From Hamiltosporidium tvaerminnensis FI-OER-3-3 (lineage: Eukaryota; Fungi; Microsporidia), in NCBI GenBank assembly GCA_022605425.2, contig JAKIMF020000005.1, forward strand, positions 372,001 through 436,000: a DNA stretch of 64,000 nt, in the 5' to 3' direction. A program made the translations under genes and the position numbers. Shown here piece after piece: positions 1 through 64,000 of this stretch; within the stretch, counting starts at the first letter, position 1, and each line of letters opens with the position of its first letter. The notes below the pieces were generated by a model that was given only the letters and a program-made list of their open reading frames with translations, searched no databases and was not told the DNA's origin.

Positions 1-989
1 TTTATAATACTACATTCTTTTTAATATATTTGTTTTTGTTTTTAATTTTTTAGATTATTTTAAATTTTTTTTTTATTATTATTTTTAATTAAGTGTTTCG
101 GTATTTATGTATTATATTTTATTAATTTAATAAAATATTCTTATGTCTTTTATCTTATATTATTTTACATTTTATTTTGTTGTATATTTACCTTGGTATT
201 TTTAGTCCTATTTTATTTAATTTATATATTTTAAAATTATTGTCTATGATTATAGTCCGACTTTTGTAATTAAATTTTAAATATTTTATCTAAAATATTT
301 TTCATTCTCACTTAACATCTGTTTCTGTCGCAATCATGTTATTTATAAACAAATTTTGTTTTAATTTTTTATTTATACTCATACGTGCCAATCTTTGATA
401 GATTAAAACAGTATGAATCGTTCTGTCTTGCGATACATGTATTATAGCTTATATATTGTAAAATACTGTATCCACTGTTGTTTGACATTTTTGTACACCG
501 AAATAAACATATTGATGCTAAGATATATTTATCGGATATATCTTACTAGCATTCTTACATTAATTATTCTTTTAATTTAATATAATGAAATTAAAATTTT
601 GTTTAAGATTTATTCTTATATAGTTTAAACTCAATAATTGATTGACCTGTTATCATATTTATTTAAAAATCTTCTTATACGAACTTAATTCTATTATTTT
701 GATCTTTAGTTACTTGGTTGTATTTAGAACTTCTAATAAAATTGAGTATCGAATAATGCCACATCTACGGCATCATTTTATTTAAAAGATTAAATTTAAT
801 CATCAATAATTGATTGAATTTATAAGAAATTTATTAGATGAATTAAATAAATGTGAAATTATATTAGGATGGAATATAAGATTTTAATTTTAGAATAAAT
901 TGTAAATACTTTTAAGGGTGTGTATAATATTGTTTTACTCATTTAATAGTATATATCTGTATATTTTTGTTAATAATTTGGTTATATTT

Positions 990-1370
990 TTACCTTTTTA
1001 TTTTTTTCCGCTCTTTAATTTAAAATCTTTAAAATTCTGGTTAATATTTTACCACTTTTTATATTTTTTCACCTTTTTAACTTTAAAATCGTTTAAAATT
1101 CTGGTTAAATATTTTTACCTTTTTTATATTTTCTTCTACCTCTTTTATTTAAAATCGTTTATAAATTCTGGTTAAATATTCTTACCTTTTTATATATTTT
1201 CTTCTACCTCTTTTAACTTTAAAAATCGTTTATAAAATTCTGGGTTAAAATATTCTTACCATTTTTATATATTTTCTTCTACCTCTTTTAACTTTAAAAA
1301 TCGTTTATAAAATTCTGGGTTAAAATATTCTTACCATTTTTATATATTTTCTTCCACCGCTTTTAAATTT
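990..1370. repeat. Imperfect tandem repeat (~55-70 bp unit, ~5-6 copies) resembling the 3' tail of the RLE non-LTR element
   Basis: Recurrent TTCTGG(G)TTAAA..TATT..TACC..TTTTATAT..TTTTCTTCTACCTCTTTTAA unit; a similar string ends the retroelement fragments at ~1960-2015 and ~35195-35255. Confidence 0.75.
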
Positions 1371-1954
1371 AAAAAAAATAAAAAAATAATTGGTTTTAGC
1401 TTCGTATAAATATTTAAAATAACACATTTTTTAAAAAAATAATAGATTTACAAAAAAAAATTCGAATGAATATTTAAAGAAAATATAAAACTAAAACCTT
1501 TGCCTATTCAAATCAAATAAAAACAAGAAATAAAAATGAAATACTTAAACCTTGGACTAAATTCTAAATTCAATTAAATAATAATTTCCAAATTTTAAGA
1601 AACAGCAATAAAAAAAAACACTAAATTTAAAATTTAGAATTCATGAAACGAAAAAAAAATTCTAGATATAAACAACCCAAATTAAGAAATAATAAAAATA
1701 TTTCTAATTCATTTCTCTTATTTATATCTATAATTTTTTTAAAAAAACCAATTAATTCTATTCATAGACTGATTATTATTCTTAAATTTCCTAAACTTTT
1801 ATTTTCTTAAAATTTGAATTTTTTATATTTTTTAGACAATTAATTCTATTAATACACCAAACGTTATTCGTAAGTTTCCTAAACTTTTATTTTCTTATAA
1901 TTTGAGTTGTTTATATTTTTTCCTTCTACCCATAAGTTTATTTTAATTATTTAA

Positions 1955-2700
1955 TAAAATTCTAGGTTAAAATGGTTTTACGATTTTTATATGTTTTCTT
2001 CTACCTCTTTAACCACTTTTGTCTCTTCTTCCAAATCCGACTCTTTATTTATGTTACTGATCGGTTCCTCTATAGTGGTTCCTCCTTGTGAAATAAAGGG
2101 TGCTTTATTTCGGTTTAAAATTTTTACCATCTTCCTTTCTCGTCTCTTCTTTTAAAGGGGGTGTTGGTTCCCCATGCATCTCTGCTCTTATAATAACACC
2201 CATTGACGCTCTCTCCCAGCTCTCCTCGGCATTTAGTCCTGACTCAAGTCCTCTTCGTCGAACAAAGGAAATTGTTTCGACTGTCTTCTTAAGTACTATA
2301 GACTGGATGTATGCCTCTACATTCATGGGTATTTCTAGTCTTTTAAGATGAGATTTATGGTATTTTGTCACAATACCGTCCCAGGTCATCACACAAGGGA
2401 TTATCTCAACACTACATTTATAAATAAGACCCAACCTATTGGCTAGGATGTCATACTTCCTAACTTTTATTAGTTATGACTATTTGAAGTGATTCTTGGA
2501 ACGTGATTCCTACTTCAATGAGTGTTATCTTATTCTTCTTCTTATCTAAAATAAATATGTCGGGTCTGTTATTCCGAATTTTAACATCAGTTTTTATTCT
2601 GGTGTCCACTCTTATCTCTGCATATTCGTTATCAAGAATTTCTTGAAATGTGTGACTCCTAATTCGTTTTGAAGACCTAAACTTATATCCATTTAAGAGA
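1955..2700 (-). mobile_element. Non-LTR retrotransposon 3' fragment with restriction-like (PD-D/ExK) endonuclease, frameshifted
   Basis: Minus strand reads NNRPDIFILDKKKNKITLIEVGIT, then after a frameshift GLIYKCSVEIIPCVMTWDGIVTKYHKSHLKRLEIP (ORF 2105..2434); homologous to 46915-47750. Confidence 0.85.
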
Positions 2701-2931
2701 AGTAAGTTTAAGAATTTATAAACATGTAAGAATTTATAAATTAGGAATTTATAATTATTATTTAATAAAATGCTGGGTTAACAAATTTTTCTTTTTTTAA
2801 ATAATTCTTTTCACCAGGAATTTATAAACATTTAAGAATCTTAAAACATTTAAAATTTATAAAAACCGGTAAAAAAAGTTATAAAAAAAAACGTGTAAAT
2901 TAATTTTATCACTCATTTATTAAGAAACCCC

Positions 2932-4419
2932 ATGCACAAAGAAAAACTCGGACAAGCACTTATAAATAGAAGATTTGGACAAAAAAATATTAAAAAAGAA
3001 AACAAAACACCTTTTTCAGTTGTAGACCAAGCAAATATAGACAGATTATTTGAGAAACTAGAAATATCTAAAAAAGATATATCTGCACTTAATTCTAGAA
3101 ATATACAAGAAGAACGTACAGAAGATCCTTTAGATTTGATATATAAAAGATGTGTAGATGTATTTCCCTTGAATCTTTCTATTCCACCTCGTGTAAATTT
3201 TACAGAAAAAATTTCTATAACTGATTTTCAAGATCTAGAAAAAAGAATATTTAATAAATGGAAAGACGAACATAAAAATGTCATATTTGAACGTAATTTA
3301 GAAATTTGGAGACAGTTTTGGATTACTTGTGAAAAAAGTGATGTAATTGTTCAAATAATAGATTGTAGAAATATTTTATTTTTTTTCAATAAAGATATTA
3401 TCAATCTGTACCCGAAAAAAAAACATTTGATTGTTTTAAATAAATCAGATTTAATCAAAAACACAGAACAAATAGAAATTCAAATAAAAATGTTAATAGA
3501 AGAATATAGTAAAGAATATCATAAAGAAAATAGTAGAGAAAATAGTAAAGAAAATAAAGAAAATTATAAAGAATTAAGTAAAGAATATAATAAAGAATTA
3601 AGTAAAGATGAATTTACTAAAGATAAATATTCTACGGAAGAAAATATTAAAGAATATATTACAGTTAATCATACTACAGATAAATATACTACAGTTAATC
3701 ATACTAAAAAAGAAGATATTAAATCTCCTTCTAATGAAATACCAAATGTCCAATGGTTGGTATTTTCATGTCAAAATAATAAATATTTAGAAGATCTTAA
3801 AAATATTTTTATAAAATATAATGAAACAGGAAATTCTACTTTTGGAATGATTGGATATCCAAATGTAGGCAAAAGTAGTTCTATAAATACACTTTTACAG
3901 ATAAAAAAAGTAGGGGTAAGTAAAACACCTGGTAAGACAAAAAGACTTCAAAGTTTAAATTTTAATTTAAATAATATAAAATTTACACTTTTAGACTGTC
4001 CTGGTCTAATATTTCCTACCCATCAAAAAACCTCTTTGATTTTAAATTCCATTTTAAATGTTGACCAAATGAAAGATTTAATAAAATTTAGTAATCAGAT
4101 AATACAGCATTTCGGTATTAAAAGATTGTGTAAGTTTTATAATATAAATGAATTTAAAAATGATTCTAGATACGATATAAATACAAATTTTTTTAATCAA
4201 ATGATTAAAATTAAAAATATAGATTTTGGTAAATGTATTAAAAAAATAGTTAAAGATTTTATTGATAATAAACTTACTTTAGAAATTGAAGAACAAGATA
4301 TTGATTTGACTATAAATTATGATTGGTATGGTTTTGGTGATAAGAGTAAAAGTAAAGAAATAAAAAAAGGAAAAAAAGTTTATAAAAAAATACGACGACA
4401 TATTATTTTAGGGAAATAA
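2932..4419 (+). CDS. LSG1: Large-subunit GTPase 1 (circularly permuted GTPase, 60S maturation)
   Basis: FERNLEIWRQFW, DVIVQIIDCR, NKSD (G4) preceding GYPNVGKSS (G1), SKTPGKTK, DCPG (G3); CCCC directly before ATG. Confidence 0.92.
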   Translation: MHKEKLGQALINRRFGQKNIKKENKTPFSVVDQANIDRLFEKLEISKKDISALNSRNIQEERTEDPLDLIYKRCVDVFPLNLSIPPRVNFTEKISITDFQDLEKRIFNKWKDEHKNVIFERNLEIWRQFWITCEKSDVIVQIIDCRNILFFFNKDIINLYPKKKHLIVLNKSDLIKNTEQIEIQIKMLIEEYSKEYHKENSRENSKENKENYKELSKEYNKELSKDEFTKDKYSTEENIKEYITVNHTTDKYTTVNHTKKEDIKSPSNEIPNVQWLVFSCQNNKYLEDLKNIFIKYNETGNSTFGMIGYPNVGKSSSINTLLQIKKVGVSKTPGKTKRLQSLNFNLNNIKFTLLDCPGLIFPTHQKTSLILNSILNVDQMKDLIKFSNQIIQHFGIKRLCKFYNINEFKNDSRYDINTNFFNQMIKIKNIDFGKCIKKIVKDFIDNKLTLEIEEQDIDLTINYDWYGFGDKSKSKEIKKGKKVYKKIRRHIILGK

Positions 4420-4630
4420 AAAGTAAAGAAATAAAAAGGAAAAAAATACGAAGACATATTATTTTAGGGAAATAGAAGGAATAAAAAAAGAAATAAAAAA
4501 AGGAAAAAAAGTTTATAAAAAAATACGAAGACATATTATTTTAGGGAAATAAAAAGTAATTAAAAGGGAATTAAAAGTAAAGAAATAAAAAGGAAAAAAT
4601 ACGAAGACATATTATTTTAGGGAAATAAAA
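4350..4630 (+). repeat. Four imperfect tandem copies of the LSG1 3' end including the stop codon
   Basis: AAATACGA(C/A)GACATATTATTTTAGGGAAATA recurs 4 times. Confidence 0.9.
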
Positions 4631-4995
4631 GGAATAAATATTTTAAGTGTTTGGTTTTTTTTGTTTTAGATTGTGTTTGTTTTTTTGGTTTTTTAGTATT
4701 TTTTTTATTTTCTGTTAATTTTTTACATTTTCCTATGTTTTTTTACATTCTTTTAATTTCTCGTAATTCTTGTAATAGTTTAGGGATCTTAGTATTTAAT
4801 TTCTGTTATGTTTAATATTTTTTGCGGAAAACCACGAATTTTTAGTCCAAAAACTATTTTTTTTAAAAAACAGCAAATTTTTATTCCAAAAACTATTTTT
4901 TAAAAAATAGCAAATTTCAATTATAAAAACATTTAAAAAAACAGCAAATTTTTATACGAAAAATATTAAAAAAAACAACGAATTTTTCTCCCCAA

Positions 4996-5856
4996 ATGGA
5001 GCAACTAATCTATGCCATAAAAAATATAGAAAAGTGTAGTATTATGCCAGATGAAATAATAATTGATGGTAAATTTTATAAAAGAAATATTCCTGTGCAT
5101 TTAAAGACAAAATTAAAACGTACATACACATTATGCGAGATACTATTCTACATTCTAAACAAGCGATCAACAAGTGCTGAGTATTTAAGATCATGTAACA
5201 AAAACAATATAAGTCCTATTGATTACACAGACAGAAAATTATTAAATGATGAAATAAATTCCTATTGTTCTTTTGATGAATCCAATTCAGTTTTAGATGA
5301 GATAGAATCGAGATATATTTGTAATAAAGATTTTTCGTATATTTTTGATATTTTGAAGAATTTAGAAAATAAAAAAGAAGAAAAAATTGTTTTAATCGAT
5401 ACGTTTAGAATAATTGTTCCATCTTCTGTCAAATCACTTATTACTGTAAATAATGTTAAAGATTTTTTGGAAAAAAGTAAATTTTTAGAAAGTAATTTGG
5501 AAGATATTTTTTGTTCTTCTTCTAAATGTACAGTTAGTATTGATGGTGTACAGTTTGATGTGTATGATGATGTTAAAAGTTTTACATCTGAAGATTGGAA
5601 ATCTGTGGTTGCTATTTTTGTAGATGGAAGTTCTTGGCAATTTAAGAATTGGAAAGATAAAAATTTAGCTGAAATTTTTTGTAATACAGCTGTATTTTTT
5701 GTAAGATATGATAATATGGAGATGGCTAGTGAAATACAAGGATATAATATTGAAAATGTGGTGGTAGATAAGAAAAATAAAAGTTTAAAAAAAGAAGATT
5801 TTGAAAGAATTCGTAGAGATATTTTGAAGGTTGTAGAATTAAAGAGGAGGTTGTAG
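4996..5856 (+). CDS. CDC73: Paf1 complex subunit Cdc73/parafibromin
   Basis: C-terminal domain motifs IIVPSSVKSLITVNNVKDFLE and DWKSVVAIFVDGSSWQFKNW; CCCC motif upstream. Confidence 0.88.
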   Translation: MEQLIYAIKNIEKCSIMPDEIIIDGKFYKRNIPVHLKTKLKRTYTLCEILFYILNKRSTSAEYLRSCNKNNISPIDYTDRKLLNDEINSYCSFDESNSVLDEIESRYICNKDFSYIFDILKNLENKKEEKIVLIDTFRIIVPSSVKSLITVNNVKDFLEKSKFLESNLEDIFCSSSKCTVSIDGVQFDVYDDVKSFTSEDWKSVVAIFVDGSSWQFKNWKDKNLAEIFCNTAVFFVRYDNMEMASEIQGYNIENVVVDKKNKSLKKEDFERIRRDILKVVELKRRL

Positions 5857-5949
5857 AATTAAAGAGGAGTATGTAGAATTAAAGAGGAGGTTTTAGAATT
5901 AAAGAGGAGGTTGTAGAATTAAAGAGGAGGTTTTAGAATTAAAGGAGGT
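5828..5949 (+). repeat. 20-bp tandem repeat x6 overlapping the CDC73 stop codon
   Basis: TTGTAGAATTAAAGAGGAGG unit with period 20. Confidence 0.95.
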
Positions 5950-6131
5950 TTTTTTTATTAAAAAATTGTTATTAATTATTCTTAAAAATTAATTTTATAA
6001 CTAAAAATTTATTTTTTTTAATTTAAGTAATATAATTGTGATAATTGAAAGAAAATATATTTTTAAAATCACAGATGATGATTATTTATTTTCATCAAAA
6101 AATCAAAAAAAAAATTTAAAAATCAAAAAAT

Positions 6132-6604
6132 TATCACTTTACTCATTAATTTTTTAAAAATTCTATCCTTTATCACTTTACTCATGGATTTTTTTTAAAA
6201 TTCTAACTTTTATCACTTTACTCATTGATTTTTTAAAAATTCTATCTTTTATCACTTTACTCATTGATTTTTTAAAAATTCTATCTTTTATCACTTTACT
6301 CATTGATTTTTTAAAAATTCTAACTTTTATCACTTTACTCATTGATTTTTTAAAAATTCTATCTTTTATCACTTTACTTATTGATTTTTTAAAAATTCTA
6401 TCTTTTATCACTTTACTCATTGATTTTTTAGAAATTCTATCCTTTATCAATTACTCATTAATTTTTTAAAAATTCTATCCTTTATCACTTTACTCATGGA
6501 TTTTTTAAAAATTCTATCTTTTATCACTTTACTCATTGACTTTTTAAAAAAACTATCCTTTATCACTTTACTTATTGATTTTTTAAGAACTCTATCTTCT
6601 ATCA
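6132..6604. repeat. ~39-bp minisatellite, ~12 copies
   Basis: TATCACTTTACTCATTGATTTTTTAAAAATTCTATCTTT unit; produces the repetitive ORF 6178..6450. Confidence 0.95.
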
Positions 6605-6691
6605 CTCTTCATTTTTAGTTTAATTTAAACTATCTTTTTTCTTGAAATATAAAAATATATAAATCATAAATTTTACCCCTTCATTTTAGAA

Positions 6692-7582
6692 ATGTCTATC
6701 GATAAATCAAACAAAGAGAAACGCAAGAAAAGTTTTTTAACGAAATTTATAAAAAATAGAATTTGTTGTAATTCACAGACATCTTTAGACAATTTTGATG
6801 AATCAATTTTTAGAAGTGACAAAATATTTAAAAATATATATTTACAAACAAAAGATAGTACAATCATTGGGGCATGGTTGATAAGTCCAATAGAAATAAA
6901 TCAAAATACCAAATATGCTGTACTTTTACATGGTAATGCATCTAATAGAAGAACTTTTTGTGAAAATTTTGAAATTGAAAATTTTATTGAAATGAATTAT
7001 TGTGTTATTGTACCCGATTACCGTGAATTTGGTGATTCTAAAGGAGTATTTACAGTAGAAGGAGTTATATATGACTTAGAAAGATGTATAGAATATATGT
7101 ATAAGACATATAATACTGACTCTGTTAGTATTATTTCGTATTCTTTAGGAACAGCAGTTACTTTAGAATTTTATAAATATTTTTGTACAAAATATTTAGA
7201 ATCCAAAGAAAATGAAAATAATTTTTATTCTATTGAATTACCAAAAATAGTTTTAATTTCTCCATTTTCTTCCACAATAAAAATTTTACAAGAATCTAGA
7301 TTATGGAATTTTATTAATAAATTATTTCCAAAAACGGAAGATAAAATACGAGAAGAATTTAATTTTAATTCTATTGATAATATAAAATGTGTAGATAAAC
7401 GTAATGTTATTATATTTCATGGATCAGAAGATATTATTGTTCCATTTTCGCATGGACTTGAACTTTCATTACGAAATGGATGTAAAATTTATAGATGTAA
7501 TGGAGATGACCATATTTCTATAATGCTTAATCCCAATGTATGGAATAATATTAATCTTTTCTTACGAGAAGAAAATAATTAA
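6692..7582 (+). CDS. Alpha/beta hydrolase, ABHD12/ABHD13/Bem46-like
   Basis: LHGNASNR, PDYREFGDSKG, nucleophile SYSLGT (S-x-S-x-G variant), HGSEDIIVP, catalytic His in GDDH. Confidence 0.85.
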   Translation: MSIDKSNKEKRKKSFLTKFIKNRICCNSQTSLDNFDESIFRSDKIFKNIYLQTKDSTIIGAWLISPIEINQNTKYAVLLHGNASNRRTFCENFEIENFIEMNYCVIVPDYREFGDSKGVFTVEGVIYDLERCIEYMYKTYNTDSVSIISYSLGTAVTLEFYKYFCTKYLESKENENNFYSIELPKIVLISPFSSTIKILQESRLWNFINKLFPKTEDKIREEFNFNSIDNIKCVDKRNVIIFHGSEDIIVPFSHGLELSLRNGCKIYRCNGDDHISIMLNPNVWNNINLFLREENN

Positions 7583-7734
7583 ACACAGATGTAACTTTAT
7601 TTTTAATTGAGTTATCTATTTTCTATTTAAAGAAGAATTTAATTTAATTAATTTTGATTTTTTTTGGTTATTTTAGAGTCTCTTTTGTGAGAAATTGAAT
7701 GAAAATTTTTAATATTTTTATATCTTCAAAATAC

Positions 7735-7808
7735 ATGTAATTAGAGTAAATCATTTGTGTAATTAGAGTAAATCATTTGTGTAATTGGAGTAAATCATTT
7801 GTGTAATT
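7735..7808. repeat. Short tandem repeat (~22 bp x3)
   Basis: TGTAATT(A/G)GAGTAAATCATTTG repeated. Confidence 0.9.
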
Positions 7809-7861
7809 GAAAAAATAAATTTTTCGAACAGCTGATTTTGATGATTTTATATAATTTTAGA

Positions 7862-8340
7862 ATGGTGAAGAGAGGATAACCACATTAAAAACTATCTGTT
7901 TGGTAATGAGTGTATACAATCTGTATTAAAATCATTGCTGCCATTTTGGTAGGATATAAACCACACTGTATCTATAGGCCAATCTCCTATAATCTCGAGT
8001 TATACTGATTAAAAGAAACAAAAGAGGAATTTTCATTCGTTTATCTTTGATAGTAAAGGTAAAAGAGGAATTAAATAAGAAATATATAAATTTAACAAAA
8101 AATTTTGTTTTTTGGGATATATTTTTCTTTTTAGACTTAAAAAAAACCAATGAAAAAGCTTGCCAAGAGGAAAGCTATATTTCTTTATATCTTGCGTGAT
8201 TCTTCTATAATTGTCTGTCCTATGAATTGGTTTTCGTCATTACCGCTAAACTTAATAAAAAACCAAGATTGAATTTATTCGCTTTTAAGATGTAAACATT
8301 TCAGTTCAAACAAATTATACATAATTGTAATATATCAAAG
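7862..8340 (+). repeat. Degenerate copy of dispersed repeat family A
   Basis: GGATAACCACATTAAAAAC..TGGTAATGAGTGT matches the 5' end of the copies at 30465 and 50311; right boundary approximate. Confidence 0.6.
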
Positions 8341-11339
8341 TCTGGGGGACCTAAAATTATCTAAAATTATAAAAGCAGAAGGTATATTCTACTTTTATAC
8401 AAAAATAAGAAGAAAGATTTCTTGTTGAAATTTTCGAGCAATACTCTGACCAAGACTCCCCTTGAAAGGTTTAATTGGTTAAAAAACCACTAGAAACCAA
8501 TAATGGTGTTCCAATTAAGAAAATTATTCTATTAATTTGTTTATAAATCTCACAGAACCAATAATAATGACCAAAGGTAGAACATAAAATATCTTGAAAC
8601 GTTTGATTGGTTCAAAAAATATATTCGCACTAATTATTGATTTAAAAAGGCTTTTTGGATTTTAGTAAGTTGCCAAACATAGTATAAATAAACATTTTTT
8701 TTGGTTTTTATAACGTAAAATTCAATGTAATGATTTCTTTAGAATTTCATTTTAAGCTTTTTACCAATATATAAGTATTCTACTATAGAATCAATATAAA
8801 AAGACTTTTTCGTATTTCTTTTTTCGTTTTGTGAGTAATAATTTCCTAACAATTTGTTTATAAAAATATTGAATAACTACTTTATCAAATTAAAAATTAC
8901 TAAAAGAAGATAACTAGGAGATATACAAAGAACGAATTAACTTATATAAAATACGCCTGTAAAGAGTTTCATACTAATAAATTTTAACTAGAAAGAAGAT
9001 AACTTATATAAAATACGTCTGTAAAGAGTTTCATACTAATAAATTTTAACTAGAAAGAATATAGAATGTGGTAAAAATAGAGTCAATGTATGCAGAATAA
9101 GTACAAAACCATGCTAGTGCTCTGACAAAATTTAAAAATAAATAGATCAGAAGAGCAGCAATTCTTAAATCTTTAATAAGAAGAAGCTAAAGGAAAGGCT
9201 ATTTTCGGAAATGAAATACTCGAAGATTTACGAGAAAACAGATTGGCAAGGGTATAAAATCTCAAGTGAAAATTATTAATGGCTAATATAATAGATTTAC
9301 GAAGATGCATCTTGAATTCCATTTTTTTTATTGAATACAAAATAAAACCGTTCTCAGGTTAAACAGCTAGTTATAATAAAGGAAGAATTAGCAGAGAATA
9401 GAACTGACTTTATAGAAAAATTATTGCCTTTAAAATTCATGGAACTAGATAATTGAATTTATCGAAGCGAAGAATATTTTGTTTGAAAAAAAATCGTTCT
9501 TTTTTTTCTGAATCGCAGCCTTTATGTCATTACTTGCGGATTAACAGTAAAAAGAAAGATTTTAAAGTGCAAGAATATGAAACGTGTGATCAAAGCAAGT
9601 ATTTCAGAATATTTTATTTGTGAATAGTTTCCTTATGAAATCAACGAGATTTAAACATTAAATGGTCTGGAATTTCCCTAAAACAATGTATAAACCTGAA
9701 AATATTATTGGCAAAAAATGGAAGAGGTGTAATATTCAATATGTCTGAATATCGTATGAAACGAGCGTAGAATAACCGGGTTTCATGTATTAAAAAACAT
9801 AGACCAAATATAGACACGAAGACGTGACTTCGAATTCGTTTTTTGTCTATTTGAATACGACTAAGTGGTTTTTAAAAAAGCAAGATTTCCAAATAACGAT
9901 GTTCTAAAATAATTCTAATGTTTATAAATAATCTTGAAATACTTTAGAAATGTTATTTAATTTTTAAAAAATGGTCATAACAATAACTATTATTGGAAAT
10001 AATTACTTTTTAGATTTAGATTTTTACGGTCTTTAGTTATTCTCTGGTGGTAACCTGCTAATTTAAAATCATAGAATACTTTTTAAGTAACAGAAAACAA
10101 ATTTCAAATTTTATTATTTGTAAAGGTTATGTTTACGATTACGTTATTTATGTAATATACTTTATTTAAAAGACGGTAGTCACCAGATATTTTATTCTCT
10201 ATCTATTAAATACCCGTGGCTTCAAAAAAAATATGATATTTCGGAATTATAGAATTAGAAAGGTATATTTTCAATTGAAAACCAAGTTATATCATAAAAA
10301 ATTATAATATTAAATATAGAATTAAATTTTTTTATCATTTTCCTTCACATTTCATGTCTTAAATAAGCTTCTCATTAATGTACATTATAGTTATATTAGA
10401 ATATATTATTCAATAAATTTCTTAGGTAAATTTTAATCAATAATGATTTATATCATCTATTAAAGATTTGGTATTTGACTAAAATGTAGATTTTAGTATT
10501 TAATTTTATTTGTATTTATTATATTTGAATTAAATATTTAGTATTTAAAAGTTGATATTAAATTTGGATTATTTTATTAAATGGTTTTCAAAACCATTGT
10601 GTTTTGGATAAAAATATGGATTTGATATTAAATGTAGATTAATTTATTATAAGGTATTCCAAATTAACACTTTTAAAGTAATTTTTTTATTAAATTATTT
10701 AATTTAAATCTATCAGTTTAATATCAAATCATTTTCCGATGTGATATTTAATAATATTTGCGGCATAGTTTATTTTCATCCTACGAAACTCTATAATACA
10801 TTTAAAACACAGTATTATATCGATTTCATATGTCTAGAACCGCACGTGTTGTCTTATATCGGGCAAGGCATGGATCCCAAAATTCGAATAGAATCGAAGG
10901 AAAATTTCAAATATTGGGTTTTTTTAAATTCAATAATATGTTTTTAAGTCCAAATTAACAATAAAACGTGAAGGTGTTTTTTCTTCAAAATCTATTGTCT
11001 CTGAAGAATATATATGTGATAAAAAAAATTCAAACTGGGCAAATTCAGACATTTCGGAATGATTTTGAACAAAAGCGTGGATGTCGTAATGAGATATATC
11101 TGAATTTACTAATAAATATAATTTTTTATGAAAAAAAAACTATTTGAACAAGTCTACTTGTCGAATTCTTTCCAATTTTCTTTATAACTTCCGTTTTTTT
11201 TTATATTTTGCCTAAAAAAAGTTCAAAAATATTAAACTTGATGCAATAATACAGATAAAAGATAAAATGATGAAAATAAAAATTCTTTTTAGAAGAATCT
11301 CATATTTAAATTATAAATTTAATAATAATTTAAAAATTT

Positions 11340-13960
11340 TAAAATAATACTATGTCATAGGTAAACCTCAAAAAAAACCAATATCTCAATAGTTTACAGA
11401 GTAATGGTTATAAATATTTAAACAATGGTTTTTAAATTATTAAATACGGCACTTTTGATTGTCATTCTGAATTCTGCATAAAGTTTAGAAATTTTATCCT
11501 TTAAAACTAAAATTCGACCAAGGTCAAAATTACTAATACGGTGCGAGGATTCTAAGATCAAATGAAAACTTCCTTTAAGTTTAAAACTATTTATATATTT
11601 TTTTAGAGATTTAAGCTTGGAAATACATATTACATCACAATTAGATAATTGTATGTTTGGAAAGTGTAATTCATTTATTATATAATCATGCCTTGAATCA
11701 AAAAGTTCGCAAAAATCAATTTCATCAAATCTACAAGTATTTTATTTAGATAATTAAGATTTTTGCGTTTTCCCAATGCTTTTTTATCTTTTTTACCGAT
11801 ATTCACACCAAAAATTTTCAATTTTTGAAGATTTTACATTCTTGACTTAAAAATATTTGAAGTAAATACCTTCAGGATAATCAAATCCGAAATTAAATTT
11901 TTTAAGATGAAGAAACATCGAAAAAAATGGTATTGAACTATCAGAGGAATAAGAAATGTAATATTTTAAGGAATTTAAATTTGTTGGATTTGAAATCGGA
12001 TCGTTGAGACATGATATGAAAATATTTGCAAAAACTATAGTTTCGGAGCGTGAATATTTCAATTTTTTCGTGCCGGTTATTTTATTTAAAAAAATTATGA
12101 AAATATCTTGATTATCAATCGAAGTATTTTTGCATGTAAATTTTTGAATTGAACTATTATCTATCTAAGACTGTTGTGTATTTGAGAATATAACTTTAGA
12201 ATCTGAAATGTAAACTTCTCTCAGAAATGAAAAAAACAATATTCTAGACAAAAATGTAGCAGTCAATTTAGAGTTAACTATATGTATACGCCCTATGTTA
12301 TTCAATATTTATATATTATTTATTTCGAAATCTTTAATATATGTGTCGGCAAATCTTACATCGATATTCTTGATCTCTTTTAAATTTAAAGCAAAGAATC
12401 CAAACCAAAAATTTTCATTGTATAATTTTACACACAAAAACATTGAAGATAAAGAATTTGAATTTTCTACCTTTTCTATCATGCTTTCATTGTGATGACA
12501 CACCAAAATCAAATTTTTTCTTATATTTTTATTTAATTTTCGATTTTTGTATGCAAAGACTTTTTTATTATTTTCAGATATTTCATAGATGGATGTCAAA
12601 TATAGATCGTGAACAGGAGAGTAAATAGCGGAATTATGAAAATAAGTTTTTGGCGCATTCGGAGAAACGCTATAATTTATTTTTTCAATATTGTATTTTT
12701 TTAGAAAAATAATTTCATCTTTTGTAGTAAATTTTGAATATATGATATTTAAAATTTTTATATTTTTTAAAGCAGAAGTTTGGCAAATTTTTTCAATTAT
12801 TTCATCAGTATTTGAAAAAAAAGCAACATAAATTTCATCTATACCTTTAAAAAAAGATAACATAAAGAATTTCGACAAATCATTTGTATATGATATGGAA
12901 CTCAGAAAATAATGCTTGAAAGTATGTATTTGATTGAAAATGTCTATAATCCTGAAAATATTATTTAATATACTTTACCTTGTTAAAAATTCTCGTATAA
13001 TATTAGTGTCGAAATACAAAAATTTATCACTTATATTTATAAAATCAAACTTATAATATTTTTTAACATTCTTAGCCCACGATATGCCTTTTATTATGCC
13101 GATGGCTCCTTTAGGGAATTTATATATTTCTAATATTTCAACCAAAACCATTTTAGATAGATCAATATATTTTGGTAAGTCATAGTTTTGCAATTTCTTG
13201 GGTGTGAAATTCCTTTCTTTGAACGGAATAGAATTCAATATAACCGAACACCATATAAATCGAATTAAGTTTTTGAAGGAACTGTTCCTTTCAAACTTAA
13301 AAATATTTAAAATTTTCATAAACAGAAGATATTTTTCTTCGTTTAAATTATCGATCAAATAAGGAAATTCTAATATTGTTTTATAAAAGTAGAAAAATTC
13401 TTCAAAGGTAATAATATTTGCAGAAATATATAGTTTTTGATCGTTTTTGTCGCCAAATCTACTCTCTGTTGGAAACATTAAATGGAAAATCATCCATGTC
13501 ACTCACAAATTTTTCTAGGATTTTACAATTTGAAATTCGATAATATTTTTTATATTGCCATCTAAAGAATCTAAACACAGGTAAGATTCTAAAAAAATAC
13601 TTTCTGAAGTCAAAGCCTTGTCAGGATTTTTCTCAAAAAAATAAGATTTATGGTCTCCTGAATAATTATACATCTCAAAGTTAATATAATCAACAATAAA
13701 CCAAAATATAGGTTTGTGTTTATAAGAATTCGCATAAAGATCCAATATTCAACATATTAAGGGAAACGAGATATTAATTATATAGCGATTCTGTTATACA
13801 TTATCAGAAAAGATTTAATATAAATGCATAAAGATTTGGTCTTGGAATATTTTATCTATTTTTTGTTGCGATAAAAAAAATAACTTTTTTTCAAATTTTT
13901 AACCATTTTAATTTTAATTTGTTAACTTAATAAATAAATGAATTTAATTTCTAACATGGT
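11340..13960 (-). pseudogene. Decayed gene of a large lineage-specific family (Leu/Ile/Phe-rich, LRR-like C-terminal part)
   Basis: Collinear same-strand ORF pieces 13515..13745, 12975..13502, 12309..12878 and 11847..12062 separated by stops or frameshifts; boundaries approximate; family assignment is inference. Confidence 0.6.
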
Positions 13961-15024
13961 TTTTAATTAGTTTAATTGAACATTAGTTTTGATGTTGTTC
14001 GATTTTAGTAACTCTTGGTCGAACAAATAATTTTTAAACTTTTGCGAAATAATTAACAACTAAAATTTTGATATCAAGTATTTTTGTCTATATTTGCATT
14101 ATTTAAATGTTTCTATGTTATCAAATAAATCTAAAATTATTCTAAATTGAAAAAAACGTACCACTGTTAATAAATTAATACGCATTGCTAGATAGCATAT
14201 AATGAATTTTAAATTAAAGTAAAATACCTAAAGAAGCTTTGCATCATAGAAAATTTTATAGCGAATTAATACTACATATTAATTTAAGAAATTATGTTTT
14301 AAACTATAAAATATCTGTATTTGCAATTTTCTTTGTAATCCATAGAGTATTTCGGTGTTATAGCGCATGATTGAATATTCTATCTGTCAAAATAAATAAT
14401 AAAGCTATAGAAACGTTTTTTCGATCGAGCTGAAATCTTTTTTTCATTTCAATATTCGATAAGCTCTCTTATTCTCTAAATAAAAATAATTTTGTCTATG
14501 TGTTTCGTGATCTATAGCTCCCTAATAACCCAATATAATTATATTTCACGTTTATATATGCATCTTGCTTTTTTAGTTTAAACTCGCAGCTTTCTGCCCG
14601 TGACCCCGACCGATGTATTTATTATTGACATGTTTAAAAAATAATTCATACCATATATCAGCTAATACAATCCAAAACCGGATATGAATCTACTAATACA
14701 TAAACTGTATTATAATGTTTTTACAAATTAATGATGGGTATATTAATGATCTTTGTCTGGAAATAGTAATCTGATAACTATGAACGAAAGATTTTACATA
14801 GAAAAAATTTCTTTGAATATTTTGCGCTACAATTGTGGACTTGAAAGGCTTAGAATAGATAAGTGTTATGTTGGTTTTAATCGAAAAGGAGTCACAAATA
14901 TGCTAGATTATTCGTGAAATCTATGGAAAGAACATAATAATGCTGTATGTGTATATGTGTTTATTTGTAAAACAAGTTTATAAAAATTCTATTAGATTTG
15001 ATTAAAAAAAATATTTTAATTATT

Positions 15025-15320
15025 GATTCATTCATCTTTTGCACCATAGCCCTACAGGAGCTAAAGCTTGTCTTAGTAATACCGCCCACAGGTCTTTTTT
15101 CAGTGGGTTTGTTTACTTTTTTGGGTTTCGTAACAAGGTGGTTTTAAAGGGTGGGTTGTAAACCCTACGCCAAACCTTGAGAACCAGTCCTTTTTAGTCG
15201 CTTCTTCGACAGACAGGGAATTCCATAAGCCAATTCTGTACCCGACATAGTGGAAAGAGGGGGTCGAACATGGCTCTCCATAATTGAATTCCGATATCCT
15301 CACCACTAGACTAGTGGCAC
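15025..15320 (-). mobile_element. RTE-derived short element (family B) with a tRNA-Glu-like head
   Basis: Shares the TGTCG..AAG..GCGACTAAA core and the GATGAATGAAT tail with the copies at 37214, 49915 and 54690; 5' extension carries A box TAGTCTAGTGG and B box GTTCGACCCC. Confidence 0.75.
15257..15320 (-). pseudogene. tRNA-Glu(TTC)-like pseudogene or SINE head
   Basis: Minus strand GCCACTAGTCTAGTGGTGAGGATATCGGAATTCAATTATGGAGAGCCATGTTCGACCCC; A and B boxes and TTC present, but acceptor and T stems are broken. Confidence 0.55.
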
Positions 15321-18300
15321 AGGGTCTTTGTATTTAGCTCTATAAAAAACACAATACATTATCGGAATTAGTCCAAAACTTTAGGATAACAAAAGAAGTA
15401 AGACTCTGTTAAAAATAACTAGAATTTCGAGACGTTAATTTCGTAAAAACAAGATTATGATGTCATAGCTTATTCCCAGTTATACAATCGAGTAATGTCT
15501 CAATATCGACTCATCTCGAAATTTTTAACGGTTAAAAAAGGCACAAAAACAATTACAGTATTCCGATGAAATTCATGACTCTTTGGCTCGTTCATAAATC
15601 TTATAAAATCAATAACAATCTGTAGAAGTATACCATGAAACACCTCCAAACTTTAAATAATTCAAAGAAACTTTTACCCACATTATTATTAAACAACTTT
15701 TCTTGATTTTAGTATGTAATTTTAATATCAGTAATAAATATATTTCTTTTAATTTTTAAATTAAAATTCAATGAAATAATTTTATAGAATTTCTTATAAG
15801 TTTTTTTTTACCAATACATAAGCAATTCTAAAATAGAGCAAATTTTTTTAAGCCTTTTCGGCTTGAATATATCTATATTTTTGATAATCGTTGAATAAAA
15901 CAACTAAGCTTCAAATAGTAATTAAATTTATTACCGGGCAAAATTTAAAGATTTTCCTTAAAAATGACTAAGAATAGATACAATATATAAATTACCTTTT
16001 ACACATATTGTTAAAAATAACAGTTTTTGCAGACACAGAAAACAATTCACATGAAAATTTTCTATAAAGAAAGAAAACTGAATGGAATCAAAATAGGCGA
16101 TAAAGTGAACAGAATAGACATATATAATGCCGAACTGAACCTTTAAAAAATTAAAAGTAAATAAAAAAGAAGAAGAGAACTATGCAGGTTAAAAATGAGC
16201 ATAGATTAAATTAGAAAACTTTTCAAGAATGAAAATAATTCTGATTTGAAAAATCAAGCAAATATGTGAGTAACAGATGTGGGGAAGGTATAAAAACCTA
16301 ATTGACAATATCAGAAATTTAGCTCAGTTAAGAAGTTTTAAATGATTAATCTACTTTGTTTTTTTATAAATATAAAATTAAGTTCGTTTCACGAGCTTAC
16401 CAGTTAGTATATTTCAATAAATTCTCTAATTGTAAATAAAAATATTATTAATAGCATATTGAGACTGTTCGGTGTACTTAAAAATATCTAAGATTTAATA
16501 TAATAAATGATTCGGTTTTGATAAATTTTTAATTCCAATTTATTATTTATTGTGTAATAATCCAAAGCAGAAATATATTCTGAAAAGCGGTTCAAAGTAA
16601 CTCTCAAAATTATGAACATTCTAAAAAATAGTATCTAATTATATAAAACAGTGACGAGGAACTGTCGTTTAGAATACGCTAAAAATAATATGATGGTTTC
16701 CGGAAGAAGAACAGCTAGGTTCAATTTCTTAATCCTTCCTCAGTATTGTATTTTAAATAATGTAATTAAATCTAAAATTCTCCAAAATTTATTTAGAAAA
16801 AAATTCAATACCGGCGCTGTAAATATTTCAGGATTCTTACACTTTTTTTTCTAAAAGCTATTTTCAATACATTAGCGAAACCAAATTTTAAAGTTAACCC
16901 AATATAGAATATTGCGGATTTTCAGAATAGTTTAATTGTGTAATTTATTTTAATGGTATTTTTTTATATGTGTATAAAGCTCAATTCAGAGGACCCTTTT
17001 ATTGTTTAAAATCAAATGATTGTGTCTAAAAATTATTGTTTCGAAAATCTAGGAAATATATATGACTTTGCAAAATTATAATAGACAAATATGTTAAGTA
17101 TAATATTGGGCAAAACATAATATCAGGAGAAAATAATTTCTCTTTGATAATGATCAACGCTTGTGAGTTAAATTTTGCAGTTTCTAAAGTCTCGCATTAT
17201 ATTCTTTAGATTTGTAATTTTCTACAGTCTAAATTGTCACTGTAAAGTCTAATGTTGAAAAAATTTATATATTCGTCCGTTCAAATTAAAATAAGTAATG
17301 TACAAGAAATATTTGCAAATAGATTTGCAATAATAAGAGTTATTTTACATATTAAAATCAGTTATATATACTCGAAAAAAACATCGAGACATTGCTACAA
17401 ACCCATAAGCATTTCATAATTTGTTTTAAACCATGGATAATTATGTCCAAAATCTCATAACTTATTTACGGTGCTTTAAATATTATCTTTGGATGTAGTT
17501 TGTAAATTTCTCCTAGAAACTTTTAACATTTTCTCATATAATGATTTTTTTTTGAAAAAGGTAAAGGTCAATCATTTTTGCAAAAACATAATATTGGTAC
17601 TCAAGAAGCAAGAAATTCTCAACGGTTTGATAAAATAAGAGACTAAGAAACCTTATAAACCCCGCATATAATGTTGAATATAATAATACAGCTGTAGAAA
17701 GACACAAACTGCACAATATAATACATTTTAGTAAATATAATTATTTAAATGTGAAAATAATATACGAAACTTGATTTTATTTTAAAATTTGAAACATTAT
17801 TGGTAGATTGAGGATTCAAAAACAAATCAGCATGAATAATATAAAGAAAGTCACTTACCACATTTGGTATTAAACTATTATCGATATAGTATTATTATTA
17901 TCTGATAGTATGAGATGGAATTTTGAAATTTAAATTGCTATATAAATAATAAGGACATAATTGAATCACCAAACCTTGAATTAAAAATTATTTATTCAAT
18001 GAAAAGGAATTGGTTTTAAAGGATTTTTTGAATATAATACTCCATATTAAACCTAAGAATATAGTAACCATCCAATATTTGCTGAGTAAATAATATATTT
18101 ATAAATTTACTTAACAAATATTAGCTCTGGATATATATAAGATATTAATTTACAGTATATTAAAATTTAAATATGCTTTCCATACTTTAAATTCTTTTTT
18201 CTTTTAGATTAAATTCTTATAGATACGCGTTAGAAATGAAAAAAAATCGAGCTACAATATTTTCGCATCAATTAGTAAAAATTTATGCCATCTTAAATTT

Positions 18301-19009
18301 ACGAAAAATATTAAATAACTCACTTATGAATTTAAAAGAAAATTTAAATTAAGAAATTGATTCTTATATATTAACTTTATATGTATAAAAATATATGGAA
18401 ATAATGGATTGAAGATATAACATCTTTAATGAGTTTCTATTAAAAAAGTGCATCAATCTTTTGTTTTTTATCTATGGAATAAAAATCAAAAAAACTGGTG
18501 TCCTCCGATGGCCTTTATTAAGTAGAAGAAATAAAGCAAGGGAGGTCACCAAAAATTGGTATTTCACATTATTATTCTTCAAATTTTAAAAAAAATAATT
18601 ACTGTGGTTTGTATTAAGCGAATAAAGCAAATATAAATTTATAAAGTAAATTACATTCCATTTAAAGCAAATTCATATCATACCAATCAAAAGTTCGATT
18701 TTTTTAAGGAAAATATCAAAATTTTGATAGATTCTAAATTAACAATCGACTTATCGGTCAAAAGAAAAAGTCTTTGTACACTTAATCATATATTGAAACG
18801 ATAAAAAAACGATCAATCAGTTTTGTGCTTCATAAAATGCCAAAAATACGTTGATTTATTGCACTTATTGTGAGTTTCTCTTAAATTAGACTTTTTATGC
18901 GTTTTACTTAGTATTTAATTCATTAAAAAAAATAATAAGTCTTAAGTAATTCAAATACATATTCCGAAAGATATTTAAATTCATACAAGTTTGATTATAA
19001 TTTATTGTT

Positions 19010-19735
19010 ATTTAAAAAAACATAAAATAATTTTAAAATAGTCGCATTGTTACATTGTTTTTCCTAGAATAACGCAATTCTAGGTTTAACATTCATAACT
19101 GCGCCCAAAAACTCCATCGGTACTATTTTTGATACCTACGTTCCGAATCCTTTCATCGTACAAGTATGTAGAACTTAATTAACCGGTAAGAACATTGCTT
19201 GGAGTTTGTTAATGTTTATTCAATGGAGTGTGATCGTAGGCTAGAACCCATCCTAGGCTCTCCTGAAATTATGCAGCATTCTCACTTACTTTACCCTTTC
19301 CGAACCTAATAAACCTTTAGCCAAAATATATCTCAGTGACTTACACGATCTTCACCAAGATAGTGCAAAGTCATACCAACAGCTATAACATGAGACATAG
19401 CTTTCCTGCTTTTATAGGGTTTTAATTTCGTATTTCAGACCCTAAGTCTTCTGAATCATGAACAAGACTAGGTTATAATGCTTTACATGACAATTACTTA
19501 AAATTTCAGATGCATTCCACAATCTTGCTACATAAAAAACTGCAAAATAGATTTTTAAAAATTTTTTCGCAATTCTAAAGATCTATTCCTCCTTAAACAA
19601 ACTCTCATGGTGCAACCGGAAATTTATTCTGGTTTTATTCCTACTGAAAATTCAAATAATGATCTTTACACCAATTTCGTGTCTTCGTTGAAAAGCCGAA
19701 AGTTTATATTGTGGTTATTCTCCCTCAACCTGTAA
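19010..19735 (-). repeat. Dispersed repeat family A copy
   Basis: Reverse complement of blocks in the 50311 copy, e.g. CAAGATAGTGCAAAGTCATACCAAC, CTAAGTCTTCT, GTGGTTATTC. Confidence 0.85.
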
Positions 19736-19959
19736 TTTATAAGCACATATCAAATTTTATGTAATGAAATTCAGAGACAATTTTTTCCCAACTTTTTTCT
19801 CACTGTAATCTTCTCTCCTGCATCTGACGTGTAGTTAAATTTATTTTGATTTCACTACTAGAGTTTTGCAGTATAAAACAGAATCTAAGTTAATTTTTTG
19901 TGTTTACGTGTTACATCATTTTCTTCACTATTTGCTCGCCTTTGAGAAGTTGTTGGTTT

Positions 19960-20270
19960 TTCTTGTTTTTCAGCTTCTTAAAAAAACCATGTATAACCAT
20001 CTCAGCTCTCTTACTATTTGATCCTGACTCAATTCCTTTTTGTATCAAAGGAAATTGTTTTGACTGTTTTTAAAGTTATATCGGCCAAGCGTATGTATTC
20101 ACATTCATCGGCATGGAAGTCTTTTAAAGTCTGTTGTATAGTTTTTTCTAATAACACAGTCAAAGGTCTTACATAAATGATAATCTCTGCTTCACATTTA
20201 TAAACTAGACTTAATTCATAAGACAAGAATATAATCTTATCGTTAATAGTTTATTTAGGATTTAAAACTT
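19960..20270 (-). mobile_element. Degenerate RLE non-LTR fragment
   Basis: ORF 20029..20226 (SYELSLVYKCEAEIIIYV..YIRLADITLKTVKTISFD) parallels ELGLIYKCSVEIIPYV..YIQSIVLKKTVETISF. Confidence 0.7.
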
Positions 20271-23200
20271 GGGGGTTTTATCATATGCTTTGCATTAGAT
20301 TTTTCATTTCATCTAAATAATTCTTGTATAAAAAAATATTTCATCTAATTAATCTTCAAATAGAATAGAAAAGATGCTTATTTTTTTGTTATTGGTTCTG
20401 CTTAAAAGTTTTCGACTGATTTTTTGTAATTGGTGCTTATTATTTCAAAATATTTTGTGTCAAAAAGAGTTTGATGCCATCTTTCTAATAATAGTAGTTT
20501 TAACAGAAAAATTGTTTGGGATAATTATATATTTTTCAATGCGATGTATGTTATGTAATTATGATTCTTCTGAGATCTCTCAAAACCCTTCCATAGGTTT
20601 CAACGAGATTTTAGCGACTTGAAAATATGTTATAAAACTATATTTTCAAGCGAAATCGGATTATATAGATCGAATTTTTATCTTGGCCTATTTTTTGATA
20701 GCTGTTTTAATATATTTTCGATGGTTTACTAGAATATCGTTAAGACACTTCTTGAAGAATTATTTAAAATTTTATTTACACATGAGATTCAAGTTGATTG
20801 CCAGCTTTTTATACATCTAATTTTTATTTTACGCATCTGAAGGGAATCTTGTAATTAAATTCATCTTAAAAAAGTGTCTTTTTAAAATAGTCTATTAGAA
20901 AGAAACTGATATTTACATTTGTGTAAAAATTTTCCCTCATTTGCGCAATCATAATTCTATATGCCTATTTAGAAATCATATTGAACTCTTTAGCTTCTCC
21001 TTTATCTAGAAAACCCAAATGCATATTTATTTAATATAAATAAAAGTATACCTGTAGTATAGATTTATCTGAAGTTATTATAAACATTGTTAGATATTTT
21101 TTATGTAATTTAATTTTTCCTTATTTTCAAAATTTATACAATGTTTATAGTGATTTCTGTTTCCCATAATAGATATTATTCTTGAATATAAACATCTTAT
21201 ATTAGCTTCTATGGTTTTTTATCTCATTTTTAAACAATGGAACCAATAGCTAACATAATCAGTATATTCTATTGTTTATAAAAATTCAGTCTAAGGTTTC
21301 TAAAATCATATTTTTTTAAATATAAGGTATAATATAGAAATTTTGAGTTTCTTATGTTGAATTAAAATATGAGCTATATTTCTTGGAGAAAAGGCGTGTT
21401 TTTTTTTTAACTTTGACAGATTAAGACCAATTTGTAAATATTTACTGTAAAAAATATCAATTTTAAATAGAAGAAGTAATGCTATTATTTTAAGTCATCG
21501 CTACTACTCCGTGTCTTTTTTGAGCATATAATGAAAATGTAAATTAACTATTAGTTTGGGTTATAAAACGAAAAACTCTGTTTCGAGCAACCTTCGCTTG
21601 CCATTTATATGAGGTTGAAAATTTAAAAGAAAAGAATATAAACACGCGATTATAATATAGATGCCTTTTTAGATATGAAAATGCGATCAAATTGCGCGAC
21701 GGCTGTTTTTAAAGATGCTTAAATTAAATAAAATATAAAAAAAGCGTTTAGATAGTAATGATTTTTTTGTTAATTAAACCATTTAGGCCAAAAAAATTAA
21801 TGAAACGATTTTTTCACCGTATAAATATCATATTCTCGGCAACCTGAATTTTTAAAAACAAATAATAGATAATATTTTATTACAAAGACAAAATCCAGCG
21901 ATAATACAGAGCAAAAAAATACGAATATTGGCAAAACTAGTTCAATTTTTATCTATAAACTTTTAAATCTTATTCCGAGAGTCTTTAACACATTAAAAAT
22001 CTTAACGCAGTAAGGAAAAAAGCAAATTCAATTCCGGAAAATAAAAGAATTGTCTTGATTATGGGCTAGACTATGTACTTGTTTCAAAAAACAAGAGATT
22101 ATTCTAAAATGTATTTTTTTATCAATTTTTTTCTAGGACTAAAAAATATCATTATTCACGGAAATTATCATAAGTTGCGACCTTTTCCTGAAAATTATAG
22201 TTCTTTCTTGTATTTTGTAAAAAAATATATAGAAACACAATTTATTGTTAATATAGAATAAAATAAGCGCTTTCAAAGACGTCTGCGATGCGATAAAAAG
22301 TTATATTAATAAATTTTCTATATTTAGAAAAAAAAATTCCGCAAAATTTTATTTTTTTTCCTTTTTGATGCGAAATTATTACCAAAAATTTTATTGGGAT
22401 AAAATATTTTAAATTTCTTCTATGTATTGTTAAAAAATATTATTTTTGAAATTTAAACTAATAGAAAAAATAAATTTTAAAAAAATTCTGTATTTCAGGT
22501 CGCTTGTCTAGAAATTGGGTTTAAGTTTGTTTAGACTCATATAATTTTTACTTTTAAAATTATAAGTTCTCTATGTAGCTCACTGCAAAATAAAGTCAGA
22601 TATGTATACGTTTATGTAAAAAATAATTTATTCAAAACTATTTTAATACTTTAAAAAAAATTTAATTTTTCTTGTATCCGTGCTAAATATAATTTTTATT
22701 AAAGACCAGAGATCTCTAAAATACGGCCAGCGGTAGCTATCCAGAAATCTTAGGTTTGTCTCTGACATTCTTTTGTAAGGTATGCTTTTTTTTGTAAATA
22801 GGCAAAAAAATAGTAAAATAAAATCGACAAGGAAAATTAGAACAATAATAATTTATTAGGAATCAGTAATTAAAAAAATATTTACCTTTTAAGATTTTTA
22901 TAACCTCAAATAATATTTCTTTTTACTATTTTATACTAAAAAAACCAAAATCAAATCCTGGGAATTGTGTGGCATAATTAATTATTTTCACAGCCTATAG
23001 TGCCTCCTATGTCTAATAAACACCTTGTTAGTTCTAGAAAACCTTTTCTTTTATTTTTAATGTATTTTTATTCCCATTATTTTAAAGTTCTTTGGGCCCT
23101 GCTCTGGTTATTTCCCATTCATTCCTTTTTAAAGTCCAGAATTTTGAAAAGTAAGAAGTGGTTATCTTTTTAATATAACAGAGGCCAAATGCACATTCGT

Positions 23201-23699
23201 TTATTTAGTTTTTGCTTTATTTTTTCTTCCAAGTATATTTCTGATTAAAATTTACAGAACAAAATTTCTTAAATCTTATCAAAGCATTTGTCAGTTGATA
23301 AAATTTAAATTTGCTTTATTGTGTCTTTGTGGAGAATTTTTTTAACATTAATGTGTTCTAATTAGATCATATTATCAATAAAAATATTGGTCCCTGTAAA
23401 AATACAAATATTATACATGAAATTTAATACGGCTCGTTTGGTATGTGTATGTACATCAATTTTTTTTTCAGAACCCTATTACCAATAAAGATTCACTTTT
23501 TATTTCATTAAATACTTACTCTCTAGGTTTTTTTTGTATTTTCCGACATGTTTACTACTTTTGTATCAGTTTCAAGATTCTTATCGAAGTCAACAGCTGT
23601 AGTTTTTGAAGTTAAGGCAAGATATCGGAACTTGTTTACTTCATTATATATTTCAGACGCAATCTCTAGCTTCCAGTGTTTATGTTGAATCATAATTAT

Positions 23700-24830
23700 T
23701 TGACCTTAATACTTCAGAAATAACTCTTTTGACAAATACTAATTTATAGTTTTATTTATTCCGTCACTATATAACCAGAAAGAGGATTATTAAATCTAAG
23801 TTGGCAAAAAAGGCTGAAAAAATGGTTTTTTTGTGGCACTATATATTGTTCTATAATAATAAAATATATCATCATGTGAAAACTAATCTACATTTTTGTA
23901 CCAGTTTCATTTAACTCTTTTTGCTAACCATCTTTTACTTGTTCGATTAACTAATTAAACTTGTCCCTGTGCCTTTAGTTTGCGTGGTCCTCTATGTATG
24001 ATTTGTACCTTGAAAGCAGTTAAGTATGTTTCCAGCAATTCATTTTCAAATTCTTTATTATTATCAGATTGAATAGCTGCTGGAATACCATAATTATCAA
24101 ATAGAAACTTTAAAAATTTTTTTACAGGCTGTAAAGTTCTTTTGACAATCTTGAAACTTAAAATATGCTTTGTATAAGAGCCAATTACATATATAATCTA
24201 ACAATACTCATGATTTCTTTCAGCCTATCCTTAAGATATACACTAATTATCATAAATAAATCATGTTTTTTGTAATATTGCTTGTAGAATTCATTGGCTT
24301 AATTGTCTTCAATAATTGAATCTACTACAGGTTTCACGCGTTATTACTTATTTACTTATTTACTTATTTACTTATTTACTTATTTACTTATTTACTTATT
24401 TACTTATTTACTTATTTACTTATTTACTTATTTACTTATTTACTTATTTACTTATTTACTTATTCCTTCACGGAAATCCAATAATATTTTTGTCTAATTA
24501 ATGTAATCATTTTATCAATTTCAAGATTTGCTACATAATGTTCTGTCTTAGTTATATGCTTGATTAATATCTTTGCAAATTCAAGAACAACTTTCAGCAT
24601 TCGTTAGCGCTTTTTGAAACAAAGATTATCTTCAAGCATTGAGAATTTATTTGACTTTCTTCGTAGAAGTCATTTACCCTTTTAAGTGTAATTAACTGAA
24701 TAATGCCCGTCTTCAAAAATATCACTAAAATATTCTTTTCTTCTTTGTTTTGATAAATTAAAATCTACGTTGTCGACATTATTTTTTGCTATGATTAAAA
24801 TAAAAAGCATAAAAAATGAAGGGTATATTA
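23700..24830 (-). mobile_element. Ginger/Gypsy-type (rve) integrase relic
   Basis: Minus strand near 23930-24090 reads GIPAAIQSDNNKEFENELLETYLTAFKVQIIHRGPRKLKAQGQV*LVNRTVK, matching the SDNGxEF..HGRPRxPQSQGxVER core; boundaries approximate. Confidence 0.75.
24344..24464. repeat. (TACTTATT)n octanucleotide repeat, ~15 copies
   Basis: Perfect 8-bp period. Confidence 0.97.
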
Positions 24831-27800
24831 TTTCTAAAATTTTATTAATTGTTATAGACTCATTTTCTCAGAAATTAGTACCTTATAATGCTTTATTTAA
24901 CTTTGACACACTAATTCAATCTATAATTCAAATCAAAAGCAAGCAATAAAAATTTGCATCGAGATTATTTGTAAATAAAGCGTCTTTATATCATTTAGAT
25001 TCAAAGGCTATAAAACGACAGAGTATTCCTATGAAATAGGATGAGAGCAATAGAAGTTGAAGTATATACGAAAAATCGGAAATTATAGGATACGAAAGAT
25101 GATACAAATAAAATAAATCTATCGCAAATAAAGGATATTATTAATAGAAAAAGGGCATTAGAAATAACAGGTGCGTATTGGACTTGGGAGTACATCATGA
25201 AGCGTGAAAGTCATTACTTAGACTGATACATTTGTTTTTTTTCCAGCTAATTTCTTGAAATTATGGGGTGAATTTACTTGAAGAAATTATGAATACTGAA
25301 TTCAAATGCATATTTGATAATTTGATTTGTAAATATTTTTTGAGTATTTCATTTTAAAGAATGGTTGTCAATACAGTTAGGCATTACCAGGTGGAAATAA
25401 TTTCTCGATAAAATTATATCGTGGTTGTTGAATATGGTCGCTAGACGATTCTTGCGAAATTCAAATAAATAAATTTCTTAATTTTCTTTAAAAATATTGT
25501 TAAGGTTACATTTTTGTTTTCTTTTTAAAAATCGGTATGGCATTTTCAACATTTCACTAAAAATATTAGTAAAAAATCGTAGAAATACTTTCGGAATATT
25601 GGAGAAGATAATAAGTTTTTGATATTCGAGACTTTTTTAGAAGTTAATATGATACGTGTACTAAAAATTCAGTAAACCCTAATTCTATACCATACATTAC
25701 TACATATATGCAAGCTTTAACTAAGGTAGATAATGTGATTTGAATTAATAAAAATTCTTGAAATTCTAAATTGCTGATATCGGTGCTTTTAAATTAAATG
25801 AAGAGGATTCAATGATAATTTCATGTGAAAATAGTATTGAATAGATAATTGAAATTTTGTTTGCCTTGATCAAATAACTTTAGCTTCAATTTCCATTTCT
25901 ATGTTTAACTGATCAGATATTATTAGTATTATTATATCATCAAAAATAGCTTCTGTCCAGAAAAGTACAACTTGGCCAATTTCTTCTATTTATCCATGTT
26001 TCACTGTTTCGAACATTAATCTGATCTATTTTATTATTAGATTTTGATTAGATTCATGTTTTGTGATAGATCCTGAACCAATCGATGATGAAATTATTTG
26101 TTGCATAGAATTTTTTTTTGAGGGTATTAATCTTTCGCATAGTTTCAGGAATTATCGGATAAAACACAGAACAAATCAGGGTGGTCATAAGCTTCTATAT
26201 AGAAGTCTCGGTTTAAATTAATTTATTTATCCTTGTCTTAGACCATATAAATATATAAAATTAATATTTTGATTATTCATTCTAATACATTTAGAAGTCT
26301 AAGCACAAAAGTTCAAAGTTTCCATGTATTTATGTGAATAAATCGAAAATGTCGATAGTCTTAGCGCCCTCAAATAGCAAGTTAATGAATTTTCCTGGTA
26401 CTTTTATGCCAAAAATACTTTAAAAAAGATCATACTGCACTGTGCATATCTCAAATTACATCCAGTTATGTTCTGAGTATAGTTTTCGGATTTACAGTCA
26501 AACCGAATGATTCTTTTTATTTATAATGTTACACATCACTGACATCTTTATTTTCAGAATTCTTCCAGTTTTCTTATTAAAACAAATATCAGAGCTTGCA
26601 AAAAACATATACTAGTAGTTTCATTATCGAAATTGCAAATTTTACTGCATTATAACTCAATTTTTAAATTAATATGTTTCAACAAGGAAATTGTATATAA
26701 ATATCAATTATAGAAGCTTTTCCGATAAATATATTTCGAGATGAAATTTATGAATATATGAAGTAAAAAAATAATGGCTTAATTATATCTGATAGGAATG
26801 TATCAGATATCTTTACAATTCGATATCACGATTACTTTGTTATCCCTCTAAATTAAATGAACATTATAATTTTGATTCTAGTAGCGGATATTCAAATATT
26901 CAGATAATTCTCATTTCTATCGAGTTCTTTTTAACCCAGGTATGCAATTTACTTATTAAAATCGCAATATCTGTTCATGATCGTAAGTTGATCAAACTAG
27001 ACATACGAGTAAGAATTTTAAGTATAATATATAATAAATCATATTTTTAGGTTTAGATGGAATATACATATACATATAATATATTACTGTTTTTGGTTTA
27101 AATGAGGTTTATTTCTCACGGCTACACACCCTTTCACAGATTATTTAAGGATAATGCCCTTCCGACTTACCATTTTTGGGTTATAAAAATGCATCTCTGC
27201 TACTTCATGTTATTTGCGTTGTAATGATATAAATGCAGCTTTATGAATTAAGCGAATAATCAATTTTATTTAATTTAGGATAAGTATATCCTCACGTTTT
27301 TTTCATAAAATTGTCCATAGTTTTCTATTTTCGAATCACTCAAAGGTTTTCAGAACCCAAAAACCATTTTTCGATTGTTTCTTCGTGATTTCTCTAAATC
27401 TATCAGTATAATTTCTTTTTGTTTATGTTGAAACATGCGCAAACACTAAATACGACGTGTATTATAGAAATGATGATCCAATGTCACTACTTACACTCTC
27501 CTGGCTAGGTTCTTTTTGCCATATTGTTGTATTATTAAATTTTGACACATAAAAAGTAAAACTTATGAAAGCATATAGTCAAGGTAGTCTATATTGCGTT
27601 GAGCAGATAACACAATATTTCAAAATAAAAATATCGCGAAACACCCTCAAAAATTCGCTAAATCCAGGAATCACACATTTTTTGCTATTTTCTAAATGAG
27701 AATTTATATTGAAAGTAATCAAATGGAATGCCATTTTTTAAATAAGTTAAAAATATTCTTACAAGAGTTAAAAATAGAAGCTTTTATTACAGGCAATGTT

Positions 27801-28079
27801 TTTAAGTTTTATATTCAGGTAACTAATATTGTAATTTGCAATATTTTATTAAGTATATCAGTACAGGGCTATTTCAAACACTATGATTCATATAAATAAT
27901 TAACTCAGATATCTATTTCCAAAGTTTTACATTTTTATTGTGGTTTTAAAGAAATTAAGCAAACATTATTCGACTAATAAAGTTTTATACAATTTTGAAT
28001 TAAAAAAGAACAAACTTTGCAAACTTTTCGGTAGAGACGAAATAACAGAAAAAAACTATCTGCTTCGAAATAAGTTAAG

Positions 28080-28680
28080 GAAATTCCTGCGAAGATCATT
28101 CTTTGAATTTTTGGGGGCGAAAAAAACTAGATTACATATAGAGTTTCGAAGAAAATTTCTATTGGAGGAAACTTCCTCCAAAATGGCGATACATTTCCTA
28201 AACAGTATTTGTGGTTATTTTATTTTATAGATTGTAAACCCGATTGATCTTAGAGGTAATTGACATGTAGATGCTTATAAAACCTGGCTTATTCGGTCTA
28301 TTTCGAAGACCTAGAGCCTTGGGAGTGTGAAAAAAACATCCATAAGAGAGTCTGGGACATTGAGAGCATATTAAATTTGTTATTTGACATTGCAATATAC
28401 AAGTAGATCACATATAAGTCGCAGAAATATATCTTGGCTGGAAATTTAATGGGTTTTTACAGAAAGATTAAGTGAAAATGATGCTTGTATCGGAGAGCCC
28501 AGGTAAGTTTCGACCTCAATCACATATCAGACAACGGACATTCACTAAACCTCAAAAACTGCCTTGCTAATTGAATGGATTATATGCAAGATGTAGATGA
28601 AAAGCTTTAGATTATAAGTATTTAAGGTATAATAACTGTGTATTGAAAAGCGATAATATATTAAACCTAGAAATGCTTAA
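28080..28680 (+). repeat. Degenerate dispersed repeat family A copy
   Basis: GGTAATTGACATGTAGATGC, GAAGACCTAGAG, GACATTGCA, GGAGAGCCCAGG and ACGGACATT are collinear with the 50311 copy. Confidence 0.75.
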
Positions 28681-29186
28681 TGTTATTAAAAAAACATAAC
28701 ATATGCCGCTTTTATTTAAAAAATGTGATATTTATAGAATATAAAGTACAAAAATAATCCAAAATTTTTATCTAAAAATAATGTAGAAATATAATTTTTA
28801 AAAAATATATTATAATCTTTCATTACCATCTTTTTAATCTAAAAAATAATTAAAATAAAATTGCAATAAAAAAAATTTCTACACAAATTTATATTTATTC
28901 CGTTTTGTATTTTTTTCACTTTGTCTAAAAGATCTTATAGATGTATTAAGTGCCTTCTAATTCCGAATAAATTTTTTGTTGAAATATTTTGGCGAGTCAT
29001 AATGTTATTAATTTAAATTTATATTTTTTTATTTGTTTATTTCAACTTTTCATAAAAATTTGTTTAAAAATTCTTTAAAAAATTTTTTTTTGTTAGAAAT
29101 TCAGTTAGCTTGAAATATAATGGAGATGAAGCATCTTTTAAAAATTGTAAATGAAATTAAAAATTGCTCATTCAGACCCTGAGTGA

Positions 29187-30164
29187 ATGTTAGGTAGAAC
29201 ACATGAAAAAGAGTCGATAAAGAAAATTATGCCATTGAGAAACATTACTAATAGAAAAAAAGAAGCAAAAAAATATAAAGATACATCAAATTTAAATTTT
29301 AGTGAAACTGAAGATGCAATATATCGATTAAGAGAATTGGATGATTCTAGAGACGTAACAATGTACTATGAATATGCCGAAATGGTTTTTATTTTTTTTA
29401 AAAAATTGGAAACAGAATATTTGTTGAAAAATAATTTTATGAATATTCAAAAGGAAATTGGTTGGAGTGAAAGGTGTTTATTAGTAGATTGGATTATAGA
29501 AGTTCATTGGAAATTGGGATTAGTGCCTGAAACACTTTATCATACTGTTTATATTATGGACAAGTTGTTATCTCTAAGAGTTGTATCAACTGAAAAATTA
29601 CAATTGTTAGGAATTACGTGTTTGCTTATTTCTAGTAAATACGAAGAAGTGGTCTGTCCGTCAATAGAAACATTTGTAATTTTGTCCGAAAAAACAATTT
29701 CCGAGGAAGAAATAAGAAAAGCTGAAAGATATGTTTTAAGTGTATTAGATTTTCAATTAAACTATCCCTCGCCACTCAATTTTTTAAGAAAATGTTCCAA
29801 AGCAAATAATTATGAATATAAAACAAGAATGGTAGCCAAATATTTAATGGAATTAACTTTCTTTTACCCGCAATTCAGATCAATTTCTGGATCTCTTGTA
29901 TCAGCAAGTTCTATGTTTCTTTCTAGAAAAATACTTGAAATGAATGAAAATGAAAATATATTTTTTTTCTACTCTGGATATTCCAAAAAAGATGTACAAT
30001 CATGTGCAAATGAAATTTTTTCAATCATTCTACAGCCTATAATGTATGAAAATGTACAAAAAAAATATAGTTCATCAAAAATGTTAAAAGTATCAAATTT
30101 TATTAAAGATTTTTCTAAAGAATATTTGAAAAATTCAAATATAAATTCAATAAAATTACTATGA
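29187..30164 (+). CDS. B-type (G2/M) cyclin
   Basis: Cyclin box ERCLLVDWIIEVH..ETLY..LQLLGITCLLISSKYEEV..AERYVL..PSPLNFLRKCSKA; D-box-like PLRNITN; CCC motif upstream. Confidence 0.93.
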   Translation: MLGRTHEKESIKKIMPLRNITNRKKEAKKYKDTSNLNFSETEDAIYRLRELDDSRDVTMYYEYAEMVFIFFKKLETEYLLKNNFMNIQKEIGWSERCLLVDWIIEVHWKLGLVPETLYHTVYIMDKLLSLRVVSTEKLQLLGITCLLISSKYEEVVCPSIETFVILSEKTISEEEIRKAERYVLSVLDFQLNYPSPLNFLRKCSKANNYEYKTRMVAKYLMELTFFYPQFRSISGSLVSASSMFLSRKILEMNENENIFFFYSGYSKKDVQSCANEIFSIILQPIMYENVQKKYSSSKMLKVSNFIKDFSKEYLKNSNINSIKLL

Positions 30165-30464
30165 AATCGAGATTTTTATAATTGAAGTTTAGTTTTAATT
30201 TTTAGAATATTTTTATTAAATTTTAAAGTATTTATATTTTCTTTAGAATTTATTGCTTGAGTAATCATTAAATGCTCATTAATTCAATAATATTTGAATC
30301 TTTATTTTTTAAAAAGTGAATTCTAAAGATAAAACAACTTGAAGTTTATTTAACTTTTTGAAATACAAAAATATTTTAAAATTTTAAAAATTCATATTAA
30401 AGTTTCTTAAGGGAAAAGAATTTTTACTCCTTTAATAATTTTTACTTTTTATAATTAAATTATT

Positions 30465-31190
30465 GGTGGAGGAAGGATGACCACAAAAAAACCTTTTGCG
30501 TGGCAATGAGTATGTGAAACTGGTGTGATGAACAGTGTTGGATTTTAGTGGGAATAAAACCGCGCTACATTTTTCGTTAAAAGGGATTTGAGGAGATTAA
30601 GGGCTATGAAATGGCGAAACTTTTTCTACAAATCTATTTTATAGTTTTTTATGTAACTGGATCTCAGAACACGGCTGAAATTATGGTAATTACCATGTAA
30701 AAGCATTGAAACCTAGCTTTGCTCACTCGGGTTAGAAGACTTAGCGCTTGAAATATATTAAAACAAAGTTCTTTCAAGCAGGAGCCAAGTTGCAGTTATA
30801 CCAGTTGGTATGGTATTGGTCTGTGTAGGTAAACCCCATGTAAGTCACTGAAATATATCTTAGCTAGAAGTTTATTGAATTCAGAAAGTTTAAAGTAAGT
30901 GGGAAGGCTGCATAGTCTTGGAAAAGCTCAGGGTGCCCTCGGCCTTCGATCACACACCATGCAGCGGACAAACAAAAAACGGGAAACCTTCTTCCCGTTA
31001 AACTGCTTCTACACGCCTTTTAGATAAAAAAACTTTGGAATATAAGTATCGCAAGAGGTACGTACAGTTCGAGTTCGTTTGAGCAGTTATATGTAAAACC
31101 CAGAACTGCATTAATGCCATAAAAACTTTAATAACCTGCTGTTCTCTATTATAATGTGATATATTAAATAATTTATTGTTTTTAAATAAA
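30465..31190 (+). repeat. Dispersed repeat family A copy
   Basis: Collinear with 50311-51040, e.g. TGTGAAACTGGTGTGA, CTCGGGTTAGAAGACTTAGC, GCTGCATAGTCTTGG. Confidence 0.9.
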
Positions 31191-32017
31191 AAATATCGAA
31201 TTAAGATCCTTAAGATAATAATACACACACACCAACGTCGCTCTTTATTCATCGAGTAGTATATTTCTTCCTACCAAATTGTTTACTTTGATTTTATAAA
31301 ATTAAATACATCTTTTGATTACAGACGAGTCTCATTTTTATATTAATTTTAAGTCTTTCCTGACATATTATTGCCCATATAAACAACCGCAAAACCGAGC
31401 TAAGTTTATTTTTCTGCTACATACTAGCTTGTTACTTTCTTTGCTCTGGCGCAATAAAAATTTTCAATTTTTCCCAGGGAAAAAATATTTTTAAACTTAA
31501 ATCTCTATAATTACTTTATAAATAAAGTTTATATAATTTAGAAATGAAAAAAAATTCCGATAAAAATCCAAGGAAAAAATTTATAATATTAATACTACTT
31601 CTTTTACCAATATATGTGTGTCTAAATGGATAATTTATAGTTAGTAACAGGTTATTTAAGTATACAACTTTATTTATTTATACTTTACAGATGAATGTTT
31701 AATATAAAATGACTATTGCAAAATTTTTACTGATACAATATTAATTATATTCTTTACTGGTAAGATATTTAATATAAAATAATTATTAGTTTTGCATTTT
31801 TGCATTTTCATTATTTATCTTTAGTAGTAAGATGTGGTTAGTATTTCGCAAATTAATGCAATCGAAGTATTCTTACGTATATCTTGCTTAAAAAGTTTTT
31901 AATAACTTTATTGGATATTTAAACATTTAAAAACGTTATTATTGACTAACTGATAAAAATAAACTATTAAACTATTTAAATGGATTGATTAGCATATTTT
32001 TTTGAGAATAAATACAC

Positions 32018-32130
32018 TTTTATTGGTCAAATAATTGTAAATGAATTATAATTTATGAAAAATCTTAACTAAATATACTTTTAAGGAGTCGTAACGTATT
32101 ATACGTTAAAATATATTTTAAAAACTATAA
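32018..32130 (+). promoter_or_regulatory. Shared promoter of secreted RAEL-motif gene 1
   Basis: ATTGG 32022-26, AAGGAG 32083-88, palindrome TAACGTAT-T-ATACGTTA 32092-32108, TATAA 32126-30 (-27..-23). Confidence 0.7.
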
Positions 32131-32152
32131 GTTTGTTTCGAAATTAGTTTAC

Positions 32153-32629
32153 ATGGAGATTTTCTACAAAATAATAGCTTTGGCTTTCTTTCTTCTGAAT
32201 AAAATTGATACAGCTGTTGTTGAAACCGGTACAGCCACTCCTGTGGTTACATCTGCCGATACAGCTACAGCCATTCCTACGGCTACAGCCACACCTACAG
32301 CAGTTTCAGAGAAAAAAGAAGAAAATACGGCTAATCCAGAAGGACTTAGTGCAAATCCAACTACAGCGCAAATCGGGAATACTTTGGATGGTAAAAATGC
32401 AATCAAAGAAGGAAATTCTACCACAAGCAAAAACGCTACACTCGGTAGCAATGAAACCTGTCCTGAGAATAACGGAACAAGTCATGACTCCTCTAAAAAG
32501 AAAAACGAAAAATCGAATCATCACAACGATTCTGCGGATACAAATGGTAAAAACGATCGTAGTAGTAAAGATGATAAAAATGTACAACGCGCTACATTTA
32601 AAAGAGCGGAATTAACTTTAATAAGTTAA
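32153..32629 (+). CDS. Small secreted Thr/Ala/Ser/Asn-rich protein with C-terminal ATFKRAELTLIS motif
   Basis: Hydrophobic N-terminus, GC content above background, C-terminal motif shared with the ORFs at 42974 and 52370. Confidence 0.85.
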   Translation: MEIFYKIIALAFFLLNKIDTAVVETGTATPVVTSADTATAIPTATATPTAVSEKKEENTANPEGLSANPTTAQIGNTLDGKNAIKEGNSTTSKNATLGSNETCPENNGTSHDSSKKKNEKSNHHNDSADTNGKNDRSSKDDKNVQRATFKRAELTLIS

Positions 32630-33689
32630 AGCAGAAGCTTCACAAATGAAAATTAAAAGTTTAAAAGTTAAAATTTTATTCTATTTTTTAAAAACGAATT
32701 TATATTCACTTTTAAAATAAAAGTTACAACCTAAAATTTTTCCATCCATTGATTGAGAAAGATTTGCAATAAATTATTTTTAATATAAATTTAGCTGAAA
32801 AATATCTTAAAATCAAACGACATATTTTTAATTCTAATTTATGTTTATTTTACATCATAAAGATGTATAATACACTATTTCTATACCATTTTTTATTTCT
32901 AATAGTAAAATATATTCAATAATCTTACTAAAATTATATTTTACATGTCCTTTCTAAACATTTATGTTGCTTAGACTCATGAATGTAAAAATTCATAGAT
33001 TTTTACCTACTAGTTTAATATCAAATAGCTATAAAAATAACCTATTCAATTACTATTTAAATATTTGTTAAAGTAAAAATGGCATTTTCATAGAATATTC
33101 TACCGCCTCGACTGTTTTATTCCCTATTAAATACGGTCTATTAAATTTTTGTTTAAAATTTATTTTAAAATATATCAGTAAGTCTCTATTGTTCAAATAT
33201 TTTTAATCCAAAACGGGCATACAAACTATAATTAAATTTAATTCAAAGCTTAAAAAAACAATATTTTTTTAATCTTAGATTATCCAAAAAATACACTTAA
33301 AATAAAACTTTATCATGTCTAATGCTTCAATTAGCCATTATATTTTTTATAGTTAACAAATATTTTTTTTGTTCAATATACTTTTTATGATATTTTCTAA
33401 TAAATTTTGCTTTTTTATAAACAATCTCGAATAAAAGAAGTTTTAAAAAGTTTGACTACATACTAACTCCAATTATAATAAATATTATAGAAAAAAACAA
33501 GTATAAGCACTTAATGTAAATTTGTTGTTCTATTTTTTTTCTATGTCCTAAACAGAATATTATTAGATGAAGAGAAATACTAGAAGAACAAAAATATAAT
33601 TTTTGAATAAAGTTTTTACCATAGCTACTTAAACAAAATATACAAATAGAAATAATACCTTTCTATCAAAAGTATTTTAACAAACATCT

Positions 33690-33940
33690 ACAAGTAAAAG
33701 CAATAACTGACAGCAAAAAATATAGTAACAGAACATTTGATAATAAAAAAAAAAAAAAAAGATAAATTAATAAATAATAATTTAACATTAAACAATATAG
33801 TTAAAAAACATTTGATAATAAAAGAAATAAAAAAAGATAAATTAATGAATAATAATTTATTATTAAACAATAGAGTTAAAAAACATTTGATAATAAAAGA
33901 AATAAAAAAAAGATAAATTAATGAATAATAATTTAACATT
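33690..33940. repeat. Imperfect tandem repeat (~65-70 bp, ~3 copies)
   Basis: AACATTTGATAATAAAA..AGATAAATTAAT.AATAATAA recurs. Confidence 0.8.
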
Positions 33941-34362
33941 AGATTATGTAAACATGCATAAGTAATATAATCATTATAAAACATTTTTTTATAAATAAAT
34001 TTTAATTTACTTAATGTATTTTTTAGATCATAAATAATTTTGTAAATTTAATTAAATTAAGTTATGATAGAACAATATTCATATCCAATTCACTATGTTT
34101 GTATGAAATATTATTTATATCTGAATTACAGTTTAATATCTTAGAACCATATGTTTTTAACTATAGTATAGATAAAAAAACTAATAAAAATTATTTGTTT
34201 AATAATCACAAATAGATAAAGTAAACAAATAATAAAGATATAGTAGATATAATAAAGATGTCAAAGATAAAATAGTTAAGAAATATAAAATAGCTAAGAA
34301 ATATAAAATAGATTTTGATTTTTAAAAAATTAAATAAAAAACTAACCCTCTCTAACCCTTAT

Positions 34363-34974
34363 ATGTCACCAGAAGAAGAAGAAAAAAATGAAGAAAATCC
34401 ATCGATTTTAAAGTTACACATATACACGTCAAGAAAGTACAAGACGGATGTACTGCAACCACAAAAAGAATTGACCGATGGAAATTTACGTAGTTCATCG
34501 AAATATAAAAAAGAACGTAGAGAAATAGTGAGTTGGTCTGATGAAGAAATAGATGCACTACAAAAAGGTGTTGAAAAATATGGATACGGTAAATGGAAAG
34601 CAATTTTTCTCGATCTCGACTTCAAATTTCATACATCACGAAATCCTTCGGATTTAAAAGATAAATACCGACTACTTACCAAAAAGACATCGTATTATGC
34701 GCTAAAAAAACAAGATTTTGTTGTGGTAGATAATGAATGGAATTATCTTACAGACTCTCTTGGTAAGTATGATGTCTATAAAGAAAAGTTTCCGCATGAT
34801 GCATGTGAAAGAGCAGCTATTTTACACTGTAAAAGTACGTTAGATGGTAGTATTATTAGACTAATGAGTCTTTCTAATCAGTCTGTAATGCATGTGTATG
34901 AGGTGTTTATAATAGAAGAAGGTTGTAATAAATACAAAGTAAGAAAAATATCTACACTTACTCGGTCAACATAG
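34363..34974 (+). CDS. TRF/telobox-type Myb-domain protein with a putative MC1-like C-terminal domain
   Basis: WSDEEIDALQKGVEKYGYGKWKAI..RNPSDLKDKYR; start moved from the TTG at 34315 to ATG 34363, which follows the TAACCC motif. Confidence 0.85.
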   Translation: MSPEEEEKNEENPSILKLHIYTSRKYKTDVLQPQKELTDGNLRSSSKYKKERREIVSWSDEEIDALQKGVEKYGYGKWKAIFLDLDFKFHTSRNPSDLKDKYRLLTKKTSYYALKKQDFVVVDNEWNYLTDSLGKYDVYKEKFPHDACERAAILHCKSTLDGSIIRLMSLSNQSVMHVYEVFIIEEGCNKYKVRKISTLTRST

Positions 34975-35194
34975 CTTTTCAAATTAAAATTTTTATTTTA
35001 ATTTATTTAATTGTAATATATCGTATTGTATAATATTTAAAAGGATTATAATTTATTGTTGAAGAATTATGTTGTTACAATCTATTGAAGTTTTATTCAA
35101 GTGAATTACATTGTTGTTTAATTAGTTATATTGTTAAACCGTTAAAATATTAAACTATAAAGATTAAATCGTTTAAAAAATATTTTTTTTAATG

Positions 35195-35860
35195 AAATTC
35201 TGGTTTAATATGCTTTTCACTCGTTTATTTATATTCTTCTGCCTCTTTAACCTCATACTTTCCTCTTCTAGATCCGAGTCTTTTATACTACTGTCTTTTG
35301 GTTTAGTATAGTTCCCCCATATGAAATAAACGATGTATTATTTCGTGTTTTAAAACATTTAACTCTATATTTCTCGTTACTAGATTGTCATAAAGGGTAT
35401 GTTAGTTCTTCGTATATCCTGCTTTTTAATAATACATAGATGCTCTTTTATAGCTCTCTTTGGCATTTGGTTCTGAATCAAGTTCTCTTCGTCGAACTGA
35501 GAACTTGTTTCGACTGTCTTTTTAAGTACTATTGATTGAATGTATGTCTCTATATTTTTGGGTATTTGTTCTTTTTTGGATATATCATATGGTAATCCAT
35601 CAGAATACTGAGCTGTGTTATCACATAATAAACTATTTTAATATAATTTTATACACAGCCCTCGATAAATAGCTAAGAAACAGTGATTTTTTTGGTTTTG
35701 CAGTTGCAACTGCTCAAGGTGTATCTTATGAAATGATTCGTAGTTTACCGAGAGACATTGTAGTTTTACTTTTATCCAAAACAAACATATCGGGTCTATT
35801 TTTGTGAATTTTTATATCAGTTTTTATCTTGAGGCCCACTCATTTCCGGTGACTCATCCA
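35195..35860 (-). mobile_element. Degenerate RLE non-LTR 3' fragment
   Basis: CTCTTCGTCGAAC..TTGTTTCGACTGTCTT.TTAAGTACTAT is near-identical to ~2250-2300; RPD motif region at ~35790. Confidence 0.8.
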
Positions 35861-35884
35861 TTGCAAATACTAAGTATTTTGTAT

Positions 35885-36670
35885 AAAAAAAACAACTACA
35901 TTTTTTAAAAGAAATGACATGTTTTATATTTTTTTCATGAAATTAACTCGGTCAAATAAATATTTTTTACTTAAAAAAACAACACACTTTTTAAAATAAA
36001 AGCAAGTGTTGTATTTTTTCATGACGTTAAGACGATTTTAAGTTTAAGATAAATAAATTCTTCCCGACACTCCATTGGTATTCCCTACGATACCCAAATA
36101 TAAAAAACTTTCATCCAAAATGGGCGTCACGCCAATTAAAAGGCGTGCTATTCGCATTAAGTTCGTGATATGGAATGTATCGTAGGTCAAAACCCACCTG
36201 AGCGCACTCAAAACTATGCAGCAATTTAACTTATGTTAGAATTTGGAAACATGAAATTTTCTAGCTATAATATATCTTGGCGACTTACATGGAAATCATC
36301 AAGATAGTGCAAAGTCATATCCACAAGCATAACCTGCTACTTAGCTTTCCTAAATTTAAAGTTTTTTTATTTTTTTCACAGGCGCTAAGTCTTCTAACCT
36401 GAGTGAGCAAAGCCAGGTTAGATACTTTACATAGAAATTAACTACAAATTCAACAGCGGTCTGCAATTTAGCGACATAAAAAAATACAAAATAAATTTTT
36501 AGAAAATAGTCCGCCATTTCTTTAATTCTTTCTCTTCATACAAAATCCATGGAACAACCGAAATTCTAATGTGGTTTTATTTCTACTAAAAATCCAAAAA
36601 GTGATCTTCACATCAATTTCATGTCTTCATTGCCACCAAAGACTTTAAATTGTGGTTATCCTTCCTCCAT
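35885..36670 (-). repeat. Dispersed repeat family A copy with duplicated 3' end
   Basis: GCGCTAAGTCTTCTAACCTGAGTGAGCAAAGC and TGTGGTTATCCTTCCTCCA are reverse complements of family A blocks. Confidence 0.85.
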
Positions 36671-36711
36671 CTTAATAAATAGAAGCATAAATATTTGTAA
36701 AATATATTTTT

Positions 36712-37680
36712 AATAGAGGAGGATACCAAAACTAAAGACTTTTAGGCAATCATTTGGTACACATTATGTCAAATTCCTCATTTAGATTTTAAGTAGAATT
36801 AAAACCATAGTAAATTTTAGGTCGTTACATGGTAATTTATATATCGAGGATGATTTGTATGAATGATGAAAATTTTTCTACAAAGTTTTCTTGTATTTTT
36901 TATGTCATGGGATTAGAAACCACGATTTAAATTGAAGGTAATGTATTTAAAGGCATGGAGACCTAGCTTTACTCTCACAGGTTAGAATAATTAACGCCTA
37001 GAAGCCACAAAAACCCTTTATTTATAACGACATTCTACCAAGTCCTATGTTCTTGTTGGTATTACATTTCAACGTCTATGTAGATTTTATATAAGTCGCC
37101 GAGATATATCTTTTCCAAGAAGTATATTCGGTTGGGTAGGTGTAGACTGGTTAGGAACGTTACTGATCCCGAAGGAGTCCAAGATAAGTTTCAACCTGCA
37201 ATTAAACACCGATTTACCCACCAAGCCGTGCGAAAAACTGGCTTGGTGAATTCTTTGCTTGTCGTAAGCGGGGACTAAAGGAAATTGGTCCTCCAGGCTG
37301 GAGTTAGGCGAAGGGCTAACAACCCACCCACTAAAACCACCTTGTTAATAAACCCAAAAAAGTAAACGAACCCACTAAGAAAAGACCGTTGGGCGGCATT
37401 ACTGAGGGAGGGCAAGGCTCTTGCAGAGCTTTAGTACCGAAAATGAATGAATTAAAGACCGATAATGAATATTAACGAGCATCAGGCAATTAACCTATCC
37501 TATTTAATGGGTATAAGCCTCTTTGCATGAAAAGCTGCGGAGTAAATGTATAATTGAGGATAAAGATGGAATATCAACGGAGCAGTTATTTATGTTAAAT
37601 CATTGGCAAGTGCAAATCATGAAATAAATGTAGTACATGCCACTTTTTTTCAAACTATGTGATATTTATGCAATAAAAAA
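36712..37680 (+). repeat. Dispersed repeat family A copy interrupted by a family B insertion
   Basis: GAGGAGGATACC start; family A similarity resumes after 37463. Confidence 0.75.
37214..37449 (+). mobile_element. RTE-derived short element (family B) with 14-bp TSD
   Basis: TSD AATTAAACACCGAT (37200-13) / AATTAAAGACCGAT (37450-63); core GCTTGTCGTAAG..GACTAAAGG..TGGTCCTCCAGG..GGGCTAACAACCC; TGAA tail. Confidence 0.85.
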
Positions 37681-37710
37681 TAAATTTACCGTTCCTATTT
37701 GATAATTAAT

Positions 37711-37969
37711 CATTTCTCTGATACCCTTTCATACTTTTAATTTGCTTCGGTTTCATAATTTACCTATATTTCCTACCCCAATCTAATCTTCATTTCTCTG
37801 CTACCCTTTCATACTTTTAATTTGCTTCGGTTTCATAATTTACCTATATTTCCTACCCCCATCTAATCTTCATTTCTCTGCTACCCTTTCATACTTTTAA
37901 TTTGCTTCGGTTTCATAATTTACCTATATTTCCTACCCCCATCTAATCTTCATTTCTCTGCTACCCTTT
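37711..37969. repeat. 80-bp tandem repeat x3.2 upstream of SmF
   Basis: CATTTCTCTG units start at 37711, 37791, 37871 and 37951. Confidence 0.95.
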
Positions 37970-38003
37970 ACTATTATTCTTTTGTATTTTTAACCCTTTA
38001 TTA

Positions 38004-38252
38004 ATGGACATTTTAATAAAACCAGATAAAGAAAATCCTAAACAATTTTTAGCAAGAAATATTGGAAAAAACATAACAGTAAATTTAAAATGGGGTCAAG
38101 AATATACTGGTATACTTATAAGTGTAGATGAATATTTTAATTTACATCTTAAAAACTGTAAAGAAAAAGAAGGAGATGTAATAAAAGGAGATGTTGGGGA
38201 AATAGTTATACGGTGTAATAATGTAAGGTACATTGCTGAACATAATTTGTAA
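38004..38252 (+). CDS. SNRPF: Small nuclear ribonucleoprotein F (SmF)
   Basis: NPKQFL..GKNITVNLKWGQEYTGILISVDEYFNLHL..GEIVIRCNNV; TAACCC upstream. Confidence 0.92.
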   Translation: MDILIKPDKENPKQFLARNIGKNITVNLKWGQEYTGILISVDEYFNLHLKNCKEKEGDVIKGDVGEIVIRCNNVRYIAEHNL

Positions 38253-38259
38253 AAGAAAA

Positions 38260-38495
38260 TTAAAATATTATATTTTTTAATGGTAAAGTCAAAGGAAGAA
38301 TAAGAAATAATTTTTAACAGGAAATATATTATTAAAATATTATATTTTTTAATGGTAAAGTCAAAGGAAGAATAAGAAATAATTTTTAACAGGAAATATA
38401 TTATTAAAATATTATATTTTTTAATGGTAAAGTCAAAGGAAGAATAAGAAATAATTTGTAAAAGGAAATATATTATTAAAATATTATATTTTTTG
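38260..38495. repeat. ~72-bp tandem repeat x3 downstream of SmF
   Basis: AATGGTAAAGTCAAAGGAAGAATAAGAAATAATTT occurs 3 times. Confidence 0.93.
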
Positions 38496-38646
38496 TTTGG
38501 AAAGATTGTAAGAAGATTTAGAAATAATTTGGAAAATAAAAATTATAATTTAATACTATGTTTTTGAAAAGATGAAAATAAAAATTGAATTAAAAAACAA
38601 AAAAAGTAATTTATTAATAATAATATATTTGTAAATTCCTGTCTAT

Positions 38647-38799
38647 TTATAAATACTTTAATAATTCTTCTAATTCTATTTTTGTAATGTCATTTAAATC
38701 TTCTTCATTATCATCTAAAAAATTATAAATAAATTTCTGTGCCTCGTCTGTTGATATCTTTTTAGAAGTGATAAGTTCAAAACTTATAGATTTATCCAT
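38647..38799 (-). CDS. 50-aa protein not in the ORF track, resembling RNA polymerase I subunit A14
   Basis: MDKSISFELITSKKISTDEAQKFIYNFLDDNEEDLNDITKIELEELLKYL*; TACCC motif 8-12 nt upstream of ATG, like the neighbouring genes. Confidence 0.7.
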   Translation of the reverse strand: MDKSISFELITSKKISTDEAQKFIYNFLDDNEEDLNDITKIELEELLKYL

Positions 38800-41700
38800 A
38801 AAGAGAGGGTAAAAACATTATTTTTATAATATATCTTAAAATGAATCCGACAAATATCATCTGACTTTGTTTATTAGAAATAAAAAAAGGTAGAAAGATA
38901 AAAAAATTTTACAATTTATTTAAAAAGAATATATTTTTAACAAAATATTAACAATTATTAAAAATAAAAATTTCTTATAATTTATATTCAAAACTTTACT
39001 ACTTCATTTACTACTATGTTAAGTGTAATAATAGATATTACTTTTAAATTATAATTTTCTAATATATTATAGATTATCTTCTATGTTTAAAACTGATTAA
39101 TATTGTTTTTAAAGATATTAAATGTTGTATTAACAAATTATAGGTTATAATCAAGTTTATTATACTGTCAGTGATAGCTTATACAACATTATATTGTGTA
39201 CGTTGAAGATATATTCAAAAATATACTTTTTATAAATATTTATTTATTACACGAGTCAATACAAAACTATATTATAATCTTGTTTAATTTTACTTTTCAG
39301 TTTATAAATCTATTGAAATAATTTAATTTAAAATATTTTCTTTAGATTTATAAACTACAAAGTAAAATACAATGTGTATTCTTCCATTGTAATTATATTT
39401 TATTGAGCTATTTTTAAGCTTTACTTATATAAAAAAGTCCTCAATAAAAGTTTAAAATGTATGAATAGGTTTGTGGTTTTATTTGAAATGATATTAAATT
39501 AATAGAAAACGTTGTATTTTTTAAAACTGTTTAATTCTATTATTTGATATTAGAAAGAGAAGCTAAAAATGCTTGGTATTAAAAATGAATGAAGTATTAG
39601 ATGTAAGCTATGTTGATATTTCCTCATATATGATCGTATATTGCATTAGTATTAATATTGTTTATTTCTTTACATTTTCCGATTCAGTCTAATTAAAAAG
39701 ATGTTCGGTTTTTAATGGATTTTTAAAAAGCGTGTATTCTTTGTTTTTTCTGATTAGATTAAGCAAAAAGTAAAACCTATTTTAAATTTAAAATATCCAT
39801 TTCTTATATATTCTTATTTGCTGACAAACCATCTATACGACTAAACATAAGATTTATTACAATTTTAATTTTTAGAATCTTGCTAATTTTGTTCGAATAG
39901 TTTATTTACTATCATAAAACTTAAGAGTGAGAAGGAAAATACTTGTATATAAATCAATATTAATTAAATCAAATCGAATTATTATAGTTATATATATTTA
40001 CAATCGAAATATCAAAGTATAATGTTGAATATATTATGATATTGTAAGGAGCATGTCATATTCTAGATTAAATTCAAAGGTTTGTTAAATACAGGTTCAT
40101 CAAATATAATCAATCTATACATCACATATTAATTCATTACATTAAAAAAATACCATATATTTTAAGATATTGCTTTGGTTCTAGTTGAATAGAAAGCAAA
40201 ACAATCTATTCTCTTCGCATTTATACATTAAATAAACTCATAAATGTAAGAATTACCGGCTTATTTGATGATATGTTCAAGAGAAATCTTTTTTTGATAT
40301 TTTTACTTATATTCAGAAAAAACGCCACGTATAATATGCATCATCTATTTATACCAAATGATAGTTTTTTTACAAAAAAAAGTTCGATTTTATTGGAAGA
40401 TCTGGAGATAGTTGTTCTTTAAGATATGGGTTTTTCTCTGTCTAAATTCTCTTAGATATATTTTACAAGCGCCATACTTTAAAAAACCCAGTAAAAAATT
40501 ATAATAACTGAGTTATAGTTTGATTCAAAGAGTATTTGATTTACATCTACAAAAAATTATAATCTTTTAAATTTATTCTTCTAATAATTCCTTTGTGTAA
40601 TATTTTTAATTTAAAATATGCAACGCATTTTGATTATTTTGGGTTCAATACATTCAATTTTTCACTTAAGAATTATCAAAAACTGCATATCTTTTTATCC
40701 AGTGCTTTTTTCAGTGTACTTTGTACGATTTTTATATGAATTCCATTTAATTACACCTTTTATATTTTTTACTTCGTTTATTGTGAAGTCAGATATTTTC
40801 TTTATTTAGTAATATTTTCGGTTTTTTTAATAGTATTGGTTAACTATTTGTTTACTGAGTTAAAAAAAGGTAGACTTGGTATTTGTATAATCCCAGAAGA
40901 TATTAATTACATCTTTTCAGAACAAAACATAACATTTGTGCTGAGAAATGTAGTAAGTTATTAATATTGAATCATTAAAAATTATTATTTAAACATTTTT
41001 GAAGAGTTGTAGGTTTAATTTTAATAAAAATATAAATTTTCTAATTCATAATTGATCTTCAACGATCAATATTTCCTAATTCATAATTTAGGCTTATGAA
41101 AAAGCAATGTCCATCTTAAATAAAGTTTTTATTTTCTAATTTATAAATACAGTTGATGATGTTTGTAATCGTGTTTTATAGCTAGATATTTTTTAAGAAA
41201 GCTATATGATTATGTATTATGTTCAGATCATTATAAAAGTATCTATCTCTAATAAATACACCAAAGATCTTTCTTTGGTTATAGATTCTGGATTTTAAAA
41301 ACTGTGAATTATGTATAATAGAAAACCAACAATTTTCTTTAGTCTACCGATTGCTTACTATATTGATATGTCGGTATTTACTGTGAGATAGATAATAAAA
41401 TACATCCCATCTATTCGATGAGAACTTCTTATGTTTCTTAATTCATTTTCTGTATTAAATTCTTTTGAATTTACATGAAGTCTTCATCAAAAGAAAATAA
41501 GTTTATTTTCATGTATATGAATAAATTCACACACCTTTCAACCTAAAAAGCTTTCATTCTTTGTTTCTAATAATTTTGTTTTATTATGTACTTATTTAGT
41601 TTTTATTTTTAGCAATATAGGTCATCTAAAGTCTTGGAATTTGATAATTCGGTGGAAGTAGAAATGAAAATTGTCCCGTTTGAATTGCTTATTGATTCGG

Positions 41701-42973
41701 ATTTTTTAAAATTGGTAAATAATAATTTGCAATTGTTAAACCCTACGGTTTACCGCTGTATTTGTCTATGTTTCAAACTTTGAATATCGTTTTCATCAAA
41801 AACTCTTGCGCTCGAAGTATAAATAATCTACTAGCTTGTCTAGAGGTTTCAAAGTCCGTACAAATAGTGCTCTATCGATTTTATATGGCTCTTTGGTTTA
41901 TAAACTTTATTGAGCAAAAAATATAACGAGAATGTTGTTGATCGCCGACAAAATTAACTTTTAATTTATTTCATTATTTAAATATTTTTTCACAAAAAAA
42001 CAAAGATTCTAGAATAACCTTCATATATTTAAATTTAGAAATACTCTAGCTTCTTGAGCTGTTTTAAATCAATAGTCAATTCAAAATAAAAAGATTCAGA
42101 AATATTATAATTTTTTGTTTAAAATTTGACCTATTAGGCAACTTTTCATAGCTAAAAGCTTATATCGATAAATTTTATATATTACATACATTATATTCAA
42201 CTAAGAATCTACTGATATATCATTAAAATTCGAAATTAAAAATGTAAATCTAAATGTTTTATTATTGTTGTTTATTGTATAATTTAAGAAAGAGTTGAAA
42301 CAGATTTATTAAACAAAAAAATGTTTTTCAATTCCGAGGAATAAATGTTAATATTTGCTTTTTTATACCTTTTTGCAAGTATTTATTAATTAATATATCT
42401 TTCTATTAGTTTACAAACAATAACACTTCGTTCTATTTATGTGTACTTAACTGATTTGTCCTAAAAAACCCTCAGTTATTAGCCTAATACTGCCATGATT
42501 TTTCGATTATAATTTTTATTGGTTTTTTTTCGTTTTTCTAAAAATTTGGTTTTTCAGTACCTAAAACACGGATTAGGATTTAAAAAAAAGCCTATTTTTA
42601 GAATCTTCTAAAAAATCTAAAATATATAATTAGATATTTATCAATATTGATTTTAGCTCTAACATTTTAAACAATCATGATTATTTTAAGTTTAGTTAAT
42701 TATAAAAATATTATTGGTTTGGATCAGATATATTATTTATATTATTATAACGGATATAATCTTATGAACTAAATACTTATACTTCTGTCTAATATTAAAA
42801 CCCAAAATTTCAAGTTACGCAGTCTTCCACATATAAAATAATCAATTAGTCTTGTAAAAAATTCTAATATTTGTTTCCTAATTTTTACGCGCTTCGTTTC
42901 AAAGTATAATTAATTTAACGGATTTTTAACATATAAAAATAAAATATATCAATTAAACATTATTTATTTATAT

Positions 42974-43243
42974 TTAAGCATATAAAGTCAACTCGGCACG
43001 TCTAAAATGCGCGGTTACGGCACTACCAGACATACCTTCTTTCATTATTGCACTTGAATTACCTGAAGCAGACGTTCCTCCTGTACCGTTAGCACCACTC
43101 GTACCATTAGCACCACCTGTACTATTACCTTCTTTTGTACTTGAACTCTCTTTTTTACTGCTACTACTCTTACTAGGTTCTGCATATACAATATTAATAA
43201 CACACAAAAGTATGATTAATAAAATATGATAAATTTTCTGCAT
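42974..43243 (-). CDS. Small secreted Ser/Gly-rich protein with C-terminal AHFRRAELTLYA motif
   Basis: Signal peptide MQKIYHILLIILLCVINIVYA; clear paralogue of 52370..52690. Confidence 0.88.
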   Translation of the reverse strand: MQKIYHILLIILLCVINIVYAEPSKSSSSKKESSSTKEGNSTGGANGTSGANGTGGTSASGNSSAIMKEGMSGSAVTAHFRRAELTLYA

Positions 43244-43265
43244 GACCTCTCGTCTACAGACATAT

Positions 43266-43480
43266 TTATACTTTATTTTTTGCTGGAAAAACGTATTACG
43301 TTTTTTTACTCCTTTATTTTTAATAAAATATAATAAAATATAATAAAATGAATAAATTAATAATTATATTTCATATCAAATTTTATTTTTGTTATCTGGC
43401 CAATTAAGCTTATTAAATTTTGTTTTATCTAAGGTTTATTGTAAAATTATCAAATTAAATAATTTTATTGACCAATAAAA
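43266..43480 (-). promoter_or_regulatory. Shared promoter of secreted RAEL-motif gene 2
   Basis: TATAA at -27..-23, palindrome AAAAACGTA-T-TACGTTTTT 43287-43305, AAGGAG at -71..-66, CCAAT at 43400 and 43472. Confidence 0.7.
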
Positions 43481-45099
43481 TGTAATATAATACACTATAA
43501 TATAAAAAATCTTTATTTGTTCTTTTACAAAATTTTAATTCTGTTGATATCAGTTAGTATAACTGATTAATATGAATTACAATGTTGATATGAAGTTGCA
43601 ATTGTAATTTAAGTTTTATCTTCACGAAGCATAGTAATTCGTTAGTTTAATAAACAGATAATTTACCTCATTCTAGGATTCTTTTATGTTTAATTTATTA
43701 ATTGCTATCTTTTTTTAAATATTAAATAGTATCGAACGAGATTTTAATGATCACAAAAGTTTTTAATAATTAAAAAACAAGATTTCTGTAAATTATGTGT
43801 TTATTTAATCGATTATATATCTTCAAAAAATACACAATGTCTTCTTGATGTAACGTGCATACCAGTAATAATTTATACATGAAATATTAATTTCATATTC
43901 TAGTTTCTGTTCTCATAACTGCGATAGAAGAATCTTTTTAGTTTAGCAAATTATAAGTACCGCGAATTATACAAAAATGGTCCATTTTTTATTTTTAATA
44001 TTGAGTTTGATTTATAATAAGATGACCACAGAACGTTTAGATTGTAGAGTTCAACTTAAGTTTCTAGCTAAAAAAACATAGGAAACCACCTGATACTCTA
44101 AAATTAGGTTTTTTCATTTAAATATGTATTTTAATAAAGCAATTAAATATATATCAGCACCTCTAGATTCCGTTGAATTGTCAAATTTAGAATAAATTCA
44201 TGTTTTCCATAGTTAAAACATCTTTCCTTGTTTAAATAAAGAATTTAAGTCAAAGATAAAAGTTTAATCGTATAAATTAAAAAATCACTTCTAAATTTAC
44301 AATTATGAATGCTTAAGAAAGTCGGGTGGAATTTAATCCTTTGAAAACTTTATCCATAGGTTGAATAAAAATTACAATTAATATCTAAAACACAACAAGG
44401 TAAAATGTATACCGAATTATAGCAATATAGATAACATGAACTCATATAAGTCTCTTAGATCTGATAATATTCTTTTATCCAAAAGAAGATTTAAGAATAA
44501 TTTTTTTAGCTAAAAAAAGTTTGTTTTATATAATAAGCGCGGGGAGATGTAAAATTTAACGGAAATTTTTGTCAAACAAGCGAAAATTTTAGGGTTAAGC
44601 ATTATCTGCTGCAATAGCACATAAAGAATAATTTTTTAGTATTTATATAGTCAAAAACAGAAAACTAAATATAAAATGTTTATCGTGTCATATTTAATAC
44701 TGTGATTGTGGTTTGATTCATAAATAAGTAAATTAAATATATTATCGTTAAGATACGTGATTATCCTCTAATTTGACATAAAAGCCTTTTATTAATTAAT
44801 ACAATTCGATTTGAATGTAACAAAACATCACATTAGACGGTTAATGCATTACTTTATTCAGTGCCATAAACCATTAATTTATATTGTGTTTAAACATATT
44901 TCAGATAATCTTTGTTTGTTAAACGTATTTTTTAACTAAGATTGCGATAATTCTATCTAAAATATTAGATAAGAAAAAAGATACAAATTCAGTTGAAATT
45001 TATTGGCCTTTCGATACTTATTATTGTTTATTCAATAGAAGTACCATCTTTCTATAAACAATCTAAAAGTTATATTTATTTCATGACATTAACCAGTTC

Positions 45100-45660
45100 T
45101 AGGTTTTACATTAATAATTATTCTGCAAAATATTATCGCCATCTCTTAGCTAAGCACATCAAGAATCTTTCCCTCATAAATTTATAATGGCCATATAATA
45201 AGCTGCGAAACTATCTAAAGTTCTTACTTTTGTTCGCTTGGTGTGTGATTGACGAGATATTAATTTCGAAATTTCGGAGGCGCCAGAGTATTCTCATTTG
45301 ACAAAAATCCTGTTGGTATAATATCTAGTGAAACTGTATTTTGAAAAGATACATTCAGTGTCTTCAATGTTAATATGGGATATAAACATGTATTAGCTCT
45401 ACTTAACCCTCTTGGATTTAAAAAAGATACGTTTTTCTGTATCAATTAGCCTCCAAGTCTTCTAGCCAAAGTGAGCAACACTAGATTTATATGCTTTTAC
45501 ATGAAAATTATTTCCAAATTATTCATGGTTTACAATATAAGTACAAATGAAGCTCTAGATGGCTTTATGATGAACTTAAATTCTTTGTAAATCTTTCTTA
45601 TTGTACAATTCTCAGTAAAAACACTGGCAATGCAAGGAATTTTAATTTAATAAATAACCA
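45100..45660 (-). repeat. Degenerate dispersed repeat family A copy
   Basis: AAGTCTTCTAGCCAAAGTGAGCAA..ATGCTTTTACATG block near 45455-45505; boundaries approximate. Confidence 0.6.
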
Positions 45661-46914
45661 GCAAATATTCTAAAAACCGGTTAAAATTAATCATTTCGAA
45701 ACAGATGGTTTTCATTTAGCTATCCTACTCCATAAAAAAAACAGAATAATATAAACATGTAAAATAAAAATTATTTTCTTATCAAGAAAATTAAACACAA
45801 TAATTAATTTATACAAACCTTTTTCTTTTAGGACATCTTAAAGATTAATTTTTATAGAAATATGCGGACAAATGTTTATAACTAGATTTATTATTAAAGA
45901 ATTAAGTTTATATTAACTATACATATTCAAATATAAATCATGAAGAAATTGTTGCAAAATTATATAAAAAATAGCTTATAATTATCATAAATATTCTATA
46001 AAAAGGAAATTATTTGTAAGACGAAGAAAGAAAATTTATTTTAATATTTTTGTTATTTATCTTAAATTTTTTAAATAAAAAAACAGATCTAATTTGAATA
46101 TTTTAATGTTAAGTTTTTCAAATGTATTTTTTATTGATCCGTAACTGTAATTATTAGAGAAAATATACGTTTTACGAATTAAATTATTTATCATATCAAA
46201 TATTTTAAACTTCGTATGTAGAGTAAAAGTAGAAAATTAGACATAACAGTATATTTATTAAAGAAAACGACTTTGAGTCTAAATATTTCGATTGAGTTGA
46301 TTTCGTTAGAATTCATCATAAATACATTTTTTTAAAAATAAATTTTTCTAAATTAAAATCTTTATTACTTTCAAAACAAAATATTGAATTTTAAACAACC
46401 CAGAATCTCAAAGTATAAAAATTTTATAATATAATCATAAATTATTCTATTTTTATTTGTAATCACTTCTATAAATAGAAAAAATAAAAATATTCTAACC
46501 AGAATTAAAAAATCAAATCAAATGGTTTTGAAATTGATTTTATTTTTAGAGTACCAATGTGTAAATATTTGAATTTAATACGTCGATTGAGTAATATTAA
46601 TATTTTTAGAATATAAATAATTTATTTACTTTTTTTATAATATAAATATTTTTTCTATAAATCTGTTTACCTTCTTTTTGAGATAAGTATTTTTTCAATA
46701 AATTTATTTGCTAGTTTATGAAAAGAAAAAAAATTTGATAAATAAAAGTATAATTATTTATCTATAAATTTTTAATCGTAACAAATTAAAAAATAAGTCT
46801 ATAAATTCTTAAAAAAACCAAAAGATATGTAATTGATTACCAACAATAAACGATAAAATATGTTTGAAAACAAATAATAAATAGATTAAAATGAAATAAT
46901 ATATTTCTAAAATA

Positions 46915-47750
46915 TAAAGCCGTGGATCATCTAGCAACTCGATGTGAAAACTGCTAGTCCATGTCTTTATCTGACGGCATAATGAACATTCCAGATGCCT
47001 ATACCTCCTTCTCTCAAATAGATATTAGTTTAAGTCTACAAAACAGAGTAGGAGCTTTCGGTTCATGAAATTCTTTAAAACAAGCATGTCTAAATAACAG
47101 TGAATACCAGGATAAAAACTGATTTCAAATTCGGTGTAATAGGCTAGATATATTTATTTTAGATAAAACGAAAAATAAGATAAAACTCATTGAAGTAGGA
47201 ATCACTTTCCAAGATTCACTTCAAATAGTTGAAACTGAAAACACTTAGGAAGTATGACTTTCTAGCCAATGAGCTGGGTCTTATTTATAAGTTTAGTGTC
47301 GAGATTATCTCTTATGTGATGACCTGGGACGGTATTGTGACAAAATACCATAAATCTCATCTTAAAAGACCAGAAGTACCCATGAATGTAGACCCATACA
47401 TTCCGTCTATACTACCTAAGCAGATGACAGTCGAATCAATTTTCTTTGATCAACTACGAGGACTTAGGTTGAGACCCAATGCCGAAGAATTATGGGAGAG
47501 AGAGCTCAATGGATGTTATTGAGAGAGCCGAGATGCATGTGGAACCAACAACTCATTTAAAACAAGCGAGTAAAGATAAAATGGTGTTAAACATTTAAAA
47601 ATAACAAATATTGCACCCATTATTTCAGAAGGAGGAACTGACCAAACACATAAATGAAGAGTCGGATTTAGAGGACGAAACGATAGTGGTTAAAGAGGTA
47701 AAAGGAGGTTTATAAAAGCTATAAAGAAATTTTTAATCCAGAATTTTATT
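46915..47750 (+). mobile_element. RLE non-LTR retrotransposon 3' fragment (end of zinc knuckle plus endonuclease), disrupted
   Basis: VDHLATRC..RHNE..; LDIFILDKTKNKIKLIEVGIT; RKYDFLANELGLIYKFSVEIISYVMTWDG. Confidence 0.85.
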
Positions 47751-47864
47751 AGCTAAAAATTTTAAAATATAAATGATTGTTTCCTCAAAGGGATAAACCT
47801 TCTTCAAAATAAATAATAAATTTGAGTGAAATATCATATTTTAGAAGAATACATTAAATAAAGT

Positions 47865-48476
47865 TTAATTTTTGTTTTTAATCCTAGAATCCAAAAATAT
47901 AACATAATCATCTTTTAGTTCTTTTTGTATGCTTTGATCAGGACAACATACATCTTTAAGAATTTCATTTTTTGGTGGAATGAAAAAGTAAATAGAATTA
48001 ACTGTATTTAAATATGAAATAGAAACAGAAATTCTTTCTTTTGGTGGTTTTGGAGAATCATTGACATATATAAACATTTCTTTTTTGGTAATATTTTTCG
48101 AATTAGGGAATATTGAAGCAATATGACCATCTTCTCCCACACCCAAAAAGCAGACATTTATGGGTTCAAGGATAGAAATATAATCTTCTATAGCCTTTTC
48201 TGGACAGATTTTAGTGTTTATAGGATAAATCAAAGCATCAGTACTCTTTAAAAATTCTGCATCGAAAAAATTCAAATCACTTTCTTGTTGAGAGATTCGC
48301 TCATCAGCAAAATATATTTTCCATTTCGTTGTTTTAATATTTTTAAAATTTATATTTTTCAATATCGTAAGTATTGAGCCACCTGATATCATTAATTTAA
48401 GGTCTTTATTGTCAAATTTCCTTAATATTGATTCCATTTCATATACAAAATCTGAAATATAAATTGTACTTGGCAT
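47865..48476 (-). CDS. PGLS: 6-phosphogluconolactonase
   Basis: ISGGS, FADER, LGVGEDGHIASIFP, DSPKPPKERIS. Confidence 0.93.
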   Translation of the reverse strand: MPSTIYISDFVYEMESILRKFDNKDLKLMISGGSILTILKNINFKNIKTTKWKIYFADERISQQESDLNFFDAEFLKSTDALIYPINTKICPEKAIEDYISILEPINVCFLGVGEDGHIASIFPNSKNITKKEMFIYVNDSPKPPKERISVSISYLNTVNSIYFFIPPKNEILKDVCCPDQSIQKELKDDYVIFLDSRIKNKN

Positions 48477-49914
48477 CTCTACGTATGGGATATTAAAATA
48501 TTTATTAAAATATTAAATATATTTATGGATAAAAAAACAAAAATTCGTAGTTTTTTTTGTAAAAATATTTTTGTTTGATATAAATCATTGATTGTTCAAA
48601 CGATAAATAGAAAACATAGTTACTATTTTTTTGTGTAAAAATAATTTTGTTTAAACTAAAGTATTATATAATTTATACGAAGATAAAGTCCAGTAGTTCG
48701 TTTTTTATTGAAAAAAGAAAATTTACTTAGATTTAAGAAAGATTTTATCCTTACGAAACTCTAAACAATATTAATTAATTTACTATTTTTTGTATTCGTC
48801 TTTATTTCTTATACGGATTTAGTTGTTTAAAAAATTATTTTATAGGATTGTAATTCTTTTTATAAGATTATATTTCGCACAACTTGAACCCTTGAAAATT
48901 GTGTATCGATAGTCTATTTTAATTTAGATAGAATCTTTATTTACTCTTTTAATTTTTATTTGAAATACCCCTCTCAATTCTTATTCTATTTATACCATTG
49001 AATCATCTTGGTAAATAAAATATCTCCATCTGAAAATATTATTAATCGGAAAAGCTAAATATAATTTTATAAATTAAAAAATACAAATTTACAGAATATA
49101 AATGAAATAAAATCATTTAGAAATTACATATATTTATAAAATTTTGAAGTTTGATAGTATTCGAAACAAAATGTTGTAATATTTTAATTTTTTATAAAAA
49201 TCCCAAAAAATTAAACTGAAGGTTGGATTTGCGTTTTATACCACTAGTTTCTTTCATAGTGAATAACACATTATCATGAAAAGAAATTTTTATTCCAAAC
49301 TACGTATATTTATATTTATACATGACTAATAACATAACTTATCATTGATTATTATATCTCATCGATATTAGATAATTCGATATAGATAATCTTATAAAGT
49401 AATTGGGGTTTATTTGAACCAATTATATAGCTTCATGATGCCCATTTACAACACTGAATATAACTTATTTGTGTTTTTATTGAACCAGATTATTCATAAA
49501 TTGTAATTTACTTAAAAATAAATTCAGATATTTAATTAGTTATATTAAATTGCCTCTATCGCTCAAGTTATATTTATCCTCATTTTAACTAAAACAATCA
49601 GTTTTTCTTAATGGAATTATAATTTGGTAAATATTGAAAAAAAACGAATTCTTTAAAGTATAATTAGATAACTTTTATACAGAAATAAACATAAAATCGT
49701 TTTTTTTTTCAGATAAATTTCTTGTTAGAAGAAAATCATTTTGAAATACTTTTTTGAAAAATTTTAGACTTTCAAAAGATTGAAAATACATATATGATCA
49801 CTTAAGTAAGTTGGGATTTAAATAATGAGTTCTGATTTATTTTGTCTAGAAAAATCTTAATCGGCAATTATATTTTGTATTTATGTCCCGTAAGCATATT
49901 TAGAAAGTATTTTG

Positions 49915-50143
49915 TCATCCTAGGCACTACAGCCCAGCACGAGCCTTGGCCGTCTTCAGTAATATCACCAACTAGTGCCTTTCCAGTGATTCTGTTTACT
50001 TTTTGGGTTTTGTAACAAGGCGGTTTTAAAGGATGGATTTTTAGGCCACGATCAACCCTAACCAGGAGGACCAGTCCCTTTAGTTGTTTCTTACGACAAG
50101 CAGAGAATACTTTAAGCCAATTCTGTTCTCGACAGGGTGAAAG
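49915..50143 (-). mobile_element. RTE-derived short element (family B)
   Basis: GGCACTACAGCCC..GAGCCTTGGCC tail and CTTACGACAAGCAG core; possible TSD AG(A/G)AAGTATTT at 49902 and 50147. Confidence 0.8.
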
Positions 50144-50310
50144 TAAAGGAAGTATTTAAGAAATCTAGACATTATTATGTAGTTTTTTAGCTAAACGAAA
50201 ATGAAATTTTTCTATTTTAGTCTACAATAAACGTCTATTTTGCCATACACTTAGCCTATATGATTTTACTTTTAAGAAAACATAATAAAATATAGTTATT
50301 AGTGAACATC

Positions 50311-51042
50311 GGGTGGAGAGTGAATAACCTCATAAAAAACCTTCTGCTTGGAAATAAGTGTGTGAAACTGGTGTGAGAATATTATTTGGATTTTTGGTTG
50401 GAAAAACCACACTACATTTTCTGTTGTTCTATAGGAGTTGTTTCGTGGGTGTTGTTATGAGAAAGAGAGGTCTAAGAAATGGAGAAACTTTTTCTACAAA
50501 TCCATTTTGTAGTTTTTTATGTAACTATATTGCCGACCGTAACTGAACATATAGGTAATTGCCATGTAAAAGCATAGAAACCCAACCTTGCTTACTCGGG
50601 TTAGAAGACTTAGCATCTTGGAGCTATAAAAATAAAACTATTAAAAGCCAGGAAAGCTAAGTAGCAGGTTATACCTGTTGGTATGACATTGCACTGTCTA
50701 GGTGGACCCCATGTAAATCACTGAAATATATCTTAGATAGAAGTTTATTGGGTTCAGAAAGGGTAGAGTAAGTGGGAATGCTGCATAGTCTTGGGAGAGC
50801 CCAAGGGGATTCGGTCTTCGATACTACTCCACGAAACGGACATTAACGAACACTGGGCAACCGTATTGCCTATTAATTAGGTTCTACACACCCGGTAGAT
50901 GAAAGGCTTTGGAATGAGAGTATCGCAGGGGTTACTGATAGAGTTTTGGGGTAGCAGTTATTTATGTTAAACCTAGAACTGCATTAATTCCATGAAAACA
51001 AATATAACACTTGCCACTATTTTAAAAAGATGTAATGTTTTT
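50311..51042 (+). repeat. Dispersed repeat family A, best-preserved copy (~730 bp)
   Basis: Collinear with the 30465 copy and with the reverse complements of the 19010 and 35885 copies. Confidence 0.9.
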
Positions 51043-52369
51043 TAGCTAAAGTTATTTATTAGTAAACATTCAGTAAAAAATTAGATAATCTTTAAAATAA
51101 AAATATAAAAATACTCGAAAATGCCTGAAAAGAAATAAACCATAGAATTAAAATTGAAGGTTTTTAATTCAAAAGTTTGCCAATCTCTTGTAATCATATT
51201 TAAAATGCAAATAAAAAAGATAAAAAATTTGTAACCATAACTATTTATATGATTAAAATTAAATTGAAAGTTTTCATAATTATCATGTTTTTTTCGACCA
51301 AAAAACCCGTAGAAGTTTCAAAACAAAAATGAAGAAATAATTTCTTACAAAATTTAAATCCAAGTAATCAGGGAACCAAAAATATACTTTAGAAAAATAT
51401 TTCTACGCATTTCTGCTAAATAATTTTAGAAAATAGTAAAATTTTTATACAGTTATACGTTTTGTTTTATTTATGTTGTGGTTAAACTTTATTGAATGTA
51501 AGCGCCTTAAATTTTATGATATAATCGTATCAATTATGTATATTTTATGTATGATCGTTTAAGTCATAAAAATCATTATTTAATAAAACTTTCTTATAAT
51601 TATTTCTTCATCTTTGTATTTATTGAGTTTATTTATATCTTAACTTAATTTGCACAAATCAGTATATTTTATTATAAACTATCGTGTCGTTAGTATGGAT
51701 TATTAAAGCAACAAAAAAATTAAGAGAAATAGACGATTGTAAAGTAATACTATGTTTTCTTCATATAGTATAAAAAATATAATTAATAATATAAGCCAAA
51801 GTAGATTTTCAAATAAAAATTTTACTTCTCTCAGGTTTATCTTACCTTGATATTATTTTTTTTTATTTTTTTCTAAAATCTTATTCTTAGATTTTCGGAA
51901 TATTTTATAATTTTCTAGCTTTTTATTCGAAGAACTTATTTAAACAATTATTTATAGAGCTTGAAAAAAGAATCATCTAAGTTTTATTTCATTGATTTTT
52001 TTAAAGTTTAGGTAGCTTCTTTGCTCATCATATTGTTCCCTCTAGTAATTTAGAGAATAGAAAGTGGAAGAAAACATTGGCTTCTGATAAATTTATTTAG
52101 AAAGAACTCGTACTTTTTGTTGTAGTTCCTTTTCAAAATAATATTTTATCCAAATAAATATTCTCGAAAAGCTTTAAGAAATGTTATTGTTTTTAGTGCA
52201 AAATCTTGAGACATCTGTCACGAGAAGAAGCTCAAATTTAATGTAATTTTGATTTTAATCTTATATTTCGCCTATGATTTTAATTAATATTTGAAAAAAT
52301 ATGTGAGAATTATGACGAAAAATTAGAAAGAAATAGTAAAAAGTAATACACAAATCTATTTATTGAGCT

Positions 52370-52690
52370 TTATGCATATAGAATTAGTTCTGCTCGACTA
52401 AAATTTGCTTTTGTTGCATTTCCAGCTCCGCCTTCGCTTGAAATTCCTCCAATTCCTCCAATTCCACCTATAACCGGATTTGCTGCGCCCGTAGCATTAC
52501 CCTCGGCTGAAGTACTGTTGCTCGATGTAGCGTTATCACCCGTAGTACTATTAGTTCCCGAAGCAGCGTCTTTTTCAGATGTCTTTGATTCACTAGAAGA
52601 ACTTTTATCACTGCTCTTGTCTGGAGTAGCAAAAACAATATTTATAACACATAAGAATATGAATAGAAAAACGCGACAAATTTTCTGCAT
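52370..52690 (-). CDS. Small secreted Ser/Gly/Thr-rich protein with C-terminal ANFSRAELILYA motif
   Basis: Signal peptide MQKICRVFLFIFLCVINIVFA; paralogue of 42974..43243. Confidence 0.88.
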   Translation of the reverse strand: MQKICRVFLFIFLCVINIVFATPDKSSDKSSSSESKTSEKDAASGTNSTTGDNATSSNSTSAEGNATGAANPVIGGIGGIGGISSEGGAGNATKANFSRAELILYA

Positions 52691-52712
52691 AACTTCTATT
52701 CTGCATACATAA

Positions 52713-52912
52713 TTATACTTTATTTTTTTTTTGAAAAAACGTATAATGTTTTTTAGCTCCTTTATTTTCCCTTAAAATTATAAAATGAATGAATTGATAA
52801 TTCCATTTCATATCAATATTTTTCTTATCTAGCCAATTAGACTTTTGAATACCGTTATTTTGTAATGTTTTCTTTACAAAACCTTCCAAATATTTTTCTT
52901 CGTGTCCAATAA
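52713..52912 (-). promoter_or_regulatory. Shared promoter of secreted RAEL-motif gene 3
   Basis: TATAA at -27..-23, imperfect palindrome AAAAAACGT-ATA-ATGTTTTTT 52734-54, AAGGAG at -72..-67, CCAAT at 52833 and 52906. Confidence 0.7.
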
Positions 52913-54689
52913 AGAAAATTCAGGATTTATTTGTTTATAAAAAATCTCATTTATTCTTTAAAAAATACAATAATTTTTTATAGTGTTTGGTATATCATAT
53001 TATAGTACACACGACCAGATATGATTAAATAATACCTTTTTTAGAAAATAAATTATTGAATTAAGTTTATTGAAAATTTTTAAAGGATTATCATATTTTA
53101 ATCTTATACAATCCTACTATTTATTTTAAATTCTATTATTATGACAAATACTACTATTTATAGCTAAAAAACCAAAGTTTTAAATTTGAAATCGCTTCCA
53201 TTATTAAAATTAAGTACTTCTAACCACTTTCTTTATGGTATATAGTGATAAAAAATATAATTTTAAATCCTGAATTTAAAAACAAGATAGCTAAATACTC
53301 TAAAAAGTATATTGACCCATATCTTATGAAAAATTCATCGCATTTGCCTGAAGAGTCGAATGATTAGGTTTATTTAAAAAAGTTGTGGATAAAAAAACCG
53401 AAATCAAAGTATCGACTCAAAATACAGAACAGAACTCAAATATAAATATACCAAATAAATAGGAAAAGAGAGGAGGTATAATAAACCAAGCAAAAACACA
53501 GAGTAAACTAATAAAACATTAAAAAAATTGTTTTTTTTTATATTTCCAATTTAAAAATAAAACCAAGAAAATTATTAAATAAAATAAAAAACTGTGTACA
53601 AATAACAATTAAATGCTTTAAAATATAAATTGATTAAAATATTTCAATAAATATTTTTCTTTATACAGAAACGACTTTCTTATAATTAAAATATTAAAAG
53701 ATAATAATTTACTTAAATATTTAAAAATTATCTGCAAATAAATATAAAATAAACACTTAAAAATATGGACTTGTTCTAATATTATTTATATTTGAATTTA
53801 CACATTTTTTTTAGCGACACCATATTTTATATCTGTTTTATTGTCATTTATATTTAATTCTTCGTAATTCTGTAAAATCAACGCTTTAATTGGATGATTT
53901 AATTAACAAATATTTTGTCTAAAAGTTCCTTTTTAGATTCTAAATTTCTTGTATTTATCATTTTGAAAAGGGATTGGTTGTCATCTATTTATATATAGAA
54001 GAAATTACCTGCATAGTTATAATTTTTGATATTTGATTCAAAAGTTGTAAAAGAATATCTGAACGTTCAAAAAGAAAAAATAACAATTTTTATAATCTAT
54101 AATTTAACATATAAGCTTATATAAATGTATATTTCCCTTGTATAGAGCACGGTTTAGGATTTAATGTGATACTAATAAGCTTTTTATAAATTTTTTTAAC
54201 AAAAATATTTGTTCACAAACAGCTATAAATATGCCATACTTTATTTACTAAGAAAATATCTTTCATGGTATTTCATTTTAAAATATCTAAAAATTATTAA
54301 AAAAAAATTATTTTGACTATATTGTGTCTGCCATATCAAATCTACCTCTAAAGAATATATTTGAGAAAGATTGTAAAACCTTTGCTATTTCGAAGCCAAT
54401 TTTTAAACTTCAAAATTTTTGAATTAATTCTTAAGTTGTTTCGATTACTTAAAACTGCTATTTCGAAACCAATTTTTAAACTTAAAAATCTATGAATTAA
54501 TTCTTAAGTTGTTTCGATTACTTAAAAAATAATTTATTTAAATATTTTTTAATAATTTCAGTATAAAAAATTACTTTATCAAGTTCCTTACAATAAGTCT
54601 TCTTGCAGTATTTTATCAAGGTTGTTTATTAATTAAACTATGGAAGCTTGAATATTTCGCAGGGTTATATTTATTAATAGCTACTCTCT

Positions 54690-54927
54690 TTCGCACCATG
54701 TCGGGAGCAGAATTGGCTTGGTGTATTCTCTGCTTGTCGTAAGAGGCGACTAAAAGGGACTGATCCTTCATGTTGGGGTTGGGCGTAGGGCCAACAACCC
54801 ACCTTTTAAAACTAACTGTTACGAAACCCAATAAGTAAAAAAATCCACTGGAAAAAATACCGGTGACCGGTGTTACTAAGAGAGGCCAAGGCTCGCTCAA
54901 GGCTGTAGTGCCAAAGATGAATCAATG
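54690..54927 (+). mobile_element. RTE-derived short element (family B) with 14-bp TSD
   Basis: AATAGCTACTCTCT at 54676-89 and 54928-41; GCTTGTCGTAAGAGGCGACTAAAAGGG core; GAGGCCAAGGC..GGCTGTAGTGCC tail. Confidence 0.9.
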
Positions 54928-55516
54928 AATAGCTACTCTCTCCTAAAAAAATATTAAATTCTTTGTATATCCCACAATTTATTATTTCTTGCATATTTAA
55001 GTTAAATGTAACCCATTTTGAACACATTTAGATCTATGAACATATTATCATGCACTACTTTAGATAAAACTTTCAATCATTACATTAATATTCAAAATAG
55101 CATCTAGATTACTTGCATGTAAATATAAATTTCTTCTTTTAACTTCTTCAGAGAACAAAAAATTTAAAACATATTTGCAAAGAAATTCCATAAGAAAAAT
55201 TCAAAGGAAAAATTTTATAATTATTTCATAAATGAATATTTTGTTCTTTTATACTTAATTTATATCCTTTTTAAATTATTATTTACCAAAAAAAGAAATA
55301 TTAAGAATTAAATTACCGTTACTCAAATAATGTAAGCCACCAGATTTTATAAACAGAAATTTATTTAAGAATATAAAAAAATAAAATTTACTTAAAAATC
55401 AAGTAAAATTTATTAATTTAATTTGTTATCTTAAATATACCAAGGAATTATAAAAACTTAGAAAAAAAAATTAAATTATAAATTTTAACTTTTAAATTAT
55501 TAAAGATTAAACTATT

Positions 55517-56713
55517 TTAAGCCCATTCTGAAAAAATACAAGTCGCTAAAGCTTGTATAGCATAAAACCGTACATCATCATTCGGAGAACTTGTTAGTAG
55601 AAAAAGATCTTCTTTAAGTTTAAATTTACAAATCAAACTACATATTTCAGGGGCCACTTTAACAAAATGATAAATATCATTTGCTGAAATACAAATATAA
55701 TTGCTATTTTGTGATTTTAAATATCTTCTTAATGCTTTTACTATTTCTACTTTATTTTCTAAAAGTATTTTAATATTTGATTCCCAAAAAGAATCCGTAT
55801 AGTGATACGGGGCTTCTTCTAATTTCCCGCCAAAAAGTTCGTTAAAATAATTATTTATTGAAGATGAATTCTTCAAATAAAAGTTTAATTTCGAACGTGT
55901 AAATTCTAAATCACTAATAAATTCAGGATCGGTTTGTTTTTTTCCTAAAAATTTTTCTACCTCCTGAAGAATTTGGTGGGTTTTGTTTATTCCAAACGAA
56001 TATTCAAATTCCAAAAAGTTTCTAATTATTCCAAAACAAAGTCTTAAAATCTTTTCTTTACTTCGTTCTTTAATTATCAAAACAATATTCTCTATCAGAT
56101 TATACAAATCTAATATTTCAATACATTTTTTATTGAAAGAAAGAATCCAACAAATTCTTAAAACATAATATTGTGTCTCTCGTACTCTCAAAAATTTGAA
56201 TATTAAATCCATAAATCTTTCATCCGTACAGAAATATACTTTTACAACATTTCTGTCAAAAAGACCTTTTCCATCATCAGAAATACGTAATCCATGTTTT
56301 TTTATATACAAAATTTCAGCTAAAAAATAAAGAATTTGTTTCATTTCTTCATAAGATTTTCCTGATAACAAAATCTTTTTACAAAATTTCCAATAATTAT
56401 CTTCGGGCACATCATCTTCATAATACGAAGTAAGAATTTCACAGCTTTTAAAAACAATATATTTATCATTCATTTCAAGATACTGAAATAATAAATCTAC
56501 CATAGAAGAATTCATTAAAAAATATTTTGGTCTTGTACATAATAACCATCTAATTATACCGCAATCTTGTGTATTTAAAAGACTTTGAGATACTTTGTCA
56601 AGTTTTTTTTCTTCTTCTAGTTGAAGTCTTTCAGTTTCTGTAAAAGAATTTTCTAACAAATTGAAATCAGAACAACTCATTTTTATTTTGTTTTCTAGTT
56701 TTTCTAATAACAT
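55517..56713 (-). CDS. VMA13: V-type proton ATPase subunit H
   Basis: QYYVLRICWILSF, KEKILRL..NF, H..DSFWESN, ANDI..FVK, DVRFYA. Confidence 0.88.
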   Translation of the reverse strand: MLLEKLENKIKMSCSDFNLLENSFTETERLQLEEEKKLDKVSQSLLNTQDCGIIRWLLCTRPKYFLMNSSMVDLLFQYLEMNDKYIVFKSCEILTSYYEDDVPEDNYWKFCKKILLSGKSYEEMKQILYFLAEILYIKKHGLRISDDGKGLFDRNVVKVYFCTDERFMDLIFKFLRVRETQYYVLRICWILSFNKKCIEILDLYNLIENIVLIIKERSKEKILRLCFGIIRNFLEFEYSFGINKTHQILQEVEKFLGKKQTDPEFISDLEFTRSKLNFYLKNSSSINNYFNELFGGKLEEAPYHYTDSFWESNIKILLENKVEIVKALRRYLKSQNSNYICISANDIYHFVKVAPEICSLICKFKLKEDLFLLTSSPNDDVRFYAIQALATCIFSEWA

Positions 56714-58299
56714 ATTCTTAGGGTTATGGCTTTATTTTAAACAAATATTTTTTTAAAAAAAAATTCATAAAAAATATAAAAATTTTATTAAAGACACAAT
56801 GATAAACCGATAAGATAGTTTATTTAATAAATGGTTTGTAAGAAAATTATTACTGGTTTCTAGAATTTTAATAGTTACGTCATAGAGGTGATTATATTTA
56901 ACGGATACGGATTTCTAAAATCTTTTATTTAATAAATTGTAATTACAAGTCTTCGTTTTTGATAAAAAAAAAGGAAACAGAAACCACAATTTATTTGAAG
57001 ATTAATATTTATAAAACTAATTCAATTTATAGATATTCTCTGTATTAGAATTAAGAATAACTAGATATAAAACAATTATAAACAAATATATACTTTTTCG
57101 GTAGAATTCCGGATAAATTAGAAGTAATAAATAAATGTACACGCTATTGGAATCCTAAGAAGATATTTAAGATTTGAAACTGTAAAAAGTATCTTATATA
57201 CAGAATTAAAATATTAAATTTAATTTTTTTTATTTCTTAGATTAGAGATATGAAGATTATTTTTAAAAGAAAAAGAAAAATTAGATTTAAGGTATTTTTA
57301 ATAAATATTTAAACTAATTATAGAATTATTGTATAAAAGCAAAATTTTTAAATATTTTCTAATGAATTCTAAACATTTATTGAGTAGAATTCTCATAATA
57401 TTTATTTCTTTTTATTCTTCAAAAACTTCATATTTACTTTTTTTATTTTTTTTACGTTTTTTTTTTAAATTGATAAACTCTTATGAAACGTTTAACATAT
57501 TTTAACATAAAAAACCGTTATTATGATTACTTCTTTGTGCTTCTACTGTAAATATGCTTTTATAGTCGCCTTGTATTTTAGATAATCCTTTATAAAGATC
57601 AATTTACCAGTGATATCGTTTTAAATGTAAAATTATATTTTGTTTACAGACTTATTAGTCTGTGATTGTTTTTTAAAATAAATAAAACATTTTAGCCTCA
57701 GGTTTGTCTATAATTAGATTTTTTAAAATAATTTTCTATGTAATTTGTTAAATATATGTTCGTTTACTTTTATTATTATAAGCTTATTCATAATACAAAA
57801 AATTAAATGAGAGATTTTGAAATTTGAGAACAATCTATAATATATTTTTTAAACTATATGGTTACTGATAATATTGACATATTTTTTTTGCTGTATTTTA
57901 TATTTTGACTTACATTAAGCAAGTTATATTGGTTAAATTTCTTCCGCTTTTTAGAAATATTCGGATTGCCTACTGAAACATGTTGCACTTCAAAGAAGTC
58001 GAAGATTTTTCGGTGTTTTCTCTATTAAGGTTAAAATATTTAAAGAATACAAATTGAAACTCTTGTAAATTTCTGAAATGCTAAAAAAAAATCATTTCGC
58101 GAAATTTTATATTAATCATCTTATTCACCTCTGGAAACACACAAATCTTTCAATAACTACTATATTTGAAACTGACAGAAAAAATAAAATGTGAAAGAAC
58201 AAGGTAATAGGAAAAAAATCTATAGGGGTTTTAAGTTTATACAGGAATGAGATTATGGATCTCATAGAGAAGCCAAAGTTAATCTTTCAGCAAGATACG

Positions 58300-58900
58300 G
58301 TATTTAAGGATGAGGCTTTATATAAATCATAAATATACCTCTAAATTTTACAGGTTTTACACTTTTGCAATTGATCACAATGGTCTAACAGGTAAACGCC
58401 AATATATAGCTTCAAATACCAAAATATTTTAAAATAATTGATAGAAAGCTATCTAAATCCTTTAATTGTATTCTAAAAATACATGAATCACCAAATAAAT
58501 CAGTCGTAAAACCGCTATTAATCAAAAAACTCAATTCAAAACATAAATTCGATTTAATTGGCATTCAGTTACAAAGCCATAATCAAATAAATTTATTCAA
58601 ATAAAAAACATCATTTTGCTAAATATATTTAATTCGATTACTTAAAAGCCAAAATTGACGTGAAGTAGCTTACGTAGTTTAAAATGGGCTTGTCATTTTT
58701 AATGTGCTCACTTTTTTGTAACATAATACTGACAGAGGATATACTAAAATAGTAAAATTCATATAAAATAATTTCTAAAGGTGTGATTTAGGTAAACCAC
58801 TCACCTTCAATTCAAGATTCCAAACGTAATAATCAAAAGCTGAAATTTTTTTGTATCTGCAGAAAAAATAGCTCTTCTTAGCTCCAAATACTTTATCATA
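58300..58900 (+). mobile_element. Highly degenerate Ginger/Gypsy-like integrase relic
   Basis: Fragments resembling DL.., HFAKY, RLLKS, EVAY in integrase order; many frameshifts. Confidence 0.35.
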
Positions 58901-59948
58901 TATAATTAACAGTTTAAAAAACTTTAAAGTTTCTATTCAAAAACCTTTTTCTAAATATAAACTGGAAAAGACTTAGCCGTAATATTAAAGATAAAATAAT
59001 CTGCAAACTCTATAAGAATCGAAATTTTAAATAAAAACAGTCAAAATAGATATTTCTAAATATAAATGAAGAAGTATATTATTGTAAAGTTATCTTTAAA
59101 TGAACTTCACTGATTAACCAAATTCTGATTTACATAGCAAGGATATAAAGAAAGCGAAGAATTGTACAAACTACCTTCTTTGATTAGTAAAAAAGAGCAA
59201 ATAAAATTAATGATATGGTATCAGCAGACTAAGTTCGAAAATAGAAGATTTTTTATTCAAAATTAGGTAATAGTCAGCATTAAAGTTAAACAAAAAGCCT
59301 AAACAGTATGGTCTAATATCTAATTCAAAATACGGTGTCACTAAGTATTAATATATTCTATGTATTAAATCCTAACTGTATTAGCACAAGTCGTCCGATT
59401 CAAGAAATATTATGACATTTTTGTATGAAAAAAGATGCTAATGTTATAAATTAGGCACGAATAAATAAATAAAAAGGCTTTATAGTAGCAAGGAATTTCC
59501 AAAACGAGTTAGAATTTTATTTTTGCAAAAAGATATGCCTCGGCTCGATTTGTAACCGATGCAATGAGAAATAAAGTCATATAAACCAGTATCTAGGAAT
59601 TTTCACAAGGCAAACGTCAACTTAGATGCACATCGGAAAATACAAATACATTGATCAAACGCTATGTAATTCTAAAATTTTCCAAAAAAAAACAGCTGCT
59701 CAGGCAAAACAAAACCGTTAGTTTGAAGTCGTGTAAGTGTGTAAATATAAATATACATTTTTTATTGGTTAGTGCAAATATTTTTAATACTTTTTTTCAC
59801 ATTAATATTATATTCTCTTATATGTGCATGCAACAAAATACAAATAAGAAATTTTTTAAAGACTCAAATATTTTAATTCCAATATCATATACAAATAAAA
59901 TATCTGGCCGGAAATTAAAAAATATGGGTATTACATAAATTAAAAAAC

Positions 59949-61138
59949 GGGTTTGCTTTCAATGAAGGCTAGAGATAAGAACAAAAAATTTTTATTTTTA
60001 CTTCTTTTTTGTAAATTTAATTTTTATTTAATAAAATCATGTAAAATAATATCGACTTTATTGAATAAAAAGTTTCAATAATCTTAAAAACAGTGTACTC
60101 CGTGCCTTAAATCGATGATTCTTAAAAAAAAATATTCTTTAATATTATCATTCAATTTAAGCCTTTTGTCACAATTATGTTTAGTTTTTAACCTTTTAAA
60201 TGTCGACCATAAATTTTCGATTGTATTAGTATTAATACCTGATTCTGATACAAAATATGTTGAATGGTTCACACTATTATAAGAAAAATTTTTCTTCTTT
60301 CAAAATATTGATAGGCATGAACAGTGTTCATTTAATATACTCTACTTCGTGAAGAGATAGAATTGCATACAGCATTTTTGAAACTACTCAACGTTCTATT
60401 TGGAATAATTTATATATCGAACCTCTTTGTCGTTCTCGAAATAGCTCCGCAGACTCATTGTTGGCTAATGAGAAGACCTCTATATTACTTTATTCTGCCT
60501 ATAACTGTTTCATCTGCTTCAACTATTTCACCGGGCCAACCAATTTTTTAAAATGAATACAAGCAATCATTTTATATTAGCAATCACAAGTCTTTAATAA
60601 AGTCTACTATAGTTGTATCTGAAAAAACATGAATTCTTTGATGACATCATATGGTAGTTCAAATATAAATCACCAAATGATATAAATTACACCATGGATT
60701 CCAATTTTTAAATTTTCGATTGCACTGAAGCAATATTCAGTATATTTCTTATCACAAAACGTACAGCAAAAACAAACCTTTCCAAAATAAAGAAGTAAGC
60801 TGTTTGGAGTTCAATTTTAAATAAAACATGATCTAACCAAATCGTGTTGTTCTAATAAAAAAAATTCTCCTCAAAGTCACTGTCATTTCTTATTTGCAGT
60901 TTAGAGATTTTGATAAATAGTTCTCCAATGTTAACAACTATCATACAAACAGAAAATTTAGTTACTTTTAAGCGAGAAATTATCAATGCGAAATCTAAAT
61001 ATTTATTAAGGTCGTAAATATTTTGTAATTTTTAATTTTTTTTTATTGTAAATTGACAAAAAAAGAGGTAAAACTTTTAAAATTTTTAAAGCCTAAAAAA
61101 GTTTTATTTTTACTCTGGCTTTCATCGAAAGTCCAACC
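59949..61138 (-). mobile_element. Merlin (IS1595/ISXO2-like) DNA transposon with decayed transposase
   Basis: IGWPGEIVEADETVIG and NHSTYFVSESGINTNTIENLWSTFKR motifs; imperfect TIRs starting GG; 8-bp TSD TAAAAAAC/TAAAAACC. Confidence 0.88.
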
Positions 61139-61363
61139 TAAAAACCTAATAAAAGATTTGTAGTAGCAAAACAATTAAAAAATTAACAAATAATTTATTC
61201 TTTCTAGTCACTTCTATAAATATACTTAGAAGGTATTAGTGAGCTTGATAGGTAAAAAAACATAAATTTTAGTGCAATAAAAAAGATAAAGATTAATCGA
61301 AATCCTTAACTTGAATAGAAATTACAATTATTGATTAACTATATACAAGTAAATAATTAAAAC

Positions 61364-62971
61364 TTATTTAATTAGACTTCCATCGATCGGTTCAAAAAGA
61401 GGAATGATTTTAGTTCCCCCTAGTGTACACTTACTAATTACTTCGAATTTTTCAGGAAATATCTCCGTATTTTCAACTTCAATCATTTTAAATATCTTTT
61501 TTGTAATAGAAGGCATGAAAGGTTCACATATATGTCCCAAAAGAACAACAAGAGAGACACCGACACTGAAAACAGTTTTTCTTCTTTCCTTATCATTTAT
61601 ATTATCTTGTAAATATTTATTTCCGGCATTTGAAATTTCCATAAATATTTTTAGTCCATTTTTTAATTCAATACGTTCCATTGCAGATAAATATTGTGAA
61701 TACGAATCATTAATTTGAGAAATAAAAAGTTTATCTTCCTCATTTAAATTAAATTCAATATTTCTTTTCATTTTTTCTTCAAAGAATTTTAGAGATCGAT
61801 TACAAAAATTACCAAAATTATTTATCAAATCACTTTTTACGGTTTGAATAAAATCTTCAACTGAAAAATTCGTGTCTTTATTTTCTGGTCTAATCTTGAT
61901 CAAGTAAAATCTCCAAATACTTGCAGGTCCTTTCGTATCATTTAAAAGATCTGATCCAAAAATACCAACATTTCTACTTTTAGAAAATTTATCGTTTTCA
62001 TACATCAAATACTCTGTACTGTTAATTGTACTAACAATAGGATATTTGTTTTTGGTGGCAAGAAGCATTCCAGGAAAAATTATAGAATGAAACGGAACAT
62101 TATCTTTTCCCATGAATTGGTACCAAACACAATCATCCACAAATGAGTCATATTCTTCCTTAAGACACTTTTTTGTAAAGGTTAAATATCCTATAGGTGC
62201 ATCAAACCAGACATATAAAACTTTATCTTCGAATCCTTCAACTGGAACACCAACTCCCCATCTATACTTCAAATCTCTGGTCATACTTCTAGAATGTAGA
62301 TCAAGGTTAATCCAATGATTAGCAATAGCCTTGGCATTGTCAGACCAACTTTCACTTTTTTCTTCAATAAATTTTTTTATTTGAGGTTTTAAGAGATCTA
62401 ATCGCAAATATAAATGCTTAGTCTTACGAATTACCGGTTCCTCCTTACAAATTGAGCATTTTGGTAATTTTAATTCCAAAGCTTTCACGAGATAACCACA
62501 ATCATCACATTGGTCACCTCTAGCACGTTCAGAAGAGCAAGATGGACAAGTTCCTAGTAAATATCTGTCAGCTAAAAAAAGTTCACATTTCAGACAAAAA
62601 TACTGTTCACTAGTTTTTTCTTCGAAATAATTTTCACGATAAATTTCTTTGAATATTTTTTGCGTAAAAATTACATGATCATCATCGGTTGTTCGTCCAA
62701 AATGATCAAAATGAATTTCAAACCAATCATAAATATTTTTATGAATTACAGAATTTTTATCGACTATTTCTTTCGGATGTAAATTTTGTTCGATTGCTGT
62801 CATTTCTGTAGCTGTACCATATTCATCAGTACCACAAATATGAATCGCTTTTTGTCCTCTTTTTTTACAAAATCTTGTATACACATCAGCACTCAAAACA
62901 CACCCTACTATATTTCCTAAATGCGGTAGGTTATTAACATATGGAAGAGCAGAAGTAATTAATTTCTTCAT
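61364..62971 (-). CDS. MES1: Methionyl-tRNA synthetase
   Basis: ITSALPYVNNLPHLGN, GTDEYGT, zinc knuckles, YVWFDAPIGY, GKDNVPFH, KFSKS. Confidence 0.97.
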   Translation of the reverse strand: MKKLITSALPYVNNLPHLGNIVGCVLSADVYTRFCKKRGQKAIHICGTDEYGTATEMTAIEQNLHPKEIVDKNSVIHKNIYDWFEIHFDHFGRTTDDDHVIFTQKIFKEIYRENYFEEKTSEQYFCLKCELFLADRYLLGTCPSCSSERARGDQCDDCGYLVKALELKLPKCSICKEEPVIRKTKHLYLRLDLLKPQIKKFIEEKSESWSDNAKAIANHWINLDLHSRSMTRDLKYRWGVGVPVEGFEDKVLYVWFDAPIGYLTFTKKCLKEEYDSFVDDCVWYQFMGKDNVPFHSIIFPGMLLATKNKYPIVSTINSTEYLMYENDKFSKSRNVGIFGSDLLNDTKGPASIWRFYLIKIRPENKDTNFSVEDFIQTVKSDLINNFGNFCNRSLKFFEEKMKRNIEFNLNEEDKLFISQINDSYSQYLSAMERIELKNGLKIFMEISNAGNKYLQDNINDKERRKTVFSVGVSLVVLLGHICEPFMPSITKKIFKMIEVENTEIFPEKFEVISKCTLGGTKIIPLFEPIDGSLIK

Positions 62972-64000
62972 TGGATGGGGCGCACAATTTCAATATAAAT
63001 ATAAAAAGATTGCACAATATTTTAGATAACAGATAAAGAATAGCAGAAGAACATAAAAATATTTTTCTAAATATAACGGGATACTTTAGGATACGTAATA
63101 GGAAGGAATAAAAGATAAGAATATTAAAATATTTATTTAAAAGGTAATCAGATATTTTAAATAATTTGTAAATATATAGTACGAACGAAAATATGCGTCC
63201 CAAACAATAACTAAATATTTTAAGATACTAAACGAGAATGAATAGGAAAACAAAATAACTAATATGAATATGAATTCATCTGGTAAAAACAAAAGATAGC
63301 TGAAATACAGATTTCATTTTCTAGTTTGAAAAAAAAGTTCTTAAATAGTTTCTATTTTCTTTTTAAAAAGAATGGATTAAATAAACAAAATACATTACTT
63401 ATATAACGAGAACTTGAAAACAAAATGTATTTGACGGATAACAGTTATGAATATTTAAATGTTTTAATTGAAGTTTATAATATTTGAATAGCGTATACTC
63501 AAAATTAAAGAAAAAAATAATATGTAAGAATGAGAAATTGCTTAATCGTAAAAAACAAAATACATGATAAAAAAAAGTAAATAACTTATAGTAAAATGTT
63601 AGATTTTTTTAAACCGAATACCTAAATCTACGAAAAAAAAATTTTAAAGCTTTTTAAATTTCTTATTGAAAAAAATAAACTATTCCAAAGATTAAAAGTA
63701 AAATGAACATTTCTAATTTAGAAGTAATATATTATCAAAATATGAATAATTTATACCAAAATTAAAACACATTTACAAAAGGCAATTTAGAAAAGTCGGT
63801 TTTAGTTCAATATATTACATACTTTACGTTGAGACTGACAACCTAACCAACCAAAATGAATTGTCTTTATAACGCCCAGAACTCGGCTAAAATACGTTTC
63901 ATCGTTGGATTGTTTTCCATCCGTAGGGAAGAAGCGAGCAATTAAATAATTTATTTTACATATTTTAAACATTAGTACATTTATATTGTTTCAAGATATT

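Follow-up and report, generated by a model that had tools for sequence, protein, structure and literature searches.

Proteins secreted by microsporidia are mostly orphan sequences that offer no experimental handle. Among those with which a new secreted family can be compared are EnP2/SWP3, SWP1 and PTP1, glycosylated proteins of the spore wall and the polar tube. Three small genes in the genome of Hamiltosporidium tvaerminnensis, a microsporidian parasite of water fleas, resemble these in being of secreted type, with S/T/G-rich low-complexity regions suited to glycosylation, but their products are much smaller and have no sequence match to them, no Cys-rich part and no GPI or hydrophobic anchor. 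They are also dominated by N-sequons, whereas Encephalitozoon proteins are, to our knowledge, O-mannosylated only. A broader comparison is offered by the lineage-specific secreted proteins of microsporidia, of which Edhazardia aedis has 335 of unknown function (PMC4435813). With this group the trio shares a predicted signal peptide, the lack of a Pfam domain, restriction to one genus and membership of a small paralog family, but it differs in being almost wholly disordered and in having a selected 12-residue terminal motif together with an array of sequons. A comparable tail motif was not found in the literature searched.

Our analysis of the window, i.e. the whole 64,000-nucleotide stretch in which the trio lies, leads to a tentative main reading, to which we give a probability of roughly 0.45: the three genes would encode co-regulated, disordered, N-glycosylated secreted proteins that a docking motif at the C-terminus keeps attached to the parasite surface or within its secretions. 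A conserved C-terminal peptide is equally well compatible with a role in processing, in sorting or as a host effector.

A local trio of secreted-type genes

The three open reading frames, of 158, 89 and 106 amino acids, lie where the original prediction had placed them, at positions 32153..32629 (gene 1, forward strand), 42974..43243 (gene 2, reverse strand) and 52370..52690 (gene 3, reverse strand), and in each a hydrophobic N-terminus is indeed followed by a low-complexity linker and a conserved 12-residue end. Their assignment as secreted-type genes is upheld. In a heuristic inspection, the N-termini, which are putative signal peptides, have a basic n-region and an h-region with a KD of 3.3–3.9; A-x-A-type sites are clear in genes 2 and 3, with predicted cuts after residue 21 in both (between VYA and EP, and between VFA and TP, respectively), and in gene 1 the site is ambiguous, at about residue 20. 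The linker, disordered in the AlphaFold model, is T/A/P-rich and then N/S/K/D-rich in gene 1 and of S/G/T/N type in genes 2 and 3. None of the three proteins has a Cys, a GPI signal or a TM segment that would tie it to the wall. A GPI-anchored wall protein of the EnP2/SWP3 type was rejected, since no hydrophobic C-terminal stretch of about 15–20 residues follows an omega site: the tail has a GRAVY of −0.16 to 0.56 and only 4–5 hydrophobic terminal residues.

Gene 3 is a DNA paralog of gene 2 (75% identity over promoter and signal peptide, i.e. the 5' ends), whereas no significant similarity to either is seen in the coding DNA of gene 1. The view that gene 1 shares little else than its tail with the others does not hold, however, as it also has their sequon spacing, their upstream element with TATAA at −27 and, in common with gene 2, the string KEGNST. 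The upstream element, AAGGAG-N12-ATACGTT, together with the TATAA box, occupies 32083..32130 on the forward strand for gene 1 (element 32083–32107, no CCC motif) and, on the reverse strand, 43266..43314 for gene 2 (element 43290–43314) and 52713..52762 for gene 3 (element 52738–52762). Exact matches to the element number four in the genome, three at the trio genes and one within coding sequence; the looser pattern ATACGTT..TATAA shows no genome-wide enrichment (61 matches versus 102 in the control). A CCC before the ATG is present in 9/9 housekeeping genes of the window and 0/3 trio genes, and other lineage-specific secreted ORFs belong to the same promoter class as the trio. By these upstream comparisons, the three genes are probably co-expressed via a common non-housekeeping TATA-type promoter. 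The stretch was found in no indexed RNA run, and an Rfam search of 31000–64000 gave no match.

Further assemblies of H. tvaerminnensis, and those of H. magnivora, contain the gene 1 ORF in intact form, and it is called there as well. A word-index search and a full HMMER profile search, the latter against 1.84 billion representatives, returned only Hamiltosporidium hypothetical proteins and a single compositional false positive that lacks the tail; both searches have thresholds for which a motif of 12 residues is by itself too short. These searches gave no homolog of known function, Pfam gave only sub-threshold compositional matches, the ESM Atlas nothing at or above 0.9, the PDB no match by sequence or fold, and viral contigs no match. 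Around orthologs of the neighbouring 6-phosphogluconolactonase gene in Anncaliia, Spraguea, Astathelohania and three Logan contigs there was neither conserved synteny nor the tail motif, and the Myb neighbour gene had no usable orthologs. The original prediction had not recognised the family, and no described family, including those of spore-wall and polar-tube proteins, matches it in the Pfam, homolog and PDB searches; it seems to be an undescribed family found only in Hamiltosporidium.

Selection on the 12-residue tail

The proteins end in ATFKRAELTLIS (gene 1, 32591..32626, forward strand), AHFRRAELTLYA (gene 2, 42977..43012, reverse strand) and ANFSRAELILYA (gene 3, 52373..52408, reverse strand), with the consensus A-x-F-x-R-A-E-L-x-L-x-[SA]-COOH. 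The distance from motif to stop codon is invariant, and linker length ranges from 56 to 125 residues. A six-frame scan of the window finds RAEL at these three places only, and across the 21.6-Mb genome F.RAEL.[ILFM]..stop is matched exactly at three sites, each of them in this cluster, with a chance expectation of about 0.001 per window and 0.4 per genome. We reject a chance match and, with only three genomic copies within 20.5 kb, also a genome-wide export motif. A genome-wide pattern search had been proposed, and it revealed no exact copy beyond the trio; the genes are dispersed locally but not across the genome, where at that stringency they form one 20.5-kb cluster. As judged from these comparisons, the trio is a set of old local paralogs and not a sample of a genome-wide signal.

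Such paralogy might suggest that the tail is functionless similarity left over from a recent duplication, the more so as genes 2 and 3 are still alike in DNA at their 5' ends. This can hardly be maintained, as it is largely refuted by the codon comparison and gene 1 lacks any such similarity in its coding DNA. Invariant tail residues use different synonymous codons at 5–6 of 7 positions in each gene pair, with pS at 0.73–0.91 versus pN at 0.11–0.34, whereas the 12 residues preceding the tail are not conserved (pN 0.44–0.89). Since synonymous sites are near saturation while the residues are kept, the tail is maintained at the protein and not the DNA level and, on this codon evidence, is under purifying selection. 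This agrees with the proposal that it is the selected unit, but not with its being the sole conserved feature, as promoter and sequon array are likewise shared. Allelic changes (four assemblies, two species) are confined to linker residues or synonymous sites, and the tail is identical across isolates and both Hamiltosporidium species, in a family of three copies only. The conserved residues (R-A-E-L with F and L at its flanks) span five positions in a row and are not limited to one face, which fits a buried bound peptide.

Possible roles of the tail

The tail had been proposed to form a terminal beta-strand. AlphaFold, however, models the C-terminal 30-mer of gene 1 as a helix (pLDDT 86–88) and the tail within full-length gene 2 as coil, and neither hydrophobic moments nor propensities speak for a strand rather than a helix. 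This makes it improbable that the tail self-polymerizes into a cross-beta zipper. The fibrils or tubules so formed would be fringed with glycans and would resemble the electron-dense secretions that surround the sporonts of related microsporidia. The last five tail residues are hydrophobic and beta-prone (Pb 1.22–1.30), and among related microsporidia Neoflabelliforma bears tubular secretions on its exospore (PMC9911548) and secretions are abundant in Edhazardia; yet helix propensity across the 12-mer at least equals that of strand, and the sequon NFS inside the gene 3 tail would impede packing if used. A metagenome scan for the tail pattern gave, among the matches listed, only chance matches and bacterial barrel ends, and the likeness to the last strand of outer-membrane barrels is an analogy limited to these matches: the bacterial beta-signal needs a beta-barrel domain and a terminal aromatic residue, whereas the trio has no barrel and ends in S, A and A.

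In precursors of plant CLE/CEP peptides, fungal alpha-factor and Kex2-processed repeat proteins, the conserved peptide lies at the C-terminus. The trio has this classic layout, in which a predicted signal peptide and a variable disposable spacer precede a conserved stretch of about 12 residues at the C-terminus, the Arg is invariant and the genome encodes subtilisins, so that a non-kexin protease might release a bioactive peptide of CLE/CEP or pheromone type, either AEL[TI]Lxx or the entire 12-mer. We consider this rather unlikely. There is no motif similarity to the known precursors, no amidation Gly and only one peptide per protein, and the spacer looks non-disposable because it carries the conserved sequon array. 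Kex2-type release, as once suggested, is rejected: the residues before AEL are KR, RR and, in gene 3, SR, i.e. not all three genes keep a dibasic site; the kexin P-domain PF01483 has no match in the genome, although a very divergent kexin could escape detection; all three S8 genes lack it, and the one subtilisin tested, which is membrane-anchored, has its closest relatives in the proteinase K family. CaaX prenylation of the a-factor type was discarded as well, the residue four from the C-terminus being T, T and I instead of Cys. Kexins seem to be discarded or degenerate in microsporidia (PMC5371821).

A secretory-pathway sorting signal of masked KDEL type would be another use of the tail. As in KDEL-type signals, including the REEL terminus of this organism's own BiP, an R-x-E-L core stands near the C-terminus of a protein with a predicted signal peptide, and RAEL would become terminal if the four residues behind it were trimmed off; masked signals have precedents in exotoxin A (REDLK) and killer toxin K28 (HDELR). 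In human cells, the variants KAEL and HAEL function in retrieval (PMC2140024). In all three proteins, however, RAEL is four residues short of the terminus, whereas removal of one basic residue suffices in the known masked signals, and the reading does not account for the other invariant residues, A, F and the last L. A general sorting signal would moreover be expected to be widespread among proteins, but the tail is confined to three (a relaxed pattern has 35 matches versus 23 in the control), and we give this reading little credence. Unmasked KDEL/HDEL retrieval was rejected, the last four residues being xxEL in no member.

Microsporidia develop in the host cytoplasm, and many of their lineage-specific secreted proteins are deemed candidate effectors (PMC4435813). 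With its promoter class shared by other such ORFs, the trio might be secreted into the Daphnia cell, where the tail would be a linear motif recognized by a host protein, e.g. via RAEL, which resembles an RxxL degron core. This seems unlikely: an invariant tail in three copies bears no sign of arms-race diversification, dense N-glycan sequons better suit surface or luminal proteins, and likeness to a D-box is limited to the RxxL core.

A speculative extension is that the tail serves specifically for recognition, as a signal of a kind not yet described. As a released signalling peptide it would represent the first CLE/pheromone-like system in a microsporidian, cut without kexin; as a new tag for targeting or assembly, by which N-glycosylated brushes reach a structure of sporulation, it would have unrecognized variants in other microsporidia. 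The impact of such a tiny family, restricted to one genus so far and with roles predicted from sequence, is limited, but a selected 12-residue peptide is a cheap pull-down bait and reporter tag in a well-studied Daphnia–parasite system.

Sequon arrays and the docked-brush reading

N-x-S/T sequons number 5, 4 and 6 in genes 1, 2 and 3, at a spacing of about six residues. The arrays comprise N88, N94, N100 and N107 in gene 1 (32414..32479, forward strand; spacing 6, 6 and 7, beginning within KEGNST), N40, N46, N52 and N62, i.e. all four mature Asn, in gene 2 (43052..43126, reverse strand; in part an 18-nt tandem repeat), and N47, N53, N58 and N65 in gene 3 (52490..52552, reverse strand), where further sequons follow at N91 and, inside the tail, at N96. 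The total of 15 exceeds the 7.3 expected with p=0.001, a value inflated because sequons arise partly from the six-residue repeat; gene 1 taken alone is not enriched (p=0.36), nor are other secreted-type ORFs sampled (ratio 0.92).

From the shared TATA-type promoter, the three proteins would be made together and enter the ER via their signal peptides, where N-glycosylation on the spaced sequons, probably with O-mannosylation, could turn them into short disordered glycan brushes. A groove in one parasite partner, or in a protein of the same kind, might then bind the 12-residue motif; such docking would anchor or assemble the brush at the parasite surface, in the spore coat as it forms or in the episporal secretions.

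Encephalitozoon is reported to be without N-glycosylation. As would be expected of N-glycoproteins, the trio combines sequons in putative secretory proteins with the respective machinery in the same organism, and the three proteins are concrete candidate substrates for an N-glycosylation that has apparently been retained in the large-genome Hamiltosporidium. Their N-glycosylation is plausible because the genome encodes an intact STT3 (934 amino acids, with WWDYG, at G000:C4:299741-302545) and an Alg7-family gene (PF00953, at C1:226301-226759).

A local trio of secreted-type genes

Gene 1 (32153..32629, +; 158 aa), gene 2 (42974..43243, -; 89 aa) and gene 3 (52370..52690, -; 106 aa) translate exactly as originally predicted and, alone among the ORFs in the window, have a hydrophobic N-terminus followed by a polar body of low complexity. 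They are real genes and were called intact in independent assemblies, i.e. genes 1 and 2 in H. tvaerminnensis as well as H. magnivora and gene 3 in a second H. tvaerminnensis assembly. Gene 2 is additionally called on a 1,464,916-bp chromosome-level contig; the chromosome-level annotation was made with Iso-Seq (PMC10542269), which points to its expression only indirectly, and no indexed RNA run contains this stretch.

Across the six frames of the window, RAEL occurs only in the tails of this trio (last 12 residues, A-x-F-x-R-A-E-L-x-L-x-[SA]-COOH). In the genome (21.64 Mb, 17 contigs), the codon pattern F.RAEL.[hydrophobic]..stop, expected by chance about 0.001 times per window, has exactly three matches, all inside the window; the proposed genome-wide search thus found the trio again but no copies elsewhere. 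None of the genomic one-mismatch matches is the tail of a signal-peptide ORF, and searching the genome at the protein level added no others. Because both kinds of search give only three members, the family is a local trio within 20.5 kb, interspersed with genes for cyclin, Myb, Sm and 6-phosphogluconolactonase and with repeat fragments.

Outside the genus, no relatives were found by profile search, Atlas, PDB, synteny or viral contigs, approaches by which a lone 12-residue motif is undetectable, nor among the matches listed in a metagenome scan for the tail pattern. In bacterial outer-membrane-type proteins on metagenome contigs (L137, L143), the last strand is a near-identical terminal string, A.F.RAEL.[FL].F, which is a convergent analogue and not a homolog. 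The literature searched holds no description of the motif. The trio is a three-gene, genus-level variant within a well-known class, the orphan secreted proteins of microsporidia, with a tail that is real, selected and, apparently, undescribed.

Selection on the tail and its possible roles

That the tail is the selected unit was borne out. Among the paralogs, tail pS is 0.73-0.91 and pN 0.11-0.34, versus a pN of 0.44-0.89 in the 12 codons directly upstream, and paralog pairs use different synonymous codons at 5/7, 5/7 and 6/7 invariant tail residues. Allelic changes across assemblies are synonymous or lie in the linker (N58S, T59A, a one-Ser deletion, A51G), the sole change inside any tail being synonymous. 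The duplications are old, with the tail retained at the protein level, and a tail without function is barely conceivable. Because conservation runs through consecutive R-A-E-L, where the conserved alternating face switches, the tail would resemble a peptide held inside a binding groove or an active site more than an amphipathic element with a single face.

The terminal beta-strand of the original prediction remains unproven: hydrophobic moments and propensities are ambiguous, and AlphaFold2 predicts low-confidence coil for full-length gene 2 and, for gene 1, a helix over the final 30 residues. The helix model speaks against a self-assembling cross-beta element, which we regard as improbable. 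Release of the tail as a peptide is also unlikely. The suggested Kex2-type cleavage has to be abandoned, since the dibasic pair is not conserved across the trio, no kexin P-domain was found in the genome and the tested membrane-anchored subtilisin resembles proteinase K; microsporidia appear to have lost their kexins (PMC5371821). As a separate observation, contig C13 carries an inverted duplicated pair (201822-202469 and 232815-233462; L083, L084), each unit comprising a membrane-anchored proteinase-K-type subtilisin and a divergently transcribed 222-aa hydrophobic-start ORF; the catalytic-serine motif GTS.A is unmatched in both subtilisin copies.

A GPI signal, a CaaX box and a terminal KDEL were rejected as identities of the tail. 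Since the ER Hsp70, BiP (contig C14, 1325065-1326963; L218), ends in REEL, not HDEL/KDEL, and in human cells the variants KAEL and HAEL are functional (PMC2140024), we keep a role in sorting or masked retrieval as a minor rival of low probability.

Shared promoter elements and plausible N-glycosylation

The original prediction held that, at the protein level, gene 1 shares little else with the others. More is in fact shared: AAGGAG-N12-ATACGTT lies about 70-47 nt upstream of all three genes and TATAA at -27, and genes 1 and 2 have KEGNST in common, in different codons. Gene 1 is thus a family member on more than its tail, although the linkers, aligned on their own, give weak similarity (shuffle p 0.04 and 0.12). 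Exact matches to the composite element number four in the genome, the trio and one within a coding sequence resembling that of an RNA polymerase largest subunit. The trio is probably co-regulated. CCC just before the ATG, a microsporidian feature (PMC2803860), precedes 9/9 housekeeping genes in the window and 0/3 trio genes; TATAA at -25 to -31 without CCC also occurs in several other lineage-specific secreted ORFs. Across the window and the other genome loci sampled, two promoter classes can be discerned, one with CCC just before the ATG, seen in housekeeping genes, and one lacking CCC but having TATAA at about -25 to -31, seen in many lineage-specific secreted genes; Trachipleistophora, too, has a TATA subclass (PMC3486916).

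Sequons (N-x-S/T) number five in gene 1 (spacing 6,6,7), four in gene 2 (4/4 Asn; 6,6,10) and six in gene 3 (6/7 Asn; 6,5,7), i.e. 15 versus 7.3 in shuffles (p=0.001), a statistic inflated by an 18-nt repeat in gene 2; for gene 1 alone enrichment is not significant, and other secreted-type ORFs sampled have none. The genome has both an intact STT3 (934 aa, with WWDYG and a long low-complexity insertion; contig C4, 299741-302545; L082) and an Alg7-family transferase (contig C1, 226301-226759; L090). Encephalitozoon is not known to have either. H. tvaerminnensis seems to retain N-glycosylation. Nematocida and Mitosporidium are likewise listed with STT3 and Alg7 (10.1101/209106). With sequons in the trio and this machinery in the genome, N-glycosylation of the linkers is plausible.

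As the likeliest reading we tentatively propose, with a probability of roughly 0.45, that the trio genes are co-expressed and their products secreted as N-glycosylated disordered brushes. Through the C-terminal motif, these would dock to a single partner or scaffold of the parasite, located at the cell surface, in the spore coat or in an episporal secretion. That the motif is instead a host-directed effector signal seems rather doubtful.

Other features in and near the window

About 15 kb before the window, a signal-peptide gene (contig C14, 357256-358352; L089:5256-6352), apparently split close to its start by a frameshift that is either genuine or an assembly error, has long MQGQGQ and QHQxQFQ repeats between G/W-rich ends and, as in the trio, AAGGAG upstream of a TATA box; its product is a candidate spore-wall structural protein. 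Degenerate dispersed repeats in both orientations lie within 28000-57500 (e.g. 30600-30930, 36190-37340, 45455-45510, 49900-50810 and 54660-54920), and remnants of a reverse-transcriptase-like element ORF are present at 2105-2434 and 47229-47522. Two AT-rich ORFs of 189 and 175 aa without Pfam match (12309-13502, -) may be what is left of a decayed gene from an LRR-type family, and a 50-aa ORF starting MDKSISFEL lies at 38647-38799 (-).
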